Source: Alphaproteobacteria bacterium (GTDB taxonomy: Bacteria > Pseudomonadota > Alphaproteobacteria > Bin95). From it: a stretch of DNA of 64,000 bases. The stretch's first letter is position 1; each line of letters opens with the position of its first letter. Location of the stretch: the NCBI GenBank assembly GCA_965205265.1, contig CBDBGH010000003.1:3776001-3840000 (forward strand), given 5' to 3'. The notes under the pieces were generated by a model. The model searched no databases, was not told the DNA's origin, and was given only the letters and a program-made list of their open reading frames with translations. Below, piece after piece: positions 1 through 64,000 of this stretch. Both the position numbers and the translations under genes were made by a program.

Positions 1-125
1 TCGGCCCAGTCGCCGCGGGCCGGCCGTCTCGGACGATCCCCGGCGAATTCCACCTGCTTGAATTCCCAGCTGCTGTCTTCGCCCGCCCGCAGCTGGCTTT
101 CGATGTCCCGGGCGCGGTAGTTCAT
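1..125 (-). CDS. N-terminus of AlbA_2/Schlafen-domain protein (runs off the window)
   Basis: Manual translation from ATG at 125: MNYRARDIESQLRAGEDSSWEFKQVEF, matching the GEdxxxEFK motif of AlbA_2 domains. Confidence 0.7.
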   Translation of the reverse strand, partial: MNYRARDIESQLRAGEDSSWEFKQVEFAGDRPRRPARGDWA

Positions 126-643
126 GCCCCGGCAATCCCGGCGGCCCTTGTAGCTCGCCGTGTGTGTCGTGGATCGCAGCTGTCCGGCGGTACCGTTTCG
201 ACCATATGGCGATCGGGCCATTGTCGGATGTCGCGCCGCTCCGGACCCGTGTCGATGCCCTCGCGCAGGCGGGCGCTGGAATAGACGGGGAATGCCCCGG
301 TTTCTCCAGACGGCTGCTCGCTACCCATCTTTCCGAATAACCGTGCTGGCACCGTCAGCCGACGAAAGCTGCCGTCGTCTTCCCGGTCCGTCATGTCCCC
401 ATGTCCTCGGCCCTGGCACGTGACGCTGCCGGGTGCAGCGTCCCTGCCGGGCGCTGGCCGTTGCGCTGGCAATTTCCCGACCGCCCCGCACGCCGACGGC
501 GACCGCTCGCCCGTCACTCCGGTCGGCCGCGACATGCGCCCCGCCGCCAGGAGGGAAAGGCTGGCCGTGAGCGGGGCGGCGGTCGGGTGCCCGGGAGAGG
601 GCGTTCGTCCGTTTCCCCTCATCGGCACGAAGGAGACGGCACC

Positions 644-973
644 ATGAGCGCAGCGATGGCATTCCCCCGCAACACGGCGGCAACCTTTCTCACCCATTTC
701 TTCGGACCCGGCCTGGCCGAAGACGACCGCTATGTGGTCGAGCGCTACCGCACGCTCGCGAACGGCGACATTCGGCCCTGCCCGGACGCCGCGCCGAAGG
801 GCGGCAGGCGCGGCAAGGCCCGGGCGATCACCGCGACCCTGAAGGCGGTCAGGGAGATGCGGCCCGAGCGCAACGAGATCATCATCTGCACCGGCCTCGG
901 CAGCCGGGGCGGGGTCCAGTACTGGGGTGTCTACGCCATGGGGCTCGGTATCGACCGCCGCCAGAAGGGCTGA
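644..973 (+). CDS. hypothetical protein (109 aa)
   Basis: AAGGAG RBS before ATG 644; first gene of a co-oriented cluster. Confidence 0.6.
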   Translation: MSAAMAFPRNTAATFLTHFFGPGLAEDDRYVVERYRTLANGDIRPCPDAAPKGGRRGKARAITATLKAVREMRPERNEIIICTGLGSRGGVQYWGVYAMGLGIDRRQKG

Positions 974-1057
974 CCGCCCCCTTCCCGGACGTCCGGCCGG
1001 CCCACCGCCGGCGGGGCGTCCGCCTTTCCCCTTGTTCCACGAACCGAGGAGGACGGC

Positions 1058-2308
1058 ATGGCCCATGCCGATCCGGAGATCCGCCGTGCGCGCGTCGCCA
1101 GACGCACCGCCGCGCGCACCGCCCGGGGCCTTTGTCCCCGCTGCGGAGACCGCCCGCCGGCGCCCGAGCGCCGCCTGTGCGCGCCCTGCAACGAGAAACA
1201 GAACGCGGCGGGCCGGGAACGCGACGCCCGCCTGCGGGCCGGCAGGAAACCCCGGCGCGACCCCGAACGGGCAAGGCGCCAGGGGCGCGAGCGCGACCGC
1301 AGGCTCTATGCCGAGAGGAAGGCGACCGGCATCTGCGTCAGGTGCGGCCGGGCCCCGGCACGCCCGGACCGCACGACCTGCGGGCCTTGCGCGGAGAAGC
1401 ATCGCGCGCGCGACCGCGAGCGCGACGCCCGGGCCAGGGCCCGGGGGATACCCTATGGCGGTCGCGACCCGGAAGCCCGGCGCCGGGCCGGACGGGAGCG
1501 CAGCCGCCGGCGCAGCGAGGCCCGCCAGGCCGCCGGGCTCTGTGTGCGCTGCGGCAACGTCCCGCCCGAGGACGGCCGGACCATGTGCGGGCCGTGCCGC
1601 GAGGACAGGCGGCAGGCCAAGAAAGAGCGCCATCACGGTCGCCGCGCCGCCCGCCTCTGCGTCCGGTGCGCGGCGCCCGCGCCGGACGGCAGGGCGTATT
1701 GCCCGTCCTGCGCCGGGATCCGGAGCAGGCGGCGGGACCGGAAGGCGAAGTGGGAAGCCGACCGCCGGCGCTATGCCGAACGGAAGGCCAGGGGCGATTG
1801 CACCAGTTGCGGCAAGCCGGCCCACGGCGCCGCCGAGTGCGCGGCCTGCCGCGACGCCGCCCGCGCCCGCTACGACACCCGCCGGGCCGCCGGGGTCTGC
1901 GTCAAGTGCCGGACCCCCACCTTCGATGGCGCCGTTTACTGCGCGCCCTGCGCCGTCGTCAGGGCCGAGCGCCGCGACCGCGAGGCCGAACACGCCGCCC
2001 GCCGCGACCGCTATGCCGATCGGAGGGCCGGGGGCCGCTGCGTCGCCTGCAACGCGCCCTCGCCGGGCGTGGCGCGTTGCGAGCCCTGTTCGCGCAGGCA
2101 CCGCGAGAGTTCGGGCGCGTTCCGCGGCATCCCGTTCTGGGACCCGCAGTATACGGTGATCGAGATCGCCACCGGGCGCGAGCACGGGCCGTTCGACAGC
2201 GAGGCCGATGTCGCGCTCTGCCTCGTCTTCGAGAAGCTCTTGCGCGACGAGGTCGAGGTGCTGTGCGACGCCAGCCCCATGAGTTCCTACACCGCGCCGG
2301 CCTGGTGA
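1058..2308 (+). CDS. Arg-rich protein with seven tandem CxxC-x(9-11)-CxxC zinc-ribbon repeats
   Basis: GAGGAGG RBS; repeats such as GLCPRCG...LCAPC, GICVRCG...TCGPC, GVCVKC...YCAPC; acidic C-terminal domain. Confidence 0.85.
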   Translation: MAHADPEIRRARVARRTAARTARGLCPRCGDRPPAPERRLCAPCNEKQNAAGRERDARLRAGRKPRRDPERARRQGRERDRRLYAERKATGICVRCGRAPARPDRTTCGPCAEKHRARDRERDARARARGIPYGGRDPEARRRAGRERSRRRSEARQAAGLCVRCGNVPPEDGRTMCGPCREDRRQAKKERHHGRRAARLCVRCAAPAPDGRAYCPSCAGIRSRRRDRKAKWEADRRRYAERKARGDCTSCGKPAHGAAECAACRDAARARYDTRRAAGVCVKCRTPTFDGAVYCAPCAVVRAERRDREAEHAARRDRYADRRAGGRCVACNAPSPGVARCEPCSRRHRESSGAFRGIPFWDPQYTVIEIATGREHGPFDSEADVALCLVFEKLLRDEVEVLCDASPMSSYTAPAW

Positions 2309-2486
2309 GCCGGCGCGCCTCCGGGTCGGGCGCGGCGGGTGTCTTCCCTGCCGCGCCGCCACCCTGTCTCCGCCGGGGCCGGCGTCCCGGAGTTGAAGGA
2401 GGGCTTTCGCGGGGGCGAGCGCCCGGGAGGGCCGGGGGAGTGGTTTCTCCGGCCGGATGTCCGGGCGCCGTCCAGGGGAGATGCCC

Positions 2487-2630
2487 ATGTCCGAGTTCTT
2501 CCACGACACCGACGCCGATGCGGCAACCGACACCGAACGCGCCGCGCCGGCCTGCGACGAACTGCTGGCCGAGGCCGGTCTCGACAGCCGGGCCATCCGC
2601 GAGGTCCTCGCCGGCCGCGACGCAGAGTGA
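2487..2630 (+). CDS. small acidic hypothetical protein (47 aa)
   Basis: GGGGAG RBS; MSEFFHDTDADAATDTERAAPACDELLAEAGLDSRAIREVLAGRDAE. Confidence 0.45.
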   Translation: MSEFFHDTDADAATDTERAAPACDELLAEAGLDSRAIREVLAGRDAE

Positions 2631-2731
2631 AGGAAAGCGGGGAGAAGATGAGCGGCAGGGGGCCGGGGAGAGGGTTCTCCGGTCCCGGCCGCTCGACCAT
2701 CGTCAGCAACCAGACCTGAAGGAGCATCGCA

Positions 2732-3193
2732 ATGAGCTTCGGAATGAACCGCGTCGAACTGATCGGCCGCCTCGGCGCCGACGTCACCGTCAACCATCTC
2801 GCCTCCGGCGGCCGCGTGGCCAATCTCAGCATCGCCACCGACGAATCCTATCTCGACCGCCAGACCGGCGAGCGGGTCGACCGGACCGAGTGGCACCGGG
2901 TCGTGACCTTCCAGAACGGCCTCATCGACATGCTGGAGCGGCATGCGAAGAAGGGCCGGCTGGTCCACGCCGAGGGCAAGCTCCAGACCCGGCGGTGGAA
3001 GAAGGAGGGCGAGGACTCCGACCGCTTCTCCACCGAGATCCTGATCGTGCCCGGCCACAGGATCCAGTTCCTCGACAAGCCCGCCGGCGCGAACGGGAAC
3101 GGCGCCCAGGCCGGGACCGCCCAGCCGGCGGCGAACGGCGAGGCCATGCCGGCCGACGGCACCGGGGAGGCCGGGGACATCATCCCGTTCTGA
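2732..3193 (+). CDS. ssb: single-stranded DNA-binding protein
   Basis: MNRVELIGRLGAD, TEWHRVV, EGKLQTRRW and acidic tail DIIPF; AAGGAG RBS. Confidence 0.97.
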   Translation: MSFGMNRVELIGRLGADVTVNHLASGGRVANLSIATDESYLDRQTGERVDRTEWHRVVTFQNGLIDMLERHAKKGRLVHAEGKLQTRRWKKEGEDSDRFSTEILIVPGHRIQFLDKPAGANGNGAQAGTAQPAANGEAMPADGTGEAGDIIPF

Positions 3194-3437
3194 GCCGGTC
3201 ACGCTTCCTATCTCCCAACTCGGGCGGCCGCTGCGCGGTCGCCCCTTTTTTGCTGCCGGTTTCGAGGCTTCTCCCGGTCGGACCATGCGCCCGTGCTTCG
3301 TGCGGAGCGTCCTCCCTCAGCCGGAGGAAATCCGTGAAGCGGCCCGCTCCCGGCCCCGGATCATGCCCCGGAAAGCCCTGCGGGAGCAAGAGGAAGGCAG
3401 GGGCCGGGCAAGCCGGCCCAGGGAGAGGAGGGAGCCG

Positions 3438-3794
3438 ATGGACGCCGTCATCAATCTCAGACACGAGCCGAAGCTGCGCGAGAAGTTCGACCATGCGCAG
3501 GTCGTGAACGGCACCGTGCTGATCGACCGCCGCACGAAGTGGGGCAACCCGTTCAGGATCTCTCCGGCCTGTTCGAGAGAGCAGGCGGTCGCCCGCTACC
3601 GCGCCGACCTCTGGCGGCGCATCCGCGCCGGCGAGATCGAGCTGGAGGCGCTGGCCGCGCTGCATGGCCGCCGCCTCGCATGCTGGTGCGCGCCGCTGCC
3701 CTGTCACGGCCACGGGCTGGCCCGCGCGGCGGCCTGGGCGGCGCAGGTGCTGGCGGAACGCAGCGCCCGCCAGGCGGAGGGGGGCGCATCATGA
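3438..3794 (+). CDS. DUF4326-like protein
   Basis: IDRRTKWGNPF and LACWCAPLPCHG motifs; GAGGAGG RBS. Confidence 0.85.
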   Translation: MDAVINLRHEPKLREKFDHAQVVNGTVLIDRRTKWGNPFRISPACSREQAVARYRADLWRRIRAGEIELEALAALHGRRLACWCAPLPCHGHGLARAAAWAAQVLAERSARQAEGGAS

Positions 3795-4018
3795 GCAACA
3801 TCGCCTTCCGCCGTATCGCCCCGGACGAATCCCGCATCTACTGCGACGGCGACCATGTCGGCGACATCTACGCGCTCGACGATCCGCTGCGCGAGGGCGC
3901 GCGGTATTTCGTGATCCATCTCGACGAGGATCCGCGCGGCCCCCACCGCGTCCATGACCGCAACCGCATCCGCGAGGCAACCGAGCAGCGGATCCTCTCG
4001 CATCCGTTCCGGAGATGA
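3791..4018 (+). CDS. hypothetical protein (75 aa)
   Basis: ATGA overlap with the upstream gene; MSNIAFRRIAPDESRIYCDGDHVGDIY. Confidence 0.65.
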   Translation: MSNIAFRRIAPDESRIYCDGDHVGDIYALDDPLREGARYFVIHLDEDPRGPHRVHDRNRIREATEQRILSHPFRR

Positions 4019-4455
4019 CCGGCCATGGCTGTCAAATTGCGCGCTCCGCTTGCAAGGCAGGCCGACAGGCCCGGGGATGCTCCCGCAGGCCGTGCCGGGC
4101 AGCAGCGCCCATCGGGTCCGTGCAAGGGGAGAGAATTTGCCTGTCTGCGTGCTGTCCCATTGTGCCACACGGGCTCACTGCACCAACCCCGCCTGCGGCG
4201 GGGTCCTCCACTCCGCTCACGCTCCGTTCCGGCCGGGACTCGGAATGAAACGGCGCTGAAGCGCCTAGGCCCGGCGGAATGCGCGACCGTGGCTCCGCGC
4301 TCGCTTCGCTCGCTTGTGCGCCCGCACCACCCGCGCATCCCGCCGGGCCATTCATTCCGGACCCGGTGCTTCCGCTGCGCGCGCGTGACCCAACAGGACA
4401 TCACTTCGGGGCACACCGCCCCGAGCGCTGCAACCCGATCGTCAAGGAGATCGTC

Positions 4456-5388
4456 ATGACCCTCATCGAAAACATCGACACCGTCGAGAGCGACGGACAG
4501 TCCGTCACCGCGACCGTCTGCGACAACGCCGCCCTCTACAGCGCAACACCCGAGCGCGACGAGTTCGACCCCCGCGTCATCTGGGACAAGGACGATGCGC
4601 TGACCGCCGTCGAGGAAGCCTTCCGCATCCTCGGCGAAGGCGTCTGCCCCGACGGCACACAGCTCGCCGACGAGCGCGAACACCTGCTCTGGGGCTTCGT
4701 CAACATGCTTCACGCCCAGACGCAGCGCATCGACCGCAGCGTCGATCGGCTCACCCCCGAACTCCGCGACCTCCAGCGCGACCAGGACGGAACCGAGATC
4801 AGGTCCCGCGAACTCGAACTCGTCACCCACCGCGCGCAGAACCTCGGAGACCGACGCGACGCCTTCGAGACCCTGCGCGATGCGGTGGCCGAACAGTACC
4901 GCGCCGAGACCGGCGACACCTGGCGGCCCCGGCGCGGCAGCCACGTCAGCCAGACCGGCAGGCTGACCAGCGCCGCCATCGACGCCCGCGACTTCATCCG
5001 CGCCCGCAAGGAGGCTGAGACCACGGCGCACCTGCCGCAAGGCACCCTCGTCGCCATCGCAGGCGGCAAGGACATCGCCAACCCCGACGCGGTGATCCGC
5101 ATGCTCGACAGGACCCGCGCTAAGCATGCGGATATGGTGCTCGTCCACGGCGGCGGACCCGGCGTCGAGAGGATCGCCGCGCGCTGGGCCGAACGCAACG
5201 GCGTCCACCAGATCGTCTGCAAGCCCGACTGGGACCGCCACGGACGCGCCGCGCCCTTCCGCCGCAACGACGAATTGCTCAACCTCCTGCCCAGGGGCGT
5301 CATCGCCTTCCCCGGCTCCGGCATCACAGAGAACCTCGTGGACAAGGCAAGGCAGCTCGGTATCCCCGTGATGACGGCCAGTGCATAG
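4456..5388 (+). CDS. DUF2493 / YspA-like SLOG-domain protein with N-terminal coiled coil
   Basis: AAGGAG RBS; VAIAGG, LVHGG, AAPFRRND, IAFPGSGITENLVDKA motifs typical of plasmid-borne SLOG proteins. Confidence 0.85.
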   Translation: MTLIENIDTVESDGQSVTATVCDNAALYSATPERDEFDPRVIWDKDDALTAVEEAFRILGEGVCPDGTQLADEREHLLWGFVNMLHAQTQRIDRSVDRLTPELRDLQRDQDGTEIRSRELELVTHRAQNLGDRRDAFETLRDAVAEQYRAETGDTWRPRRGSHVSQTGRLTSAAIDARDFIRARKEAETTAHLPQGTLVAIAGGKDIANPDAVIRMLDRTRAKHADMVLVHGGGPGVERIAARWAERNGVHQIVCKPDWDRHGRAAPFRRNDELLNLLPRGVIAFPGSGITENLVDKARQLGIPVMTASA

Positions 5389-6329
5389 GCCGCACCGCAG
5401 CGCGGGCCGCACCGTCGCTCCGGCGGCGGCGCGGTCCGCTTCTTCTTGCGCACACACTTCGCGCGGCAACGCCATCCGCACGGGCGCTTCGCCCTGCCCC
5501 GGACCACGATCGGGGGCCCCGCTCGCGATCGACACCGTGATCGGCATCTCCGGCAGCGCCGTCGGTGCTGGCGACCGCCAGCCCGATCGCCGGCCAAGGC
5601 AGCAGCGCCTTGCGGCTGTCGCCGCCATCGCGCGCTGTCGCCTGCATCGCTCCCCGCACTCCCGCCGATCCTCGTGACGGCGCTCCCGTCGGAACCGCCG
5701 GCACCGCCCCCGGCGCCGCGCTCGACACTTCGTCCCTCCGTGGTGTCGCCACCGCCGCCCGCATCAGGCGCCGCGGAGGCTCCGAGCCGCCGTATTCGCC
5801 GGCGCCGATTCCCCCATCGCTCATACATCGCAAATCGTGCTCAGACGGGCCCGCGCCCGTCTCGGTCCACACACCGGAACGCAGGTCCCCTGCGGGTTGC
5901 GGCATGGGATGACAGGCGCTGCCTGGCACCGCCAGGAGTGGACAGGCGCCGCCAGAATCCTGCCGGCGCAACGCGGATCGAGCGCCACCGATTTGTGTTC
6001 GCCGGATCGTCGTACCGGGGCGCAGTCCAGCGCGCACCTGCCGCCAAAAGCAGTCAGGGTGGTTGCGATTTGCGCCAGGGCGCGTGACCGTGTGTTCGCC
6101 GTGCAGGCTCTCGAAACACGGAAACAACACGCCCCCGGGACCGGCATCCGGGTCGCGGCGGCGCCCTTCAGGGCGTTCGGCAGCGGTGGCCGGCGGGGCG
6201 GATGAAGAAGGGTACGGCGGCCCTGTGGGGCGGACCGGGCCCGGCCGCAAACGGGCCGCCGGCGTGCTGTTTCAGGGCCGGAATTTCATTGCGGCCGGCG
6301 GACAGTTCGATCTGGAAAGGGCAGAAGGG

Positions 6330-6716
6330 ATGGCGGGAAAGGAACGGAAAAATCCCGAGACCGGGAAGAAACCTGCGGAGAACCGGAGCAATGCGCGCCG
6401 GCAGCGCTCGACCCGCTTCTCCGATTCCGAGTGGGACCTGATCCGGCGGGCCGCCGCGCGGCACGGCATGTCCCCCGGCGAACTCGTGCGGTCGAGCGCG
6501 GTCGCCGCTGCCGAAGACCGCCTGGGTGAGCTTCCCCCGGCCACCTTGTCGAAGGGCCACGCCGCGCTCATCGAGGAGATCTACCGCCTCGTCTACGTGA
6601 TGGCGACGCTCGACCGGGAGGAGATGCTCGACGTCGAACGCGAGAAAGAGCTCGACGACCTCGTCGCCGCCGCCCGCAGGAGCATGACGGAGACGATGGG
6701 CGAGGGCCCGGCGTGA
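6330..6716 (+). CDS. ribbon-helix-helix relaxosome accessory / mobilization protein
   Basis: RSTRFSDSEWDLIRRAAARHGMSPGELVRS RHH pattern; convergent with the relaxase remnant. Confidence 0.6.
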   Translation: MAGKERKNPETGKKPAENRSNARRQRSTRFSDSEWDLIRRAAARHGMSPGELVRSSAVAAAEDRLGELPPATLSKGHAALIEEIYRLVYVMATLDREEMLDVEREKELDDLVAAARRSMTETMGEGPA

Positions 6717-6851
6717 AGATCCGGGCGATGGATGTGCGCATTCGATCTGCCGCCCGAGACAAGGACATTGCGAGTCCGCCACGAGATTCCATCGATGTTC
6801 GGGAGCGGACCGCGTCCGGGGAAGTCCGAAAGGAGGTCCCGAAGGCTGCAA

Positions 6852-7332
6852 TCAGAGGCCGAGGTTCATGTCGATGCGTTTCTCTTGGACCGGCGTCTCG
6901 GGCTCCGGCGCCTTGTGCCTTGCCGGAACCGGCTCGATTTCCCGCGCCGGCTGGTGCGGCGCGGACGCCTCCGGGCTCGTCCGTTCCCTGTCGAGCGACG
7001 CCTTCCCGTCCTTTTGCTGCCCGCGTTCGCGCTCCGGGCGGAGGCTCTCGCCGATGCCTTCGAGGGCCGAGATGCGCTCGCCTGTGACCGCTTCCAGCCG
7101 CTCCTTCAGCGCCTGCACGTCGTCCGTGACCAGCTCCGCCCGGGCGCGCGCGGGATATCTCGACATAGAACGCCTTGGCCGTGGTCAGGTTGGGGTGGTT
7201 CGCTTCCATCGCCGCGATCACGTTGTCGACCGTACGGCCCTGAAAGGCATGCACGGTTGCGGCCCGTGCGTGATCCAGATGGCACAACTGCGGATCGCCC
7301 GGCGTCAGGGTGAGCCTGCGCCCCTCCTCCAG
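6852..7332 (-). pseudogene. 3' remnant of a MOBF relaxase-helicase (diverged duplicate of 14416-14898) with a frameshift
   Basis: Encodes HAFQGRTVDNVIAAMEANHPNLTTAKAFYVEISRAR; 2-nt deletion near 7145-7152 relative to the intact copy; no start. Confidence 0.9.
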
Positions 7333-7342
7333 TAACGGGCGA

Positions 7343-7375
7343 TAAAACGAGAGGGGAGAGACAACGTCTCTCCCC
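7343..7375 (-). terminator. intrinsic terminator of tracrRNA
   Basis: GGGGAGAGAC-GTT-GTCTCTCCCC followed by TCTCGTTTT on the minus strand. Confidence 0.75.
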
Positions 7376-7470
7376 ATATTCGTCTGGCAGCCCTCCATGG
7401 AAAGCTGCCTTACTGTAGTTGCTACTGCAAGCAGTTGCACAGCTTTACGCCGCTGCTCTCCAAAACAGCA
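7343..7470 (-). ncRNA. tracrRNA with split anti-repeat
   Basis: Anti-repeat blocks 7458-7470 and 7412-7423, followed by AAGGC nexus, hairpin 7386-7409 and terminator hairpin 7353-7375 plus U-tract; TTGACT -35 at 7504-7499. Confidence 0.85.
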
Positions 7471-7538
7471 GCCAATGCTTGCACCAGTCCCGCGCGCAAG
7501 TCAACATATTCTCGGAATCTTGCTGTCGGGGACTTTTC

Positions 7539-10500
7539 ATGAAGGTCGGATGGGGCATCGATGTCGGCGTCGGCAGTCTCGGCTTCGCAGTCATCGAACT
7601 GGATACGGCGAACCGCCCGGCACGGCTGATCGACGGCGTTGCGCTCTTTTATCCCGCGCCCACAGGCGGGGCGGGGCGGACCCGCCACAAATCCATGCGG
7701 ACGCAATACGGCCGCCGCGCCGACCGGGTAAAGGCGTTGCGCGCGTATCTCGTTCGCCTGCTCAACCTCGGTCCCGGCTTCTCCGACACCCCTGCGGGAC
7801 GCAGTACCGAGCGTGTCCCGCTGCGGGCGAAGGGCCTTGAGAGCCGCTTGAAAGCCGGCGATCTGGCCCGCGCCATCCTGCATATCGCGAAGAACCGGGG
7901 CCAGCGCCTGACACGGGGGCTCAGGGACGACTCCAAGGCCGACGCCAAGCAACAGGAAAAGAGCGCCAGGGAACGCCAGTCCATGGCGCACACGGCCAAC
8001 ACGACAAAAAACGAACTCGCGGCGCTCGGCGAAAGGCTGGGACTCGACGGCCCCGCCCACCCCTCGCAATTGCTAATGCGCAAGGCCGGCAAGAGGAGAA
8101 CGACCCGGCTGAAGAAAGACCGGGAAGGGATGCCGGTCTTCACTCGCCCCATGATGCAGGCGGAACTGGACGCGCTGCTGGAGACTCAACAGCCTTACCA
8201 CGAAGCGCTAACGGACATGGCTTGCGAGCAACTCAGGGAGATGGTGTTCGAGGAAGCGGAGCCGAAAGCGCCGTCCATCGGCAAATGCCGCTACGGCGTC
8301 CGCGGCGCCGATGGTGAAATCGAAACGCGGCTGTCGCGCGGCAGCGACTTGTTTCAACGCAAGCGCATCTACGAGGAAGTGAACAATCTGCGTCTGATAT
8401 CGTCGCGAACGGCGGCGGAACGGCCCTTGGATATGGCGCAGCGCGACCGTCTTGCCTTCCTGTTGCTCGATGGGCAGGACCTGACTGCGGCGGGAGTGCG
8501 CACAGCGCTGGGTTTGAGGCGCGGCGCGCTGGCCGACATGACCAGTCTGGATATCCGGCGCAAAGGCAGGAAAACGGCCGGCGAACTCAAGGGCCATCCG
8601 CTTGCCGCCGCCATGAGCAAGGCGGATGCGCTCGAACAGTGGCGGGGTTTCGATGAGGAGCGGCGTGAAAAGATCGCAAGTCTTGTACGCACGGAAGACG
8701 ACCGGGACATCTTGAACACCAAATTGAAAGAGCTCGACCTGCCGCCGGACGCCATTCAGGTGCTTTCGGATGCACGCCTGCCCGCCGCCCATTCCGCCGC
8801 CGGTGCGACGGCGACCCGGAAGCTGCTGGCTGAACTGGAAGCAGAGGTCATCCCGCACGACAAAGCAGAACAGCGGGCCGGACTCGAATCTCTCGATCAG
8901 GAACCGCCAAGTCTCGATCGGTTGCCCTACTACGGGGAAGTCCTGCAAGGATGGTGCATCGGGGGAAGCGGTGCGCCCGGAGACGCCGACGAAGCCCGTC
9001 TAGGCCGCATTTCGAATCCGGTCGTCCATGTGGCACTCAACCAGCTACGCAAGACCGCCAACGATTATCTGAAGCTCTACGGCAAGCCTGCGCAAATCTG
9101 CATCGAACTGGCCCGCGACCTGAACAGGAGCGCCGAGGAGCGTGACAACGCCGAAAAGGAGAATCTCAAAAACCGTAAGGAGAACGAAGCGCATATCGAG
9201 TCTCTGGGCGCCCATAAGCGCAAGCTCAAACCCGAAGACCTGAAACGAATGAGACTCCATAGAATGCAGGGCGGGGAATGCCTGTACACGGGAGAACCGA
9301 TCTGCATGGAGCACCTTTTCGACGGGTCGGTTGAGATCGACCATATACTGCCTTACGCCACGACCGGAGACGACGGCATCCCCAATCTGGCTTTAGTGTT
9401 CAAGGAAGCCAATCAATTCAAACGCAAGAGGCCTCCTTTCGAGGCATTCAGCGGTGGATACAAGGGCAAGGACTATGAGCATATCCTCAAGCGCGCGAAG
9501 CTCCGCGGCGGGAGCGTGTATTGGCGTTTCAAAGAGGATGCCATGAAGCGTTACGAGGACCGGGAAGAATTCCAACGCAGGTTCCTCAACGATACGCGCT
9601 ACATTGCAAGAATGGCGGCGCGTTATCTGTCTTGCGTATGCAAAGACCCGGATAACGGCGTCGTCAGCCTGAATGGTCGAATCACGTCGGACCTCCGCTA
9701 CTTGTGGGGCCTCCATACCGTAATCCGAGACATAATGGTGGAGGAAGGACGGCTTGATATCGGCGATATTCTGTCCCCCAGAGACGGTGAAACTCTCGAG
9801 GAAAGGCAAGCGCGCCTCAAACGCGCCGACAAGGTACGCTGGGACCATCGGCACCACTTGCTGGACGCGGTCGTTGCCGCCTGCACAACCCGAAGCGATG
9901 TGCAGCGCCTCCAGACGCTGGCGGCGCGTGATACAGGCAACGAGAGCGCCAGAGAAATTCTGGCCCAAATTCGTTACACCGAACCGAACTTTGAGAATAT
10001 TGGCATATGTTGGCAGGATGGGTTTCGGAGGACAGTAAAGGCTTTTCTGGAAGGCTGGAGACCCGCCGAAGCGACGGACAAACCGCCCGCCACCGCCGTG
10101 GTCGTGAAGGCCGATCACGATCCGCGAGGCCAACTGCACGAAGCGACGAACTACGGCCTTATATGCGAAGTCCCGGGCGAGCGGGACAAATATGTCGCCC
10201 GGGACCATGTCTCGATTTCGGAATTGGAGGTGAAACAAATCGAGAAGCTCGGTGTGCCCGAAACCGCAATCCGGGCTGTCGAGCGAGCGAAGGAGCAGGG
10301 CGCGCGCTTCTGGTGGGGCGGACACGACCCCGTGTCTTCCCTGCGCAATAATCTGGCCCCTGATTTGGAGAAGATGCGTGCCAGGCTTCTCGAATTGATG
10401 CAGGAAGCGCCACCCGAGGCTCTGGAAAACGCGCGCACGGCCAGAGGCCAGCAAAAGGCGCGGGCGGAGTGGGCGAAAAAGCGGTACATCGTGGAAACAA

Positions 10501-10991
10501 CCGGACGCCGCCGTTTTACGCGGGTCCAGATTGTCTCCCTGCGCGTTCTCAAAGGCCCGTTGGACCCCGGCAAAAGGCCCAGACAGGCCAACCGAACGAG
10601 AGGGAACGACCGTCTGGTCTATTTCGTGAATGGCGAAGGGGACCGGGATATCGAAGTTGTTTCGACCCTGGACGCCAATACGCCGGGGTTCCAGGAACGA
10701 TGGCGCCGCGAGGGCGGGCGGCGGCTGTTCGTTCTGCGGAGGAACGATCTCGTGGAAATGGCGGTCGACCCGAAGGACCTAGCCTCGCCGCGCCGCCTCT
10801 ACCGCACGGTCTCGTTCTCCGGCTTGGATAATCCCGATCTCGAATTTGTGCCCGTCGAGGAGGCGCGCTCCGGCAGACCGCCGAAGCATGTAAGGATCAG
10901 CAACAAGAAGGGGTTCTCGGAACGCGCGCCGGCAATGGTGCTGTGCGACCCTACGGGCCGCGTGCGCTGGCGAGGCCCCCGCCTCAACTGA
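7539..10991 (+). CDS. cas9: type II-C Cas9 (1150 aa), catalytic motifs intact
   Basis: RuvC-I GIDVG, Arg-rich bridge helix, RuvC-II IELARD, HNH EIDHILP..N..N, RuvC-III HHLLDA; followed by cas1-cas2 with no csn2/cas4. Confidence 0.97.
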   Translation: MKVGWGIDVGVGSLGFAVIELDTANRPARLIDGVALFYPAPTGGAGRTRHKSMRTQYGRRADRVKALRAYLVRLLNLGPGFSDTPAGRSTERVPLRAKGLESRLKAGDLARAILHIAKNRGQRLTRGLRDDSKADAKQQEKSARERQSMAHTANTTKNELAALGERLGLDGPAHPSQLLMRKAGKRRTTRLKKDREGMPVFTRPMMQAELDALLETQQPYHEALTDMACEQLREMVFEEAEPKAPSIGKCRYGVRGADGEIETRLSRGSDLFQRKRIYEEVNNLRLISSRTAAERPLDMAQRDRLAFLLLDGQDLTAAGVRTALGLRRGALADMTSLDIRRKGRKTAGELKGHPLAAAMSKADALEQWRGFDEERREKIASLVRTEDDRDILNTKLKELDLPPDAIQVLSDARLPAAHSAAGATATRKLLAELEAEVIPHDKAEQRAGLESLDQEPPSLDRLPYYGEVLQGWCIGGSGAPGDADEARLGRISNPVVHVALNQLRKTANDYLKLYGKPAQICIELARDLNRSAEERDNAEKENLKNRKENEAHIESLGAHKRKLKPEDLKRMRLHRMQGGECLYTGEPICMEHLFDGSVEIDHILPYATTGDDGIPNLALVFKEANQFKRKRPPFEAFSGGYKGKDYEHILKRAKLRGGSVYWRFKEDAMKRYEDREEFQRRFLNDTRYIARMAARYLSCVCKDPDNGVVSLNGRITSDLRYLWGLHTVIRDIMVEEGRLDIGDILSPRDGETLEERQARLKRADKVRWDHRHHLLDAVVAACTTRSDVQRLQTLAARDTGNESAREILAQIRYTEPNFENIGICWQDGFRRTVKAFLEGWRPAEATDKPPATAVVVKADHDPRGQLHEATNYGLICEVPGERDKYVARDHVSISELEVKQIEKLGVPETAIRAVERAKEQGARFWWGGHDPVSSLRNNLAPDLEKMRARLLELMQEAPPEALENARTARGQQKARAEWAKKRYIVETTGRRRFTRVQIVSLRVLKGPLDPGKRPRQANRTRGNDRLVYFVNGEGDRDIEVVSTLDANTPGFQERWRREGGRRLFVLRRNDLVEMAVDPKDLASPRRLYRTVSFSGLDNPDLEFVPVEEARSGRPPKHVRISNKKGFSERAPAMVLCDPTGRVRWRGPRLN

Positions 10992-10993
10992 CG

Positions 10994-11920
10994 ATGTGGC
11001 GCGTCGTCGATATCGCCGACGAAAACCGCGTTCTCTCGCTGTCGAGGGGTAGCCTGAAGGTTTCCGGCGACGGCGGCGAATTGGGCCGGGTGCCGCTTTC
11101 GGACATCCAGTGCGTTCTCGTGCACGGCCATAGCGCGATGCTGTCCCTGTCGTTGGGCGCGGCGTTGGCCGAAGCGGGGATTCCCCTTGTACTGTGCGGC
11201 CGCAACCATGCGCCTGTGGCCTTGTCTTTGCCTGTGTCTGGCAATTTCGAGCAGGCAGCGCGGCTGACCGCTCAGGCATCCCTGTCCCTGCCCAGGCGCA
11301 AGCAGCTTTGGCGGCGGCTGGTCATGGCGAAAATCGCCTCGCAGGCGCGGGCGCTGGAGATTGTGGGACAGCCCGACCACATGCGCCTTGCAAGGCTTGC
11401 GAGGTCGGTGCGATCCGGCGACCCGGACAATGTGGAAGCCCGCGCCGCGCGTTTCTACTGGCGGCGGTTGATGGGTAGCGATTTCCGGCGCGACCCCAAT
11501 GGCAACGGTCTCAACGCCCATTTGAACTACGGCTATGCGGTCGTTCGCTCCGCCATGGCCCGCGCCGTGGTCGGAGCGGGCCTGGCGCCCGGGCTGGGTT
11601 TGCATCACCGCAGCCGCCTGAACGCCTTCCAACTGGTGGACGACCTGATGGAGCCGTTCCGACCTCTCGTGGACCACGTAGTCTGGCGCAACCGGGAACA
11701 CTGGACCGGGGAAGTGGACACGGCGGCCAAACGGGAATTGGCGCTGGTCGTCAACGGCGCAATGGCGACGTCGGCGGGAGCGCACACCGTCTCGCGCGTC
11801 ATGTCGATGCTGGCCCACTCCCTGGCGGAGCTTTGCACGGGAGAGGCGGCGGATTTGTCATGGCCGCTCGACTGGGGTCTTGTGGCGCAAACCGAACTCG
11901 ACTTTGCCGACCGCCCGTGA
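10994..11920 (+). CDS. cas1: type II Cas1
   Basis: MWRVVDI start, NVEARAARFYW, NAHLNYGYAVVR, GLHH, LVDDLMEPFRP. Confidence 0.97.
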   Translation: MWRVVDIADENRVLSLSRGSLKVSGDGGELGRVPLSDIQCVLVHGHSAMLSLSLGAALAEAGIPLVLCGRNHAPVALSLPVSGNFEQAARLTAQASLSLPRRKQLWRRLVMAKIASQARALEIVGQPDHMRLARLARSVRSGDPDNVEARAARFYWRRLMGSDFRRDPNGNGLNAHLNYGYAVVRSAMARAVVGAGLAPGLGLHHRSRLNAFQLVDDLMEPFRPLVDHVVWRNREHWTGEVDTAAKRELALVVNGAMATSAGAHTVSRVMSMLAHSLAELCTGEAADLSWPLDWGLVAQTELDFADRP

Positions 11921-11966
11921 GCGCAGGCTGGTCCGACAGCGCTTTCGCGGCCGGGCCGGCCTTTGG

Positions 11967-12299
11967 ATGGAGGCCGTTTCCGGTTACAGGGCGATGTGGC
12001 TTGTGGTGTGTTTCGACCTGCCCGTAGGAACGTCGAAAGAGCGGCGCGACGCGACCCGCTTTCGTCACCGCCTGCTGAACGAAGGATTCGCGATGAAGCA
12101 ATGGTCGGTCTATACTCGCTACTTCCTCACACGGGCCCAAGCGGACGCCGCCGCCGTCCGGGTCGGCGGCTTCGTGCCGCCCATGGGGAAGGTCTCGATC
12201 ATTTTCATCACCGACAAGCAATTCGGCATGGTGCGCAATTTCGAGGGCCGGGCTCCCGCCGAAACGGAGAAAAAGCCCGACCAATTGGCCCTGTTCTGA
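11967..12299 (+). CDS. cas2: Cas2
   Basis: MWLVVCFDLPV, QWSVY, ITDKQF, C-terminal QLALF. Confidence 0.96.
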   Translation: MEAVSGYRAMWLVVCFDLPVGTSKERRDATRFRHRLLNEGFAMKQWSVYTRYFLTRAQADAAAVRVGGFVPPMGKVSIIFITDKQFGMVRNFEGRAPAETEKKPDQLALF

Positions 12300-12332
12300 T
12301 AGCCCCGGCTGCGAATCCTGTGCCAAGAATCG

Positions 12333-12363
12333 GCCCAACCCGTTGATTTTCAACGGGTTGGGC
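12333..12363. terminator. 14-bp perfect hairpin between cas2 and the array (likely terminator for convergent transcripts)
   Basis: GCCCAACCCGTTGA-TTT-TCAACGGGTTGGGC. Confidence 0.65.
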
Positions 12364-12370
12364 ACGGAGT

Positions 12371-14310
12371 ACTGTAGCCAATGCTGTTTCGGAGAGCAAC
12401 TACAGCCTCACACAGGCTTCCCAGTGCAGTTAGTCCACTGTAGCCAATGCTGTTTCGGAGAGCAACTACAGCAGGGACATTGCCAAGCTGTTCGGCATAG
12501 CGACTGTAGCCAATGCTGTTTCGGAGAGCAACTACAGCCACGGCAATGCGCGTATCCGTGGACGTGCGACTGTAGCCAATGCTGTTTCGGAGAGCAACTA
12601 CAGCTCGTAGTAGTAGCAGTTCATTGACTTTCCTACTGTAGCCAATGCTGTTTCGGAGAGCAACTACAGCGGGGGTGCATTGGGGTCTACCCTCATCTTT
12701 ACTGTAGCCAATGCTGTTTCGGAGAGCAACTACAGCCCCTGGAGAAGGCGACCGGGTCATCTTCACACTGTAGCCAATGCTGTTTCGGAGAGCAACTACA
12801 GCAAAGCCTACGTAAGCGCCGTTGATGACGGCACTGTAGCCAATGCTGTTTCGGAGAGCAACTACAGCTACGGCAATGCGTTTGTCCACGACGATGCGAC
12901 TGTAGCCAATGCTGTTTCGGAGAGCAACTACAGCTAACGCACGCGTCTACGGATGTGCGCGGGTACTGTAGCCAATGCTGTTTCGGAGAGCAACTACAGC
13001 GCGATGAGCCGGGACCTTGCCGCGACCATCACTGTAGCCAATGCTGTTTCGGAGAGCAACTACAGCGCGTACCATGTGTCAGGATATGCCGGTGCGACTG
13101 TAGCCAATGCTGTTTCGGAGAGCAACTACAGCGCTGTTCCTTCCTTCGAGCAGATTGTCGACACTGTAGCCAATGCTGTTTCGGAGAGCAACTACAGCGA
13201 ACTCACTACCAAGCCCGCGGCGTCGATGACTGTAGCCAATGCTGTTTCGGAGAGCAACTACAGCATATACCGGACCGCCACGCTGGTCGAGATAACTGTA
13301 GCCAATGCTGTTTCGGAGAGCAACTACAGCATAGCGGCGTACGAGGTTGCGGGAGGCCTGACTGTAGCCAATGCTGTTTCGGAGAGCAACTACAGCTACG
13401 GTACGGCGCACGTCTACGGCCAGGCGACTGTAGCCAATGCTGTTTCGGAGAGCAACTACAGCCGTCAAAGGTCCCGCGCCCGGAAGCTTCGGACTGTAGC
13501 CAATGCTGTTTCGGAGAGCAACTACAGCCTACCGCCGACATAGGCATCGCCACCGGGAACTGTAGCCAATGCTGTTTCGGAGAGCAACTACAGCACGCCT
13601 ACAGTCGGCGCACCCTCGGCCGGCACTGTAGCCAATGCTGTTTCGGAGAGCAACTACAGCCCGAATGCCGCCGATGTCCGCCGGTGGTGGACTGTAGCCA
13701 ATGCTGTTTCGGAGAGCAACTCCGCCGATGTCCGCCGGTGGTGTAGCCAATGCTGTTTCGGAGGCAACTACAGCATACGAACCACTCGCCGCTCTCGCCG
13801 CAATCGGAGAGCAACTACAGCCATCCTGGCGGATGCACCGCCAACGAGCAATGCGCAACTACAGCTCAGCCATTGCACTGTAGCCAATGCTGTTTCGGAG
13901 AGCAACTACAGCGCGTTGCGCCTCTCGGCCAAGCTCGCCGAGACTGTAGCCAATGCTGTTTCGGAGAGCAACTACAGCATCGGGACTGTCGCGCTATGCG
14001 CTGGAACTGCACTGTAGCCAATGCTGTTTCGGAGAGCAACTACAGCGAGATCCGCTCAAGGGCGCGCTTGTCATGAACTGTAGCCAATGCTGTTTCGGAG
14101 AGCAACTACAGCCTAACCGTATGTCTCAATGCCGCATTCGGTACTGTAGCCAATGCTGTTTCGGAGAGCAACTACAGCATAAGCGCACCCGACGATGTCG
14201 AACGTCTCACTGTAGCCAATGCTGTTTCGGAGAGCAACTACAGCGCGGGCTCTGGTGCGGCGCGGCTTCGCGCGACTGTAGCCAATGCTGTTTCGGAGAG
14301 CAACTACAGC
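12371..14310 (-). CRISPR. type II-C CRISPR array: 27 perfect 36-bp repeats plus 4 partial ones; spacers mostly 30 bp
   Basis: Repeat GCTGTAGTTGCTCTCCGAAACAGCATTGGCTACAGT (minus strand), 66-bp period; disturbed block 13691-13876; orientation inferred from tracrRNA pairing and type II-C convention. Confidence 0.99.
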
Positions 14311-14415
14311 TATTACGGCTCGGCGAGCGCGTGCTGGTACTGTTCCAGGAAATGACCTTCATCGTGCTTCGCGCCTCGGGACAAGCGACCGCAAAGGAGC
14401 TGCCGTCCGCACACA

Positions 14416-17367
14416 TTACATCCCGAGGTCCATCTCGATCCGCTTGCCCGTGGCGGGCGGTTCGGGCTCCGGCGCCTTGTCCCTTGCCGGAAACGGCTCG
14501 ATATCCCGCACCGGGGGGTGCGGCGACGACGTCTCGGCACTCACCCGCTCTCTGTCGAGCGACGCCTTCCCGTCCTTTTCCCGCCCGCGTTCGCGTTCCG
14601 GGCGGAGGCTCTCGCCGATGCCTTCGAGGGCCGAGAGGCGCTCGCCGGTGACCGCTTCCAGCCGTTCCTTCAGCGCCTGGGCGTCGTCGGTGACCAGTTC
14701 CGCCCGGTCGCGGGCGCGGGATATCTCGACATAGAACGCCTTGGCGGTGGTCAGGTTGGGGTGGTTCGCCTCCATCGCCGCGATCACGTTGTCGACGGTG
14801 CGGCCCTGGAATGCATGCACGGTCGCGGCCCAGGCATGATCCAGATGGCGCAGCTGGGGATCGCCCGGGGTCAGGGTGAGCCTGCGCCCCTCCTCCAGCA
14901 GGAACGTCACCCGCCCGTTGCGCACGCCGATCACCTCGGCTGTGCCGGAGTTGACCAGTCCCAATCCTCTGTCGTTGCGGGTCCAGCGGATGCGGTCGCC
15001 GGCGCGCAGTTCGACGGTTTCGGCGCGGTAGACCTCGGTCCCGCCCTTGCGTCCGCCGATCTCCGACGGCTTCCAGGCGACCCGGCCGCCGTGGCCGTCG
15101 TCCAGCAGCACCGCGCGGGCCTTGCGATCGACGCCCATGACGCAGCGCTCGTCGCCCTTCTCCACGCCGAGCCGCCTGTAGGGACGGTGGAAGGCGACCA
15201 CGTCGCCGGGGGCATAGTTGGAGGCGAGCGCCTTCTCCGCGTGCGTGTAGTCCTTCGAGACCAGCCGCCGGGTTTGCAGGACCGGCCCCGCGATGCGCCC
15301 CTCGCGGGCGAGGCGTTCGCGGATATGGGCGTTGATGCCCTCGCGCAACTCATGGCTCGGCGCCATCACCCCGGTGCGCTCCCGCTCTTCGGGCGAGAGC
15401 GCGAGCCACCGTGCCGCCACCGCGCCGGCGATGTTGTCGGGCTTCACCTCGGCGACATGGGAGCCGAGCCTGTCGAACGCCGTGGCGATCTCGCCCGCGA
15501 GGCTCGCCTCGACGGCGGCCTTCAGGCCGGGGTCGCGCTGGCGCAGGATCTCGTCCATCACCGCGGTCTTCATGCCCGCCTGCTGCAACTGGGCGAACGG
15601 TTTGCCGGCATCGACGGCGTCGAGCTGCTTCGCATCGCCCACCAGCACCAGCTTCGGGATGCGGATGGCGGCGGCGATCCTGAGCAGGTCGCGGGCCTGG
15701 ACGGTGGAAGCGAGGGAGCCCTCGTCGACCACCAGCACGGTCCTCGCGAAGGCCGCGCGCATGTCCTTCGCGCCCTTCTTCGTCAGCCTGCCCTCGGCGA
15801 CGCCGGCGTTCCTCGCGAGGAACCGCTGGAGGGTCTCGCTCTCGATGCCCGATTCCGCCGCCAGCGTGCGGACCGCCGAGGCCGACGGGGCGAGGCCCGC
15901 CATGCGCCAGCCCTTCTTCTCCGCCAGCGCCCGGGCGCGGTTCAGCATCCGCGTCTTCCCCGTCCCGGCGAACCCCTGCACCCCGACCGTGTGGTCCTTC
16001 TCCGAGAGAATGAGCTTCACCGCCTCCCGCTGCCCGGCCGTGAGCGGTCCCTTCCTGAGATGCCGGTCCACCCTCCAGCCGCGCATCGGCGCACGGCCCC
16101 GGCCCGCGCCGCCGCGCATCAGCGCGATCGTCTCGCGCTCGTCGGCCACCGCCCTGTCGGTGGTGAGGCCGCCGCCTTGCTCAAACGCCGGCGCGTCGTG
16201 CAGCCGGCCCTCGCGCCGGAGCCCGGCGACGGCCCGCTCGATCTCGCCGATGGAGGCCACGCCGGGGTTGTACGCAAGCGCGGCCGCGAGCAGGTCGGTC
16301 CTGGCGAACACCGCATCGCGCTCCGAGAGATGGGCCAGCGCCCAGTCCACCGCTTCCCTCGCAGGGTCCGCCCGCGCCGCGTGCTCGAACAGGTCCGCAT
16401 CTCTCGCCGCGCCGGCTTCCTTCTCCGCACCGCCCAGGCTCCGCGCCGCCGCCTCGGCCACCAGCGCCCCGGCGTCGAAGCCGAGTTCGGCGGCCTGCTT
16501 GGCCCAGGTCTCGCGCAGCGCCTCCCGGTCCACATCGCGCTTCGCCGCCCGCGTCATCAGCGCCGCGCGGCGGGCGGCATGCTGGTTCTCCGCCGTCGAC
16601 CCGAAGCCCCGGCCCGCCATCGCCGCCTCGATCTCGGCCCGGCGCGTCGAGAACGCTTCGATGACCTCGCGGGAAACGCCCGCGATCTCGAAGCGCCCGT
16701 CGGCATGGGTCCGCTCGATGCCGTAGCCGAGCGATGTCAGTTCCCTCGCAAGCTCGCTGCGGTAGAGCGCGCCCAGCAGCATCTTCGAGGCGTACAGGCT
16801 CTCGTTCGCCATGGTGCGCCATTTCCCGTCCGGGCCGAGCAGCATGTTGGCGATCACCGAATGGGTGTGCAGCGCCGGATCGAGGTTCCGGGAAGTCTCG
16901 TGCCTGAACCGGGCGACCACCGTCCTCTGATCGCCGGCCCGGACCATGCGGCCGGTCGACCTGTCCTGCACCCGGGTCTCGGCGGCGTTGCTCTCGAACC
17001 GGTCGAGCGCGCGCCCGACCGCCCGGTCGTGGGCATCCACGATGCGCCCGTCGCCGCCGACCAGAGCCGCGAGGGAGACACTCTTCGGCGCGCTGAAGGT
17101 CAGGTCGCGGCCGGGCCGGTGGACGATCCCGTCCTCGCCCATGCGGCGGCCGAGACGCTTCCCCGAGCCGTCCGGCACCTCACCCTCCAGCACCGCCCTG
17201 AACGCATCGGGATCGACCGGACCGGACAGGCCGAGCGCTTCGGCGCCCCGGCCCGCCCAGGCGCTGGCGGCGCGATGTTCGAGGGAGTCCTTCGCGTAGT
17301 AGCCATCGGCCTCGTAGTAGTGCGCCCCCTGGGACGGGCTCGCGACCGCGCCGATCGAGGCAACCAT
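14416..17367 (-). CDS. MOBF (TrwC-like) conjugative relaxase-helicase, 983 aa
   Basis: N-terminal YY..DGYY tyrosines, DLTFSAPKSVS, HETSRNLDPALHTH 3H motif, Walker A GFAGTGKT, VVDEGS. Confidence 0.96.
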   Translation of the reverse strand: MVASIGAVASPSQGAHYYEADGYYAKDSLEHRAASAWAGRGAEALGLSGPVDPDAFRAVLEGEVPDGSGKRLGRRMGEDGIVHRPGRDLTFSAPKSVSLAALVGGDGRIVDAHDRAVGRALDRFESNAAETRVQDRSTGRMVRAGDQRTVVARFRHETSRNLDPALHTHSVIANMLLGPDGKWRTMANESLYASKMLLGALYRSELARELTSLGYGIERTHADGRFEIAGVSREVIEAFSTRRAEIEAAMAGRGFGSTAENQHAARRAALMTRAAKRDVDREALRETWAKQAAELGFDAGALVAEAAARSLGGAEKEAGAARDADLFEHAARADPAREAVDWALAHLSERDAVFARTDLLAAALAYNPGVASIGEIERAVAGLRREGRLHDAPAFEQGGGLTTDRAVADERETIALMRGGAGRGRAPMRGWRVDRHLRKGPLTAGQREAVKLILSEKDHTVGVQGFAGTGKTRMLNRARALAEKKGWRMAGLAPSASAVRTLAAESGIESETLQRFLARNAGVAEGRLTKKGAKDMRAAFARTVLVVDEGSLASTVQARDLLRIAAAIRIPKLVLVGDAKQLDAVDAGKPFAQLQQAGMKTAVMDEILRQRDPGLKAAVEASLAGEIATAFDRLGSHVAEVKPDNIAGAVAARWLALSPEERERTGVMAPSHELREGINAHIRERLAREGRIAGPVLQTRRLVSKDYTHAEKALASNYAPGDVVAFHRPYRRLGVEKGDERCVMGVDRKARAVLLDDGHGGRVAWKPSEIGGRKGGTEVYRAETVELRAGDRIRWTRNDRGLGLVNSGTAEVIGVRNGRVTFLLEEGRRLTLTPGDPQLRHLDHAWAATVHAFQGRTVDNVIAAMEANHPNLTTAKAFYVEISRARDRAELVTDDAQALKERLEAVTGERLSALEGIGESLRPERERGREKDGKASLDRERVSAETSSPHPPVRDIEPFPARDKAPEPEPPATGKRIEMDLGM

Positions 17368-18098
17368 CAGACCCAGCGCCCGTAGTCGCGCTGGCGACTC
17401 CGGCGCGCATGGCGCGCGGGCTCCGCGTCGGGTTCCGCCCTATTGTCCTTGTCGGAGCCGGGCCCGCTTCGCCTCGTGCCCGCAGGTTCGGCACCCTGAG
17501 AGTCAGGAGGTTCGGGTACGGCCGTGCGATCCGGCGCGGCAGTCGCTGAACACGGTGAAAATCCGGGTCTCGCCGCAACCGGCGTGAACACCGAACTCGT
17601 CGGTGCCGATGCTAACCGGTCCGGCGCATCGCTCCGCGGATCGGGCACCGGCTCGTATGCGGGACGCCGGCCCCGGCGCTCGCACATGGACGGCCAGGCC
17701 AGCACGAGGCACAGCAGCGCGCCGCCGAACCCGGAAAGCGCGCCCAGCATCGCCCCCTTCCAGGCCGCCTCCAGAATGTCCTTCCGCGCCCAGCGCGCCT
17801 CGAAACCATGGGTCAGGCCGAAACGGCTCAGGGACTCGACCGCGCCGTCCGCGTTGCGGTACTCGACCGGCGTATCCCCGTCGAAGCCGACGCCGATCAG
17901 GATGTCGGCGACCGTGATCCTGTATGCCGCATACCAGTCATGCCCGCTGGTGTCGCGCGCGAGCGCGGCCGCGCAGGCGAGGAGCGCCATCGAGACCGCG
18001 CCCAGGGTCCCCGCGACGAACCCCTGCCGCCACAGCCCGGGGTCGATGACGGACCTCCATCCGGTGCGTGAGCGACGATGGGTGCGGCTTCCCGGCAA
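17367..18098 (-). CDS. membrane protein resembling the N-terminus of a type IV coupling protein, no ATPase domain
   Basis: Two hydrophobic segments; stop overlaps relaxase start (TGATG), the usual trwB-trwC position; no Walker motif; start uncertain. Confidence 0.5.
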   Translation of the reverse strand: MPGSRTHRRSRTGWRSVIDPGLWRQGFVAGTLGAVSMALLACAAALARDTSGHDWYAAYRITVADILIGVGFDGDTPVEYRNADGAVESLSRFGLTHGFEARWARKDILEAAWKGAMLGALSGFGGALLCLVLAWPSMCERRGRRPAYEPVPDPRSDAPDRLASAPTSSVFTPVAARPGFSPCSATAAPDRTAVPEPPDSQGAEPAGTRRSGPGSDKDNRAEPDAEPARHARRSRQRDYGRWV

Positions 18099-18487
18099 TA
18101 CGCTCTCCTCGATACGGCATTAGCGGAACCCGTCGGCGCCCCGGGAAGACCAAACGATCGCAGTCGCCCCGGTGAGCCATCGGCATTCCGGCGGCTTCCC
18201 GACAAGAACCTAAGGTGAAATCATGCACACCGCAACATCAATAATGTAGTGAATTCAACAGGTTGAAGACAGGCATGCGCTGACGTGCGCTGATGTGCGC
18301 GTGACTGTGACAGCGGCAGCAGCCCGTTCCGCAAGATCAGCCGGACCGCGGACGAAATCCGCAGCATCGGCGTGTCTCCCAAGCCGGAACCGCAAGTCTT
18401 TGAGTCTTTGACCTGCGCTTCCCGATAGCATAATTTGATTGTCGGGTGGCCCGTTTCTCGGTTCCCGACTGAACAGGAGCCGCCGCC

Positions 18488-18745
18488 ATGGGCAGCAGCA
18501 TCACCGTCCGCGACATCGATCCCGGGGACAAGTCCTGGCTCCGGCGCGAGGCCCGGCAGGTCGGCGTGTCGATGGAAGAGCTGGTCCGTCGCCTGATCCA
18601 CGAGAAGCGCGCGAAGACCGAGCGGCGGCCGAAGCCATCCGAGGCCTTCGCGCGTCATTTCGGGGAAGAGCACGGCGTCGAGCTTCCCGCCCCGGTCCGT
18701 TGCGGCTACAAACCGCTGTCGTTCTCCGGCGAGGGCGAAGAATGA
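18488..18745 (+). CDS. FitA-like RHH antitoxin
   Basis: SITVRDID...SMEELVRRLI; AGGAG RBS; overlaps the PIN toxin gene. Confidence 0.85.
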   Translation: MGSSITVRDIDPGDKSWLRREARQVGVSMEELVRRLIHEKRAKTERRPKPSEAFARHFGEEHGVELPAPVRCGYKPLSFSGEGEE

Positions 18746-19191
18746 CCGCCCCGCTCGCGTGGCTGATAGACACGAACGTCGTCTCCGAGATGATGCGCCC
18801 GAGGCCCGAGCCTCGGGTCGCGACCTATCTCGACTCGATTGCAGAGGAAGGTCTCGGGCTCGCGTCAATCACCGTCTGGGAAGTTCTCGATGGCATCGGC
18901 CGACTCGATCCGGGCCGACGCCGGCGCGGTCTCGCCGACCGGTTCCAGGATCTTCTGGACGAGTTGTTCGAGGACCGGATCGTCGAATGGACCCTCGCTG
19001 ATGCGCGGACATGCGCGCGGATCATGGAAGACAAGCGCAGGCGCGGCGAGCCGCTCGACGATCACGTGCCCGACGCCTTACTCGCCGCCGCCGCGGCCAC
19101 GCGCGGGCTTGCCGTGGTCACGCGGAACACCGGCGAGTTCCGCAACACCGGTGTCGAAACCGTCGATCCCTGGGCTGAGGCCCGCACCTGA
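18742..19191 (+). CDS. FitB/VapC-like PIN-domain toxin
   Basis: LIDTNVVSE, DALLAAAA, VVTRNTGEF. Confidence 0.92.
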   Translation: MTAPLAWLIDTNVVSEMMRPRPEPRVATYLDSIAEEGLGLASITVWEVLDGIGRLDPGRRRRGLADRFQDLLDELFEDRIVEWTLADARTCARIMEDKRRRGEPLDDHVPDALLAAAAATRGLAVVTRNTGEFRNTGVETVDPWAEART

Positions 19192-19317
19192 CATGCCACA
19201 CCCTTGCCCGACCCTGTGGCCCATGCCCAACGGCCTTCGTCCGCAATCAGCGGGCGGGCGGTCTCCGAACCGGCATGCACATTCCGCGCTTCACTTTTGT
19301 CGGTTCGGGTTTCCGCG

Positions 19318-22300
19318 ATGAATCCTCTGGATCGCCTTCTCGAGGCCTACCGGGCCGCCGCCATCAGCGAACGCGACAAGGGCACCGCGTTCGAAAAGCT
19401 GGTCGCGGCCTGGCTGGTCACCGACCCGGTGCAGGCGAGGCGCTTCGAACGGGTGGACTCCTGGTCCGAATGGGCGCGCCGTCGGGAAGAGGACCGCAGC
19501 GACACGGGGATCGATCTGGTCGCGACACGGCATGACGGCGGTCTTGCGGCAATCCAGTGCAAGTTCTTCGCTTCGGACCGGCGGATCCGGAAGGACGACA
19601 TCGACAGCTTCATCTCGGCATCCGCGAAATCCCCGTTCGCGGAGCGGACGATCGTCGAGACCACCGACGTGGCTTGGAGTCCGAACGCCGAGACGATGCT
19701 GCGCGGCCAGACGATCCCGACCACCCGGATCGGGCTGCGCGATCTTCGGGACAGCGAGGTGGACTGGTCGGCGTTTGCGGCGACCGGGGAGATTGCGCGG
19801 CCCGAGCCGAAGGCCTTGCGTCCGGACCAGGTCGAGGCGCTGGAGGCGGTGCGGGACGGGCTGGACGGGGCCGACCGGGGCAAGCTGATCATGGCCTGCG
19901 GTACGGGAAAGACCCTGACCGGGCTGCGGATTGCCGAGGACACAGCGGGCTCCGGCGGCCATGTGCTGCTTCTGGTGCCCTCGCTGGCGCTGATGGCGCA
20001 GACGGTGCGCGAATGGTGCGCCGATGCGGTTCTGCCGTTGACGGCTTTCGCCGTCTGTTCCGATGCTCAAGTGGGCAAGCGGCGGCGCAGCGCGAATGAT
20101 GTTGCCGAGCTTGAAGTGAGCGATCTCGCCCTTCCGGCGACGACGGATGCGGGATTGCTGGCGCGGGCGGCCGCCGCATCGGACGACGGCGCGATGCGGG
20201 TCGTCTTCGCGACCTACCAGTCGATATCGGTCATTGCTGCCGCACAGGCGAAGCACGGTCTTCCGGAGTTCGACCTGATCGTCTGCGACGAGGCCCACCG
20301 CACGACGGGGGTGACGTTTGCCGGCGAGGACGAGTCGAATTTCGTGAAGGTGCATGACAACGAGGTGATCCGGGGCCGCAAGCGGCTCTACATGACGGCG
20401 ACGCCGCGCATCTACGGCGAAAACGCGAAATCGAAGGCGCGCGATGCGGAGGCCGTTCTCGCCTCGATGGACGATCCGGACCTCTACGGGGAGGTGCTGT
20501 TTCATCACGGGTTCGCCCGGGCGGTCGAGAGCGGCATCCTGACCGACTACCGCGTGATCGTTCTGGTCATGGACGAGGGGCAGGTCAGCGCCGCGGTGCA
20601 GAAGCGCCTCGCCGACGAGAACACCGAGCTTGTGCTCGACGATGCGACGAAGATCGTCGGTTGCTGGAAGGCGCTGTCCAAAACGGGGCTCGCGGGAACG
20701 GCCGCGGACGATCCCGAACCGATGCGCCGCGCCCTTGCATTCTGCCGGAGCATCAACAGCTCGAAGCTCGTTCGAAACGAGTTCGAGCAGGTGGTCGTCG
20801 AGTTCCAGGCCGAGATTGGCGACGACGAAGGAAACGGCGTCTTCTGCGAAGTCCGTCATGTGGACGGCACCTACAACGCCCGCGAGCGGGGTCAGCGGCT
20901 CGACTGGCTCAAGGAAGACGCGGGCGCCAATGTCTGCCGGATTCTGAGCAACGCGCGATGCCTCACCGAGGGCGTCGACGTGCCGGCCCTCGACGCGATC
21001 CTGTTCCTGCATCCACGCAACAGCCAGATCGACGTCGTGCAGGCGGTGGGCCGGGTAATGCGTCAGGCGCCTGGCAAACGGATGGGGTACGTCATTCTTC
21101 CGGTCGGCGTACCGCCGGGCGTTCCCGCGGATGTGGCGCTCGGCGACAACGAGAAGTACCGGGTGGTCTGGCAGATTCTGAACGCGCTCCGCGCCCATGA
21201 CGAAGGGCTGGGTGCGGTGATCAACCAGGGCGGTCTCGGACAGGATGTCAGCGGCCGCATCGCGATCGTCGACGGCCGGTCTCCGCGTGCCGGTGCCGAA
21301 CTCGCTGCGGTCACGGCGACGGTAGATGACCTGCCGAGGCGCCCCGCGCCGCCCAGGCCGGGTATAGGACGAGGAGGGTCGGGCGACTCCGAAGGCAGGG
21401 GCGGGCCGCAGGAGCCTCTGCCATTGGTGATTGACGAGTTCTCGCGCGCCGTGATGGCGAAGATCGTCGAGAAGTGCGGTACGCGCGACTACTGGGAAGA
21501 CTGGGCGAAAGATGTCGCCGAGATTGCGGAACGCCACGTCACGCGCATATCCAGCCTTGTGCAGCAACCCGAAAGCGACGCCCGGTCGTTCTTCCAGGAT
21601 TTCCTTCTGGAGCTCCGCGACGATCTCAACGAGTCGATCACGGAACACGACGCCATCGAGATGCTGGCGCAGCATCTGATCACGCGGCCCGTGTTCGACG
21701 CGCTGTTCGAGGGGTCTCCCTTTGTCGACAGGAACCCGGTCTCGGCCGCGATGACGGAGGTCCTGTCCGTGATCGACGAGGTGCAGATCAAGCGCGAAGC
21801 GAAGGCGCTTGAAGGCTTCTACGCCTCGGTGCGCCGGCGGGCGGCGGGGATCACCGATCCGCAGGCGCGGCAGAAGCTGATCGTGGAACTCTACGACAAG
21901 TTCTTCCGAAGCGCGTTTCCGCGCACGACGCAGATGCTCGGCATCGTCTACACGCCGGTCGAGATCGTGGACTTCATCATCCGCTCGGTGAACGAGGCCT
22001 TGCAGGAGGAGTTCGGCCAGACGATCGGCTCCGAAGGCGTCCACATCATCGACCCCTTCGTCGGAACCGGCACCTTCATCACCCGGCTGCTGCAATCGGG
22101 GCTGATCGCGCCCGAAGACCTGGAGCGCAAGTACCGCGGGGAAATCCACGCAAACGACATCGTGCTTCTCGCCTACTACATTGCCGCCATCAACATCGAG
22201 TCCGTTTTCTTCCATTCGGTCGCGAACCGCGACGACTACCTGCCCTATGCCGGCATCTGCCTGACCGATACCTTCGCCCTGCACGAAGGCGACGACGAGC

Positions 22301-24216
22301 TGTCCTTCTACATGAAAGACAACACGGATCGGCGCGAGCGGCAGAAAGCGACCGACATCCGGGTCATTATCGGCAACCCGCCCTATTCGGCAGGGCAGAA
22401 AAGCGAAAACGACAACGCGAAGAATGTCGCGTATGCATGGCTGGACCAGCGAATTCGGGACACCTATGCGGAACGCTCTGCCGCGGGCCTGAAGCAGAAT
22501 CTCTACGACAGCTACATCCGCGCGATCCGCTGGGGCAGCGATCGGCTCGGGAAGGCCGGGGTGATGGCGTACATTACCGGCAGCGCCTGGATCGAGCGCG
22601 CATTTGCCGACGGTCTGCGGAAGTGTCTGGCCCGCGAGTTCGCTCGCGTTCACGTCTTTCACCTTCGTGGCGACATTCGCAAGAACATGCTGTCCGGCGG
22701 ACGCGCGGGTGAGGGTGAAAACGTGTTCGGACAGGGAAGCATGACGGGGGTCGCGATCACGGTCTTCGTCAAGAACCCGGACGCCCCGGAACAGGGCCGC
22801 ATCCTGTTCCATGACATCGGTGACGACCTGGACCGGAAGCAGAAGCTCGAGACCGTCAAGCGGCTCGGTAGCATCCGTGGAATCGAGCAAGCCCGCGGAT
22901 GGCGGCGGATCACGCCCGACGAACATGGCGACTGGCTGGACCAGCGTGACCGCAGCTTCGAGGCGTATCCGAAGATCGGGGACAAGCAGGACAGGAACGG
23001 TCGCGTTCTGTTCGACAGCTACTCCCTTGGCGTGGTTACCAATCGGGACGCCTGGTGCATCAATCCGTCCCCGACCGCACTGGCCGAGAACATCGAGTCG
23101 ACGATCTCGTTCTATAGCGGCGAACTGGGGCGGTTGAGAGCGGCCACCGAGACGGGGAAGCTCACGGGAGAGGCGCTTCCCGGGATTGACAGCTTCGTCA
23201 ATTCAGACCCCACCAGGATCAGCTGGACTCGTTCTCTCAAGCAGGATCTCCGGAAAGGGAAAGAACTCCGACAAGGCGATGGCACGTTTGTCCCCTGCCT
23301 CTACCGCCCCTTCACCAAGCAATGGCAATTCTTCAGCCGCCGGCTGAATGAGATGGTCTATCAGATGCCCCGCATCTTCCCGAATGCCGATCTGCCCAAC
23401 CGGGTCATCGCGGTCACGGGCAAGGGCGGGCGGTCCGGATTTTCGGCGCTGATGATGGATGCGTTGCCGAACCTTCACACAATCGACACCGGCCAGTGTT
23501 TTCCGTTCTGGATCTACGAAAGAAGCGAGGACGCGGAAGCGGACCTTCTCGGGGAGCGAATTGCCGGATACAGGCGGCTCGACGCCATCACCGTCTACGC
23601 GCTCGAATACTTCCGTGACGCCCATCCGTCCGAGTCCGTGAGCCGGGAGGACATCTTCCATTACATCTACGGGCTGCTGCATTCCGAGGACTATCGCCAC
23701 CGTTTTGCCGCCAACCTTGTCAAGGAACTGCCGCGCATCCCCTGCGTGAAGCCGGTGAAGGACTATCGGTCCTTCCGCGATGCGGGGAAGCGCTTGGCGC
23801 ACCTGCATGTCGGTTACGAGACCGTGGATCCCTGGCCGGCCACGATCGACACCGCCGGCGAACTGCTGCTGGCCGATGCCGAGGATGCCTTTCGGGTCAC
23901 GAAAATGCGCCATCCGGGATCGGGCAAGAGCAAGGATCGGTCGACGGTGATCTACAATTCCCGCATCACCATCCGCGACATCCCCGAGGCGGCATGGGAA
24001 TACGTCGTCAACGGCAAGCCCGCGCTCGCCTGGGTCATGGAACGCCAGTGTGTCAGGACCGACAAGGCCAGCGGGGTCGTCAGCGACGCCAACCGCTACG
24101 CGACCGAGACCGTCGGTGATCCGCGATATCCGCTTGACCTCTTGCTGCGGGTCATCACCGTCAGCCTGGAGACCATGAAGATCGTGCGCTCCCTTCCCGA
24201 ACTGGCAATCGAATAA
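19318..24216 (+). CDS. Type ISP restriction-modification enzyme (Mrr-like nuclease, SF2 helicase, N6A methylase, TRD; LlaGI/LlaBIII-like)
   Basis: GIDLV..QCK nuclease, MACGTGKT, DEAH, DPFVGTGTF, GNPPY. Confidence 0.93.
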   Translation: MNPLDRLLEAYRAAAISERDKGTAFEKLVAAWLVTDPVQARRFERVDSWSEWARRREEDRSDTGIDLVATRHDGGLAAIQCKFFASDRRIRKDDIDSFISASAKSPFAERTIVETTDVAWSPNAETMLRGQTIPTTRIGLRDLRDSEVDWSAFAATGEIARPEPKALRPDQVEALEAVRDGLDGADRGKLIMACGTGKTLTGLRIAEDTAGSGGHVLLLVPSLALMAQTVREWCADAVLPLTAFAVCSDAQVGKRRRSANDVAELEVSDLALPATTDAGLLARAAAASDDGAMRVVFATYQSISVIAAAQAKHGLPEFDLIVCDEAHRTTGVTFAGEDESNFVKVHDNEVIRGRKRLYMTATPRIYGENAKSKARDAEAVLASMDDPDLYGEVLFHHGFARAVESGILTDYRVIVLVMDEGQVSAAVQKRLADENTELVLDDATKIVGCWKALSKTGLAGTAADDPEPMRRALAFCRSINSSKLVRNEFEQVVVEFQAEIGDDEGNGVFCEVRHVDGTYNARERGQRLDWLKEDAGANVCRILSNARCLTEGVDVPALDAILFLHPRNSQIDVVQAVGRVMRQAPGKRMGYVILPVGVPPGVPADVALGDNEKYRVVWQILNALRAHDEGLGAVINQGGLGQDVSGRIAIVDGRSPRAGAELAAVTATVDDLPRRPAPPRPGIGRGGSGDSEGRGGPQEPLPLVIDEFSRAVMAKIVEKCGTRDYWEDWAKDVAEIAERHVTRISSLVQQPESDARSFFQDFLLELRDDLNESITEHDAIEMLAQHLITRPVFDALFEGSPFVDRNPVSAAMTEVLSVIDEVQIKREAKALEGFYASVRRRAAGITDPQARQKLIVELYDKFFRSAFPRTTQMLGIVYTPVEIVDFIIRSVNEALQEEFGQTIGSEGVHIIDPFVGTGTFITRLLQSGLIAPEDLERKYRGEIHANDIVLLAYYIAAINIESVFFHSVANRDDYLPYAGICLTDTFALHEGDDELSFYMKDNTDRRERQKATDIRVIIGNPPYSAGQKSENDNAKNVAYAWLDQRIRDTYAERSAAGLKQNLYDSYIRAIRWGSDRLGKAGVMAYITGSAWIERAFADGLRKCLAREFARVHVFHLRGDIRKNMLSGGRAGEGENVFGQGSMTGVAITVFVKNPDAPEQGRILFHDIGDDLDRKQKLETVKRLGSIRGIEQARGWRRITPDEHGDWLDQRDRSFEAYPKIGDKQDRNGRVLFDSYSLGVVTNRDAWCINPSPTALAENIESTISFYSGELGRLRAATETGKLTGEALPGIDSFVNSDPTRISWTRSLKQDLRKGKELRQGDGTFVPCLYRPFTKQWQFFSRRLNEMVYQMPRIFPNADLPNRVIAVTGKGGRSGFSALMMDALPNLHTIDTGQCFPFWIYERSEDAEADLLGERIAGYRRLDAITVYALEYFRDAHPSESVSREDIFHYIYGLLHSEDYRHRFAANLVKELPRIPCVKPVKDYRSFRDAGKRLAHLHVGYETVDPWPATIDTAGELLLADAEDAFRVTKMRHPGSGKSKDRSTVIYNSRITIRDIPEAAWEYVVNGKPALAWVMERQCVRTDKASGVVSDANRYATETVGDPRYPLDLLLRVITVSLETMKIVRSLPELAIE

Positions 24217-24286
24217 ACCGGACAGGGCGGTCGCAGTGAGTGGCCCGGACAACTGCCGCCGGTCCAGATGAGGCGATACCGCCGAG

Positions 24287-25459
24287 CTAAAGGATATCGG
24301 CCGCGATGCTGTCGGCGACCCTTACCGCCGCCTCGTGCATGGAGTCGCGCGCCAGATGGGCGTATTTCGCCGTCGTCTCGACATGCGCGTGGCCGAGCAG
24401 CCGGCCGATCACGGGCAGGCTCTCGCCCAGCGCCAGCGCGCGCGAGGCGAAGGAATGCCGGCAGTCGTGAAGCCGGACATCCTCGAGCCTCGCCCGTTCG
24501 CGCACCAGGCACCACTGACGGTCGATGAAGCCCAGCCGCTCGCCCGGCTTCCGGCCCTGGATCACCCAGGGATTGCCCTCGGCGCGCGGGATGCCCGCGA
24601 GCACCCGAACCGCCTCGGGCGACAGCGGCACTGTGCGCGCACCGGTCTTGGTGTCTTCAAGGTTCAGCTCCATGGCTTCGAGGTCCACGTCCCGCCAGCG
24701 CAGCGTCACGATCTCGTTCTTGCGGCACCCGGTCAGCATCAGCAGCCGGATCGCCGCCGCGGCATGCGCCGAGACGGCGCCGTCGGCCTCCGCCTCGTCG
24801 AGTGCACGCCCGAGCCGGCGGAACTCGGCGGCGGTGAGAAACCGCTCGCGCGCCTGCTGGCGGTATTTCACCGTGCCCCGGCAGGGATTGCTCCCCTCGG
24901 GCGTCAATCCCCAGGATTCGGCCATGTTGAACATGCGCGACAGCAGGTCCAGCGTCCGGTTGGCCTGCACCGGCGTCGCCCGCATCGCATGGTGCAGGTC
25001 GCGCACATGCTCGCGCCGCACGCTGCCGAGCGGCAGCTTCCCGAGCGTCGGCACGATGTGCCCGTTCGCCATGCGCCGGTAGGCCTTCACGGTGTTGGGC
25101 TTGCAATGCTGCTCGGCATATTCCTCGAGATACCGCGCGGCGAGCGCCGCGACCGTCGGCCCGTCCGGGTGCTTCGCCGCCAGCGGCTCCGGCACCGGGT
25201 CCTCGCCCGCCTTGATGCGCGCGATGATCAGCGCCGCGCGGCGGCGAGCCTCCTCGGGCGTGATGACGCCGTGCCGCCCGATGGTCAGCCGCTTCGCCGC
25301 GCCGCGCGCGCGGGTCTGCACGATGTAGTGCTTCGAGCCGGAGGGATACACCCGGACGCCGAAGCCCGGCTGTCCAGAGTCCCAGAACACCGTGTCCCTG
25401 TCGACCTCGAGCGCTTCGACCGTGCGCCGCGATATCGACCGTCTCCCGAGCTTCGCCAT
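24287..25459 (-). CDS. tyrosine recombinase/integrase with arm-binding domain
   Basis: TGCRKNE, KTG, HDCRH, LLGH, TAKY catalytic set. Confidence 0.95.
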   Translation of the reverse strand: MAKLGRRSISRRTVEALEVDRDTVFWDSGQPGFGVRVYPSGSKHYIVQTRARGAAKRLTIGRHGVITPEEARRRAALIIARIKAGEDPVPEPLAAKHPDGPTVAALAARYLEEYAEQHCKPNTVKAYRRMANGHIVPTLGKLPLGSVRREHVRDLHHAMRATPVQANRTLDLLSRMFNMAESWGLTPEGSNPCRGTVKYRQQARERFLTAAEFRRLGRALDEAEADGAVSAHAAAAIRLLMLTGCRKNEIVTLRWRDVDLEAMELNLEDTKTGARTVPLSPEAVRVLAGIPRAEGNPWVIQGRKPGERLGFIDRQWCLVRERARLEDVRLHDCRHSFASRALALGESLPVIGRLLGHAHVETTAKYAHLARDSMHEAAVRVADSIAADIL

Positions 25460-25477
25460 CGCGACCTTCCTCTCGCC

Positions 25478-26653
25478 TCAGGCGGCGTCCGGTTCGAGGA
25501 TGTCGGCGCCGATGCTGCCGCCGACCTTGGCCGCCGACGCCTTCTCGGTGTCGCGCGCCAGATGCGCGTAACGCGCGGTCGTCGCGACCTGCCCGTGGCC
25601 CATCAGCTTGCCGATCATCGAAAGGCTCTCGCCGAGCGCCAGCGCCCGGCTCGCCCAGCTGTGCCGAAGATCGTGGATGCGGACGTCCTTCAGCCCGGCC
25701 TTCGCGCGAAGGCGCTTCCAGACTGCATCCATGTTGACCAGATGGGCGTCCCCCTTCCTGCCCGCGATCACCCATGGGCTGTCGCCGTCGCGAGGAATCC
25801 GGTCGAGCACCGCCTCGACCGCGGGCGTCAGCGGAACGATGCGCGGTCCCGTCTTGGCATCGCGCAATCTCAACCCGCGCGCCGCCCGGTCCACATCGTC
25901 CCACCGGAGCCCCATGATCTCACCCTTGCGGCATCCGGTCAGCATCAGCAGGCGAAGCGCCGCTACCGCTGCCGGCCGCGCCGAGCCGGCCGCCTCCGCC
26001 TCCTTCAGCACCCGGCCCAGTTCCCGGTATTCGTCGGGCGTGAGGAAACGCTCCCGCCTGACCTCCCGGTACCGGCGCACCGCCCGGCACGGGTTCCGTC
26101 CCGGCGGGACCAGCTCCAGCGCCTCGGCCATGTTGTACATCCGCGACAGTATCCTCACCGACAGGTTCGCCGCCTGCGGCGTCCTGCGCAGTCCGTAATG
26201 GAACTTCGCAACGCGCGACCGGTCGACCTCGCCTATGGGCAGGCCGCCGAGTTCCGGCAGGATGAGCCTCTCGATCGCGTAGCGGTAGCTCGCCTGCGTC
26301 TTCTCCCGGAGGTTGACCTTCACATGGCCTTCCATGTAGCGCGCCGCCAGACCCGCCACGGTGAGTTCCGGCGCGGCCGGCGCCGGGAACGGCTCCAGCC
26401 CCCGCCGGATGCGGTCGATGACGCCGGCGGCCCGCTTGCGGGCCTCGTCGGGCGTCAGGTCGCCGTGGCGCCCGAGCGTGACGCGCTTCGGCCCGGTCGG
26501 CCCGCGCGTCTGGACGACGAAGACCTTGCGGCCGGTTGGATGGACCCGGACGCCGAACCCCTTGAGGTCCCGGTCCCAGAACACGGCGTCCTTGCCGGCG
26601 ACCGCGAGGGCGTCGACGGCGCGCTTGGTGAGCTTCGGGGCAGAATCGGGCAT
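25478..26653 (-). CDS. tyrosine recombinase/integrase, paralog of the adjacent gene
   Basis: Start MPDSAPKLTKRAV; TGCRKGE, KTG, HDLRH, LMGH, TARY. Confidence 0.95.
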   Translation of the reverse strand: MPDSAPKLTKRAVDALAVAGKDAVFWDRDLKGFGVRVHPTGRKVFVVQTRGPTGPKRVTLGRHGDLTPDEARKRAAGVIDRIRRGLEPFPAPAAPELTVAGLAARYMEGHVKVNLREKTQASYRYAIERLILPELGGLPIGEVDRSRVAKFHYGLRRTPQAANLSVRILSRMYNMAEALELVPPGRNPCRAVRRYREVRRERFLTPDEYRELGRVLKEAEAAGSARPAAVAALRLLMLTGCRKGEIMGLRWDDVDRAARGLRLRDAKTGPRIVPLTPAVEAVLDRIPRDGDSPWVIAGRKGDAHLVNMDAVWKRLRAKAGLKDVRIHDLRHSWASRALALGESLSMIGKLMGHGQVATTARYAHLARDTEKASAAKVGGSIGADILEPDAA

Positions 26654-26964
26654 CGTGGTCTCCGGCGGATCGGGGAAGCGTTCGTTCAAGGGGTGACGAT
26701 GATGAGGACGACGAGGCCAACTCCGTGGTTTGCCGGGCTTCGCCCGACTTCGCTCTGTGCCATCGTCCCCTCCATCACCGCGTGACCGAACGCTTTCCCG
26801 CGGCGGGTTTTCGGTCCTGGAAGTGGATGCGGAATTCGTAATCAATCCGCAAGCGACCGGACCCGTATCCCGGCGCATTGGAGTGCATCCCGGGCAGGGA
26901 TGCAAGACCAAAATGGCGGTACAAATAGCTGTTACACAATGATAAATCGTATCTCAGCGCACTC

Positions 26965-26990
26965 TGGCGCAGGTCTGGCGCAATGGCGCT
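26965..26990. repeat. TGGCGCA direct repeats, candidate integrase binding sites at the element end
   Basis: TGGCGCA at 26965 and 26976, TGGCGCT at 26984, abutting the premature methylase stop. Confidence 0.5.
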
Positions 26991-27783
26991 ACATATCATG
27001 CCGGAAGCCGTCATGGTGAATCGGGAAGTTCCGGTGCGGATACATCCCCACGAAAGTCTTGCCCTCTTCGAGGTAGTAGGGCGGGTCGCAGTAGAGGAAG
27101 TCCGCCGCGTGATGCGGTATCGACTCCTCGAAGCCCGCGCACTCCACGGTCAGCCCCGGCGCGCGAAACGCCTCGACCTTCTCCACCGTCTTCCCGTAAC
27201 GATCCGGTGCCAGATACACATCGGACGGCCAGCCGAGGAAATGCGGCCCGTAGGAGGTGTTCGAGTTGAAGTAGTAGTGAGCGGCGAGGTCGTAGCGGTT
27301 CAACGCCTCCCCGCGCTTCCAGTGCGCTTCCAGCCGGGCTTTGACGGCGGCGAAGGTGGGCCGATCCGGCGTGAAGGCCCGGAGCCGCTTCGCCAGTGCG
27401 GCCGGGCGCTGCAACTGCTCTTGCCAGTAGGCGCAGAGAATGTCGAAGACATCGTAGGCCGCGACCGGCAGTTCGAGTTCGCGGGCAAGAGCGATCTCGA
27501 CGGAGCCGCCGCCCATGAAAGGCGACGCGACGCGCTCCACGACATCGGGCATGAGTTCCACGACCATGCCGACGGCGAGGCTCTTGCCGCCCGCGTAGCG
27601 CAGCGGCGAGGCCAGATACCGCTTGTAGTCCAGCTTGCCGGTGCTGCGCAGCCGGTCGAGGAAACGCGCCTTGCGGAGGTGCAGGGGATGGCGGCCGTCC
27701 TCCATCCATCCCTCATTCAGCAGGCGGCGGGCGAGGGCTTCCGCGCTTAGGTCGGTCGGCGGAATGACCGTTTGCAGCGCCAT
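26989..27783 (-). pseudogene. Dam-like (D12 class) N6-adenine methyltransferase, probably C-terminally truncated
   Basis: SPLRYAGGKS, SPFMGGGSV, YCDPPY; stops about 26 aa after DPPY without the usual downstream LSYN-type motif. Confidence 0.75.
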
Positions 27784-27784
27784 G

Positions 27785-28750
27785 TCAGCTTCGAGCGCCG
27801 GAGGACAGGCCGTTGTCCGCAATCAAGTCGCTGTAAAGGAGGCGCTTGCCGACCATGCCAGCGGCGAGCGCCGCCATCATGTCCGCCGTGTCCATGTCGC
27901 GGAGATTGTGGCGCGTCGAGAATTCATCGACATACCGCTGAAGGTGCTTATGCGAAAACTTGTGAAAGGTTCCGGCGTAGGCCCGCTTCAACATCGACCA
28001 GAAGCTTTCCATCCCGTTCGTGTGCGCCTGCCCGCGCACATACTCGGCAACCGAGTGATTGACCGCCTCGTGATCGAATTCGGGCATTCCCTTGTAGGCG
28101 GCCGCTTCGTCCGTATAGAGGGTGGCGCCGGGCTGCACATTGTCCCGGACGAAGCGTTGCAGGTCGTCCGCCTTCGTCGCTTCCATGACGCGGGCCGCGA
28201 CCTTGTTGCTGTCCCGGTCCTTCACACCGGCCACGGCGGCTTTGCCGACCGTGCCCCGGCCCGTCCCGGCAAGCTCCTTCCGCTTCCGGTTGCTCATGTT
28301 CTTCCGTTTGCCTCCAAAGTAGGTTTCGTCCGCCTCGGCAGGGCCGAAGAACCCGCCCGGCTCGCCCATCATGGCTTCCCGGATGCGGTGCGCCATGAAC
28401 CATGCGCTCTTCTGCGTAATGCCAAGGTCGCGGTGCAGCTTCATCGACGACACGCCTTTGAGGCTTGTCACGCTCAAGTAGATGGCGATGACCCACTTGC
28501 GCAGCGGAATCTTCGACCGCTCCATCGCCGTGCCGGTGCGGACCGTGAACCGACGGCGGCAACCGCCGCACCAAAAGGTCAAGCCCTTCTGCGTCGTCTC
28601 GGTGTTACCGCAACGCGGGCAGAAACGGCCGGTGCGGCCCCAGCGCATATCCGCGAACCAGTCATGGGCGCTTTCCTCGGTCGGGAACATCTCCACAACC
28701 TGCAAGAGCGTGATGCCTTCGCGGTGTGCCTTACCCGGTGCTTTCGCCAT
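27785..28750 (-). CDS. IS1595-family transposase
   Basis: CPRCG/CGGC zinc ribbon, KGVSSMKLHRDLGITQKSAW HTH, EADETY, YTDE, HTNGMESFWS, YVDEF. Confidence 0.95.
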   Translation of the reverse strand: MAKAPGKAHREGITLLQVVEMFPTEESAHDWFADMRWGRTGRFCPRCGNTETTQKGLTFWCGGCRRRFTVRTGTAMERSKIPLRKWVIAIYLSVTSLKGVSSMKLHRDLGITQKSAWFMAHRIREAMMGEPGGFFGPAEADETYFGGKRKNMSNRKRKELAGTGRGTVGKAAVAGVKDRDSNKVAARVMEATKADDLQRFVRDNVQPGATLYTDEAAAYKGMPEFDHEAVNHSVAEYVRGQAHTNGMESFWSMLKRAYAGTFHKFSHKHLQRYVDEFSTRHNLRDMDTADMMAALAAGMVGKRLLYSDLIADNGLSSGARS

Positions 28751-28773
28751 AGTGGATCCTCCCTGTAAGGATG

Positions 28774-28815
28774 AATATAGGCGCTCCGGTTTGCGCCGTC
28801 AAGTATATAATCCCC
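28774..28815 (-). promoter_or_regulatory. IS1595 end with transposase promoter
   Basis: GGGGATTATATAC candidate terminal repeat ending at 28815, then TTGACG-17 bp-TATATT and GGGAGG RBS; partner repeat not seen in the window. Confidence 0.6.
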
Positions 28816-28964
28816 TATCGTTAGACATGGTTGTCGAACAAGTAGCGTAACCGGCCGGAATGTCCAACCTGTCATTCGTCGCCGGCGACAGGACGGGCGG
28901 GGCTTTTCCGACTACTATCTGCAATGGAAATCCGCGGACCCGTTTTTTCAGGCCTGAAAGTCCA

Positions 28965-29735
28965 TTGATCGTCATCGACTCGATCACCCATGTCGAAGCC
29001 GCCCATCGCGGGCGGGTCGTGCTGGCCGGCAGCCATGGCGGGGCCTATTGCGCGGGCGTGGCGGCGAAGGCGGGCCTGCGCGCCGTGATGCTGAACGACG
29101 CCGGCTTCGGCCTCGACCGGGCGGGCGTCGGCGCGCTCGCCCTGCTGGACAGCATCGGCATGGGCGCCGCCGCCATCGACCATATGAGCGCGCGCATCGG
29201 CGACGGCGCGGACATGGCCGGCCGGGGCGTGCTCTCCGCGGTCAACGAGGCCGCCGCCCGCGCCGGCTGCCGCATCGGCATGGGCGCGGCGGAAGCAGGC
29301 GCCCTGCTTGCGGAGGCCCCGGAACCGACGGGCGTCCTGCCGCCTTTGGAAGAAGCGCGAACAACTCTGGCGCCGGGCGTGGTCGGCCTCGACTCGCTCT
29401 CGCTGCTCGAGGCCGCGGACGGCGACAAGGCGGTCGTCTCCGGCAGCCACGGCGCGCTTCTGCGCAGCAACCCCGGCTATGTCATCCACCATGTCGTGCG
29501 CGCCGTGATCTGCCACGACGCCGGCATGGGTTGCGAGGATGCCGGGATCGGCCGGCTGGAGCCCTGCGCGGACATGGGCGTGCCGGCGGCGGCCGTTGCG
29601 GGCGCGACCGCACGCATCGGCGACGCCCGCTCGCTCTGGAACACCGGGCGGCTGTCCGCCGTCAACAGCCTGGCCCGCGCCGCCGGCGCCCGGCCCGGCA
29701 TGACCGTCCCCCAACTCGCGGAGCTTTTCGCATGA
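28965..29735 (+). CDS. conserved hypothetical protein with internal duplication (GSHG...DAG.G...ARIGD twice)
   Basis: Two homologous halves; ATGA overlap with the next gene; start uncertain. Confidence 0.7.
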   Translation: MIVIDSITHVEAAHRGRVVLAGSHGGAYCAGVAAKAGLRAVMLNDAGFGLDRAGVGALALLDSIGMGAAAIDHMSARIGDGADMAGRGVLSAVNEAAARAGCRIGMGAAEAGALLAEAPEPTGVLPPLEEARTTLAPGVVGLDSLSLLEAADGDKAVVSGSHGALLRSNPGYVIHHVVRAVICHDAGMGCEDAGIGRLEPCADMGVPAAAVAGATARIGDARSLWNTGRLSAVNSLARAAGARPGMTVPQLAELFA

Positions 29736-31465
29736 CCGACCGGCGCAACGACCCGACGCGGCGGATGAATGGCGGCCGCGCCGTCGCCGAAATGTTGAAC
29801 GCCTATGGCGGCGCGCCGATCTGGGGCATGGCGGGCTTCCAGCTCCTGCCCTTCTATGACGGCGTGCGCGCGCTCGGCATGACCCACACGCTCATAAACG
29901 ACGAGCGCTGCGGGGCCTTCGCCGCCGACGCCTGGGCGCGCGTCACCGGGCGGCCGGGCGTGGTCGATGCGACGCTCGGCCCCGGCGCCACCAACCTGCT
30001 GACCGCGCTCGTGGAATCGCTGAATGCGGGCGTGCCGATGATCGCCGTGGTGGGCGACGCCAACCGGGCGCATGCCTGGAAGAACATGACCCAGGAGACC
30101 CGCCAGATCGAGATGCTGGCGCCGGCGGTGAAGGAGGTGATCCGCGTCGAGGTGGGCGAGCGCATCCCCGAGCATGTGCGCCGCGCCTTCGCGGTCGCAA
30201 CGAGCGGCCGTCCCGGCCCCGTCATCCTCGATGTGCCGGAGGACATCGCGCATGGCGAGTTCGAGTTCAGCGAGGAAGCGCTTTACGTGGAGGAGGAATG
30301 CAAGCGCATCCCCTCGCTGCGCTGCCGGCCCGACGCGGCGGCGGTGGAGCGCGCGGCCGCCCTCCTCGACCGGGCCGAACGGCCGCTGCTGCTGGCGGGC
30401 GGCGGCATCCACCTGTCCGAAGCCTGGGAGGCGCTCCGCCGCTTCGCCGAGACGCATGGCGTGCCGGTTGCGCACACCATGTCCGGCAAGGGCGCGCTCG
30501 CCTGCACCCACCCGCTGTCAATGGGCCTGTTCGGGCGCTACGACCGCATCGCCAACGGGCTGATCGAGGAGGCGGACGCGCTCGTCGCGGTCGGCTGCAA
30601 GCTCGGCGAGATCGCAACGAAACGCTACACGCTGCCGCCCGCGCATATCCCGCTCATCCACCTGGAGATCGAGGCGGGCGAGATCGGGCGGGCGGTGCGC
30701 GCGGAAGTCGGGCTCTGGGGCGATGCCCGGGCCGGGCTCGACGACCTGGCGGCCGCCTGCGACGCGCGCATCGACCGCAGCGCCTGGACCGACGAGGCCG
30801 CCCGCCGCCATGCCGCCTGGCGCGAGGAGGCCCGCGCCCGCTACGAGAGCGCCGAGAGGCCGGTCAACATGGCCCGGCTGGTCCACGCGATCCGCAGCGC
30901 GCTGCCCGATGACGGCATTCTGGTGGCCGACGGCGGCTTCGCCGGCCACTGGACGGGCCTGCTCTACGACACGCGGCAGGCGGGGCGCACCTATATCGCC
31001 GACCGGGGCTTCGCCTCCATCGGCTACGGCCTGCCGGGCGGCATGGGCGCGGCGCTGGCCGCCGGCGGCCGCCCTGTGGTGGCGCTCTCCGGCGACGGCG
31101 GCTTCAACATGACGCTCGGCGAGATCGAGACCGCGCGGCGCCTCGGCCTCGGCCTCACGGTCGCTGTGGTGAACAACGCCGCCTCCGGCTATGTGAAGGC
31201 GCTCCAGCACGCCATGTACGGGGGCCGCTACCAGTCCTCGGACCTCTCGGAGACCGACTATGCGGCCGCCGCCCGCGCGCTCGGCTGCCACGGCGTGCGC
31301 GTCGAGGACCCGGCCGACCTCGACGCCGCCTTCGCCGAGGCGATAGCCGAGCGGGACCGCCCGAGCGTCGTCGATGTCGTCGTCACCCGCGACCCCGCGC
31401 AAATGCTCCCCGGCATGGACAACCGCACGGCCCCGAAGATCGAGCGGGGGGACAGGATTGCGTGA
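29732..31465 (+). CDS. thiamine-pyrophosphate-binding enzyme (acetolactate synthase-like)
   Basis: GPGATN, SGRPGPV, GDGGF..NN TPP motif. Confidence 0.92.
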   Translation: MTDRRNDPTRRMNGGRAVAEMLNAYGGAPIWGMAGFQLLPFYDGVRALGMTHTLINDERCGAFAADAWARVTGRPGVVDATLGPGATNLLTALVESLNAGVPMIAVVGDANRAHAWKNMTQETRQIEMLAPAVKEVIRVEVGERIPEHVRRAFAVATSGRPGPVILDVPEDIAHGEFEFSEEALYVEEECKRIPSLRCRPDAAAVERAAALLDRAERPLLLAGGGIHLSEAWEALRRFAETHGVPVAHTMSGKGALACTHPLSMGLFGRYDRIANGLIEEADALVAVGCKLGEIATKRYTLPPAHIPLIHLEIEAGEIGRAVRAEVGLWGDARAGLDDLAAACDARIDRSAWTDEAARRHAAWREEARARYESAERPVNMARLVHAIRSALPDDGILVADGGFAGHWTGLLYDTRQAGRTYIADRGFASIGYGLPGGMGAALAAGGRPVVALSGDGGFNMTLGEIETARRLGLGLTVAVVNNAASGYVKALQHAMYGGRYQSSDLSETDYAAAARALGCHGVRVEDPADLDAAFAEAIAERDRPSVVDVVVTRDPAQMLPGMDNRTAPKIERGDRIA

Positions 31466-31738
31466 CGGTGACGCCCAACCAACCGATATCCCGCGATCGT
31501 GCATTGTTGTTCCGCATCACGCATGTTCGGAACCTTCCGTGGCTGCTGCGCAATGGCCTTTATGCAGCCTCCGGCCTCCGAGACCCTGATTTCGTGTCAA
31601 TCGGAAATCCGGATCTCATTGAGAAACGTGAACGACGAGTGGTCCCCACTCCGCCCGGTGGCACCCTCGATGACTACGTGCCGTTTTATTTCACCCCCTA
31701 TTCGCCGATGCAGCTAAACATCCTTTCTGGCCGAGGCG
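31462..31738 (+). pseudogene. darT: darT 5' part (DNA ADP-ribosyltransferase toxin), interrupted
   Basis: FRITHVRNLPWLLRNGL, DYVPFYFTPYSPM motifs; homology ends at LSGRG. Confidence 0.88.
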
Positions 31739-31739
31739 A

Positions 31740-32222
31740 TCGTGCATTCATTCTGCCCATGTCGGGCAGGACTGCGTCATCCATTACCCGTGGCATGCCC
31801 ATTTCGGCCGCCGTGTCCGCCTTGAAGTTATCGAACAGCGTGCCGACGGCCTCATGGCCTCTGTCGAGGTAGAGCCCGGGCTGGTCATCAAGATTCCCGC
31901 CTGGTCGCTCGATCCTGCGTCATGCGCCGGCATGGAGATCGGCGCGCCGCGTGTATCCCTGGCCGCTCTTGCCGCGCTTCACGAGGTTCTCGTCGGCCAG
32001 GGTTTTAGACGAAGCTCCTCCGCTGACGGGACGGTTAGTGAGGAGGAGCTCAATGAAGTCTTTGGCTGTACCGGCGAGGCCGCCGGGCGAGTTCCGACAG
32101 CTCAGCATGCTGTTGGACACACCGGCGCTGCGTGGCCTGAACCGGGAGGAACGCGACGCGGTCGTGGGCGCGCTGGCCGGGCTGCTTCTGGAAGCGGCGG
32201 ATTTCGCGGTGAAGGAGGATGA
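31740..32222 (+). CDS. accessory ORF of the recombinase element, open to the left end and lacking its own 5' start
   Basis: Frame SCIHSAHVGQDCVIHYPWHAHFGRRV...IPAWSLDPASC; RBS and ATG lie at the far right end of the element (34312). Confidence 0.6.
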   Translation, partial: SCIHSAHVGQDCVIHYPWHAHFGRRVRLEVIEQRADGLMASVEVEPGLVIKIPAWSLDPASCAGMEIGAPRVSLAALAALHEVLVGQGFRRSSSADGTVSEEELNEVFGCTGEAAGRVPTAQHAVGHTGAAWPEPGGTRRGRGRAGRAASGSGGFRGEGG

Positions 32223-32238
32223 CGATGAGCACCTCTGA
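32053..32238 (+). CDS. small protein of the recombinase element (61 aa)
   Basis: AGGAGGAG RBS; MKSLAVPARPPGEFRQLSMLLD...LAGLLLEAA; overlaps the recombinase start. Confidence 0.7.
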   Translation: MKSLAVPARPPGEFRQLSMLLDTPALRGLNREERDAVVGALAGLLLEAADFAVKEDDDEHL

Positions 32239-34297
32239 TGCGTTGCCGCGATCGGTGTTGACGCGCAAGGCCGTGGTTTATGTCCGTCAGTCCACGCCCC
32301 AGCAGATGCGGAACAATCTCGAGAGCCAGCGCCGCCAATACGATCTCGTCAACGTGGCGCGCGGGCACGGTTTCGCCCGGGTTGAGGTCATCGACGAAGA
32401 TCTGGGCCTGTCGGCGAGTGGCGCCATCGCACGGCCGGGTTTCGAGCGTCTCGTCGCCTGGCTGTGTGCCGGGGACGTCGGAGCGGTACTTTGCTTCGAG
32501 GCGTCTCGCATCTCCCGCAACGGCCGGGACTGGCACCATCTGCTCGAGCTCTGCGGTCTCGTGGAGGCCCGCGTCATCGACCTGGATGGCATCTATGATC
32601 CTCGCCACCCAAACGACCGCTTGCTGCTCGGACTTAAGGGCCAGATCAGTGAGTTCGAACTCGGCGTTCTCCGCGCACGGATGCTCGACGCCGCCCGATC
32701 CAAGGCAGCGCGCGGCGAGCTTCGCATCAGCGTCCCGATCGGTTACGTGTGGCATCCCCAAGGCGGGCTGGGGCTGGATCCTGACATTCGGGTTCAGGAA
32801 GCGATCCGTCAGATATTCGCCCGATTTCGCGAGCTGGGCAGCGCGCGGCAGGTCCTGTTGACGCTGGTCGAGCAGCAGCATTGCTTCCCGCGCCCGTCAG
32901 ATGGCAGGACAACGGTTAGCTTCGACTGGACGCCGATCCGCTATCGCAATGTGATTTCGGTATTGAAGAACCCCTTCTACGCTGGTGTCTATGCCTACGG
33001 CAAAAGCGAACAACGAACCGAGATCGTCGACGGGCGGGTGCACAAAAGCTATGGCCACCGGAGACCGATGGCGGAATGGGAGGTCATGCTGAAGGACCAT
33101 CACGAGGGCTACATCGATTGGGCGGAGTTCGAGCGCAACCAGGCGCAACTCGCCGCCAACGCCTTCGGCTGGTCCGGCGGCGCGAAGTCCGGGCGCGGCG
33201 GACGGGCGCTGCTGAGCGGACTTCTCAGCTGTGGGCGCTGCGGCCGCTCAATGTCAGTCGCCTATGCTGGGCAATCACCGGGCAATCCTGTTTATTTCTG
33301 CAACCGGCAACACCTCCAGCTCGGGCTCGATCGCTGTCTGAGGTTCGGCGGCGCGCGTGTGGATGCCGCCATTGCCGATGAGATCATCGGGGTCGTCGAG
33401 CCCTTGGCCGTGGAAGCCTCCTTGAAGGCCGAGCGGGTGAAGGTGGAGGGCCTGAGCGAACAACAGCGAGTGGCCGAGCTGGACCTGCAGCAAGCCCGCT
33501 ACGAAGCATCACTCGCCGAGCGGCGCTATGCCGCCTGCGATCCGGACAACCGGTTGATTGCCGCCGAGCTGGAGAAGAGTTGGGAGGCGGCGCTTCGCCG
33601 CGTCCAGGTGTGCGAAGCGCGGCTGGAGGCAATGCGGTCGCCGTCACCGCAGCCCTCGGGACCGGATCTGGCCGGGCTTGCCGATGACCTGAAGGCAGCC
33701 TGGAACGCGCCGGGGGTGAGCATGCGTGCCCGCCAGCGGCTCGTACGCACCCTGATCGCCGGCATCGTCGCCGATGTCGACGAGGAAGCGCGCGAAGTCC
33801 TGCTGACGATCCACTGGGTCGGTGGCCGCCATTCCCGATTGCGGGTTCGAAAGCCCAGAACCGGTGAACATGGCTGCCGAACGCCCGAGGAAGCGCTGGC
33901 GGTGATACGCAGCATGGCCGGGCGGTGGTCGGACGAACATATCGCTGCGTCTCTCAACCGGATGGGCATGCGGACCGGCCAGCACAAGAGCTGGACCGGC
34001 AAGCGGGTCGGATCGATCCGTCGCGTGAACGGGATCGACGGCTATCTCTCAGCGGACAAGCAGGGCGATTGGTACACCATGACCGAGGCGGCGAACGAGT
34101 TGGGCACCACCAGCCATACGCTCAGGCGCCTCATCGAGGATGGAACGCTACCCGCCACGCAGCTCGTTCCCCGAGCGCCTTGGCAGATCAGAGCCGCGGA
34201 CCTCCATTCAGAGAGCGTTGCTCACGCCCTGGCACAAAGGAAAGGCCCGCGTCGCACTTCATGCCGGGATCAGATGTCAATGTTTTCAGATAGTTGA
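32225..34297 (+). CDS. large serine recombinase with zinc ribbon, coiled coil and C-terminal HTH
   Basis: VYVRQST catalytic Ser motif, DEDLGLS, SRISRN, LSCGRCG. Confidence 0.95.
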   Translation: MSTSDALPRSVLTRKAVVYVRQSTPQQMRNNLESQRRQYDLVNVARGHGFARVEVIDEDLGLSASGAIARPGFERLVAWLCAGDVGAVLCFEASRISRNGRDWHHLLELCGLVEARVIDLDGIYDPRHPNDRLLLGLKGQISEFELGVLRARMLDAARSKAARGELRISVPIGYVWHPQGGLGLDPDIRVQEAIRQIFARFRELGSARQVLLTLVEQQHCFPRPSDGRTTVSFDWTPIRYRNVISVLKNPFYAGVYAYGKSEQRTEIVDGRVHKSYGHRRPMAEWEVMLKDHHEGYIDWAEFERNQAQLAANAFGWSGGAKSGRGGRALLSGLLSCGRCGRSMSVAYAGQSPGNPVYFCNRQHLQLGLDRCLRFGGARVDAAIADEIIGVVEPLAVEASLKAERVKVEGLSEQQRVAELDLQQARYEASLAERRYAACDPDNRLIAAELEKSWEAALRRVQVCEARLEAMRSPSPQPSGPDLAGLADDLKAAWNAPGVSMRARQRLVRTLIAGIVADVDEEAREVLLTIHWVGGRHSRLRVRKPRTGEHGCRTPEEALAVIRSMAGRWSDEHIAASLNRMGMRTGQHKSWTGKRVGSIRRVNGIDGYLSADKQGDWYTMTEAANELGTTSHTLRRLIEDGTLPATQLVPRAPWQIRAADLHSESVAHALAQRKGPRRTSCRDQMSMFSDS

Positions 34298-34331
34298 AGA
34301 GGGGGTGCAGAATGACTCCATCGTCGCGGCG

Positions 34332-34705
34332 CACAGCAGAGAAGGCCCGGCGAAATCATATTCGTTGTTACATCGATCACCCGTCTTGAGGAAGCTGGCG
34401 CCCGATGCCTCGTGACCGACTCTCATGCGTATTTTGGGGCAGCGAAATTTTCCACACCTCAGTCGGGTCTCGACTTGATCGACTGGGAACTGCTGCAACA
34501 GAGAAACTTTAAGCGTGATCCGAACGATCCAGATAAGATCGGGCGCTATCAGGCGGAGGCGCTAGTTCACATGCACGTGCCTATGAACGCTCTGCTTGGG
34601 TTGGCGACAAAGACGGCCTCAGATGCACGAAAAATAGAATTGCTCGTCGAAGACGCAGGTGTTAAACTTACAGTAGCGGAGCGGCCGAAATGGTATTTCC
34701 GGTGA
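34332..34705 (+). pseudogene. darT: darT 3' part
   Basis: Frame QQRRPGEIIFVVTS...TDSHAY...IDWELL...RYQAEALV (catalytic Glu motif) ...WYF; GTGA overlap with darG. Confidence 0.88.
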
Positions 34706-35772
34706 TCGAAACCGGGACGGGGAATCTGCTTGACGCCGAAGCGGAGGCGCTGGTCAACACCGTCAACTGCGTCGGTGTGATGGGCAAGGGTGTTGCGCTG
34801 ATGTTCCGCGAGGCGTTCCCGGAGAACTACCGTTCCTACCGGGCCGCTTGCAATGCCGGCGAACTCCGCCCCGGTAGTCTGTTCGTCCATCGTACAAACG
34901 ATCTGGTCGGTCCGCGGTTGATCGTGAACTTCGCAACCAAGGACCACTGGCGCGGCAAGTCGCGCATGGAGTGGATCGAAAGCGGTCTTGCGGAACTGGC
35001 AGCGCTAGTGCGGGCGGAAGGAATCCGTTCCGTTGCATTGCCGCCACTAGGAGCCGGCAATGGCGGGCTCGACTGGAACGAGGTGCGGCCGCGCATCGAC
35101 GAGCACCTGGGCGACCTCGAAAGCGTCCGGGTCATTGTCTTCGAGCCGACGGACGAATACCGCAATGTGAGCAAGCGCGCCGGCGTCGAAACGCTTACTC
35201 CGGCGCGCGCTGTGATGGCGGCCCTGCTGCGCCGCTACGAGGTGCTGGGCTTCGAATGCAGCCTGCTTGAAATGCAGAAGCTCGCCTGGTTTGCAGAGCG
35301 GATCGCGGCGAAGCTGGGATTACCCGACCGACTGGGGTTGCAATTCGAAGCCGAACGCTACGGCCCCTATTCGCACCGGCTGACCCATCTGCTCGACGGG
35401 CTGGACGGCAGCTATCTCCATTCCGACATCCGCATCCCGGACGCCAAGCCCTTCGATGTCGTGCGGTGCCGCTACGACCGTGCCGACCGGGTAGAAGCAT
35501 TTCTCAGGACGGCCGAGGCGAACGGCTACGGTGCGGTGGTGAAGAAGACCGACGAATTGATAGATGGTTTTCAGTCACCCTTCGGCATGGAACTGCTGGC
35601 GACGGTCGATTGGCTCCTGCACCGGGAAGGGTGCGCTCCGGAGGTTCCTGCAATCGCGGACGCCGTTGCGGCATGGCCGGCCGGACCCAAATGGGGACGG
35701 CGCAAGCGCAGAATCTTCGACGACCGCGTATTGGGTATCGCCCTTGAGCGATTGCAGTCCGCCGGTATGTAA
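34702..35772 (+). CDS. darG: DarG macrodomain antitoxin
   Basis: ALVNTVNCVGVMGKGVA, NFATKDHWR, LGAGNGGL; C-terminal YGPYS and ELLATVDW. Confidence 0.92.
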   Translation: MIETGTGNLLDAEAEALVNTVNCVGVMGKGVALMFREAFPENYRSYRAACNAGELRPGSLFVHRTNDLVGPRLIVNFATKDHWRGKSRMEWIESGLAELAALVRAEGIRSVALPPLGAGNGGLDWNEVRPRIDEHLGDLESVRVIVFEPTDEYRNVSKRAGVETLTPARAVMAALLRRYEVLGFECSLLEMQKLAWFAERIAAKLGLPDRLGLQFEAERYGPYSHRLTHLLDGLDGSYLHSDIRIPDAKPFDVVRCRYDRADRVEAFLRTAEANGYGAVVKKTDELIDGFQSPFGMELLATVDWLLHREGCAPEVPAIADAVAAWPAGPKWGRRKRRIFDDRVLGIALERLQSAGM

Positions 35773-35842
35773 CAGTCATTGCCGGTTGCCGGCCCCGCCG
35801 GGCGTGTTAGCTTTGTGCCCGAATTGAGAGGGGGAGGGCCGG

Positions 35843-36631
35843 ATGGCCGGGGGTTGCGACGGATATTGGCGGGAGACGAAAGTTGCGGGGGTGCCGGTGC
35901 GTTATTGCCGCTGCGGCACGGGCAGCCCGGTCGTGATCCTGCACCACGATATCGGCTGTCCGGACCGCGCGGACTTCGCGTCGGCGCTCTCAGGCTCCCA
36001 CGATGTGCTGATGCCGGTCCATCCGGGCTTCGGCCTCGGCAGCGAGCGGGCGGAGTGGATGCGCAGCGTGCGCGACCTGGCGGTGCTCTATCGCGGCCTG
36101 CTGGCGGGGCTCGGCATCGGGCGCGTTACTCTTGTAGGCCTCGGTTTCGGCGGCTGGGTGGCGGCGGAGATGGCGAGCATGGCGCCCGCGGATGTGGACC
36201 GGCTGGTGCTGGTCGGCGCGATGGGCCTCCAGCCGCGCGAGGGCTTCATCCTCGACCAGGCGCTGGTCGGTTATATCGACTACGCCCAGGCCTTCTTCAA
36301 GGACCCCGCCGCCTTCGACGCCGTCTATGGCCGCGAGCCCACGAACGACCAGCTCGAGGCCTGGGACATCTGCCGCGAAATGTGCTTCCGCATCGCGTGG
36401 AAGCCCTACATGTACAGCCAGACCCTGGCGCCGCTGCTGGGCAGCGTCACGGCGCCGGCGCTGGTCGTGCATGGCAACGCGGACGAGGTGGTGCCTATGG
36501 ACTGCGCGGCGCAATATGCCGCCGCCCTGCCGAATTCGCGCCTCGAAACGATGGCCGACTGCGGCCACGCCGTCGCGCTGGAGCGCCCGGAGGCGCTGGC
36601 GCGGCTCGTTCAGGACTTCATCGGGGAGTAA
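35843..36631 (+). CDS. alpha/beta hydrolase fold protein
   Basis: HPGFG, GLGFGG (Gly in place of the nucleophile Ser), CGH. Confidence 0.8.
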   Translation: MAGGCDGYWRETKVAGVPVRYCRCGTGSPVVILHHDIGCPDRADFASALSGSHDVLMPVHPGFGLGSERAEWMRSVRDLAVLYRGLLAGLGIGRVTLVGLGFGGWVAAEMASMAPADVDRLVLVGAMGLQPREGFILDQALVGYIDYAQAFFKDPAAFDAVYGREPTNDQLEAWDICREMCFRIAWKPYMYSQTLAPLLGSVTAPALVVHGNADEVVPMDCAAQYAAALPNSRLETMADCGHAVALERPEALARLVQDFIGE

Positions 36632-36637
36632 CGGCCA

Positions 36638-37879
36638 ATGCACCTCATGTATTTCACCGAGCAGCCCATGTCCACCTACCCGGCGGACAAGGGGCTGGAG
36701 TTCGGCGCGACGGCGCTGATGTTCTCCAACCGTTATTTCGACCCGGTGGACGGCAGCCGCCTCTACAACGAGTTCCTGGAGCAATACCTCTACGCCGAGG
36801 AAGTCGGCATAGACGGCATCATGCTGAACGAGCACCACAATGCGCCGTTCTGCATGCAGGCCAAGGCCAACATCTTCGGGGCGATCCTGGCCGGCATGAC
36901 GGAGAAGGTGAAGATCGTCATGCTCGGCAACCCGCTGCCGCTGGCGGAGAACCCGGTCCGGCTCGCCGAAGAGCTCGCCATGATCGACATGATCTCCAAG
37001 GGCCGCCTCGTCTCCGGCTTCGTGCGCGGCGGCGGCCAGGAGCAGCTCGCCGCGGGCGTCAACCCCGCCTACAACCGCGAGCGCTTCGAGGAGGCGCACG
37101 AGCTTGTCGTGCGCGCCTGGACCGAGACCGGCCCCTTCCGCTTCGAGGGCAGGCACTACCAGAACCGGGTGGTGAACCCCTGGGCGGTGCCGCTGCAGAA
37201 GCCCTATCCGCGCGTCTGGGTGCCGGGCGTCATCAGCCGCGAGACCATCGTGTGGGCGGCCGAGCAGCGCTATCCCTATATCGCGCTCAACACCTCCATC
37301 GCCGACACGAAGAAGATCTGGCAGGTCTATGACGATGTCGCGCTGGAATGCGGCTACGAGGCCGGGCCGGAGAACCGGGGCTACCTGATCCAGGTCCATG
37401 TCTCCGACAATGAGGAGAAGGCCATCGAGAACGCGCGCCAGTTCCGCTGGATGCAGGGCGAGTTCACGGGGCTTGCGCACCCGGTCTGGTCCACGCCGTC
37501 CGGCTATTCCTCGCCACGCAACCGCCGCGCCTTCGTTGAGTTCGCCGCCGGCCGCCGGCCCAATCCGCGCGGGCAGACGAGCTTCGAGCAGCAGATGGAG
37601 GATCTGCGCATCATCGCCGGCACGCCGGACACGGTGGTGCCGAAGCTGCGGCGCATCCTGGAGGAGACGCGGCCCGGAATCCTCGCGCTCTGGGGCAATG
37701 ACGGCATCGTGAGCCAGGAAGACTCGATGACCTGCATCCGCATGATCGGCACGGAGGTCTTCCCGGCGATCCGCGAGATCGCGAAGGAACTCGACCTCAA
37801 GAGCCCCTTCGAGGCCGACGCCCCGGTGTCGATCAAATACTCGACGGACCTGAAGGCCCCGGCTGCGGCGGCGGAGTAG
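36638..37879 (+). CDS. LLM-class flavin-dependent oxidoreductase
   Basis: NEHH, PVRLAEELAMIDMISKGRL, PLQKPYP. Confidence 0.92.
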   Translation: MHLMYFTEQPMSTYPADKGLEFGATALMFSNRYFDPVDGSRLYNEFLEQYLYAEEVGIDGIMLNEHHNAPFCMQAKANIFGAILAGMTEKVKIVMLGNPLPLAENPVRLAEELAMIDMISKGRLVSGFVRGGGQEQLAAGVNPAYNRERFEEAHELVVRAWTETGPFRFEGRHYQNRVVNPWAVPLQKPYPRVWVPGVISRETIVWAAEQRYPYIALNTSIADTKKIWQVYDDVALECGYEAGPENRGYLIQVHVSDNEEKAIENARQFRWMQGEFTGLAHPVWSTPSGYSSPRNRRAFVEFAAGRRPNPRGQTSFEQQMEDLRIIAGTPDTVVPKLRRILEETRPGILALWGNDGIVSQEDSMTCIRMIGTEVFPAIREIAKELDLKSPFEADAPVSIKYSTDLKAPAAAAE

Positions 37880-37894
37880 CCCTTCCCGCCCCGG

Positions 37895-38956
37895 TCAAGG
37901 CCGCCGGATCACCGCCTCGGAGAAGGCGCGCATGTTGGCCAGCGCCTCCTCGCGCTCCATGGCGCCGAAGGCGGTCTGGCAGAGGAGGTGGCCGACGCCG
38001 GCATCGCCGAGGGCCGCCACCTGTTCGCGCACGCGGGCGGGGGAGCCCCAGATCGAGCCCGTCTCCATCGCCTGAGCCACCGCCTCGCCGTCCGGGACCG
38101 AGGGGTCGCTCATCGCATTGAGCATGGCGGGGTCGATCTCGAAATCCGGCGGGTTGAGCGCGGCGCGCAGATGCATGATATGGGCGCGGGCCGCCACCAG
38201 ATGCGCATGGAGCCGGTCTTCCGCCTCGGCGTCGGAGTCCGCCACATAGACATTGCGCCAGACCGCCGCGTCGGCCAGCAGGCGGGCCCGCTTTGCAGGC
38301 GCATGGCCGCCCGCCTCCAGCCCCTGGGCATAGAGCTTCCAGCGCGCCGGGATGGCCTCCAGCGGCAGGCGCGTCGTCAGGAGCGGCAGCCCGGCCTCGC
38401 CGCATTCGCGGAACGACGCCGGGGAAATGGCCGAGCGCCAGAGCGGCGGCCCCGGCCGCTGCACCGGCCGCGGGCGGATTTCCGGCATCTCGAAGTCGTG
38501 GAAGGCGCCCTTGTGGCGGAACGGCGCCTCGGTCCATACCCGCTCCAGGATGGAGACGGTCTCGGCCATGCGCGCGCGGGAATCGCCGCTCCTGAGGCCA
38601 TAGCCCACGAACTCGTATTCGTTATAGACCGTGCCCTTGCCGATGCCGATGTCGATGCGCCCGCCGGAGAGGTTGTCCAGCAGGGAGAGCTGCGTTGCGA
38701 GCCGCACCGGATGGTGGAACGGCGCCTGCACCACGGCGAAGCCGATACGCAGGTGCGTCGTGCGCATGGCGAGCGCGGCGGCGAAGGTGAGCGCGTCGCA
38801 ATAGACGCTCTCGCCGGTGAAGTAGTGCTCCGTCAGCCAGACATCGGAGAAGCCCGCGGCCTCGGCCGTCTCCGCGAGCGCGATCTGGTCGGCGATGCGC
38901 TCCCGGTCCGCTTCCGGCGCCGGCGAGGCCGACAGCGTCAGCCAGCCGAACTTCAC
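37895..38956 (-). CDS. LLM-class flavin-dependent oxidoreductase
   Basis: WLTEHYF, HPVRLA..LDNLSGGRIDIGIG, PRPVQRP; GTG start inferred. Confidence 0.9.
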   Translation of the reverse strand: MKFGWLTLSASPAPEADRERIADQIALAETAEAAGFSDVWLTEHYFTGESVYCDALTFAAALAMRTTHLRIGFAVVQAPFHHPVRLATQLSLLDNLSGGRIDIGIGKGTVYNEYEFVGYGLRSGDSRARMAETVSILERVWTEAPFRHKGAFHDFEMPEIRPRPVQRPGPPLWRSAISPASFRECGEAGLPLLTTRLPLEAIPARWKLYAQGLEAGGHAPAKRARLLADAAVWRNVYVADSDAEAEDRLHAHLVAARAHIMHLRAALNPPDFEIDPAMLNAMSDPSVPDGEAVAQAMETGSIWGSPARVREQVAALGDAGVGHLLCQTAFGAMEREEALANMRAFSEAVIRRP

Positions 38957-39000
38957 GCCGTGTCTTCCCTCATCGCTGTTTCCGGCGAATGCAGCCGCCG

Positions 39001-39357
39001 TCAAGCGGCGGGGCGGCGGCCGGCAATCGCCTCGCGGAGGCCTTCGAGCAGGCCTTCCAGCCGCGCCTGCCCGTGCTCCACCGCCCGCAGCCGCCCTTCG
39101 ATCCCGTCGAGACGCCTGTTTGTGTCGTCGATGCGTGCGCCGAGGCGGTTGTTGACCTCGTCGATGCGGGCGCTGAGACTCTTGTTGACCTCGTCGATGC
39201 GTGCGCCGAGGTTCTTGTTGACCTCGTCGATGCGCCTGTTGGTCTCGTCGATGCGGGCGCCGAGACGCTCCTCAAGCCGCGAGTTGCTGCGCAGCAGCAG
39301 CGCCGCGACGGCGATGAGGATAGCGGGCGTAAGCCAAGCGGACAGTTCCAGCGGCAT
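39001..39357 (-). CDS. small membrane-anchored coiled-coil protein with 11-aa tandem repeats
   Basis: Hydrophobic N-terminus then LGARIDEVNKN / LSARIDEVNNR units (33-bp DNA repeats at about 39120-39265). Confidence 0.75.
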   Translation of the reverse strand: MPLELSAWLTPAILIAVAALLLRSNSRLEERLGARIDETNRRIDEVNKNLGARIDEVNKSLSARIDEVNNRLGARIDDTNRRLDGIEGRLRAVEHGQARLEGLLEGLREAIAGRRPAA

Positions 39358-39549
39358 GGACGACCTTTCCTTCGGCGAGGGAGTGTGCCCCCAACGGAGC
39401 GCGCCGGCAAGAGGCCGCCTGTACCCGCGCGCCTTTTGCATTTCGCGGCCGGCTGGATTATGGCAGGGGTTCCGCCGCGTGCAACGCGGCGAACTGTTAT
39501 GAATGGCGGCGTTATGCGCCGCCGCGGGAACGGGAGGGGGCGCTTCCCC

Positions 39550-40530
39550 ATGAACGCGACCAACATGCGCAAGGTGCTCTGCGTGCAGGGCATGCCGAAG
39601 GCGGGGCTCGACCTGTTCGCGGCCCGCGACGATATCGAGGTCGAGATCGTCCGTGAGGGCCCGGGTTTCGACCTCCGGGCGCATCTGGGCGATATCCACG
39701 GGATCACGCTGTTCGGCACGCCCTACACGCGCGAGCTGATCGCGGCCACGCCCAATCTGGAAGTCTGCTCGCGCTTCGGCGTCGGCTTCGACTCGGTCGA
39801 TGTGCCGGCGCTGACCGAGCGCGGCGTGCCGCTGATGGTCGCCGGCACCGCCAATTCGGTGACCGTGGCCGAGCACGCCATGTTCATGATGCTCGACCTC
39901 GCCAAGATGGCGCGCCAGTACCATGCGGGCGTGGCGGCCGGGAATTTCGGCGTGCGCAACGAGTATTCGGCGCTCGACCTCTACGAGAAGCGGCTCTTGT
40001 CGGTCGGCTTCGGGCGCATCGGCTCGCGCACGGTGAAGCGCGCCGTCGCCTTCGAGATGGACGTGCAGGTGTATGACCCCTATGCGGACCCGGCGGCCGT
40101 GCGCGCGGCGGGCGCGGAGCCGGTGGACGACCTCGACGCGGCGCTGGCGGAGGCGGATTTCGTCACCATCCACTGCCCGCGCAACGAGGAGACCTACGGC
40201 CTGATCGGCGCGGAACGGCTCGCGCGCATGAAGCCCACCGCCATCATCGTCACCACGGCGCGCGGCGGCATCGTCAACGAGGCCGCGCTGATCGAGGCGC
40301 TGCGGAACCGGACCATCCTGGCCGCCGGCATCGACGTGTTCGACCCCGAGCCGCCGCTGCCCGGCAACCCGCTCTTCACCATGGACAATGTGCTGCTCTC
40401 GCCCCATTCGGCGGGCGTGACGCGGGAATCGATGGACCGCATGGCCATGGTCACCTGCCAGAATGTGATCGACGTCTTCGACGGCAGGCCCGTGCCTGCC
40501 CATGTGGTCAACAGGGAAGTCCTCGGCTAA
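39550..40530 (+). CDS. D-2-hydroxyacid dehydrogenase (SerA-like)
   Basis: RFGVGFD, VAEHA, GFGRIG, ARGGIV, DVFDPEP, SPHSAG. Confidence 0.92.
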   Translation: MNATNMRKVLCVQGMPKAGLDLFAARDDIEVEIVREGPGFDLRAHLGDIHGITLFGTPYTRELIAATPNLEVCSRFGVGFDSVDVPALTERGVPLMVAGTANSVTVAEHAMFMMLDLAKMARQYHAGVAAGNFGVRNEYSALDLYEKRLLSVGFGRIGSRTVKRAVAFEMDVQVYDPYADPAAVRAAGAEPVDDLDAALAEADFVTIHCPRNEETYGLIGAERLARMKPTAIIVTTARGGIVNEAALIEALRNRTILAAGIDVFDPEPPLPGNPLFTMDNVLLSPHSAGVTRESMDRMAMVTCQNVIDVFDGRPVPAHVVNREVLG

Positions 40531-40544
40531 GGAACGCAAGGAAC

Positions 40545-41339
40545 ATGCGCAAGAACAACGTCCTCGAAACCTGGAAGGCCGGCGGCGCGGTCGTCAATGG
40601 CTGGCTCGCGATCCCGAGCGGCTTCTCCGCCGAGGTCATGGCCGGCTGCGGCTGGGACAGCGTCACCATCGACCTCCAGCACGGCATGGTCGATTACACC
40701 GCCGCCGTGCCCATGCTGCAGGGCATCTCGCTCTCCGACGCCACGCCCATGGCGCGCGTGCCGTGGCTGGAGCCCGGCATCATCCAGAAGCTGCTCGACG
40801 CCGGCAGCTACGGCATCATCTGCCCGATGATCAACACCCGCGAGGAATGCGAGCTGCTCGTCGCGTGCTGCAATTACGCGCCCAAGGGCTCGCGCAGCTT
40901 CGGCCCGATCCGCGCCGTCATGTATGCAGGGGCCGATTACGGCCGGCACGCCAACGACACGGTGCTCGCGATCGCGATGATCGAGACGCAGCAGGCCATC
41001 GACAATCTGGACGACATCCTGTCCACGCCCGGCCTCGACGGCATCTATGTCGGCCCCTCGGACCTCTCGCTCTCGCTCGGCCACGCGCCGCAGCTCGACA
41101 CCGAGGTGCCGGAGGTGGTGGCGGCCATCGACACCATCCTCGCCGGGGCGAAGAAGCACGGCGTGCCGGCCGGCCTGCATTGCGGCTCGCCGGAATACGC
41201 CGCGCGGATGTTCGAGAAGGGCTTCCAGCTCGCCACCATCGCCAATGACAGCCGCCTGATGGCGGCAGGCGCCACGGCCGCGGTCGCCGCCCTCAAGGGC
41301 AAAATGGCCGACAGCAACATCTCCGGCAGCCCTTACTGA
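40545..41339 (+). CDS. HpcH/HpaI-family aldolase
   Basis: IDLQHG, LDAGSYGIICPM, MIET, YVGPSDL. Confidence 0.92.
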   Translation: MRKNNVLETWKAGGAVVNGWLAIPSGFSAEVMAGCGWDSVTIDLQHGMVDYTAAVPMLQGISLSDATPMARVPWLEPGIIQKLLDAGSYGIICPMINTREECELLVACCNYAPKGSRSFGPIRAVMYAGADYGRHANDTVLAIAMIETQQAIDNLDDILSTPGLDGIYVGPSDLSLSLGHAPQLDTEVPEVVAAIDTILAGAKKHGVPAGLHCGSPEYAARMFEKGFQLATIANDSRLMAAGATAAVAALKGKMADSNISGSPY

Positions 41340-41423
41340 GTGGCCAGGGGCCAGTGGATAGTGGTTAGCGGTTGGCAGACCGCGACGAAACGCTATCCAC
41401 TAGCCACCATCTACTGACCACTA
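41339..41423. repeat. inverted arrays of degenerate heptamer repeats forming a long imperfect hairpin
   Basis: AGTGGCC AGGGGCC AGTGGAT AGTGGTT AGCGGTT ... ATCCACT AGCCACC ATCTACT GACCACT between convergent genes. Confidence 0.6.
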
Positions 41424-41654
41424 CTCCGCGGGCGCAGCGGGCCGTTCGTTGCGGCCGACGATATAGGCTTCGAGGAAGTCCATCTTGCCTTCGAGCCGGC
41501 TCAGCCGGTCGCGGATTTCACGCATCTCCGCCTCGAAACCGTCCATGCGGGCGTCCAGCCGGTCCATACGGCCGCCGAGGCTTTGCTGTCCTTTCAGGAC
41601 GATGCCCGCCAGCGCAATGCCGACGCCAAGGATCGCAATCAGTTCGGGGGTCAA
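41421..41654 (-). CDS. small membrane-anchored coiled-coil protein (77 aa)
   Basis: GGGGAGG RBS and TTG start; TPELIAILGVGIALAGIV then RMDRLDARMDGFEAEMREIRDRLSRLEG. Confidence 0.7.
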   Translation of the reverse strand: MTPELIAILGVGIALAGIVLKGQQSLGGRMDRLDARMDGFEAEMREIRDRLSRLEGKMDFLEAYIVGRNERPAAPAE

Positions 41655-41756
41655 GGATGTCCTCCCCAGCCACATGTTGCCGGCCGTCATGCGACCTTGC
41701 CGCGACCTGCGCCGGCAATCAAGGGAAATCCCTGCCCGCCCGGTCAGGGCTCCGCC

Positions 41757-42305
41757 CTATTCCGCCTTCCTGCGGTCCAGCAGGGCGGCGGCGAGCGCGG
41801 CGAGGCCGGGGGCGGGCTGGCCGGCGGCGAGCGCCTTGTCGCGCGAGCGCTCATGCACCGCCACCCCGAGCACCGCGAGCGCCACGCCCCACATGGCGCT
41901 GAGCGAGGCGGCCGCCGCCAGGATCGCCGGCGCGTCGGTCGGGTGCGCCATCACCGCCCAGGCGATGGCGGCCATCTGCAGCGCCCAGGCGGCCGTCACC
42001 GCATAGCCGAAGGTCGGCCGCCAGCGGCGCACATAGGCATCTTCCGTGCGGGTCTCGGCGCGCATGGTGGCGTTGACCTCGCGCAACGCGGTCTCGGCCT
42101 CGCGCGAGCGCGCCTTCACCTCGATGCGCCGGTTCGCGGCGTCGAGCGCTTCCGGGGCGACGCCGCCGTTCCTGAGCACGCCGTCCACCTCGCGCAGCGC
42201 CTTGGCGGCGGCATCGGCGGCCGGATTGTCGAGCGCCTCCAGACCTGCGCCCGCGAGGCGCGCGATCAGCGGCAGCCCGATCTGGGCGAGAAGTGCGGGA
42301 ATCAT
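41757..42305 (-). CDS. 3TM-type holin
   Basis: WRPTFGY motif followed by transmembrane segments; last gene of the phage-like operon. Confidence 0.75.
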   Translation of the reverse strand: MIPALLAQIGLPLIARLAGAGLEALDNPAADAAAKALREVDGVLRNGGVAPEALDAANRRIEVKARSREAETALREVNATMRAETRTEDAYVRRWRPTFGYAVTAAWALQMAAIAWAVMAHPTDAPAILAAAASLSAMWGVALAVLGVAVHERSRDKALAAGQPAPGLAALAAALLDRRKAE

Positions 42306-42319
42306 GGGTTCGTCCTTCT

Positions 42320-43780
42320 TCAGATGCGGAAATTGCTGCGGGCGCGGCCGGGCCGGGCGCCCCGCCGCCAGTCATTGCGGGGCGCGGGGCTCACCGGCGA
42401 AAGCCGCCATGGCTCCGCCAGCAGCGCGCCCGCCGCCGCGTCCAGCCCGTCGTCCCGCCCCCTGCCCTCGGGCCGCCATTCCCGCAATTCGCGCAGGAAG
42501 GGGGTCTCGAACACGCTCGCATGGGCGGAAAGCCTGCCCGCGGCCAGCGGCGCGTCGAAGGCTTCCAGAATGCGCTCATGCTTCGGGCGGTGGTTCTTTT
42601 TCTCCACCACCGACGCACCGTGCCCTTCCCGGCCGAGCTCTCCCTTCAGAATACCCGGCAGGAAGATCCCGACTCCGTTCGCTTCCACATAGACGACCGG
42701 CAGGAACAGCTCTCGCACATGCGCGGCCATCCGGCGGCAAAGCTGCGTCGCCGCGTCCTCGGAGTCTTCCGGTTCGCGATGGATATAGGCGACCCGGTGC
42801 AGCAGCCGCCGGCCGAGATCGTCGGTGAAGACGGCCGCCAGCACATTGGCGTCGCCCTTCTCCCGCTTGCCGTAGGCCGGGTCCCACCAGCCCGAGGCGG
42901 AAACCAGCCGCCGGCCTTCCAGCCACAATTCCGGCCGGCCGCCGGCCTCCCTGTATTCGAGCTCGCCCTCGTAACGGCGCAGCCAGTCCGCGTTCAGCCG
43001 GCCCTCCACCGCCTGCACGGGCTCCAGCAGCATCTGGCTCTCATAACGCGCGGGGCCTGTATGACGGCGGATTTCCGCAATCGCCGGCGACGGGTAGCGC
43101 GCCGGCCAGGACGCCTCGCGAAGCGGCTCCTCCTTCCGCCGGAAGCCCCAGAGGAAGGGCCGCTTCTCGTCCTCCTCCGGCCGCGGGTCTTTCGCATAGA
43201 TGGAGTAGTAGCTGTGCGGCGTGCCGCTGTAGATCCGGAAGCCGCCAGGGCTCAGCACATAGTCGATCTCGGAGAGCCGGGCGCGCAGGTCGGCCCGCTT
43301 CGCCGGCGTGCCGCAGGTGTTCGGCACCTCGACATCGTCGCAGATCACGACATCGGCATGCGCGCCGGTGATATTGGCGCCGATGCCGCGCGCCAGCAGC
43401 GAAGGGTCGCGCGAAACGGTCTTGCGCGAAACGGTCAGCCGGTCGGCCGCCCATTCCTCGGCCAGTTTCGGGCGCAGCGCCCCGGTGTCGGGATGGCGCT
43501 CCAGAATGCGGCGCACGGTGCGCACCATTCTGGCGGCGAGCGGCGTCTCCGCCGACAGCACCAGGATGCGCCGGTCGGGATCGCGCCTGAGCATCCACGC
43601 GGACAGCAGGCCGAGCAGGGTCGATTTGCCCGCGCCCCGGAAAGCCATCAGCAGCATTCGGCGCGCGCCCTCTGCGATCCGCCCGTCGAGCCATCCGGCA
43701 ATGCGCCGGTGGAGCGCCGGCGTCGCGATCCTCTGGGTCCGGTTCCAGGCGTCGAGGAAAGAGGAGAAGGTCGTGTCCAT
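42320..43780 (-). CDS. phage terminase large subunit
   Basis: AFRGAGKS Walker A, ITGAHADVVICDDVE Walker B, GTPH, WDPA and DDGLDA nuclease motifs; GGGAGG RBS. Confidence 0.92.
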   Translation of the reverse strand: MDTTFSSFLDAWNRTQRIATPALHRRIAGWLDGRIAEGARRMLLMAFRGAGKSTLLGLLSAWMLRRDPDRRILVLSAETPLAARMVRTVRRILERHPDTGALRPKLAEEWAADRLTVSRKTVSRDPSLLARGIGANITGAHADVVICDDVEVPNTCGTPAKRADLRARLSEIDYVLSPGGFRIYSGTPHSYYSIYAKDPRPEEDEKRPFLWGFRRKEEPLREASWPARYPSPAIAEIRRHTGPARYESQMLLEPVQAVEGRLNADWLRRYEGELEYREAGGRPELWLEGRRLVSASGWWDPAYGKREKGDANVLAAVFTDDLGRRLLHRVAYIHREPEDSEDAATQLCRRMAAHVRELFLPVVYVEANGVGIFLPGILKGELGREGHGASVVEKKNHRPKHERILEAFDAPLAAGRLSAHASVFETPFLRELREWRPEGRGRDDGLDAAAGALLAEPWRLSPVSPAPRNDWRRGARPGRARSNFRI

Positions 43781-43836
43781 CGAACCTCCCTTGAATGGTG
43801 GATAGCGGCCGGCGGTCAGCGCTTCCCGGCCGGCGT

Positions 43837-44016
43837 TCAACGCCGGAGCGCGTCGATCTTCTCCGCCAGCACGGCGAGCGCGCGCGTATTGGCGACGATG
43901 ACGTCGAGCACCAGCTGGCGGCCGCGGGCATCGCGGTGCAGCAGCCAGACGGCAAGGCCCCAGCCGAGCGCGAGCGGCCCGTATTCGGCGAAGACCCTGA
44001 GCGCGAGCGTGTCCAC
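43837..44016 (-). CDS. small membrane protein (59 aa)
   Basis: One TM segment (YGPLALGWGLAVWLL) plus short coiled coil; GTG start inferred. Confidence 0.55.
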   Translation of the reverse strand: MDTLALRVFAEYGPLALGWGLAVWLLHRDARGRQLVLDVIVANTRALAVLAEKIDALRR

Positions 44017-44026
44017 GGGCCGCCCG

Positions 44027-44443
44027 TCAGCCGGTTCGCCGCGGCGCGCGAAGCGCGAGCAGCCCGCCCGTCCGGCGCAGGAGGCCCAGCCGTTCGAGCC
44101 GGTCTGCATGGGCGCTGTCGGCCCGGAGCGAGGCGAGGCGCCGCGAGGCGGCCGCCCCCGCATGACGGCCCTCCCGCTCGCTTTCGGCGGCAAGCCCGCC
44201 CAGCAGCGCGGCGGCCGAGCCGGCGTCGGAGCCGGTGCCGGCCGCGCCGAACCGGGCACGGGCGCGGGCCAGCGCCTGCTTCAGCCGGCGCCGCCGCAGG
44301 CGTTCGCGCTCGGCGGCGCCGGCGCGGACATCGGCGGCCTGCGCGCCCGCGGCGGCGCGGCGCCGGGAGGCCGCCTCGGCGGCGGAGGCTTCGGCGAGCA
44401 GGGCATTGCCCGCCGCCAGGGCTACGGGGAGAAGTGCGCTCAT
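44027..44443 (-). CDS. putative internal virion protein
   Basis: Ala/Arg-rich helical protein with ARFGAAG...GS motif, directly after the tail tubular B gene as in podoviruses. Confidence 0.55.
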   Translation of the reverse strand: MSALLPVALAAGNALLAEASAAEAASRRRAAAGAQAADVRAGAAERERLRRRRLKQALARARARFGAAGTGSDAGSAAALLGGLAAESEREGRHAGAAASRRLASLRADSAHADRLERLGLLRRTGGLLALRAPRRTG

Positions 44444-46317
44444 ATGTCTGTCACCTTGAGTTCGGTTGCAGCGGAAAGGAGGTGGAAGGGAAGCGGGCTC
44501 TCATCCTCGATGCGCCAGAGCGGGGCCGCACCGTCGCGCCGCCAGCCGCCCGCGCCGAGCGAGACATCGCCGGTGAAGGCGCCGTCGCCGAGCGCGGCCC
44601 GGCGGAAGCCGAAGCCCGTGTCGCAGCGCAGCGCGCGGGTGCGGTCGAGACGGAGCGCCAGCCGCACCGCCCGGTGGGCCACGCCCTGCATCGCGCCCCG
44701 CGCAAGCTGGACGCCGGGCGGGAGCGGTTCGACCGTGTGGGTGAAGGGAAGCCCCGCCTGGACGGCGCGCGCCGGCGCGTCGAGCTGGATGCGCCCGCCG
44801 GAGACCCGGAGGCCCGAAAGCGCCTTGCCGTCGGCGACGGCGGCGACCTCCCGGCCTTCGAGATGGGCGAGGCCGCCCCAGGAGCGGGTGGGGTTCGCCG
44901 CCGTTCCGGCGACCGCGGCGTCCAGGCCGAGCGCCTCGTCGAAGCGCTCGACCGAATAGCGCCCGTCGCGCTCTACCAGCGCCCAGGCCCGGCCGCCCGC
45001 AACCGCCGCCGACCGGAAAGTCCCGTCGGTCTCCAGCCGCGTCCAGGCATGCACGCCCTCGGCCCGCCAGAGCGTGAGCGCGGCGATGGACCCGTCGCCC
45101 ATGACGACCGACAGCCGCCGGGCCGCCTCGTCCCAGACGATCTCGACCGGCGCGGCGAACAGGTGGCTGGCCAGCAGCGCCAGGTCCTGCGCCCGGTAGG
45201 CGAGCTCGGCATCCGCAAACAGGAACTCGCGCAGCTCGCGCCCGTTGCGGGCCAGGAACATCACGGCGCCCTCGACATCCACCGGCCGGACGGCGCGGTC
45301 GGCGGGCGAGCCGATGCGCGTCTGGCGGCGAAGCTGGATCGAGGCGGGCGTGAGCGGGTCGCCGGAGACGGTCCATTCCGCGCCCGAGGTGAATATCTGC
45401 AATTGCCGCCCGGACATGACCGCACGCACCGCATTCGCCTGGTCCGCCAGCAGCGGGAAGGCGATGGCCTCGTCGTCCAGCCCCTCGCCGGGGTCGAAGT
45501 CGAAATAGGCGCCCGAGCGTGAAAGCCAGAGCCGGTCCGGCAGCGAGCGCGATCCGCCGATCGCCAGCCTGTCCTGGTGGAACACGACCGAGACCGGCCA
45601 GCCGCGCCGGGCCGAAAAGGCAGGCTCCTGCCAGTCCGCGGTCGCCGCCGTGCCGCCCGCAAGCGTGCCCGTGACATCCGCCTCGGCCTCCGTCGCGGAG
45701 ACGACCCGGACGATCCGGACTTCGTCCTTGCCGATCCGGAAGGGCTGGCCCGCATCCCCCGCCGCGAAGACGCCGGCCGAGGCGGTGAGCCGGACGCGGC
45801 CCGAAGCCGCCGAGGCGGCCAGCGTCACCGAAGACGCGGCATAGCGGTGGTAGGGCTGCATCGACCGCCCGCCCCGCTCGGCCCATTCCCAGGGCGCGAT
45901 CCGCCAGTCGTCCTGCCCCCGGCGCGCCACGGTTCGCGGCGAATAGTCGGGATGGACGACCAGCAGCGTGTCGGCGGTCTGCGTCCAGTTGAGCCCGGCC
46001 AGATCGGCTTCCTTCCAGGGCGCGGCGACGAGCGCCGTCCGGACGCCGTTCCTGTAGATCCGGAGCGCCCGGTCGGTGAACAGCAGCAGGTAGCTCTCTT
46101 CCGTGTTGAACTCGAAGGCGGCGAGCCGGCCGGGGCCGGGCGCGGCCTCGACGAAGGCGAGCCCCGGCCGCCGCGAAAGCCCGCCCGTCGGGTGGACGGT
46201 GACATTGCGCAGCCGGCGCGCGCCGTCGCGATAGGCCGCGAGGTCGGGCCGTCCGGCGAGGCGCGGGCCGAGCTCGCCCGCGCTGAAATTGGTCTTGAGC
46301 GTGTTGATCCGGGTCAT
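44440..46317 (-). CDS. podoviral tail tubular protein B / nozzle (T7 gp12-like)
   Basis: NFSAGELGP..GRPDL start, GGLSRRPG, GWP..V.FHQDRL..GG. Confidence 0.85.
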   Translation of the reverse strand: MTRINTLKTNFSAGELGPRLAGRPDLAAYRDGARRLRNVTVHPTGGLSRRPGLAFVEAAPGPGRLAAFEFNTEESYLLLFTDRALRIYRNGVRTALVAAPWKEADLAGLNWTQTADTLLVVHPDYSPRTVARRGQDDWRIAPWEWAERGGRSMQPYHRYAASSVTLAASAASGRVRLTASAGVFAAGDAGQPFRIGKDEVRIVRVVSATEAEADVTGTLAGGTAATADWQEPAFSARRGWPVSVVFHQDRLAIGGSRSLPDRLWLSRSGAYFDFDPGEGLDDEAIAFPLLADQANAVRAVMSGRQLQIFTSGAEWTVSGDPLTPASIQLRRQTRIGSPADRAVRPVDVEGAVMFLARNGRELREFLFADAELAYRAQDLALLASHLFAAPVEIVWDEAARRLSVVMGDGSIAALTLWRAEGVHAWTRLETDGTFRSAAVAGGRAWALVERDGRYSVERFDEALGLDAAVAGTAANPTRSWGGLAHLEGREVAAVADGKALSGLRVSGGRIQLDAPARAVQAGLPFTHTVEPLPPGVQLARGAMQGVAHRAVRLALRLDRTRALRCDTGFGFRRAALGDGAFTGDVSLGAGGWRRDGAAPLWRIEDESPLPFHLLSAATELKVTDI

Positions 46318-46874
46318 GCCCTGGCCTCGATCAGCGGGAAACGGAGCGGCGCGCGCGCCGGGTCCTGGAGCGCGTCCGTGCGCCGGGCGCGGCGAAGCGC
46401 TGTGTCCGCCAGCCGCTGAAGCGCCTCCGCGCGGGACGTATTCTCCGTCACCGGCAGGCAGAGGGCGGCGGCGAGATGGGCGGCGAGCGCATCCGCGAAC
46501 CAGGGCGGGAACTCCGCCTCCCCGGCGCGGAAGACATAGGCGAGCCGGAGCGGGGCCGTATGGGCATGCAGCCTGCCGCCGGCGATGCGCCAGCCGGTTT
46601 CGCGCCCCTCCCCCACGGCCAGCGCATTCAGGAAACCGGCCGGCAGCCGGAAGGCGTGCGCGAAGCCGTCGAGCGGCGCCTCCGCCGCCGGCGAAAGCTC
46701 CGCCTCTGCCGTGGCGAAGCGCCAGGCATGGCCCGCAAGCAGCGTGTCGCGGAGGGTCGGATAGAGCGCGGCGGCGGTGCGCGCCTCGAGGGTCGCCTCC
46801 GCGAAGTCGGAAATCGGGAGCGCACCGAGCCGGACGAGCGCCTGGCTCGCGATCTGGACGGCGGTCAGCGCCAT
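46314..46874 (-). CDS. podoviral tail tubular protein A / adaptor (T7 gp11-like)
   Basis: IASQALVRLGA, HAWRFA, FRLPAGF; AAGGAG RBS. Confidence 0.82.
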   Translation of the reverse strand: MALTAVQIASQALVRLGALPISDFAEATLEARTAAALYPTLRDTLLAGHAWRFATAEAELSPAAEAPLDGFAHAFRLPAGFLNALAVGEGRETGWRIAGGRLHAHTAPLRLAYVFRAGEAEFPPWFADALAAHLAAALCLPVTENTSRAEALQRLADTALRRARRTDALQDPARAPLRFPLIEARA

Positions 46875-46953
46875 GAGGGACGTCTCCTTTCTGGAATATG
46901 CGGGGATGGCGGATGGCGGCCGGTGGACATGCCGTCCACCGGCCGCCGGTCCG

Positions 46954-47313
46954 TCAGGCCGCCAGCACGCCGACCCGTTCGAGCGCGCGGATGACCGCGT
47001 TGACGGCGGTGCGCGCCTCGGCATCGACGGTTGCCCCGCCGGCCGCGTCGGCCACCGCCGCCTGGGTCTCCCAGTCGGTGGTGAAGCCGACCCCGACATT
47101 GCCGTTGCGGTTGGACGACACGCGGACCAGCGCCGCGCTGTCGTCCGCGCCGTTCAGCGCCAGCATGTCGCCGGGGCGGAGCAGGTCGGCGGCGCCGTTG
47201 AAATAGCCGGCCGCGGTCATGTCGCCGTCGGCGTCCTCGGCGGACTTGTAGTGCCAGAAGGTGAAGCCGTTGGCATAGGCCAGCACGGAGAGGTTTGCGG
47301 ATTTGAACGCCAT
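46954..47313 (-). CDS. phage-like structural protein (possible capsid decoration)
   Basis: AAGGAG RBS; LSVLAYANGFTFWHY...GYFN; lies between capsid and adaptor genes. Confidence 0.65.
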   Translation of the reverse strand: MAFKSANLSVLAYANGFTFWHYKSAEDADGDMTAAGYFNGAADLLRPGDMLALNGADDSAALVRVSSNRNGNVGVGFTTDWETQAAVADAAGGATVDAEARTAVNAVIRALERVGVLAA

Positions 47314-47341
47314 TGCTCGGGCGGTCTCCTTTCTGTTCCGG

Positions 47342-48160
47342 TCAGTTCTCGAGGCAGCGCATGGTCACGACGCCCTCGGCGTCGATCAGCACGGCGCCCT
47401 GGCTCATCCAGTTGGCGACGAACCAGGCGGCGCGGTCGCCATGCCAGGTGATGTCGGTGGTGACTTCCGCGCCGGCGGCGTGGCCGACCGCGCTCTTGTG
47501 GTACCAGTGGCAGAGCCGGACCGAGTTGCTGAGCGTCAGCCCCGAATGCGGCAGCCAGAGCGTGCCGAGCCAGCGCTTGGCCTGGGTGCCGCGCCAGGGC
47601 AGGTCCTCCGCGCCGACATAGTCGGCATTGGCGAACTCCTCGATCTTCATGAGGTCCGACCACTGCTTCCAGCCGATGACGGCCGTGCGCTCGCCGTCGT
47701 CCGGCACGTCGGCCTGGCCCAGCATCTCGAAGGCGGTGAGCACCTTGTCCTTCGTCAGCCCGTCCGTGTCGGTGCCGGCATGGTTGGTCGAGCCGTCGAG
47801 CGCGGCGGCGATGAGCTGGTCGGTCTTGCGGCCGAGCGCATAGGCGCCGGCCTTGGCGACCGTGTCGCGCTCGCCGCCGCCGATCTTGAGGTCGTCGAGC
47901 CGGTCCACCCACTCGCCGGCATAGTAGTCGCGGAGATTGCACTCGACCGCGGCGTGATCGACATTCATCACCGGGATCTGGCCGTGCCGGGCCTTGGTGG
48001 CGGCGGCGCCGCGCCCGACCTTGCGGAAGGTCACGCTGGAGCCCATGACGCCGCGGCGGGTGCGCACCGTGTCGCGGAGCTTGGAGCCCTGGCGCTGATA
48101 GGCGTTGTGGACTTCGCCTTCGAACGCCTTGATGAAGGAAGGGGAAAGATCGACGGGCAT
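47342..48160 (-). CDS. major capsid protein (272 aa)
   Basis: FIKAFEGEVHNAYQRQGSKLR, AYALGRKTDQLI, MSQGAVLID; AGGAGG RBS. Confidence 0.88.
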   Translation of the reverse strand: MPVDLSPSFIKAFEGEVHNAYQRQGSKLRDTVRTRRGVMGSSVTFRKVGRGAAATKARHGQIPVMNVDHAAVECNLRDYYAGEWVDRLDDLKIGGGERDTVAKAGAYALGRKTDQLIAAALDGSTNHAGTDTDGLTKDKVLTAFEMLGQADVPDDGERTAVIGWKQWSDLMKIEEFANADYVGAEDLPWRGTQAKRWLGTLWLPHSGLTLSNSVRLCHWYHKSAVGHAAGAEVTTDITWHGDRAAWFVANWMSQGAVLIDAEGVVTMRCLEN

Positions 48161-48212
48161 ATTGCCTGTCCTCCTGTTGTGGTTTCAGGGTTTACTGTGT
48201 GCCGGCCCTTTG

Positions 48213-48899
48213 TCAGGCCGGGCGGTCGTCGGGATTGTCCGTCCCTTCGCCCGGATAGAGGCGCCGGTAGCCCTCCATCACCTGCCGGACGAGGACGGGG
48301 TCGCGGTCGCGCCAGTAGCGGGGGTCGCCCTGGAGGCGGCGCAGGCCGTCGAGCGTCGCCGCTCCGGCCGCCCGGTCGCCGTCGCGGCCGCCGAGGCCGG
48401 GCTCGCCCGCATCCATCAGCCGCTCCAGCGCCACCGCGCCTTCGACCGAGCCGATGAGCGCGTCGCCCACGCCGGCGGGCAGGTTGGCCGCCGCCCAGGC
48501 CTCCATCTGGCCCTTCGCGCGCCGCCAGCCGTCCTCGCCGCCATAGCGGTCCGCGAGGCGGGCGTCGCGCTCGGCCCGCTCCAGCTCGCCCGCGACCTCG
48601 CCTGCCAGCGGCAGCAGCAGCGACGACGCCATGTCATAGACGAGCTGGACCTGACCGTTGGTGAAGCCGGCCTCGTGCATCCGTCGGTTGGCTTCCGCGT
48701 CCGGGCCGCCGATCAGGCCGTCCAGCTCGAGCCGATAGTCCTCCGGGCTCGCGGGCGGGCGCTCCGCCGAGGCCAGGGCTCCGTAGGCCCCGACCAGCTC
48801 GTCGAGACGCACTTGGCCGGCGTCGGCGTCCCAGAACTCGTCCGGCAGGCCGTCCGGGCGAACCGGCGCCTCCATTTCGGTTTCGTTGTCCGTTTCCAC
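48213..48899 (-). CDS. capsid scaffolding protein
   Basis: RPDGLPDEFWD, PEDY, C-terminal DPRYW; position between portal and capsid. Confidence 0.78.
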   Translation of the reverse strand: METDNETEMEAPVRPDGLPDEFWDADAGQVRLDELVGAYGALASAERPPASPEDYRLELDGLIGGPDAEANRRMHEAGFTNGQVQLVYDMASSLLLPLAGEVAGELERAERDARLADRYGGEDGWRRAKGQMEAWAAANLPAGVGDALIGSVEGAVALERLMDAGEPGLGGRDGDRAAGAATLDGLRRLQGDPRYWRDRDPVLVRQVMEGYRRLYPGEGTDNPDDRPA

Positions 48900-49000
48900 G
48901 GTGCGGTGTCTCCTTCATGTCTTCGGAGTGAGGGGTTGAAAGAAAACGGGCGGCCCCCGGAGGAGCCGCCCGCGCGGGAATTGCGGTGCGGTTCGCCTCG

Positions 49001-50446
49001 TCAGGCGGCGCCGGGCAGCAGGTCCGGCGGCTCCAGCAGGGCGGGCGGCACGCCGAGGCGGGTGCCGAGCCAGCGCGCGGCGCGGCCGGTATCGACGGCG
49101 GCCAGCGCCCCGGGCCCGAGCCCCGCCACGGCGCCCAGCCAGGTGAGCGCCGCCCCCGCCTCGCGCCGCCCGGCCGCCTGCGCCAGCGGCGAGCGCAGCC
49201 GGAGCCCCGCTTCGCGCCCGTCAAGCGCGAAGGCCGGGACCTCGCCGCGCCGGGCGAGGATGGAGAGCGCGCGTCCGATCAGCGGCGTCAGCAGCTCGGA
49301 CTCCAGACGCCCGTAGGTCGCGCCGAGCAGCCGCGCCGTCTCCGCCGAGCGCTCCAGCACCTCGGTCGCGGTCATGGCCGGGCTCGCGGGCTCGGCCAGC
49401 CGGTCGGCGAGCAGCGCGTGGCGGATGCGTTTGCGCAGGTCCTCCAGCACGAGCTGCGACACGTCGAAACGCCCCGGTGCGGCAAGCGGCGTCAGCCCCG
49501 CCGAGCCCACCGCCTTCGGCATGACCGCGCCCGGCACCAGCTCCACCGCCGTCGGGTCGAGCACGCCGTCATCGTCGGCCTGCCAGATGCCGGTCGCGGC
49601 GATCGAGGCGTTCTTCAGGATGAGCTCCACCACCTTGTCGGCGGTCTTGATATCGGGCAGCGCCTTCATCACCGGCGAGCGCCCATAGACCTCGCCCGGC
49701 GCCTTCAGCCAGCGGAAGCAGATGAAGGGCGAGACCGCGAAGCGGCCCTCCGCCAGCATTTGCGCCGCCCGGCCGCCGCCGCCTTCCAGCACCGCCAGAT
49801 AGCGGTAGCCGGCGCCCTTGAGTTCGGGCGCAACGCCCTCCACGACGCCGAACGGGCCTTCGCCGGAAAGAACCGGCGCGCGGGGAAAGCGGGCGCGGAG
49901 CGCGGCCGGGCCGAGCTCCCGCCGCCGCCACACCCGGTCGAGCCGCCCTTCCGGCCCCTCCTCCAGCACCGCTTCGCGAAGCGGCACGGCGGTGAAGCGG
50001 AAGGCCGAGGCTGCGCCGAGCGCGCTTTCCTCGAACAGCAGGCAGCCCGTGCCCAGCGCCACGAGGTCCAGCAGCGCCTGGTGCATCTCGACCGCAAAGG
50101 CGGAGCGGTCCAGATGGCCCTGCAGGGCCTCGGCCGCCATGTCCAGCATCTCGGCGCTTTCGGGACCCGCCTCCTGTCCCGGCTCGAAGCCGACCCAGCG
50201 CTCGAAGGGCGGCGTGAGTTCGGCGAGCAGGCTGGCGGCAAGCTGCTCCGCGGCGTCGGCGGCGGTGGCGTCGTAGATGCGCCCGGCGGCGCCGGCGCCG
50301 CCATCGCCATTGACCGCCCCACCCGTCCCGTAGGGAAGGGCATGGGCCGCGCAGTCGCGCCAGAGCGCCTCCCAGGGACGCCGCCGGGCCTCGGCGCGGC
50401 GGTAGCCCGCCAGCAGAACCTCCGGATCCGGTGTTTCGGCAATCAT
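49001..50446 (-). CDS. portal / head-tail connector protein (T7 gp8-like)
   Basis: IYDATA, DLVALGTG, GEVYGRSPVMKALPDIK, MTATEV.ER. Confidence 0.93.
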   Translation of the reverse strand: MIAETPDPEVLLAGYRRAEARRRPWEALWRDCAAHALPYGTGGAVNGDGGAGAAGRIYDATAADAAEQLAASLLAELTPPFERWVGFEPGQEAGPESAEMLDMAAEALQGHLDRSAFAVEMHQALLDLVALGTGCLLFEESALGAASAFRFTAVPLREAVLEEGPEGRLDRVWRRRELGPAALRARFPRAPVLSGEGPFGVVEGVAPELKGAGYRYLAVLEGGGGRAAQMLAEGRFAVSPFICFRWLKAPGEVYGRSPVMKALPDIKTADKVVELILKNASIAATGIWQADDDGVLDPTAVELVPGAVMPKAVGSAGLTPLAAPGRFDVSQLVLEDLRKRIRHALLADRLAEPASPAMTATEVLERSAETARLLGATYGRLESELLTPLIGRALSILARRGEVPAFALDGREAGLRLRSPLAQAAGRREAGAALTWLGAVAGLGPGALAAVDTGRAARWLGTRLGVPPALLEPPDLLPGAA

Positions 50447-50450
50447 GTGT

Positions 50451-50465
50451 GTTCCCTTCATGTTC
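50451..50465 (-). promoter_or_regulatory. alphaproteobacterial LexA (SOS) box directly upstream of the portal gene
   Basis: GTTC-CCTTCAT-GTTC fits GTTC-N7-GTTC exactly; candidate promoter TTAACA-16-TAGGAT just upstream on the minus strand. Confidence 0.75.
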
Positions 50466-50515
50466 TAGACCATCCTACCCCATGTTTCTGATTTGTTAAC
50501 CCAGCGCGAGAAACG

Positions 50516-50938
50516 TTACCCATTATCGAGGAGGAAATCGTGCAACTGGCCGGGCGTAAGCACCCGCCAGGAGGCAATTCCGAGCACCCGCTTGGCCACT
50601 TCGACGCAGGTGGCGGGCAAGAGCGGCGCCGGGCGGAAGCGCCGCCGCCGCCGTGTCTCGACCACGGTGAAACCCCGCTCGCGGTAGAACCCGGCAAGGT
50701 CGAAGGCCGCCGGCACGGGCTGCACCGCGACATCGGTATAGCCGGCCAGCGGATCGACCGTGATCCAGCGCCCCGCCTCCTCCAGCGCGACGAAGCAATG
50801 GCGGAACCCCGGCCGGAGCAGCCGGAGCCAGCCGAGGTCCGCCTTGCCGGAAAACACCGCGAGCGCCCGCCCGCCGCCATTCGTAACGTTCGCCGCGTTG
50901 CGCGCGGCTGCGCCGTTGTGCCCGGAACTGCCCGTCAT
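50516..50938 (-). CDS. hypothetical protein, possible permuted papain-like (NlpC/P60) fold
   Basis: GFRHC ... TCVE ... TPGQL order of His, Cys and TP motifs. Confidence 0.6.
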   Translation of the reverse strand: MTGSSGHNGAAARNAANVTNGGGRALAVFSGKADLGWLRLLRPGFRHCFVALEEAGRWITVDPLAGYTDVAVQPVPAAFDLAGFYRERGFTVVETRRRRRFRPAPLLPATCVEVAKRVLGIASWRVLTPGQLHDFLLDNG

Positions 50939-51303
50939 GCCGCGGCCCCCCGGCGTCCGGAGCCGCCGCCGGCAACGATCCCCTTGGCGCGCAGCAGCTC
51001 CTCCAGCCGCGCCATGCCCTCTTCCCAGAGCCGGGCGAGCGGGCCGTGCGCCGGAGCTTCGAGGCGGCGGCCGAACCCGGTCAGCACCTGCAGGTGCCGC
51101 CGGGTGAGCACACCGGGCTTTACCAGCCGGCGCAGGCAGGCCAGCATGTCGAGCGGCGTGCAGGGCCGGCCACGGCCCTCATGGCCCGGCACGCCGCCAT
51201 CCTCGACCACGAGGCGCCAGGACATGAACCAGAACCAGGCTTCTTCGGCGTTCCTGAACGGCTTTTCGCCGCCGGAGCCTCGCGAAAAATCGGGAACAGG
51301 CAT
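50935..51303 (-). CDS. hypothetical protein, first gene of the phage-like operon (possible regulator)
   Basis: FRNAEEAWFWF, RPCTPLD, LWEEGMARLEELLRAKGIV; ATGA overlap with the next gene. Confidence 0.7.
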   Translation of the reverse strand: MPVPDFSRGSGGEKPFRNAEEAWFWFMSWRLVVEDGGVPGHEGRGRPCTPLDMLACLRRLVKPGVLTRRHLQVLTGFGRRLEAPAHGPLARLWEEGMARLEELLRAKGIVAGGGSGRRGAAA

Positions 51304-51316
51304 GAATCCCCCATCT

Positions 51317-51331
51317 GTTCTTTGAATGTTC
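51317..51331 (-). promoter_or_regulatory. alphaproteobacterial LexA (SOS) box
   Basis: GTTC-TTTGAAT-GTTC just upstream of ATG 51303, overlapping the -10 position for TTGACC at 51352-51347. Confidence 0.78.
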
Positions 51332-51396
51332 CGATTTTGCCTATGTGGTCAAATTCCTAGTGCATGTCAAGCGGATTTGTGCCTATGATGAATTCC

Positions 51397-52026
51397 ATGC
51401 TGACCCATTCCGAAGTCTGGGCCGCGATCGACGCGCTGGCGGACCATCACGGCCTGTCGGTATCCGGGCTCGCCAAGCGGTCGGGGCTGGATGCCACCAC
51501 TTTCAACCGCAGCAAGCGGACCACCAGGGGCGGGCGGCCGCGTTGGCCCAGCACGGAGAGCATCTCCAAGGCGATGGCGGCGACCGGCTGCGGCGTTTCG
51601 GGGCTGTTTGCCGAGCAATTGCGCCGCGAGGGCGCGCCGGCGAGTACCATCCCGGTGATCGGCCACGCCCAGGCGGGCCTCCACGGCTATTTCGACGATG
51701 CCGGCTACCCGGTAGGCGCGGGATGGGACGAGGTCGCTTTCCCGGACCTCGGCGACCCCAACGCCTATGCGCTGGAGATCGCGGGCGACAGCATGGAGCC
51801 CGTCTATCGCGACGGGGATATCGTGGTGGTCTCGCCGGCGGCCAGCCTCCGGCGCGGGGACCGCGTGGTGGCGCGCACCCGCGAGGGCGAGGTGCTGGCC
51901 AAATGGCTCGGCCGGCTGGGCGCGCGGCGTATTGAGCTGCATTCCTTCAATTCCGACCATGAGGACTACGTCCTCGCTCGAAGCGACCTCGACTGGATCG
52001 CCCGTATCGTCTGGGCCAGCCAGTAG
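51397..52026 (+). CDS. HTH plus S24 peptidase (CI/LexA-like) transcriptional regulator
   Basis: SGLAKRSGLDATTFN HTH, AQAG cleavage site, GDSMEP Ser and LAK Lys dyad. Confidence 0.92.
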   Translation: MLTHSEVWAAIDALADHHGLSVSGLAKRSGLDATTFNRSKRTTRGGRPRWPSTESISKAMAATGCGVSGLFAEQLRREGAPASTIPVIGHAQAGLHGYFDDAGYPVGAGWDEVAFPDLGDPNAYALEIAGDSMEPVYRDGDIVVVSPAASLRRGDRVVARTREGEVLAKWLGRLGARRIELHSFNSDHEDYVLARSDLDWIARIVWASQ

Positions 52027-52092
52027 CAGCAGCCCTTTCCGGGCCTCCCTCCCCTCGTTTCTTCCTGCCCTTGCGGGCTACATCGACAGTCG

Positions 52093-52761
52093 TTGACCGG
52101 AACTCATATCGATTGCCACCCGAACACTCTTCCCCCGCCCCGGGCCGGCGCGGTCCGGCGGTGGCGGGCCGGGCTGGCGGCGCTGGCGGAGCGGGATGCC
52201 CGTATCCGGATGGCGCTGGCCGAGGTCGGGGCGCCGCCCATGGCGCTCAGGGGGGCGGGCTTTGCGGCGCTCTTGCGGGCGATTGCGGCGCAGCAGGTTT
52301 CCGCCGCCTCGGCGCGGGCGATCTGGGGCCGGCTGGAGGAGGCTGCGGGCGGCAGGGTGACGGCGCGCGCCGTGCTGGCGCTCGGGCCGGAGGGGCTTCG
52401 CGCCGCCGGGCTCTCGCGGCCCAAGGCGGGTTACGCGCTCGACATCGCGGGGGCGCTTGCCTCGGGGCGGGTTTCGCTCTGGCGCATTGCGCGCATGCCG
52501 GATGAGGAGGCCGTCGCCGCCCTCTCGGCGCTGAAGGGCGTCGGGCGCTGGACGGCGGAAGTCTGGCTCCTGTTCGCGGCCGGCCGCCCCGACATCTGGC
52601 CGGCGGCCGACCTCGCGCTCTGCATCGCGCTCCAGAGAACCCTCGGCCTGGACGCCCGCCCGACGCCCGCCGAGGCGGCGCGCCTCACCGAAGCCTGGTC
52701 GCCCCACCGCAGCGCCGCCGCTATCCTCCACTGGCACATCTACCGCACCGCGCCTTCCTAG
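52093..52761 (+). CDS. DNA-3-methyladenine glycosylase (AlkA family)
   Basis: IAAQQVS, GLSRPK, KGVGRWTAE HhH, PAADL, WSPHRS; start uncertain. Confidence 0.88.
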   Translation: MTGTHIDCHPNTLPPPRAGAVRRWRAGLAALAERDARIRMALAEVGAPPMALRGAGFAALLRAIAAQQVSAASARAIWGRLEEAAGGRVTARAVLALGPEGLRAAGLSRPKAGYALDIAGALASGRVSLWRIARMPDEEAVAALSALKGVGRWTAEVWLLFAAGRPDIWPAADLALCIALQRTLGLDARPTPAEAARLTEAWSPHRSAAAILHWHIYRTAPS

Positions 52762-52767
52762 CCCGGG

Positions 52768-53421
52768 TCATCGCGGCCGCGAGCCTTGCGCGGCGAGGCC
52801 GGCGGCGAGCGCGGCGAGCACCGCCCAGCCCTGCCAGGAGTCCAAGGCGAGCAGGGTAAGCGCCGAGAGGGCGAGCCAGAGCGCCGGCGGGAGGCAGACG
52901 AGCGCCGTCCAGCGGTTGCGCGGCGCGAGCGCGACGAGGCCGAGCGTGGCGATGGCGGTCGGGTCGGGCGCAATCGCAACGATCTCGGCCTCCCGCCAGG
53001 ACCGCCCGTCCAGCAGCGCCAGCAGCGGCCAGACGAACAGCGCCGCCGCCAGGAGGCCGATGCCTGTTGCAGCGCCGGGTCCCCGCCGGGAGAAGGCGAG
53101 CCGGCCCGCGAGGCCGAGCGCCGCCAGCAGCGCGGCTTCCGCGTAGAAGCCCCAGGCGAAGCGCGGCGCGGCCCAGTTTACCGCCCCGTAGCCGAGCGCG
53201 ACGAACTGCCAGCCGGTCCAGAGCCAGACCGCGCCGAGCAAGGGGCCGAGCCGGCGTCCGGACGGCCGCCGGTCCTTGAGCAGCCTGTAGAGGAGCGCCG
53301 CGCCCGCCGCCAGCAGCAACGGCTGGACCGGCCAGAGCGCCTCGTTCTCCAGCGCGAACAGCCGCCAATAGACGCGCGGCTCGAACGGCAGCATATCCGC
53401 CAGCGCCCGGAACCCGTCCAT
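52768..53421 (-). CDS. integral membrane protein
   Basis: Multiple TM segments; MLPFEPRVYWRLF, APDPTAIATLG. Confidence 0.7.
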   Translation of the reverse strand: MDGFRALADMLPFEPRVYWRLFALENEALWPVQPLLLAAGAALLYRLLKDRRPSGRRLGPLLGAVWLWTGWQFVALGYGAVNWAAPRFAWGFYAEAALLAALGLAGRLAFSRRGPGAATGIGLLAAALFVWPLLALLDGRSWREAEIVAIAPDPTAIATLGLVALAPRNRWTALVCLPPALWLALSALTLLALDSWQGWAVLAALAAGLAAQGSRPR

Positions 53422-53449
53422 GGCGGCGCGCTAACCGGCCCCCGATGCG

Positions 53450-54352
53450 CTACAGGTCCCGGACATGCGCCGCCATGCGCCGGCGGAGCGCCGCATCCGG
53501 CATAGGCCCGAAGGCGGCGGACTTGTTCTCGCGCAAATGGTCAACCCGCCGGGTCGCCGGGATGGCCGCGGTGACGGCAGGATGGGAGAGAATGAATTTC
53601 AACAGGAATTGCGGCCAGGTGGAGACGCCGATTTCGGCCGCCCAGCCGGGCATGGCGCGGCCGGCGAGCCGGTCCGGCAGCCGGCCGCGCCGGAAGGGCC
53701 GGTTGCAGATGACGGCGATGCCGCGCTCCCGCGCGAGCGGCAGCAGGCGGCGCTCCGCTTCCCGGTCCACGATGTTGTAGGTGAGCTGGACGAAATCGGG
53801 CCGGCGGCGGCGCATCGCCTGCTCCAGCTCGCCATGCCGGCGGCCGTGCGAGGTGGTGACGCCGGTATGGCGGATGGCGCCGGCCTCCTTCATCGCCTCC
53901 AGACTATCGAGGTTCCGTTCCCAGTCGATCAGGTTGTGGACCTGGAGGAGGTCGAATCGAGCAACGCCCCAGCGCCGGGCGGTTTCCGCGATCTGCGCAC
54001 GCGCGTCGGCCGCGCGGGTCCAGACCTTGTCGGCGGAGAAGAGGCCCGCCGGGCGGCCGAGCTTCGCGAACCCCTCGCCGATCACCGCCTGCGAGGAGCC
54101 GTACATGGGCGAGGAATCGATCATGCCCCCGCCCGCCTCGAAGAAGGCCGCCATGACGGCGCGGCACTCGGCGCGGAGCAGCGGGTCGTTGCCGACATTG
54201 AAGGTGATCCAACTGCCGAGCCCGACCGCCGGCACGGGCTCCCCGGTCGCCGGAACGGGCTTCATCAACGCCCCGCCGGGCGCCACGCCCAGAGCGGGCG
54301 CCGCCAGCGCCGCGCCTGCGCCGGCCAGGACTGTCCGCCGGGTCGCGCGCAT
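53450..54352 (-). CDS. aldo/keto reductase with Tat-like signal
   Basis: TRRTVLAG; GLGSW, IDSSPMYG, DLLQVHN, QLTYN, IPAT. Confidence 0.9.
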   Translation of the reverse strand: MRATRRTVLAGAGAALAAPALGVAPGGALMKPVPATGEPVPAVGLGSWITFNVGNDPLLRAECRAVMAAFFEAGGGMIDSSPMYGSSQAVIGEGFAKLGRPAGLFSADKVWTRAADARAQIAETARRWGVARFDLLQVHNLIDWERNLDSLEAMKEAGAIRHTGVTTSHGRRHGELEQAMRRRRPDFVQLTYNIVDREAERRLLPLARERGIAVICNRPFRRGRLPDRLAGRAMPGWAAEIGVSTWPQFLLKFILSHPAVTAAIPATRRVDHLRENKSAAFGPMPDAALRRRMAAHVRDL

Positions 54353-54487
54353 GGGGGCTCCTCCCCTTCCTGCCGGCCGCGAGGGTAGCGCCGGGGCCGG
54401 GACCGGCCAAGCGGCTGGCCGGGCCGGCGGCTTTCGTGGCAGAGTGCAGGCGGTTCCGAAAACCCGAGGCGAAGGGGGCGACTGCCC

Positions 54488-55282
54488 ATGGCGGTGCTCA
54501 GGATTTTCTCCTACCTGCCCAATCCGCGCGTCTGGAAGGCGACGATCGCCGCGCGGCTGCTCGGCGTCGAGGTCGAGGTTGTGGGCGACCGCCCGAAGGC
54601 GCTGCCGGGCTGGCTCTGGGATTTCGACGCGAGGCCGCTCGAAGAGGCCGAGAAGACGCCCGGCAACCCGCATGCGCGCGCGAGCAAGCGCGGCTTCGAC
54701 GCCACCATGCTCTACAAGACGGACGCCTTCCTCGCGGCCCACCCCTTCGGCACCGTGCCGGCGGCCTTCGACCCGACGGGGGCGACCGGCGTGTTCGAAT
54801 CGAACAGCATCCTGCGCGCCGTCGCCCGCGCGGCTGGCGGGCTTTACGGCGAGGGGCCGTACGAGGCGGCGCGGATCGACAGCTTCCTCGATGCGGGGCT
54901 CGTCTTCGCGCGCGAGGCGCAGGCCTATCTGCTGAAGCTGGTGGCCCGCGAGGCGACGCAGGAGCTTTCCGACCGCATGCGCGAGGCTTACGCCTTCTAC
55001 CTGGACGGCATCGACAATGCCGCGAGGCGCGGCGGCGAAGGTCTGGCCGGCCCGTTCTCGATCGCCGACATCGCCTTCGTGTGCGATTTCGCGCAATTCC
55101 GCCGCGAGGAGCGCATGCACGACCGGCTGGCGGATTGCGGCCTCGAGCCCATCTACCGGCCCGGCGGCCACCCGCATGCGCACGCCCATTTCGACCGCCT
55201 GCGCCGCCTGCCCGCCTTCGCCGCCGACCTCGGCGGCGGCTATGTGCTCGAAACGCAGGCCGAAGAGAGGAAAAGCGCATGA
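54488..55282 (+). CDS. glutathione S-transferase-like protein
   Basis: HPFGTVP, FESNSILR, FSIADI. Confidence 0.8.
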   Translation: MAVLRIFSYLPNPRVWKATIAARLLGVEVEVVGDRPKALPGWLWDFDARPLEEAEKTPGNPHARASKRGFDATMLYKTDAFLAAHPFGTVPAAFDPTGATGVFESNSILRAVARAAGGLYGEGPYEAARIDSFLDAGLVFAREAQAYLLKLVAREATQELSDRMREAYAFYLDGIDNAARRGGEGLAGPFSIADIAFVCDFAQFRREERMHDRLADCGLEPIYRPGGHPHAHAHFDRLRRLPAFAADLGGGYVLETQAEERKSA

Positions 55283-55989
55283 GCCGGCCGGTTGCGCTCG
55301 TCACCGGCGTCGGCCCCGACGGGGGCACCGGCGCCGAAATCGCCCGGCGCTTCGCCGATGGCGGCTACCTGACCGCCATGCTCGCCCGCGACGCGGAGCG
55401 GCTGGCCGCGCTCGAAGCCGACATAGAGAACGCCGCCGCCTTCCCCTGCGATGTGGGCGACATCGACGCGCTCAAGGCCACCATCGAGGCAGTCCGCGAG
55501 CGGCTGGGCCCGCCGACGGTCGTGGTGCATAACGCGCTCAGGAGCACGCGGGGCCCGTTCCTGGAGCAGGACCCGGAGGAGCTCGAACGCAATTTCCGCG
55601 TGAACGCGACGGCGCTGCTGCATCTCGCCCGCGAGACGATTCCGGGCATGCTGGACGCGGGCGGCGGCGCGCTGCTGGTCACCGGCAACACTTCGGCCAC
55701 GCGCGGCAAGGCGCATTGGGGCTTCTTCGCTTCCACCAAGGCCGCTCAGCGCATCCTCGCGGAGTCCATCGCGCGCGAGTTCGGGCCGCAGGGCATCCAT
55801 GTCGCCTATTTCATCATCGACGCCGCCATCGACACGCCGCGCACGCGCCCCTTCATCGCGCCGGATGCGCCGGACGAGTTCTTCGCCAGGCCCGTCGCCA
55901 TCGCCGAGGAGATGTACCGCGTCGCCCACCAGGACCGCTCCGCCTGGTCGTTCCGCGTCGAGCTCCGCCCCTTCGGCGAGACCTGGTAG
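55279..55989 (+). CDS. SDR-family oxidoreductase
   Basis: VTGVGPDGGTG, VVHNA, KAAQRILAESIARE. Confidence 0.88.
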   Translation: MSRPVALVTGVGPDGGTGAEIARRFADGGYLTAMLARDAERLAALEADIENAAAFPCDVGDIDALKATIEAVRERLGPPTVVVHNALRSTRGPFLEQDPEELERNFRVNATALLHLARETIPGMLDAGGGALLVTGNTSATRGKAHWGFFASTKAAQRILAESIAREFGPQGIHVAYFIIDAAIDTPRTRPFIAPDAPDEFFARPVAIAEEMYRVAHQDRSAWSFRVELRPFGETW

Positions 55990-55991
55990 GC

Positions 55992-56378
55992 CTATGCGGC
56001 CCGGATATCGGTCTGCGGGAAGTCGCCGCCCTTGAACAGCAACGGCTCGCCGGTGGTGCTCGCAAGCGCATAGGCGAAGCAATCGCCGAAGTTCAGCGCG
56101 GCCGGATGGTTGCCCCTGCCGAAGCGCCGCCAGGCCTGCCGGGCCGCTTCCATCTGCTCCCCCGTCACCGGCACCGCCTCGATCCCGGCGCGCGCCAGAA
56201 CAACATCGAGCTCATGCCCGGCCGCCGCGCCGCCGCGGCCCTCCACCACCATGCATGCCTCCAGAATGTTGGCGACCGACATGCGGCAATTCGGGGCGGT
56301 GAGCATCGCTTCCTCATAGCGCTCGGCATCGCTCTCTCTGTTCACAACCGCAATCAGGGCCGAACTGTCGACGATCAC
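55992..56378 (-). CDS. vapC: VapC PIN toxin
   Basis: IVDSSA, LNFGDCFAYA, LLFKGGDF. Confidence 0.93.
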   Translation of the reverse strand: MIVDSSALIAVVNRESDAERYEEAMLTAPNCRMSVANILEACMVVEGRGGAAAGHELDVVLARAGIEAVPVTGEQMEAARQAWRRFGRGNHPAALNFGDCFAYALASTTGEPLLFKGGDFPQTDIRAA

Positions 56379-56632
56379 CTCGGCAATCCCCGCTCGTCAT
56401 AGAGGAAATCGCCAAGCTCAACCGCCGAAGGACCGGGTCCCATCAGCTTGGCGCAACGCTCCGCTGCGGCGCGCAGATCCCGGCGCCGCTCTTCAATGTC
56501 GCGCGTCCGCCTTTCCCGCTCCAGCCGTTCCCGCAGCGCTACGGTTATGGCGCCGGTCTTGGTCTCGCCGGTCAACCGGGCCAGTTCGGCAGCGAGCCGG
56601 CAGGTTTCCTCGTTCTTGATATTGAGGCTCAT
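56375..56632 (-). CDS. vapB: VapB antitoxin
   Basis: MSLNIKNEET..LA..TGETKTGAI, LYDERGLP; overlaps vapC. Confidence 0.9.
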   Translation of the reverse strand: MSLNIKNEETCRLAAELARLTGETKTGAITVALRERLERERRTRDIEERRRDLRAAAERCAKLMGPGPSAVELGDFLYDERGLPR

Positions 56633-56672
56633 CGCAACCGCCTAGGGTAGAATTCCGGTTTGCCGTTCTACC

Positions 56673-58178
56673 CTAACCGCCGCCCAGCTCCTCGCGCAAG
56701 AGGCGCTTCAGCACCTTGCCGGAGGGGTTGCGCGGCAGTTCGGCCCTCAGGTGCAGCTCCTTCGGCACCTTGAAGCCGGCCAGCCGGGCGCGGCAATAGC
56801 GCTGCAATTCCTCCAGGGTCAATGAGGCGCCGGGCCGGAGCGCCACGACCGCGGCCGGCCGCTCGCCCCAGCGCTCGTCCGCAAGGCCGATGGCCGCCGC
56901 CTCATGCACGGCGTCGTGCTCGTAGAGCACCCGCTCGATCTCCGAGGACGCGATGTTCTCGCCGCCGGAAAGGATCATGTCCTTGCGCCGGTCGGTGAGG
57001 TAGAGGAAGCCCTCCTCGTCCAGCCAGCCGACATCGCCGGTTCTCAGCCGGTCTCCGAAAAACGCTTCGGCCGTGCGTTCCGGGTCGTGCCAGTAGCCGC
57101 GCGTGATCTTCGGGCCTCTCAGGCAGATCTCGCCCTCCTCGCCCGGCGCGAGCGCGCGGCCCGCCTCGTCGCGCACCGTCACCTCGACATGGGCGATCGC
57201 GCGGCCGACCGAGCCGATCTTCTCCAGCTCGCGTCCCGCCTCCATCAGTGTGTCGCCGCCGACGCTTTCCGTCAGCCCGTAGGCGTCGATATAGCGGGCG
57301 CCCGGAAAGGCGGCGGCGAATTCCCGGATGCGCGATTCGGGCGTGCGCTCGCCGCCGCCGATCACCCATTCGAGCGCGCTTGCGTCGAAGCGGCCGAGCC
57401 CCGGGTCGGCGAGCACGCCATTGGTGATCGTGGGCGCGAGCCAGGCGCCGGTGACGCGCTCGGCCTCCAGCGCCTCCAGGATTGCCCGCGGCCGCGCCTC
57501 CCGGTGCAGAACGATGCAGCCGCCCCGGCGCCAGACATCGATCCCCGGCAGGTCGAAGCCGCCGACATGGTAGAGCGGGCCCACCACCAGCAGCCGGTCG
57601 TCGGGCCCGCCGCCGAGCGCGGCCGTCTGGTCGAGGCACTTCCAGTAGAAGTTCGCGTAGCTGTGCTGCACGCCCTTCGGCCGGTCGGTGGTGCCGGAGG
57701 TGTACATGAGGCGGAAGACATCGTCGGGCGCGGCCCCGGCCATAGGCGGAGCCTCCGCCCCGGCACTCAGCCGCCGGCTGTCGCGCGCCGTCCCGGCGTC
57801 GAGCGGCGTAAAGGGCACGCGCGCCGCTTCCGCCGCTGCGGCGGCGGCATCGAGTTCCTCGTCGGCGAACAGGCGCCGGGCGCCCGCATGGTCGAGAATC
57901 CAGGCGATTTCGTCGGCGGCGAGGCGGAAGTTGAGCGGCAGGAAGACCGCGCCGACATGGCTGGCGGCGAAGGCGAGGTCGTAGAAGGCGGGGCTGTTCT
58001 TCAGGCAGGCCGCGACGACATCGCCGGGGCCGAGGCCGAGCACCGCCAGCCTGCCGGCCATCGCCGTCATGTTGTCCAGGAGCGCGCCGTAACCGAGCCG
58101 GAGGTCTTCATAGACGAGCGCCTCGCGCTCCGGCGTGCGCCGGGCGTGAAAGGCGATGAAGCTCGTGAGCGCAATCAT
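56673..58178 (-). CDS. AMP-binding acyl-CoA synthetase
   Basis: YTSGTTDRPKG, YGLTE, RTGD, SGGENI, GKVLK. Confidence 0.93.
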   Translation of the reverse strand: MIALTSFIAFHARRTPEREALVYEDLRLGYGALLDNMTAMAGRLAVLGLGPGDVVAACLKNSPAFYDLAFAASHVGAVFLPLNFRLAADEIAWILDHAGARRLFADEELDAAAAAAEAARVPFTPLDAGTARDSRRLSAGAEAPPMAGAAPDDVFRLMYTSGTTDRPKGVQHSYANFYWKCLDQTAALGGGPDDRLLVVGPLYHVGGFDLPGIDVWRRGGCIVLHREARPRAILEALEAERVTGAWLAPTITNGVLADPGLGRFDASALEWVIGGGERTPESRIREFAAAFPGARYIDAYGLTESVGGDTLMEAGRELEKIGSVGRAIAHVEVTVRDEAGRALAPGEEGEICLRGPKITRGYWHDPERTAEAFFGDRLRTGDVGWLDEEGFLYLTDRRKDMILSGGENIASSEIERVLYEHDAVHEAAAIGLADERWGERPAAVVALRPGASLTLEELQRYCRARLAGFKVPKELHLRAELPRNPSGKVLKRLLREELGGG

Positions 58179-58407
58179 GGCGCCGCCGAGCTTCGCCGCC
58201 CCTCCGGGCCGATGCAAGCCCGCCGGGCGGCGCACAAAGGAACGGCCGGCATGGACGAGGAAGGTCCATGCCGGCCGCGAGGCACAGGAAGGAGTCCGAG
58301 GGGACATGACGGCGCCGGAGCCGGAAACCCCGCCGCCGGATGCCAATATGGCCGCCGAATGGGGCGCAAATGCGGCGCGTTCCTGTCCCGGGCGTAATGT
58401 TCCCGCC

Positions 58408-58770
58408 TCAGGCGTAATAGTGGATTTCGAGCAGCATGCAGCCGCCGTCGGAGCGGAACGGCCCGTGATACGCGCCCGGCGGGCGGCAGGCATAGGTGTT
58501 GGGCGCGAAGCTCTCGGCCGCCGGCCCGGTCCCGACGACGAGGTCGCCCGAGAGCAGATAGACCTCCTCCCAGTAGTCATGCACGAAGGGCTCGGTGGTG
58601 AACGCGCCGGGTGCAAAGCGCAGCAGGCGCGACCGGCTGCCCTCGCCGGCGGCTTCGTCCAGCCCGCCCGCCAGGATTTTCTGCTCGATGCCGGCCGGAT
58701 AGCCCTCCGGCACCTCCCAGCCCGTGTCTAGATCGACGCTGTGGAACTCCAGATGCCCCTTGTCGAACAT
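58408..58770 (-). CDS. cupin-domain protein (ChrR-like)
   Basis: HDYWEEVYLLSG, RPPGAYHGPF. Confidence 0.85.
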   Translation of the reverse strand: MFDKGHLEFHSVDLDTGWEVPEGYPAGIEQKILAGGLDEAAGEGSRSRLLRFAPGAFTTEPFVHDYWEEVYLLSGDLVVGTGPAAESFAPNTYACRPPGAYHGPFRSDGGCMLLEIHYYA

Positions 58771-58853
58771 CCCCCGGCCCTCCTGCCTGCCCCGGTCGGT
58801 TGCGCGGCGTCCACTCTGCCACAGGGAGCGCGCCTGCGGAATGCAGGCGGGGT

Positions 58854-59675
58854 TCAGGCAGGCCGGGCGTCGCCGCCGGGAACTCCCTCGATGCGGAACT
58901 CCGCGCGGCCGTAGCCGGCTTCGGCGGGAATGCGCATGATCCGCCCGCCCTCCACGAACTCGACCTCCGGCAGCACGGGCACGACCGCCGCCGCGGCCGC
59001 CGCGCCGCGCGCTTCGCCCACGGTCCGCGAGCGGGCGAGCTTCTCCATGTTGAGCCTCGTGGGGAAGAGCACCGTGTAGCGGCCGTCGGCCTGTCCCTGC
59101 CGGAGCGCCTCCCAGGAAATCCAGACCGAATCCACCGACTCGCGCCCGTCATGCGCCGCCGCGCGGACCTGCGCCGGCGGCGCTTCGGCGAGGTAAAAAT
59201 GCGTGTCGAAGCGCTTCGGCATGTGCTCGGGCGTCACCCAGTGGGCGAAGCGGGTGAGCGCGTCGGTCGCGAATTCCAGGTTCTCCGCCTCCGCCATCTC
59301 GGCCATGGCGGCGCGGTCCTGCTCCAGCGCCAGCCGCCAGCGGTCCCGAAGCGCGGCCAGCCGGTCCGGCCCGACGAAATCCCCGCCGCCCCGCTCGCGC
59401 GCCAGCAGCACGCCCGCTTCCTCGAACGCTTCGCGCACGCAGGCCGTGCGGATCGCGAGCGCGGCGTCGGAAAGCGCCTCGGCGCCCCGGCAGCGGGAGC
59501 GGAGCCGGGGGTCGCGGTCCGCGTCCTCGACCTTGCCGCCGGGAAAGACAAGCGCGCCGGTGGCGAAATCGATCCGGTGGTGGCGCACCACCATGAAGAC
59601 CTCGATGCCGTCCGGCCCGTCGCGGCCGAGCATGAGCGTGGCCGCGAGCCGGGGCTCGACCGCCGCACCGCTCAA
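58854..59675 (-). CDS. NUDIX hydrolase
   Basis: VFPGGKV, REAFEEAG, HWVTP..KRFDT. Confidence 0.88.
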   Translation of the reverse strand: MSGAAVEPRLAATLMLGRDGPDGIEVFMVVRHHRIDFATGALVFPGGKVEDADRDPRLRSRCRGAEALSDAALAIRTACVREAFEEAGVLLARERGGGDFVGPDRLAALRDRWRLALEQDRAAMAEMAEAENLEFATDALTRFAHWVTPEHMPKRFDTHFYLAEAPPAQVRAAAHDGRESVDSVWISWEALRQGQADGRYTVLFPTRLNMEKLARSRTVGEARGAAAAAAVVPVLPEVEFVEGGRIMRIPAEAGYGRAEFRIEGVPGGDARPA

Positions 59676-60130
59676 TTCTCGCGGCCCTTCATCATGCGCA
59701 CGGCCTTGTAGCTCACCACCGTCTCGCCGCGCTGGTTCACCACGTCGTTCCGGGTCGTCACGATGCCGCGATTACCCTTGCTGGTGGCGCGCACATGCAG
59801 CACCTCGACCTCGACATGGATGGTGTCGCCGACATTGGTGGGACCCAGCACCTTGAGCTCGGTTTCCAGCATGGCGAGCCCGGTGTGCTGCATGGTGGAC
59901 TGCACCAGCAACCCCTCCGCGAAGGTGTAGCAGAGCGCGCCCGGCACCGGCCGCGCGCCCGCGATCGCGCCCTGGCCGGCATAGGTCGCGTCGGTGAAGA
60001 TCATCTCCACCATGCCGCAGGCATTGATGAAGTTGACGAGGTCCGCTTCGGTCACGGTGCGGTTGATGGTGCGGAACCGCTCCCCGACCTCGAGTTCGTC
60101 CCAGTGCAGGCCGAGGCCGACTGTGCGCAT
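59672..60130 (-). CDS. MaoC-like dehydratase
   Basis: RTVTEAD, VGDTI, VVNQRGE. Confidence 0.88.
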   Translation of the reverse strand: MRTVGLGLHWDELEVGERFRTINRTVTEADLVNFINACGMVEMIFTDATYAGQGAIAGARPVPGALCYTFAEGLLVQSTMQHTGLAMLETELKVLGPTNVGDTIHVEVEVLHVRATSKGNRGIVTTRNDVVNQRGETVVSYKAVRMMKGREN

Positions 60131-60179
60131 GGATTGGTGTTTCTTGTGCTTCGGTAGGATACTGCCTGACGGGCCGGGC

Positions 60180-61538
60180 TTACCCGGCCGGATCGGGGTC
60201 CCGATCCGTTTCCATCAGAAGTTGGACATCGTGTTCTGTCGGGGAATGCTCCCCAATTCCTTCCAGGATGAATTCGCCCATGCTGAACATGGTGCGCACG
60301 GCCTCTGCAATCAGGAAGAGGCGGAAACTCGGAATCGGGCAGACCAGCCTATGGTCCTCGCCCTCCTGCAGTGCGCCCCTGTGAACGAGGTGGTTCAGGA
60401 GTCCCGTGGGAGACATGCCCTCCGGCAACTGCCTGGCGCTGCTGCCTTCGGGCCTGTCGCGGATGCGCGCTCGGATGGTATCCACAACCTGATGCCGGTG
60501 CAGCCCGCCATCCCGGGCCGCCGCCATAATGTTGCCGACAAGTATGACGGCGTCACGCATCTCCTGGCTCCTGCGTCTCTCATAAGAGTCCAGACGCAAT
60601 GCGAGAGCGTGGCCGGTCACCGCCCGCTCATCGACCTTTGCAAGCACACCGCCAAACTCAAGAAGCCCTTCGCCGAGCGCCTGCATCGCATTCTGCAAAT
60701 GTTGCGGCCAACGGTCCGAAATGCGTTCCAGCAGCGCTGCCCAACGCTCGACATCGGCATTTTCGGCCTCAATGCGGAAGCTGGCCATCATCCGCCGTAC
60801 CGCCTCGGCCGCCTGCCCGGCATCCAGACAGCCGATTGTAAACACCGAGCCGGTCGAGAGGCGTGAGATTCCTCCCCGCTCGGTAAGCGCTGCCTGCGAA
60901 CTGGACAGACCGGCCAATACCGGCACAATCGGCAGACGGTCTACGGCGAGATGCAGGGATTCCAGTATCTTTCCCTCTTTCGGGTCCAGATTCTGGATTT
61001 CATCCACCATAAGGCAGATCGGCCGGTTCCAATCGGCGGGCGGGAATATCCGACGGAGCTCGGAAAGACCGGCGAGCGGTGGCGAGGTCGCCGTCGCTTG
61101 CGTCCCGCTGCCGCCAAGGGGGCCGATTCCGACGGTGGCTGCCCGGCTGCGCGTCACCGTCTGGCGGAACTGTTTCGCCTTGTCCGGGTCGAGCAGTTCG
61201 GCAATGGCGAGCACAAGAGCAGCCGGGTCATCCAGGGTCGGGCGATCCACCAATAACGGATGTGGGTTGCCGTCGCCCGATTGCGCCCAACTTTGCTGAA
61301 GATGCATGAGCAGGGCGGTCTTGCCGGCGCCGGGCGCCCCTTGGAAGAGGCGGGTTGCTCCTGCCAGCGCCTTTCCCTCCTTGAAGCGGCGGAAGGCGAG
61401 CGCGCAGGTCTGCTCGATCTCGTCGATTTCCGCCTTGCGGCCGACGAAGAACCATGCCGCGTTCCGGTCGCGCTCGGCGACGAACTCCCGAAGCCTGTCC
61501 AGATCGGGGCTGCGATCCTGTCCGGTGTCTGCCGTCAT
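60180..61538 (-). CDS. AAA-family ATPase with C-terminal winged-helix-like region
   Basis: FVGRKAE, GAPGAGKT, MVDEIQN, WPQHLQ; start uncertain. Confidence 0.8.
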   Translation of the reverse strand: MTADTGQDRSPDLDRLREFVAERDRNAAWFFVGRKAEIDEIEQTCALAFRRFKEGKALAGATRLFQGAPGAGKTALLMHLQQSWAQSGDGNPHPLLVDRPTLDDPAALVLAIAELLDPDKAKQFRQTVTRSRAATVGIGPLGGSGTQATATSPPLAGLSELRRIFPPADWNRPICLMVDEIQNLDPKEGKILESLHLAVDRLPIVPVLAGLSSSQAALTERGGISRLSTGSVFTIGCLDAGQAAEAVRRMMASFRIEAENADVERWAALLERISDRWPQHLQNAMQALGEGLLEFGGVLAKVDERAVTGHALALRLDSYERRRSQEMRDAVILVGNIMAAARDGGLHRHQVVDTIRARIRDRPEGSSARQLPEGMSPTGLLNHLVHRGALQEGEDHRLVCPIPSFRLFLIAEAVRTMFSMGEFILEGIGEHSPTEHDVQLLMETDRDPDPAG

Positions 61539-61618
61539 CTCCGTGGAACCCGCCATTAGGCGTGTCATTTCCTGTCCGGGCAACCTAACGACTGCGGGAC
61601 ATCGCGCAAGCGGGACGC

Positions 61619-62806
61619 CTAAATGGCTGCCCCGGCGGCCTTGAGCGCGTCGATCTCCTCCGCTCCGTAGCCTACCTCGCCCAGCAACTCGGCGGTGTGC
61701 TGGCCGAGGCGCGGCGGGTGATGCGTATAGACATGCCCGCTCTTCTCGAAGCGCACCGGGAAGTCGGGCTGGACGATGGGCCCCTCGCTCGGATGCTCCA
61801 TATGGCGGAAGAAGCCGACCGCCTTCAGATGCGGGTCCTCGGGCAGGTCCTCCATCGCGTTCACGCGCATATAGGGAATTTCCAGCCGTTCCAGCAGTTC
61901 GACCCATTCCTCCGTGGTGCGCGTCGCCAGGATTTCGCCGACGACCGCATAGAGTTTCTCGACATTCTCCGTGCGCGCACCCATGTCGGCGTATAGCGGA
62001 TCGTCCGCCAGCCCCGCCCGGCCCGCCGCCTCCACGAACCGGCGCCACTGGCCGTCATTGTAGGCGAGCACGTTCAGATGCCCGTCCGCCGTCGGATAGG
62101 GCTTGCGCCAGCGCGCCAGCACGCGCGGATAGCCCATCGGCGCCAGCGGCGGATCGAACACATGGCCGTAGAGATGCTCCATGGCGTTGAAATGCGCCAT
62201 GGACTCGAACATCGGCACCTCGACGAACTGGCCCTCGCCCGTTCGCTCCCGGTGCAGCAGCGCCGCCGCCACCGCCCAGGCCGCCATGAGCCCGCAGGTC
62301 TTGTCGGCGGCCACCATCGGCGTGAAGCGCGGCTCGCCCGCAAGCGGCTCCATCAGCGCCGCCAGTCCCGAGCCGCCCTGGATGATGTCGTCATAGGCCG
62401 GCCGCCCGGCATAGGGGCCTTTCTCGGAAAAGCCGTGCAGGCCCGCATAGACGATGCGCGGGTTGCGCGCCCCGACCGCGTCGGGCCCGAAGCCGAGACG
62501 CTGTATCGCCTGCGGGCGGATCGAGTGGATGAACACGTCGGCCGTGTCCACCAGCCGCCAGAGCGCCTCGCGCGCCTCCTCGCGCTTGAGGTCGAGGCAG
62601 ACGCCGCGCTTGTTGCGGTTGCAGAGCAGGAAGAAGGCCGCCATGCCGGGATTGCGCCCCGGCCCGGTCTTGCGGGTCGTGTCGCCTGCGGGCGCCTCGA
62701 TCTTCACGACATCGGCGCCCATGTCTCCCAGCAGCATGGTGCAATAGGGGCCGAACAGCACGGAGGTGAGGTCAAGGACCCGGATGCCTTCCATCGGCGC
62801 GCTCAC
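61619..62806 (-). CDS. CaiB/BaiF class III CoA-transferase
   Basis: GIRVLDLT, LGDMGADVVKIE, NRNKR, PAYD, PRLGQHT. Confidence 0.93.
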   Translation of the reverse strand: MSAPMEGIRVLDLTSVLFGPYCTMLLGDMGADVVKIEAPAGDTTRKTGPGRNPGMAAFFLLCNRNKRGVCLDLKREEAREALWRLVDTADVFIHSIRPQAIQRLGFGPDAVGARNPRIVYAGLHGFSEKGPYAGRPAYDDIIQGGSGLAALMEPLAGEPRFTPMVAADKTCGLMAAWAVAAALLHRERTGEGQFVEVPMFESMAHFNAMEHLYGHVFDPPLAPMGYPRVLARWRKPYPTADGHLNVLAYNDGQWRRFVEAAGRAGLADDPLYADMGARTENVEKLYAVVGEILATRTTEEWVELLERLEIPYMRVNAMEDLPEDPHLKAVGFFRHMEHPSEGPIVQPDFPVRFEKSGHVYTHHPPRLGQHTAELLGEVGYGAEEIDALKAAGAAI

Positions 62807-63690
62807 AACCCGTCCTCCCGCCCGGCGCCCGAATAGTCGAGCTCGAACCAGGACGGCCGCCCGAACGCCCAGGGATCGCCCCAGAGCTGCTGGCCGCCGT
62901 CCACCGTCACCACCTCGCCGGTGACGAACTTGCCCGACGGCGCGGAGAGGTAGGCGATGGCCTCCGCTACATCCCATTCGTCGCCGGCGCGCAGCATCGG
63001 GTTGGACTGGGCGAATGTGGCGGCTCCCGATGCCGGGTAGCGGCCGAAGGCGGTCGTCTCGCAGCAGCCGGGGGCCACGCAATTGATGCGGATGCCGAGC
63101 GGCGCCCACTCGACCGCCACCGTCCTGGAGAGATACACGACGCCCGCGCGCGCCGCGGCGGTATGCGCCACGCCGGGAATGCCGCGCCATATATCGGCCA
63201 CCACATTGACGATGGAGCCGCTTTCCTCCCGCTCCCGCCAGAGGCGCGCGGCGGTCTGCATCATCCACCAGGTGCCGTTCAGATTGGTGTCGATGACGGC
63301 CCGCCAGCCCTTGACCGAGAAGTCGATGGCGTCCTGCGCGAACTGGCCGCCGGCATTGTTGACGAGATGGTCCAGCCGGCCGTGCTCCTCGAACACGCGG
63401 CCGAGCAGCGCGCCCACGGCTTCCGGGTCGCGGATGTTGCAGACGGCCGTGTCGAGGGCGAAGCCGCGCTCCCGGAACAACGCCTCCAGCGCATGGAGCT
63501 TGGCCCGGTCGCGCCCGATGACCACGACCCGGGCCCCCAGCCGCGCGAACAGGATCGCCGTCGCCTTGCCGAGCCCGCTGCCGCCGCCCGAGACCAGCGC
63601 CGTCTCGCCCTGGAACAGGTCCCCGCGATAGACCGTCGGCCAGTCGAACATCCGCTCGTCATGGCCGTATGCCGCCGGGCCGCCGGTCAT
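62803..63690 (-). CDS. SDR oxidoreductase (2,4-dienoyl-CoA reductase-like)
   Basis: SGGGSGLG, NNAGGQF, RINCVAPG, VDGG. Confidence 0.9.
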   Translation of the reverse strand: MTGGPAAYGHDERMFDWPTVYRGDLFQGETALVSGGGSGLGKATAILFARLGARVVVIGRDRAKLHALEALFRERGFALDTAVCNIRDPEAVGALLGRVFEEHGRLDHLVNNAGGQFAQDAIDFSVKGWRAVIDTNLNGTWWMMQTAARLWREREESGSIVNVVADIWRGIPGVAHTAAARAGVVYLSRTVAVEWAPLGIRINCVAPGCCETTAFGRYPASGAATFAQSNPMLRAGDEWDVAEAIAYLSAPSGKFVTGEVVTVDGGQQLWGDPWAFGRPSWFELDYSGAGREDGL

Positions 63691-63852
63691 GCGGACGGGC
63701 GGCCTCCGGCCCGCACGCGCCGGGCATGGCGAACCGGATAACGGCCGGGCGGTCCTGCCCCGTTCTGTCCGGTCCCGTGCAAATGCCTGCCTCCCGCGTC
63801 CTCCCGGCGCGGCCGGAATGTGGCAGTCCCCGCGCCGCCGCGCAACCGGCGG

Positions 63853-64000
63853 TCAGTCGCGTCCGCCCAGCTTGGCCAGCAGGGCGAGGGCCTCGCCCGC
63901 GGTTTCGACGAAGGCCGTGTCGTCGAGGAGTTCCGGCGAAAGGAAGCCGGCGCGTTCCATCTCCGAAAGCAGGTGCGAGAGCGGCGACCAGAAGGCGCGG
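63853..64000 (-). CDS. C-terminus of a probable LOG-family (Rossmann-fold) protein
   Basis: Manual translation AFWSPLSHLLSEMERAGFLSPELLDDTAFVETAGEAL; 5' part outside the window. Confidence 0.5.
   Translation of the reverse strand, partial: RAFWSPLSHLLSEMERAGFLSPELLDDTAFVETAGEALALLAKLGGRD

Follow-up and report, generated by a model that had tools for sequence, protein, structure and literature searches.

A T7-like, particle-only gene cluster inherited with the chromosome of alphaproteobacteria: a candidate gene-transfer-agent-like device in reduced form

In the window studied here, a stretch of 64,000 nt of alphaproteobacterial DNA, a tightly packed operon with gene overlaps of 4 nt codes for the parts of a short-tailed phage particle. 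The initial annotation read it as a domesticated particle under host LexA control. The question that this locus raises is whether it is the remainder of a phage or a module kept by the host and, if the latter, what the module would do. The host organism is known from metagenome assemblies only.

A virion module lacking replication and integration genes

The locus (positions 41757–52026) comprises 12 co-oriented genes on the minus strand, from a regulator-like gene to a holin gene, plus one divergent gene for an S24 (CI/LexA-like) repressor (Table 1). The podovirus-type content and the coordinates first given are borne out by family matches for the portal, capsid, adaptor, nozzle, large terminase (TerL) and holin. 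The S24 repressor, although inside the coordinates of that annotation, was absent from it, as was the role of orf140 as a candidate cell-wall hydrolase. Every frame at the locus is open, as had been claimed, with a GC content at third codon positions (GC3) of 0.84–0.93, the same as in the flanking genes. The element has an overall GC of 0.725, compared with a genome value of 0.681 and with 0.686 and 0.721 in its two flanks.

Family-profile searches detected no integrase or replication domains at the locus or among its neighbours, a tRNA search of the window returned none, and the direct repeats around the locus were just GC-rich chance matches rather than att-like sequences; the earlier statement that integrase, att site and replication genes are missing thus agrees with domain, repeat and tRNA searches alike. 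Two integrases at 24287–26911 are part of a separate island, 15 kb from the locus. No small terminase was recognised. Large ejection proteins of the T7 gp15/gp16 type were recognised neither here nor in the relatives inspected. Searches of the rest of the genome found no second copies of the element proteins, each of which matches only itself.

Table 1. Features of the locus, with positions in the window
Feature	Position	Strand	Basis
S24 peptidase/CI-type repressor	51400..52026	+	PF00717 E 1.5e-21; phrog_4 E 7e-26
Promoter-like element for orf122	51342..51370	-	TTGACA (51370-51365), 17-nt spacer, CACATA (51347-51342)
Box 1, GTTC-N7-GTTC (GAACATTCAAAGAAC on - strand)	51317..51331	.	exact; 10 nt downstream of -10 hexamer
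orf122, operon's first gene, regulator-like four-helix protein	50935..51303	-	AF2 model, pLDDT 83.7
orf140, candidate permuted papain-like (Cys-His) hydrolase	50516..50938	-	AF2 model, pLDDT 87.8
Internal promoter-like element TTAACA-16-TAGGAT (50499-50472) and box 2 (50451-50465)	50451..50499	-	consensus scan
Portal (T7 head-to-tail connector type)	49001..50461	-	PF12236 E 3.6e-118; phrog_332
Intrinsic-terminator-like hairpin and T-run, portal/scaffold gap	48946..48973	-	12 pairs, 10 G-C
Putative scaffold protein	48213..48899	-	position only; ORF conserved there in relatives
Major capsid protein	47342..48160	-	PF19821 E 4.7e-80; phrog_3437
orf119, small conserved virion-module protein	46954..47313	-	phrog_18004 E 2.2e-11
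Adaptor (tail tubular protein A type)	46314..46874	-	phrog_394 E 6.4e-42
Nozzle (tail tubular protein B type)	44440..46317	-	phrog_376 E 7e-135
gp14-like internal virion protein, 138 aa	44027..44443	-	phrog_418 E 6e-05
59-aa membrane protein, one hydrophobic helix	43837..44016	-	genus-specific
Large terminase, T7 type	42320..43840	-	NF033889 (termin_lrg_T7) E 2.4e-107; phrog_38
Holin, three transmembrane helices	41757..42305	-	PF11351 GTA_holin_3TM E 2.2e-12

The portal probably starts at the second ATG (50446), and the adaptor start was set at the Met common to relatives. For the scaffold, the ORF that had been claimed is present but its identity is not confirmed by profile searches, which gave no family match. 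orf119 is conserved in relatives 3′ of the capsid gene. The nozzle matched PF25675 weakly (17.9 bits, under the cut-off). The single small internal protein of the initial annotation proved to be real and corresponds to the gp14-like protein, which is homologous to the ORF that follows the nozzle in relatives; the versions in L016 and L022 score just under the T7_gp14 cut-off. A 140-aa ORF at 43837–44259 was rejected as the internal protein, only its last 59 residues being conserved. The 59-aa protein is 90–92% identical among loci of the window's genus (hereafter g1; the sister genus is g2) and has no match beyond the genus.

The first two genes of the operon were examined through structural models. 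In profile searches orf122 had no sequence-family match, although nine residues are invariant across 41 homologues; its fold matches are weak (phage-21 Q, Z 6.4; AlpA, Z 5.2 with 20% identity; sigma region 4, Z 4–5; all <8). All 49 homologues of orf140 share His47 and Cys111. A Foldseek search gave nothing at E≤0.001, and it is by way of fold matches to TseH (Z 7.3 over 109 aa, rmsd 3.2), YiiX (Z 6.5) and a Bacillus cereus cysteine peptidase (Z 5.4; all <8) that the modelled protein is a possible cell-wall hydrolase or lysin.

A divergent S24 repressor and two LexA-type boxes

The repressor ORF opens at 51364, but translation probably starts at the Met at 51400; relatives align from residue 9–12 on. 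Across 54 homologues its HTH block, A-G pair and GDSMEP serine motif are all retained. That it might be the host LexA was rejected (30 bits against a TIGR00498 cut-off of 111). The host has two canonical lexA genes, with an exact GTTC-N7-GTTC box upstream of each.

As read from the intergenic alignment, the promoter-like block of orf122 is conserved in g1, g2 and G045; it is missing from the consensus scan list because its second hexamer ends in A. The internal promoter-like element is kept in nine of the ten g1 loci. The two boxes reported in the initial annotation are both there and exact, each placed 6–10 nt 3′ of a conserved -10 element; box 2 also provides, through its spacer, the ribosome-binding site of the portal gene. 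Six of the ten g1 genomes have an exact box 1 (the spacer varies) and two more have it with one mismatch; it is also exact in G045. Box 2 is exact in seven of the ten g1 loci, with one mismatch in the remaining three. None of the eight g2 loci has an exact copy of either. The proposed wiring to host LexA is therefore plausible for this genus only, exact boxes being absent from g2. The motif alone is not rare, with 120 exact matches in the genome (~100 expected). The window has four (1.55 expected), a number that 4 of 100 shuffles reach. Box 1 is among just 14 boxes in the genome with an AT-rich spacer, as are the boxes upstream of both lexA genes. Several AT-rich-spacer boxes are found at IS630-like transposase genes. 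The hairpin between portal and scaffold is present in all five g1 loci with a short spacer, and changes in its stem preserve pairing. SOS control of the element is plausible. The predicted damage sensor that is conserved family-wide is the S24 repressor which the element itself encodes; the LexA boxes are genus-specific.

Relatives in other alphaproteobacteria

The capsid profile matches at least 572 species-representative loci. Among 401 evenly sampled alphaproteobacterial genomes it matches 69 (56 of 307 genera), 68 of them with one match, and capsid-positive genomes include some of 0.9–1.4 Mb. Capsid identity to copies in other bacterial families is 53–74%, and the gene order recurs across many families. 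Of 76 loci outside the genus, 53 had sufficient DNA upstream to show a divergent S24 repressor, and 36 of these have one; the nozzle was present at 54 of 62 loci and TerL at 31 of 48. In many Rhodospirillales-type genomes the element lies beside the class-I lysyl-tRNA synthetase gene (lysK), which flanks the element at 20 loci spread over several genera. The 131 flank ORFs of 34 relatives contained neither an integrase nor a replication domain; they include one HNH endonuclease and one DDE transposase.

Most family members retain a tail fibre or spike with a variable C-terminus. The window's genus has neither this gene nor the one for the phrog_31793 protein (~100 aa), which relatives keep upstream of TerL, and no copy of either was found elsewhere in the genome. 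A remnant of the lost region is visible in L015, the most basal member of the genus. By this comparison, the cluster in the genus is a reduced derivative.

Vertical inheritance under purifying selection

Of the 16 other genomes of the genus, 13 have the capsid gene, as do all ten of the sister genus, each with a single full-length copy except for G004, where a fragment lies at the end of a contig, and G025, where the gene is split in two. Within the genus the cluster is inherited vertically: gene order, site and flanks (HpcH … S24 repressor) are the same, and capsids are 91–99% identical. Across 21 genome pairs, which are non-independent, dS was 0.22–0.39 for the element and 0.17–0.33 for the host flanks (Pearson r 0.55). 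In the genus, dN/dS was 0.13–0.30 for ten genes and 0.42 for TerL, the highest of the confirmed genes, against 0.06–0.18 for the host flanks; in the sister genus it was 0.06–0.30 for element genes and 0.09–0.20 for dnaX, ybaB, recR and pyrD. One-site synteny, dS like that of host neighbours and dN/dS of 0.13–0.30 argue for a module kept by the host. The earlier view of domestication rather than decay is thus sustained, as is its expectation that sister species have the cluster at the same site and under purifying selection, and on these data the locus is not a recent prophage. Each genus is monophyletic in a capsid+adaptor+nozzle tree. The element sits at different sites in the window's genus and in the sister genus, which are non-sister in its tree; a degree of horizontal movement or re-acquisition may therefore have occurred.

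A different reading is that the genus cluster is a relic in the course of being lost: the ancestral device would have failed once the fibre and the small protein encoded upstream of TerL were gone, and what is left would be decaying slowly or be kept for a side use of single genes such as the repressor, holin or capsid. Four sister genomes do have inactivating lesions, namely a ~2-kb insertion in TerL (L012), loss of the left part and half of the nozzle (L013), an internal deletion (L006), and a deletion from portal codon ~40 through the holin that leaves the repressor alone intact (L123), but in eight of the ten genus loci with full context (the window's and L007–L015) every gene is open. Similarly, element dN is 2–3 times that of the host flanks, yet the low dN/dS ratios, at dS of ~0.2–0.46, are far from neutral. 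The higher ratio of TerL goes with drift at otherwise conserved positions (of the 115 columns conserved elsewhere, 14 show a substitution or deletion in one or more genus members, and some of these adjoin nuclease residues), whereas its Walker A, Walker B and nuclease aspartates are retained in ten g1 sequences. Since promoters, boxes and terminator are also conserved, and fibre-less copies persist in the lineages of L056, L081 and L111 as well, we regard a relic as unlikely.

A purpose other than gene transfer has a slightly smaller chance of being correct: lysis upon DNA damage could free public goods or DNA protected in capsids, the capsids could hinder related phages that invade the cell, or the particles could kill competitors. 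Such uses would fit the purifying selection on fibre-less variants and the lack of large ejection proteins in every copy inspected. The predicted switch resembles, by analogy, AlpR/AlpA and PrtR/PrtN of Pseudomonas aeruginosa, which are damage-induced self-lysis and pyocin switches, and lambdoid CI/Q: in all of them a self-cleaving S24 repressor is divergent from a small regulator heading a lysis or particle operon. orf122 differs from AlpA and Q in having no sequence-family membership, and its likeness to them lies in Z scores below 8. Against these uses stand the complete DNA-packaging motor that is kept, with conserved ATPase and nuclease motifs, and the fibre or spike of most members, whose variable C-terminus is as expected for a cell-binding device. 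A phage satellite (PICI or cf-PICI-like) that would build capsids by itself and depend on a helper for replication, fibres and mobility is very improbable. It would suit the presence of capsid, portal and terminase genes in a cluster that has none for replication, a repressor potentially responsive to a helper or to SOS, and the different sites in different lineages. However, the flanks of the 34 relatives lack integrase, att, primase and a replication origin module, the element has one fixed site with host-like dS and a single copy per genome, and no related helper prophage was seen.

Known phages and gene transfer agents

Identity to the nearest phages is 28–51%: for the capsid it is 44.5% with the closest complete phage and 51% with a phage fragment of 5 kb, and it is ≤32.5% for the nozzle and ≤33% for TerL. 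The capsid is thus closer to copies in other bacterial families than to any of them, which answers in the negative whether the closest homologues are complete phages. The closest complete phages are Pelagibacter phage Hodr and the HTVC type, Methylophilales phage MEP301 and Yersinia phages YeP4–6 (podophages without an RNA polymerase gene). In Hodr the nozzle, adaptor, small ORF, capsid, scaffold and portal genes are homologous and in the same order, but phages of this type have 32–37-kb genomes that also code for early functions, replication, large internal proteins and fibres.

With the RcGTA type (Rhodobacter capsulatus, Caulobacter; Rhodogtaviriformidae) the cluster shares a chromosomal head-tail-packaging organisation without replication or integration genes, a holin from one Pfam family (PF11351), and vertical inheritance with purifying selection in many genera. 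Control by a stress circuit of the host, possibly including anti-termination, is a further similarity that is predicted. The phage ancestry differs: RcGTA is siphovirus-like with an HK97-type head, whereas the T7-type portal, PF19821 capsid, adaptor, nozzle and T7-type TerL found here predict a short tail. The switch of RcGTA involves CtrA, GafA and quorum sensing, in contrast to the predicted S24 repressor switch, with or without LexA, of the present element. This candidate device also differs in having mainly Rhodospirillales-type hosts. For CcGTA, activation and anti-termination are reported (PMC11150451). FpGTA of Faecalibacterium is likewise a predicted podovirus-like GTA-like element with compact operons that include lysis genes; according to its description (PMC12946183), it differs in belonging to Firmicutes, in its two separate operons and in experimentally supported packaging of host DNA, which for the present element is predicted.

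Discussion

The reading that we favour, with moderate confidence, is that the locus belongs to an old T7-like 'particle-only' cluster, fixed in the chromosome and passed on with it in many alphaproteobacteria (for the most part Rhodospirillales-type), of which it is one copy, and that it is a GTA-like device, reduced in this genus. This reading follows from head, short-tail, packaging and lysis genes combined with a putative damage switch and inherited with the chromosome.

Regulation, particle formation, host-DNA packaging and transfer we infer as follows. In an undamaged cell the S24 repressor, and in this genus also LexA bound at the two boxes just downstream of the two promoters, would silence the operon. 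DNA damage would activate RecA, upon which the S24 repressor and LexA would cleave themselves. The Q/AlpA/sigma-4-like regulator orf122 would then be made and may help RNA polymerase read through the terminator behind the portal gene. A short-tailed head would be assembled from portal, scaffold, capsid, adaptor, nozzle and gp14-like protein, and the T7-type terminase would fill it. The packaged DNA would be that of the host, as the element has no means of replicating or excising. The holin, perhaps with orf140, would finally lyse the cell. Having lost the fibre or spike, particles of this genus, if made, probably adsorb poorly or differently. If the favoured reading is true, these alphaproteobacteria would carry a GTA-like device of a kind not described before, which at this locus is pared down and lacks the tail fibre.

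Gene content of the locus

Third-position G+C values of 0.8-0.95 marked the real genes in the window, the G+C content of which is 68%. The podovirus-type particle locus was found to comprise 12 tightly packed genes on the minus strand and one divergent gene on the plus strand, flanked by ordinary host genes (see the table). Family searches recovered the T7-like virion parts portal, capsid, adaptor, nozzle, gp14-like protein and large terminase (TerL), with the scaffold assigned by its position only. They agreed with the gene list of the initial annotation, with one correction on the small internal virion protein: a 140-aa ORF at 43837-44259 was rejected in its place in favour of the 138-aa gp14-like ORF. 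No gp15/gp16-like core proteins and no small terminase (TerS) were recognised at the locus, and a Pfam search of the small ORFs at E<=1 returned chance-level rows only.

The locus has no integrase, replication gene, tRNA or flanking direct repeat, and no integrase or transposase, att site, or replication/early module of a functional temperate prophage was detected in it or its neighbours. As looked for in a gene transfer agent (GTA), the locus thus lacks replication, integration and excision genes, and it occupies the same chromosomal site throughout the genus. The two integrases found elsewhere in the window (24287-26911) belong to an unrelated genomic island (19204-28750) that carries a 1670-aa Type ISP restriction-modification enzyme, a D12 adenine methyltransferase, an IS1595-type transposase and the tandem tyrosine integrases themselves (24287-25459 and 25478-26911). 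Low-GC stretches lie upstream of this island, at 8-14 kb.

Features of the particle locus, its predicted operators and its host flanks (window coordinates)
Feature	Position	Strand	Family match (E-value) or remark
HpcH aldolase (host flank)	40545-41339	+	
orf122	first minus-strand gene, reading down from 51303	-	without family match
orf140	second gene, after orf122	-	without family match
Portal, T7 type	third gene, after orf140	-	PF12236 (3.6e-118)
Putative scaffold	between portal and capsid	-	assigned by position alone
Capsid	after scaffold-position ORF	-	PF19821 (4.7e-80)
orf119	after capsid	-	phrog_18004
Adaptor	after orf119	-	phrog_394
Nozzle	after adaptor	-	phrog_376 (7e-135)
gp14-like internal virion protein, 138 aa	44027-44443	-	phrog_418 (6e-05)
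59-aa protein, one hydrophobic helix	after gp14-like gene	-	genus-specific
Large terminase (TerL), T7 type	after 59-aa gene	-	NF033889 (2.4e-107)
Holin, three helices	last gene	-	PF11351
S24 peptidase repressor, CI type	51364/51400-52026	+	PF00717 (above cut-off), phrog_4
HhH-GPD glycosylase (host flank)	52093-52761	+	
Box 1 (GTTC-N7-GTTC)	51317-51331		exact; 10 nt downstream of -10 hexamer
Box 2 (GTTC-N7-GTTC)	50451-50465		exact; 6 nt downstream of second promoter-like element, before portal

Two minus-strand ORFs, at 41421-41690 and 39001-39357, encode small proteins that combine a membrane helix at the N-terminus with a coiled coil. One such protein, orf89, had 16 further tblastn matches in the genome. 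A copy of it lies after the holin gene in the window, and between portal and scaffold in five sister genomes (loci L010-L013 and L015); in the four of these for which the match coordinates show the strand (L010-L013) it is on the opposite strand.

Inheritance and selection in the genus and its sister genus

Of the other 16 genomes in the genus, 13 have the capsid gene (91-99% identity), as do all ten genomes of the sister genus (62-70%); each has one full-length copy, except for a contig-end fragment in genome G004 and a gene broken in two in G025. At a comparable level the gene was found in none of ten genomes of the order's third genus. Within the genus the cluster always adjoins the HpcH gene and its gene order is constant; in the sister genus it is located between dnaX-ybaB-recR and pyrD. 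Over 21 genome pairs, dS was 0.22-0.39 for the element versus 0.17-0.33 for neighbouring host genes, and the two were correlated (Pearson r 0.55, the pairs being non-independent). Within the genus, dN/dS was 0.13-0.30 in ten element genes, 0.42 in TerL and 0.06-0.18 in the host neighbours. In the sister genus the element evolves like its neighbours, with ratios of 0.06-0.30 for the element and 0.09-0.20 for the flanking housekeeping genes. The synteny within the genus, the host-like dS and the low dN/dS of most element genes speak for a fixed, host-kept locus, as the initial annotation had proposed, and not for a decaying prophage.

Distribution across the class

A capsid profile identified at least 572 loci among species-representative genomes. 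When the class was sampled evenly, 69 of 401 genomes, representing 56 of 307 genera, contained a match; this was single in all but one of them, and genomes of 0.9-1.4 Mb were included. The best 80 of the at least 572 loci come mostly from Rhodospirillales-type organisms. Cultured carriers include Elioraea thermophila, Magnetospirillum fulvum, Caenispirillum salinarum, Telmatospirillum, Niveispirillum irakense and Falsiroseomonas bella, with Roseospirillum and Oleisolibacter as further cultured strains among these best 80 loci.

Outside the genus, 76 loci were compared for gene content. Of the 53 for which sufficient upstream sequence was available, 36 carry the divergent S24 repressor; a nozzle gene was present in 54 of 62 loci and a TerL gene in 31 of 48. 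The misses were largely at loci with scaffold-capsid insertions or a split layout. Insertions of 1.7 to ~6 kb between scaffold and capsid were seen at L008 (6238-8001), L053, L055, L076 and L050, which suggests that this gap is an insertion hot spot. At L078, L083, L088 and L066, the portal and scaffold genes follow the nozzle gene, or TerL lies upstream of the capsid gene, a layout that appears to be a rearranged or split version of one gene set. No integrase or replication domain was found in any of 131 flank ORFs from 34 loci. A class-I lysyl-tRNA synthetase gene (lysK) flanks 20 loci, which belong to several genera; ubiD often lies on its far side, and three loci also have GcrA and a DUF4743-NUDIX gene on the opposite side. 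In a tree built from capsid, adaptor and nozzle of 71 copies, members of the same genus clustered together and Elioraea was sister to Falsiroseomonas.

The dN/dS and dS values, the distribution, the lysK flank and the tree indicate vertical inheritance under purifying selection over a long divergence, as looked for in a GTA, with the caveat that the element occupies different sites in the genus and its sister genus, and that these two genera do not group as sisters in its tree. Comparison with the canonical lysK/ubiD/gcrA/NUDIX site failed in the window's own genome, in which these genes are scattered. The two sites, the tree positions and the untraceable canonical site therefore make some movement of the element between lineages possible. 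The ubiD search of this genome gave two matches of the same identity and length (C3:24880-26376 and C3:4656875-4658371), reflecting either a duplicated region or an assembly artefact; the genome has a contamination estimate of 7.3%, and the organism is represented by metagenome assemblies only.

Two runs labelled as sponge metagenomes (X7 and X20, one of them an RNA library) contained contigs 92-97% alike over most of window positions 40500-52800, so relatives of the genus occur in such samples. The RNA-labelled run, X20, was rejected as evidence of transcription: it represents a 92-97% relative, the host flanks were covered alike, and DNA carry-over is possible. Junctions in sequencing runs were left uncounted, their sides being short (20-27 nt) or the contigs those of other organisms.

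The S24 repressor and the LexA boxes

The divergent gene was ruled out as the host LexA: with 30 bits it falls short of the LexA model's cut-off (111 bits), and the genome carries two canonical lexA genes at other positions (C3:193286 and C3:5303943), each with an exact GAAC-N7-GAAC box upstream. Across 54 homologues the GDSMEP serine motif, a Lys, an A-G pair and an N-terminal HTH-like block are conserved, matching the catalytic Ser/Lys, the Ala-Gly site and the DNA-binding N-terminus of a predicted self-cleaving S24 repressor.

The GTTC-N7-GTTC motif occurs four times in the window (1.55 expected); genome-wide there are 120 occurrences, where base composition predicts ~100. With counts this close to expectation, the bare motif is weak evidence. 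The position and conservation of the predicted boxes add weight. Box 1 follows a promoter-like element (TTGACA, 17 nt, CACATA) that is conserved in the genus, the sister genus and a third family. It is exact in six of ten genus genomes and has one mismatch in two more; its GAAC repeats are constant and its spacer letters variable. The box 2 promoter-like element reads TTAACA-16-TAGGAT here, with TTGACA in most sister species, and the box itself is exact in seven of ten genus genomes, the other three having one mismatch. Its conservation has a second explanation, since its purine-rich spacer also serves as the portal ribosome-binding site. An AT-rich spacer is found in only 14 of the 120 genomic boxes, among them box 1, both lexA upstream boxes and one at an mmcB-like repair gene. 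Four others of this type are located at IS630-like transposase genes, which raises the possibility that the motif belongs to the ends of IS630-like elements.

Neither box was exact in any of eight sister-genus loci, and box 1 was present in one further family (genome G045). The motif thus lies in promoter regions and is kept in relatives, as expected of the alphaproteobacterial LexA operator, within the genus and not in its sister genus. The view that the locus is wired to host LexA is therefore credible for the genus, where the sites are predicted ones, and does not extend to the element family as a whole, across which it is the S24 repressor that appears to be conserved.

orf140, orf122 and the portal-scaffold terminator

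Foldseek searches of the PDB with the first two operon genes, orf122 and orf140, gave nothing at E<=0.001. The orf140 model (pLDDT 87.8) had permuted papain-like hydrolases as its best structural neighbours, led by the peptidoglycan-degrading effector TseH (Z 7.3 over 109 residues, rmsd 3.2) and including YiiX (Z 6.5) and a Bacillus cysteine peptidase (Z 5.4), Z values below 8 being treated as leads only. His47 and Cys111 were invariant in 49 homologues. By its modelled fold, orf140 is a candidate for the 'missing' lysin.

The orf122 model has four helices (pLDDT 83.7) and weak fold matches to the phage-21 Q antiterminator (Z 6.4), AlpA (Z 5.2) and sigma-factor region 4. A strong hairpin followed by a T-run lies between portal and scaffold, at 48946-48973, and was kept, with pairing-preserving changes, in all five genus loci with a short spacer. 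Together, orf122 and this terminator suggest a regulator-plus-anti-termination step.

A reduced, fibre-less form in the genus

Downstream of the nozzle gene, most relatives carry a gp14-like gene, a gene for a 400-890-aa protein, one for a ~100-aa acidic protein, and TerL. The first ~150-200 residues of the large protein are conserved and match tail-fibre/tail-spike families, the remainder being variable; the acidic protein belonged to phrog_31793 in 11 of the 13 ORFs tested. In the genus, only the gp14-like gene and the genus-specific 59-aa ORF lie between nozzle and TerL. The window copy therefore lacks the fibre that its relatives have, and a remnant of the phrog_31793 gene persists in the most basal member of the genus. 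The idea that the missing parts are encoded elsewhere in the genome was rejected: tblastn queries with six phrog_31793 proteins and with the fibre, gp14-like, 265-aa and Bbp19-like proteins of the sister genus yielded no credible match, only short ones (E 6e-4 to 0.3) on a repeated host family. Fibre-less copies were also found in Telmatospirillum and in a Geminicoccaceae-like group; flanks shared between the latter and the genus were considered and rejected, the identity being at paralogue level only (25-37%).

The Walker A, Walker B and nuclease aspartates of TerL were intact in all ten genus sequences; at 14 of 115 columns conserved elsewhere, one or more of these sequences had a substitution or a deletion. 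Four sister genomes carried lesions: a TerL gene interrupted by a ~2-kb insertion (L012), a locus that lacks its left part and half of the nozzle (L013), an internal deletion (L006), and a deletion from portal codon ~40 through the holin with the repressor left intact (L123). L123 (genome G001, 8140-9485) lies in the smallest genome of the genus, and its S24 repressor (88% identity) stands beside decayed remnants of orf122 and orf140. The loss of the fibre and phrog_31793 genes, the TerL drift and these lesions indicate that the genus copy is a reduced derivative. That the cluster is a relic decaying in this genus would account for the same losses, and is unlikely: judged by its substitution rates, the genus copy still appears constrained, though less so than the sister-genus element.

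Comparison with phages and known GTAs

The closest homologues are not in complete phages: the capsid is 44.5% identical to that of Pelagibacter phage Hodr, with 51% identity to one on a separate 5-kb phage fragment, and the nozzle and TerL reach at most 32.5% and 33% identity, respectively. Among the outcomes that the initial annotation had named as counting against a domesticated element, patchy distribution with relaxed selection and nearest relatives in complete phages were both decided in the element's favour.

RcGTA, the alphaproteobacterial model GTA, is siphovirus-derived, and the hallmarks of its family are the HK97-type capsid g5, the portal g3 and siphovirus tail genes. To our knowledge, it is largely missing from Rhodospirillales, and only a handful of GTA lineages are known. 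The locus does not belong to the RcGTA family (Rhodogtaviriformidae): it has a T7-type portal (PF12236), a PF19821 capsid, an adaptor and a nozzle, and shares with RcGTA only the holin family PF11351. The parts of the RcGTA literature consulted describe a siphovirus-type gene set that differs from the locus; PMC9254644, as far as consulted, treats RcGTA-type homologues, and in the main text of PMC9662315, supplements aside, 'podovir' occurs in the reference list only. A 2026 paper (PMC12946183, consulted in part) describes FpGTA, an element of Faecalibacterium, as the first podovirus-like GTA-like element. In the full-text literature searched, no account was found of a fixed particle locus, T7-like or podovirus-derived, in Rhodospirillales or any other Alphaproteobacteria. 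The locus is rated as a domesticated, GTA-like phage particle locus that arose independently.

Interpretation

The inheritance, distribution and phage-distance data fit one old domestication followed by descent with the chromosome. The locus is probably a host-kept, damage-induced particle locus of podovirus origin and GTA-like design, fibre-less here; that it actually transfers DNA is doubtful. A role other than transfer, be it programmed lysis, phage interference or killing, seems somewhat less likely than decay, and a helper-dependent satellite is very improbable.

Beyond the host-kept particle locus, a fuller reading is put forward tentatively, being possible as a whole rather than probable. 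The locus would be a second, independently domesticated GTA in Alphaproteobacteria, outside the RcGTA-bearing orders and derived from an RNAP-less T7-like podovirus. Its switch would consist of its own S24 repressor and a regulator of the Q/AlpA type, and its retention would predate the divergence of many Rhodospirillales-type families, the genus form being fibre-less, TerS-less and still under selection. If so, the particles, or damage-triggered packaging and lysis, would serve the host even without normal adsorption, for example by releasing capsid-protected DNA.

The locus is present in about one sixth of the sampled alphaproteobacterial genomes, including those of 0.9-1.4 Mb, and the existence of cultured carriers makes direct testing possible. 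The fibre-less window copy amounts to a natural test of which components of such a device stay under selection. If the locus works as proposed, phage particles would have been domesticated repeatedly in a single class of bacteria, and DNA exchange or programmed lysis in soil, aquatic and symbiotic bacteria would have a new route, linked to the SOS response.
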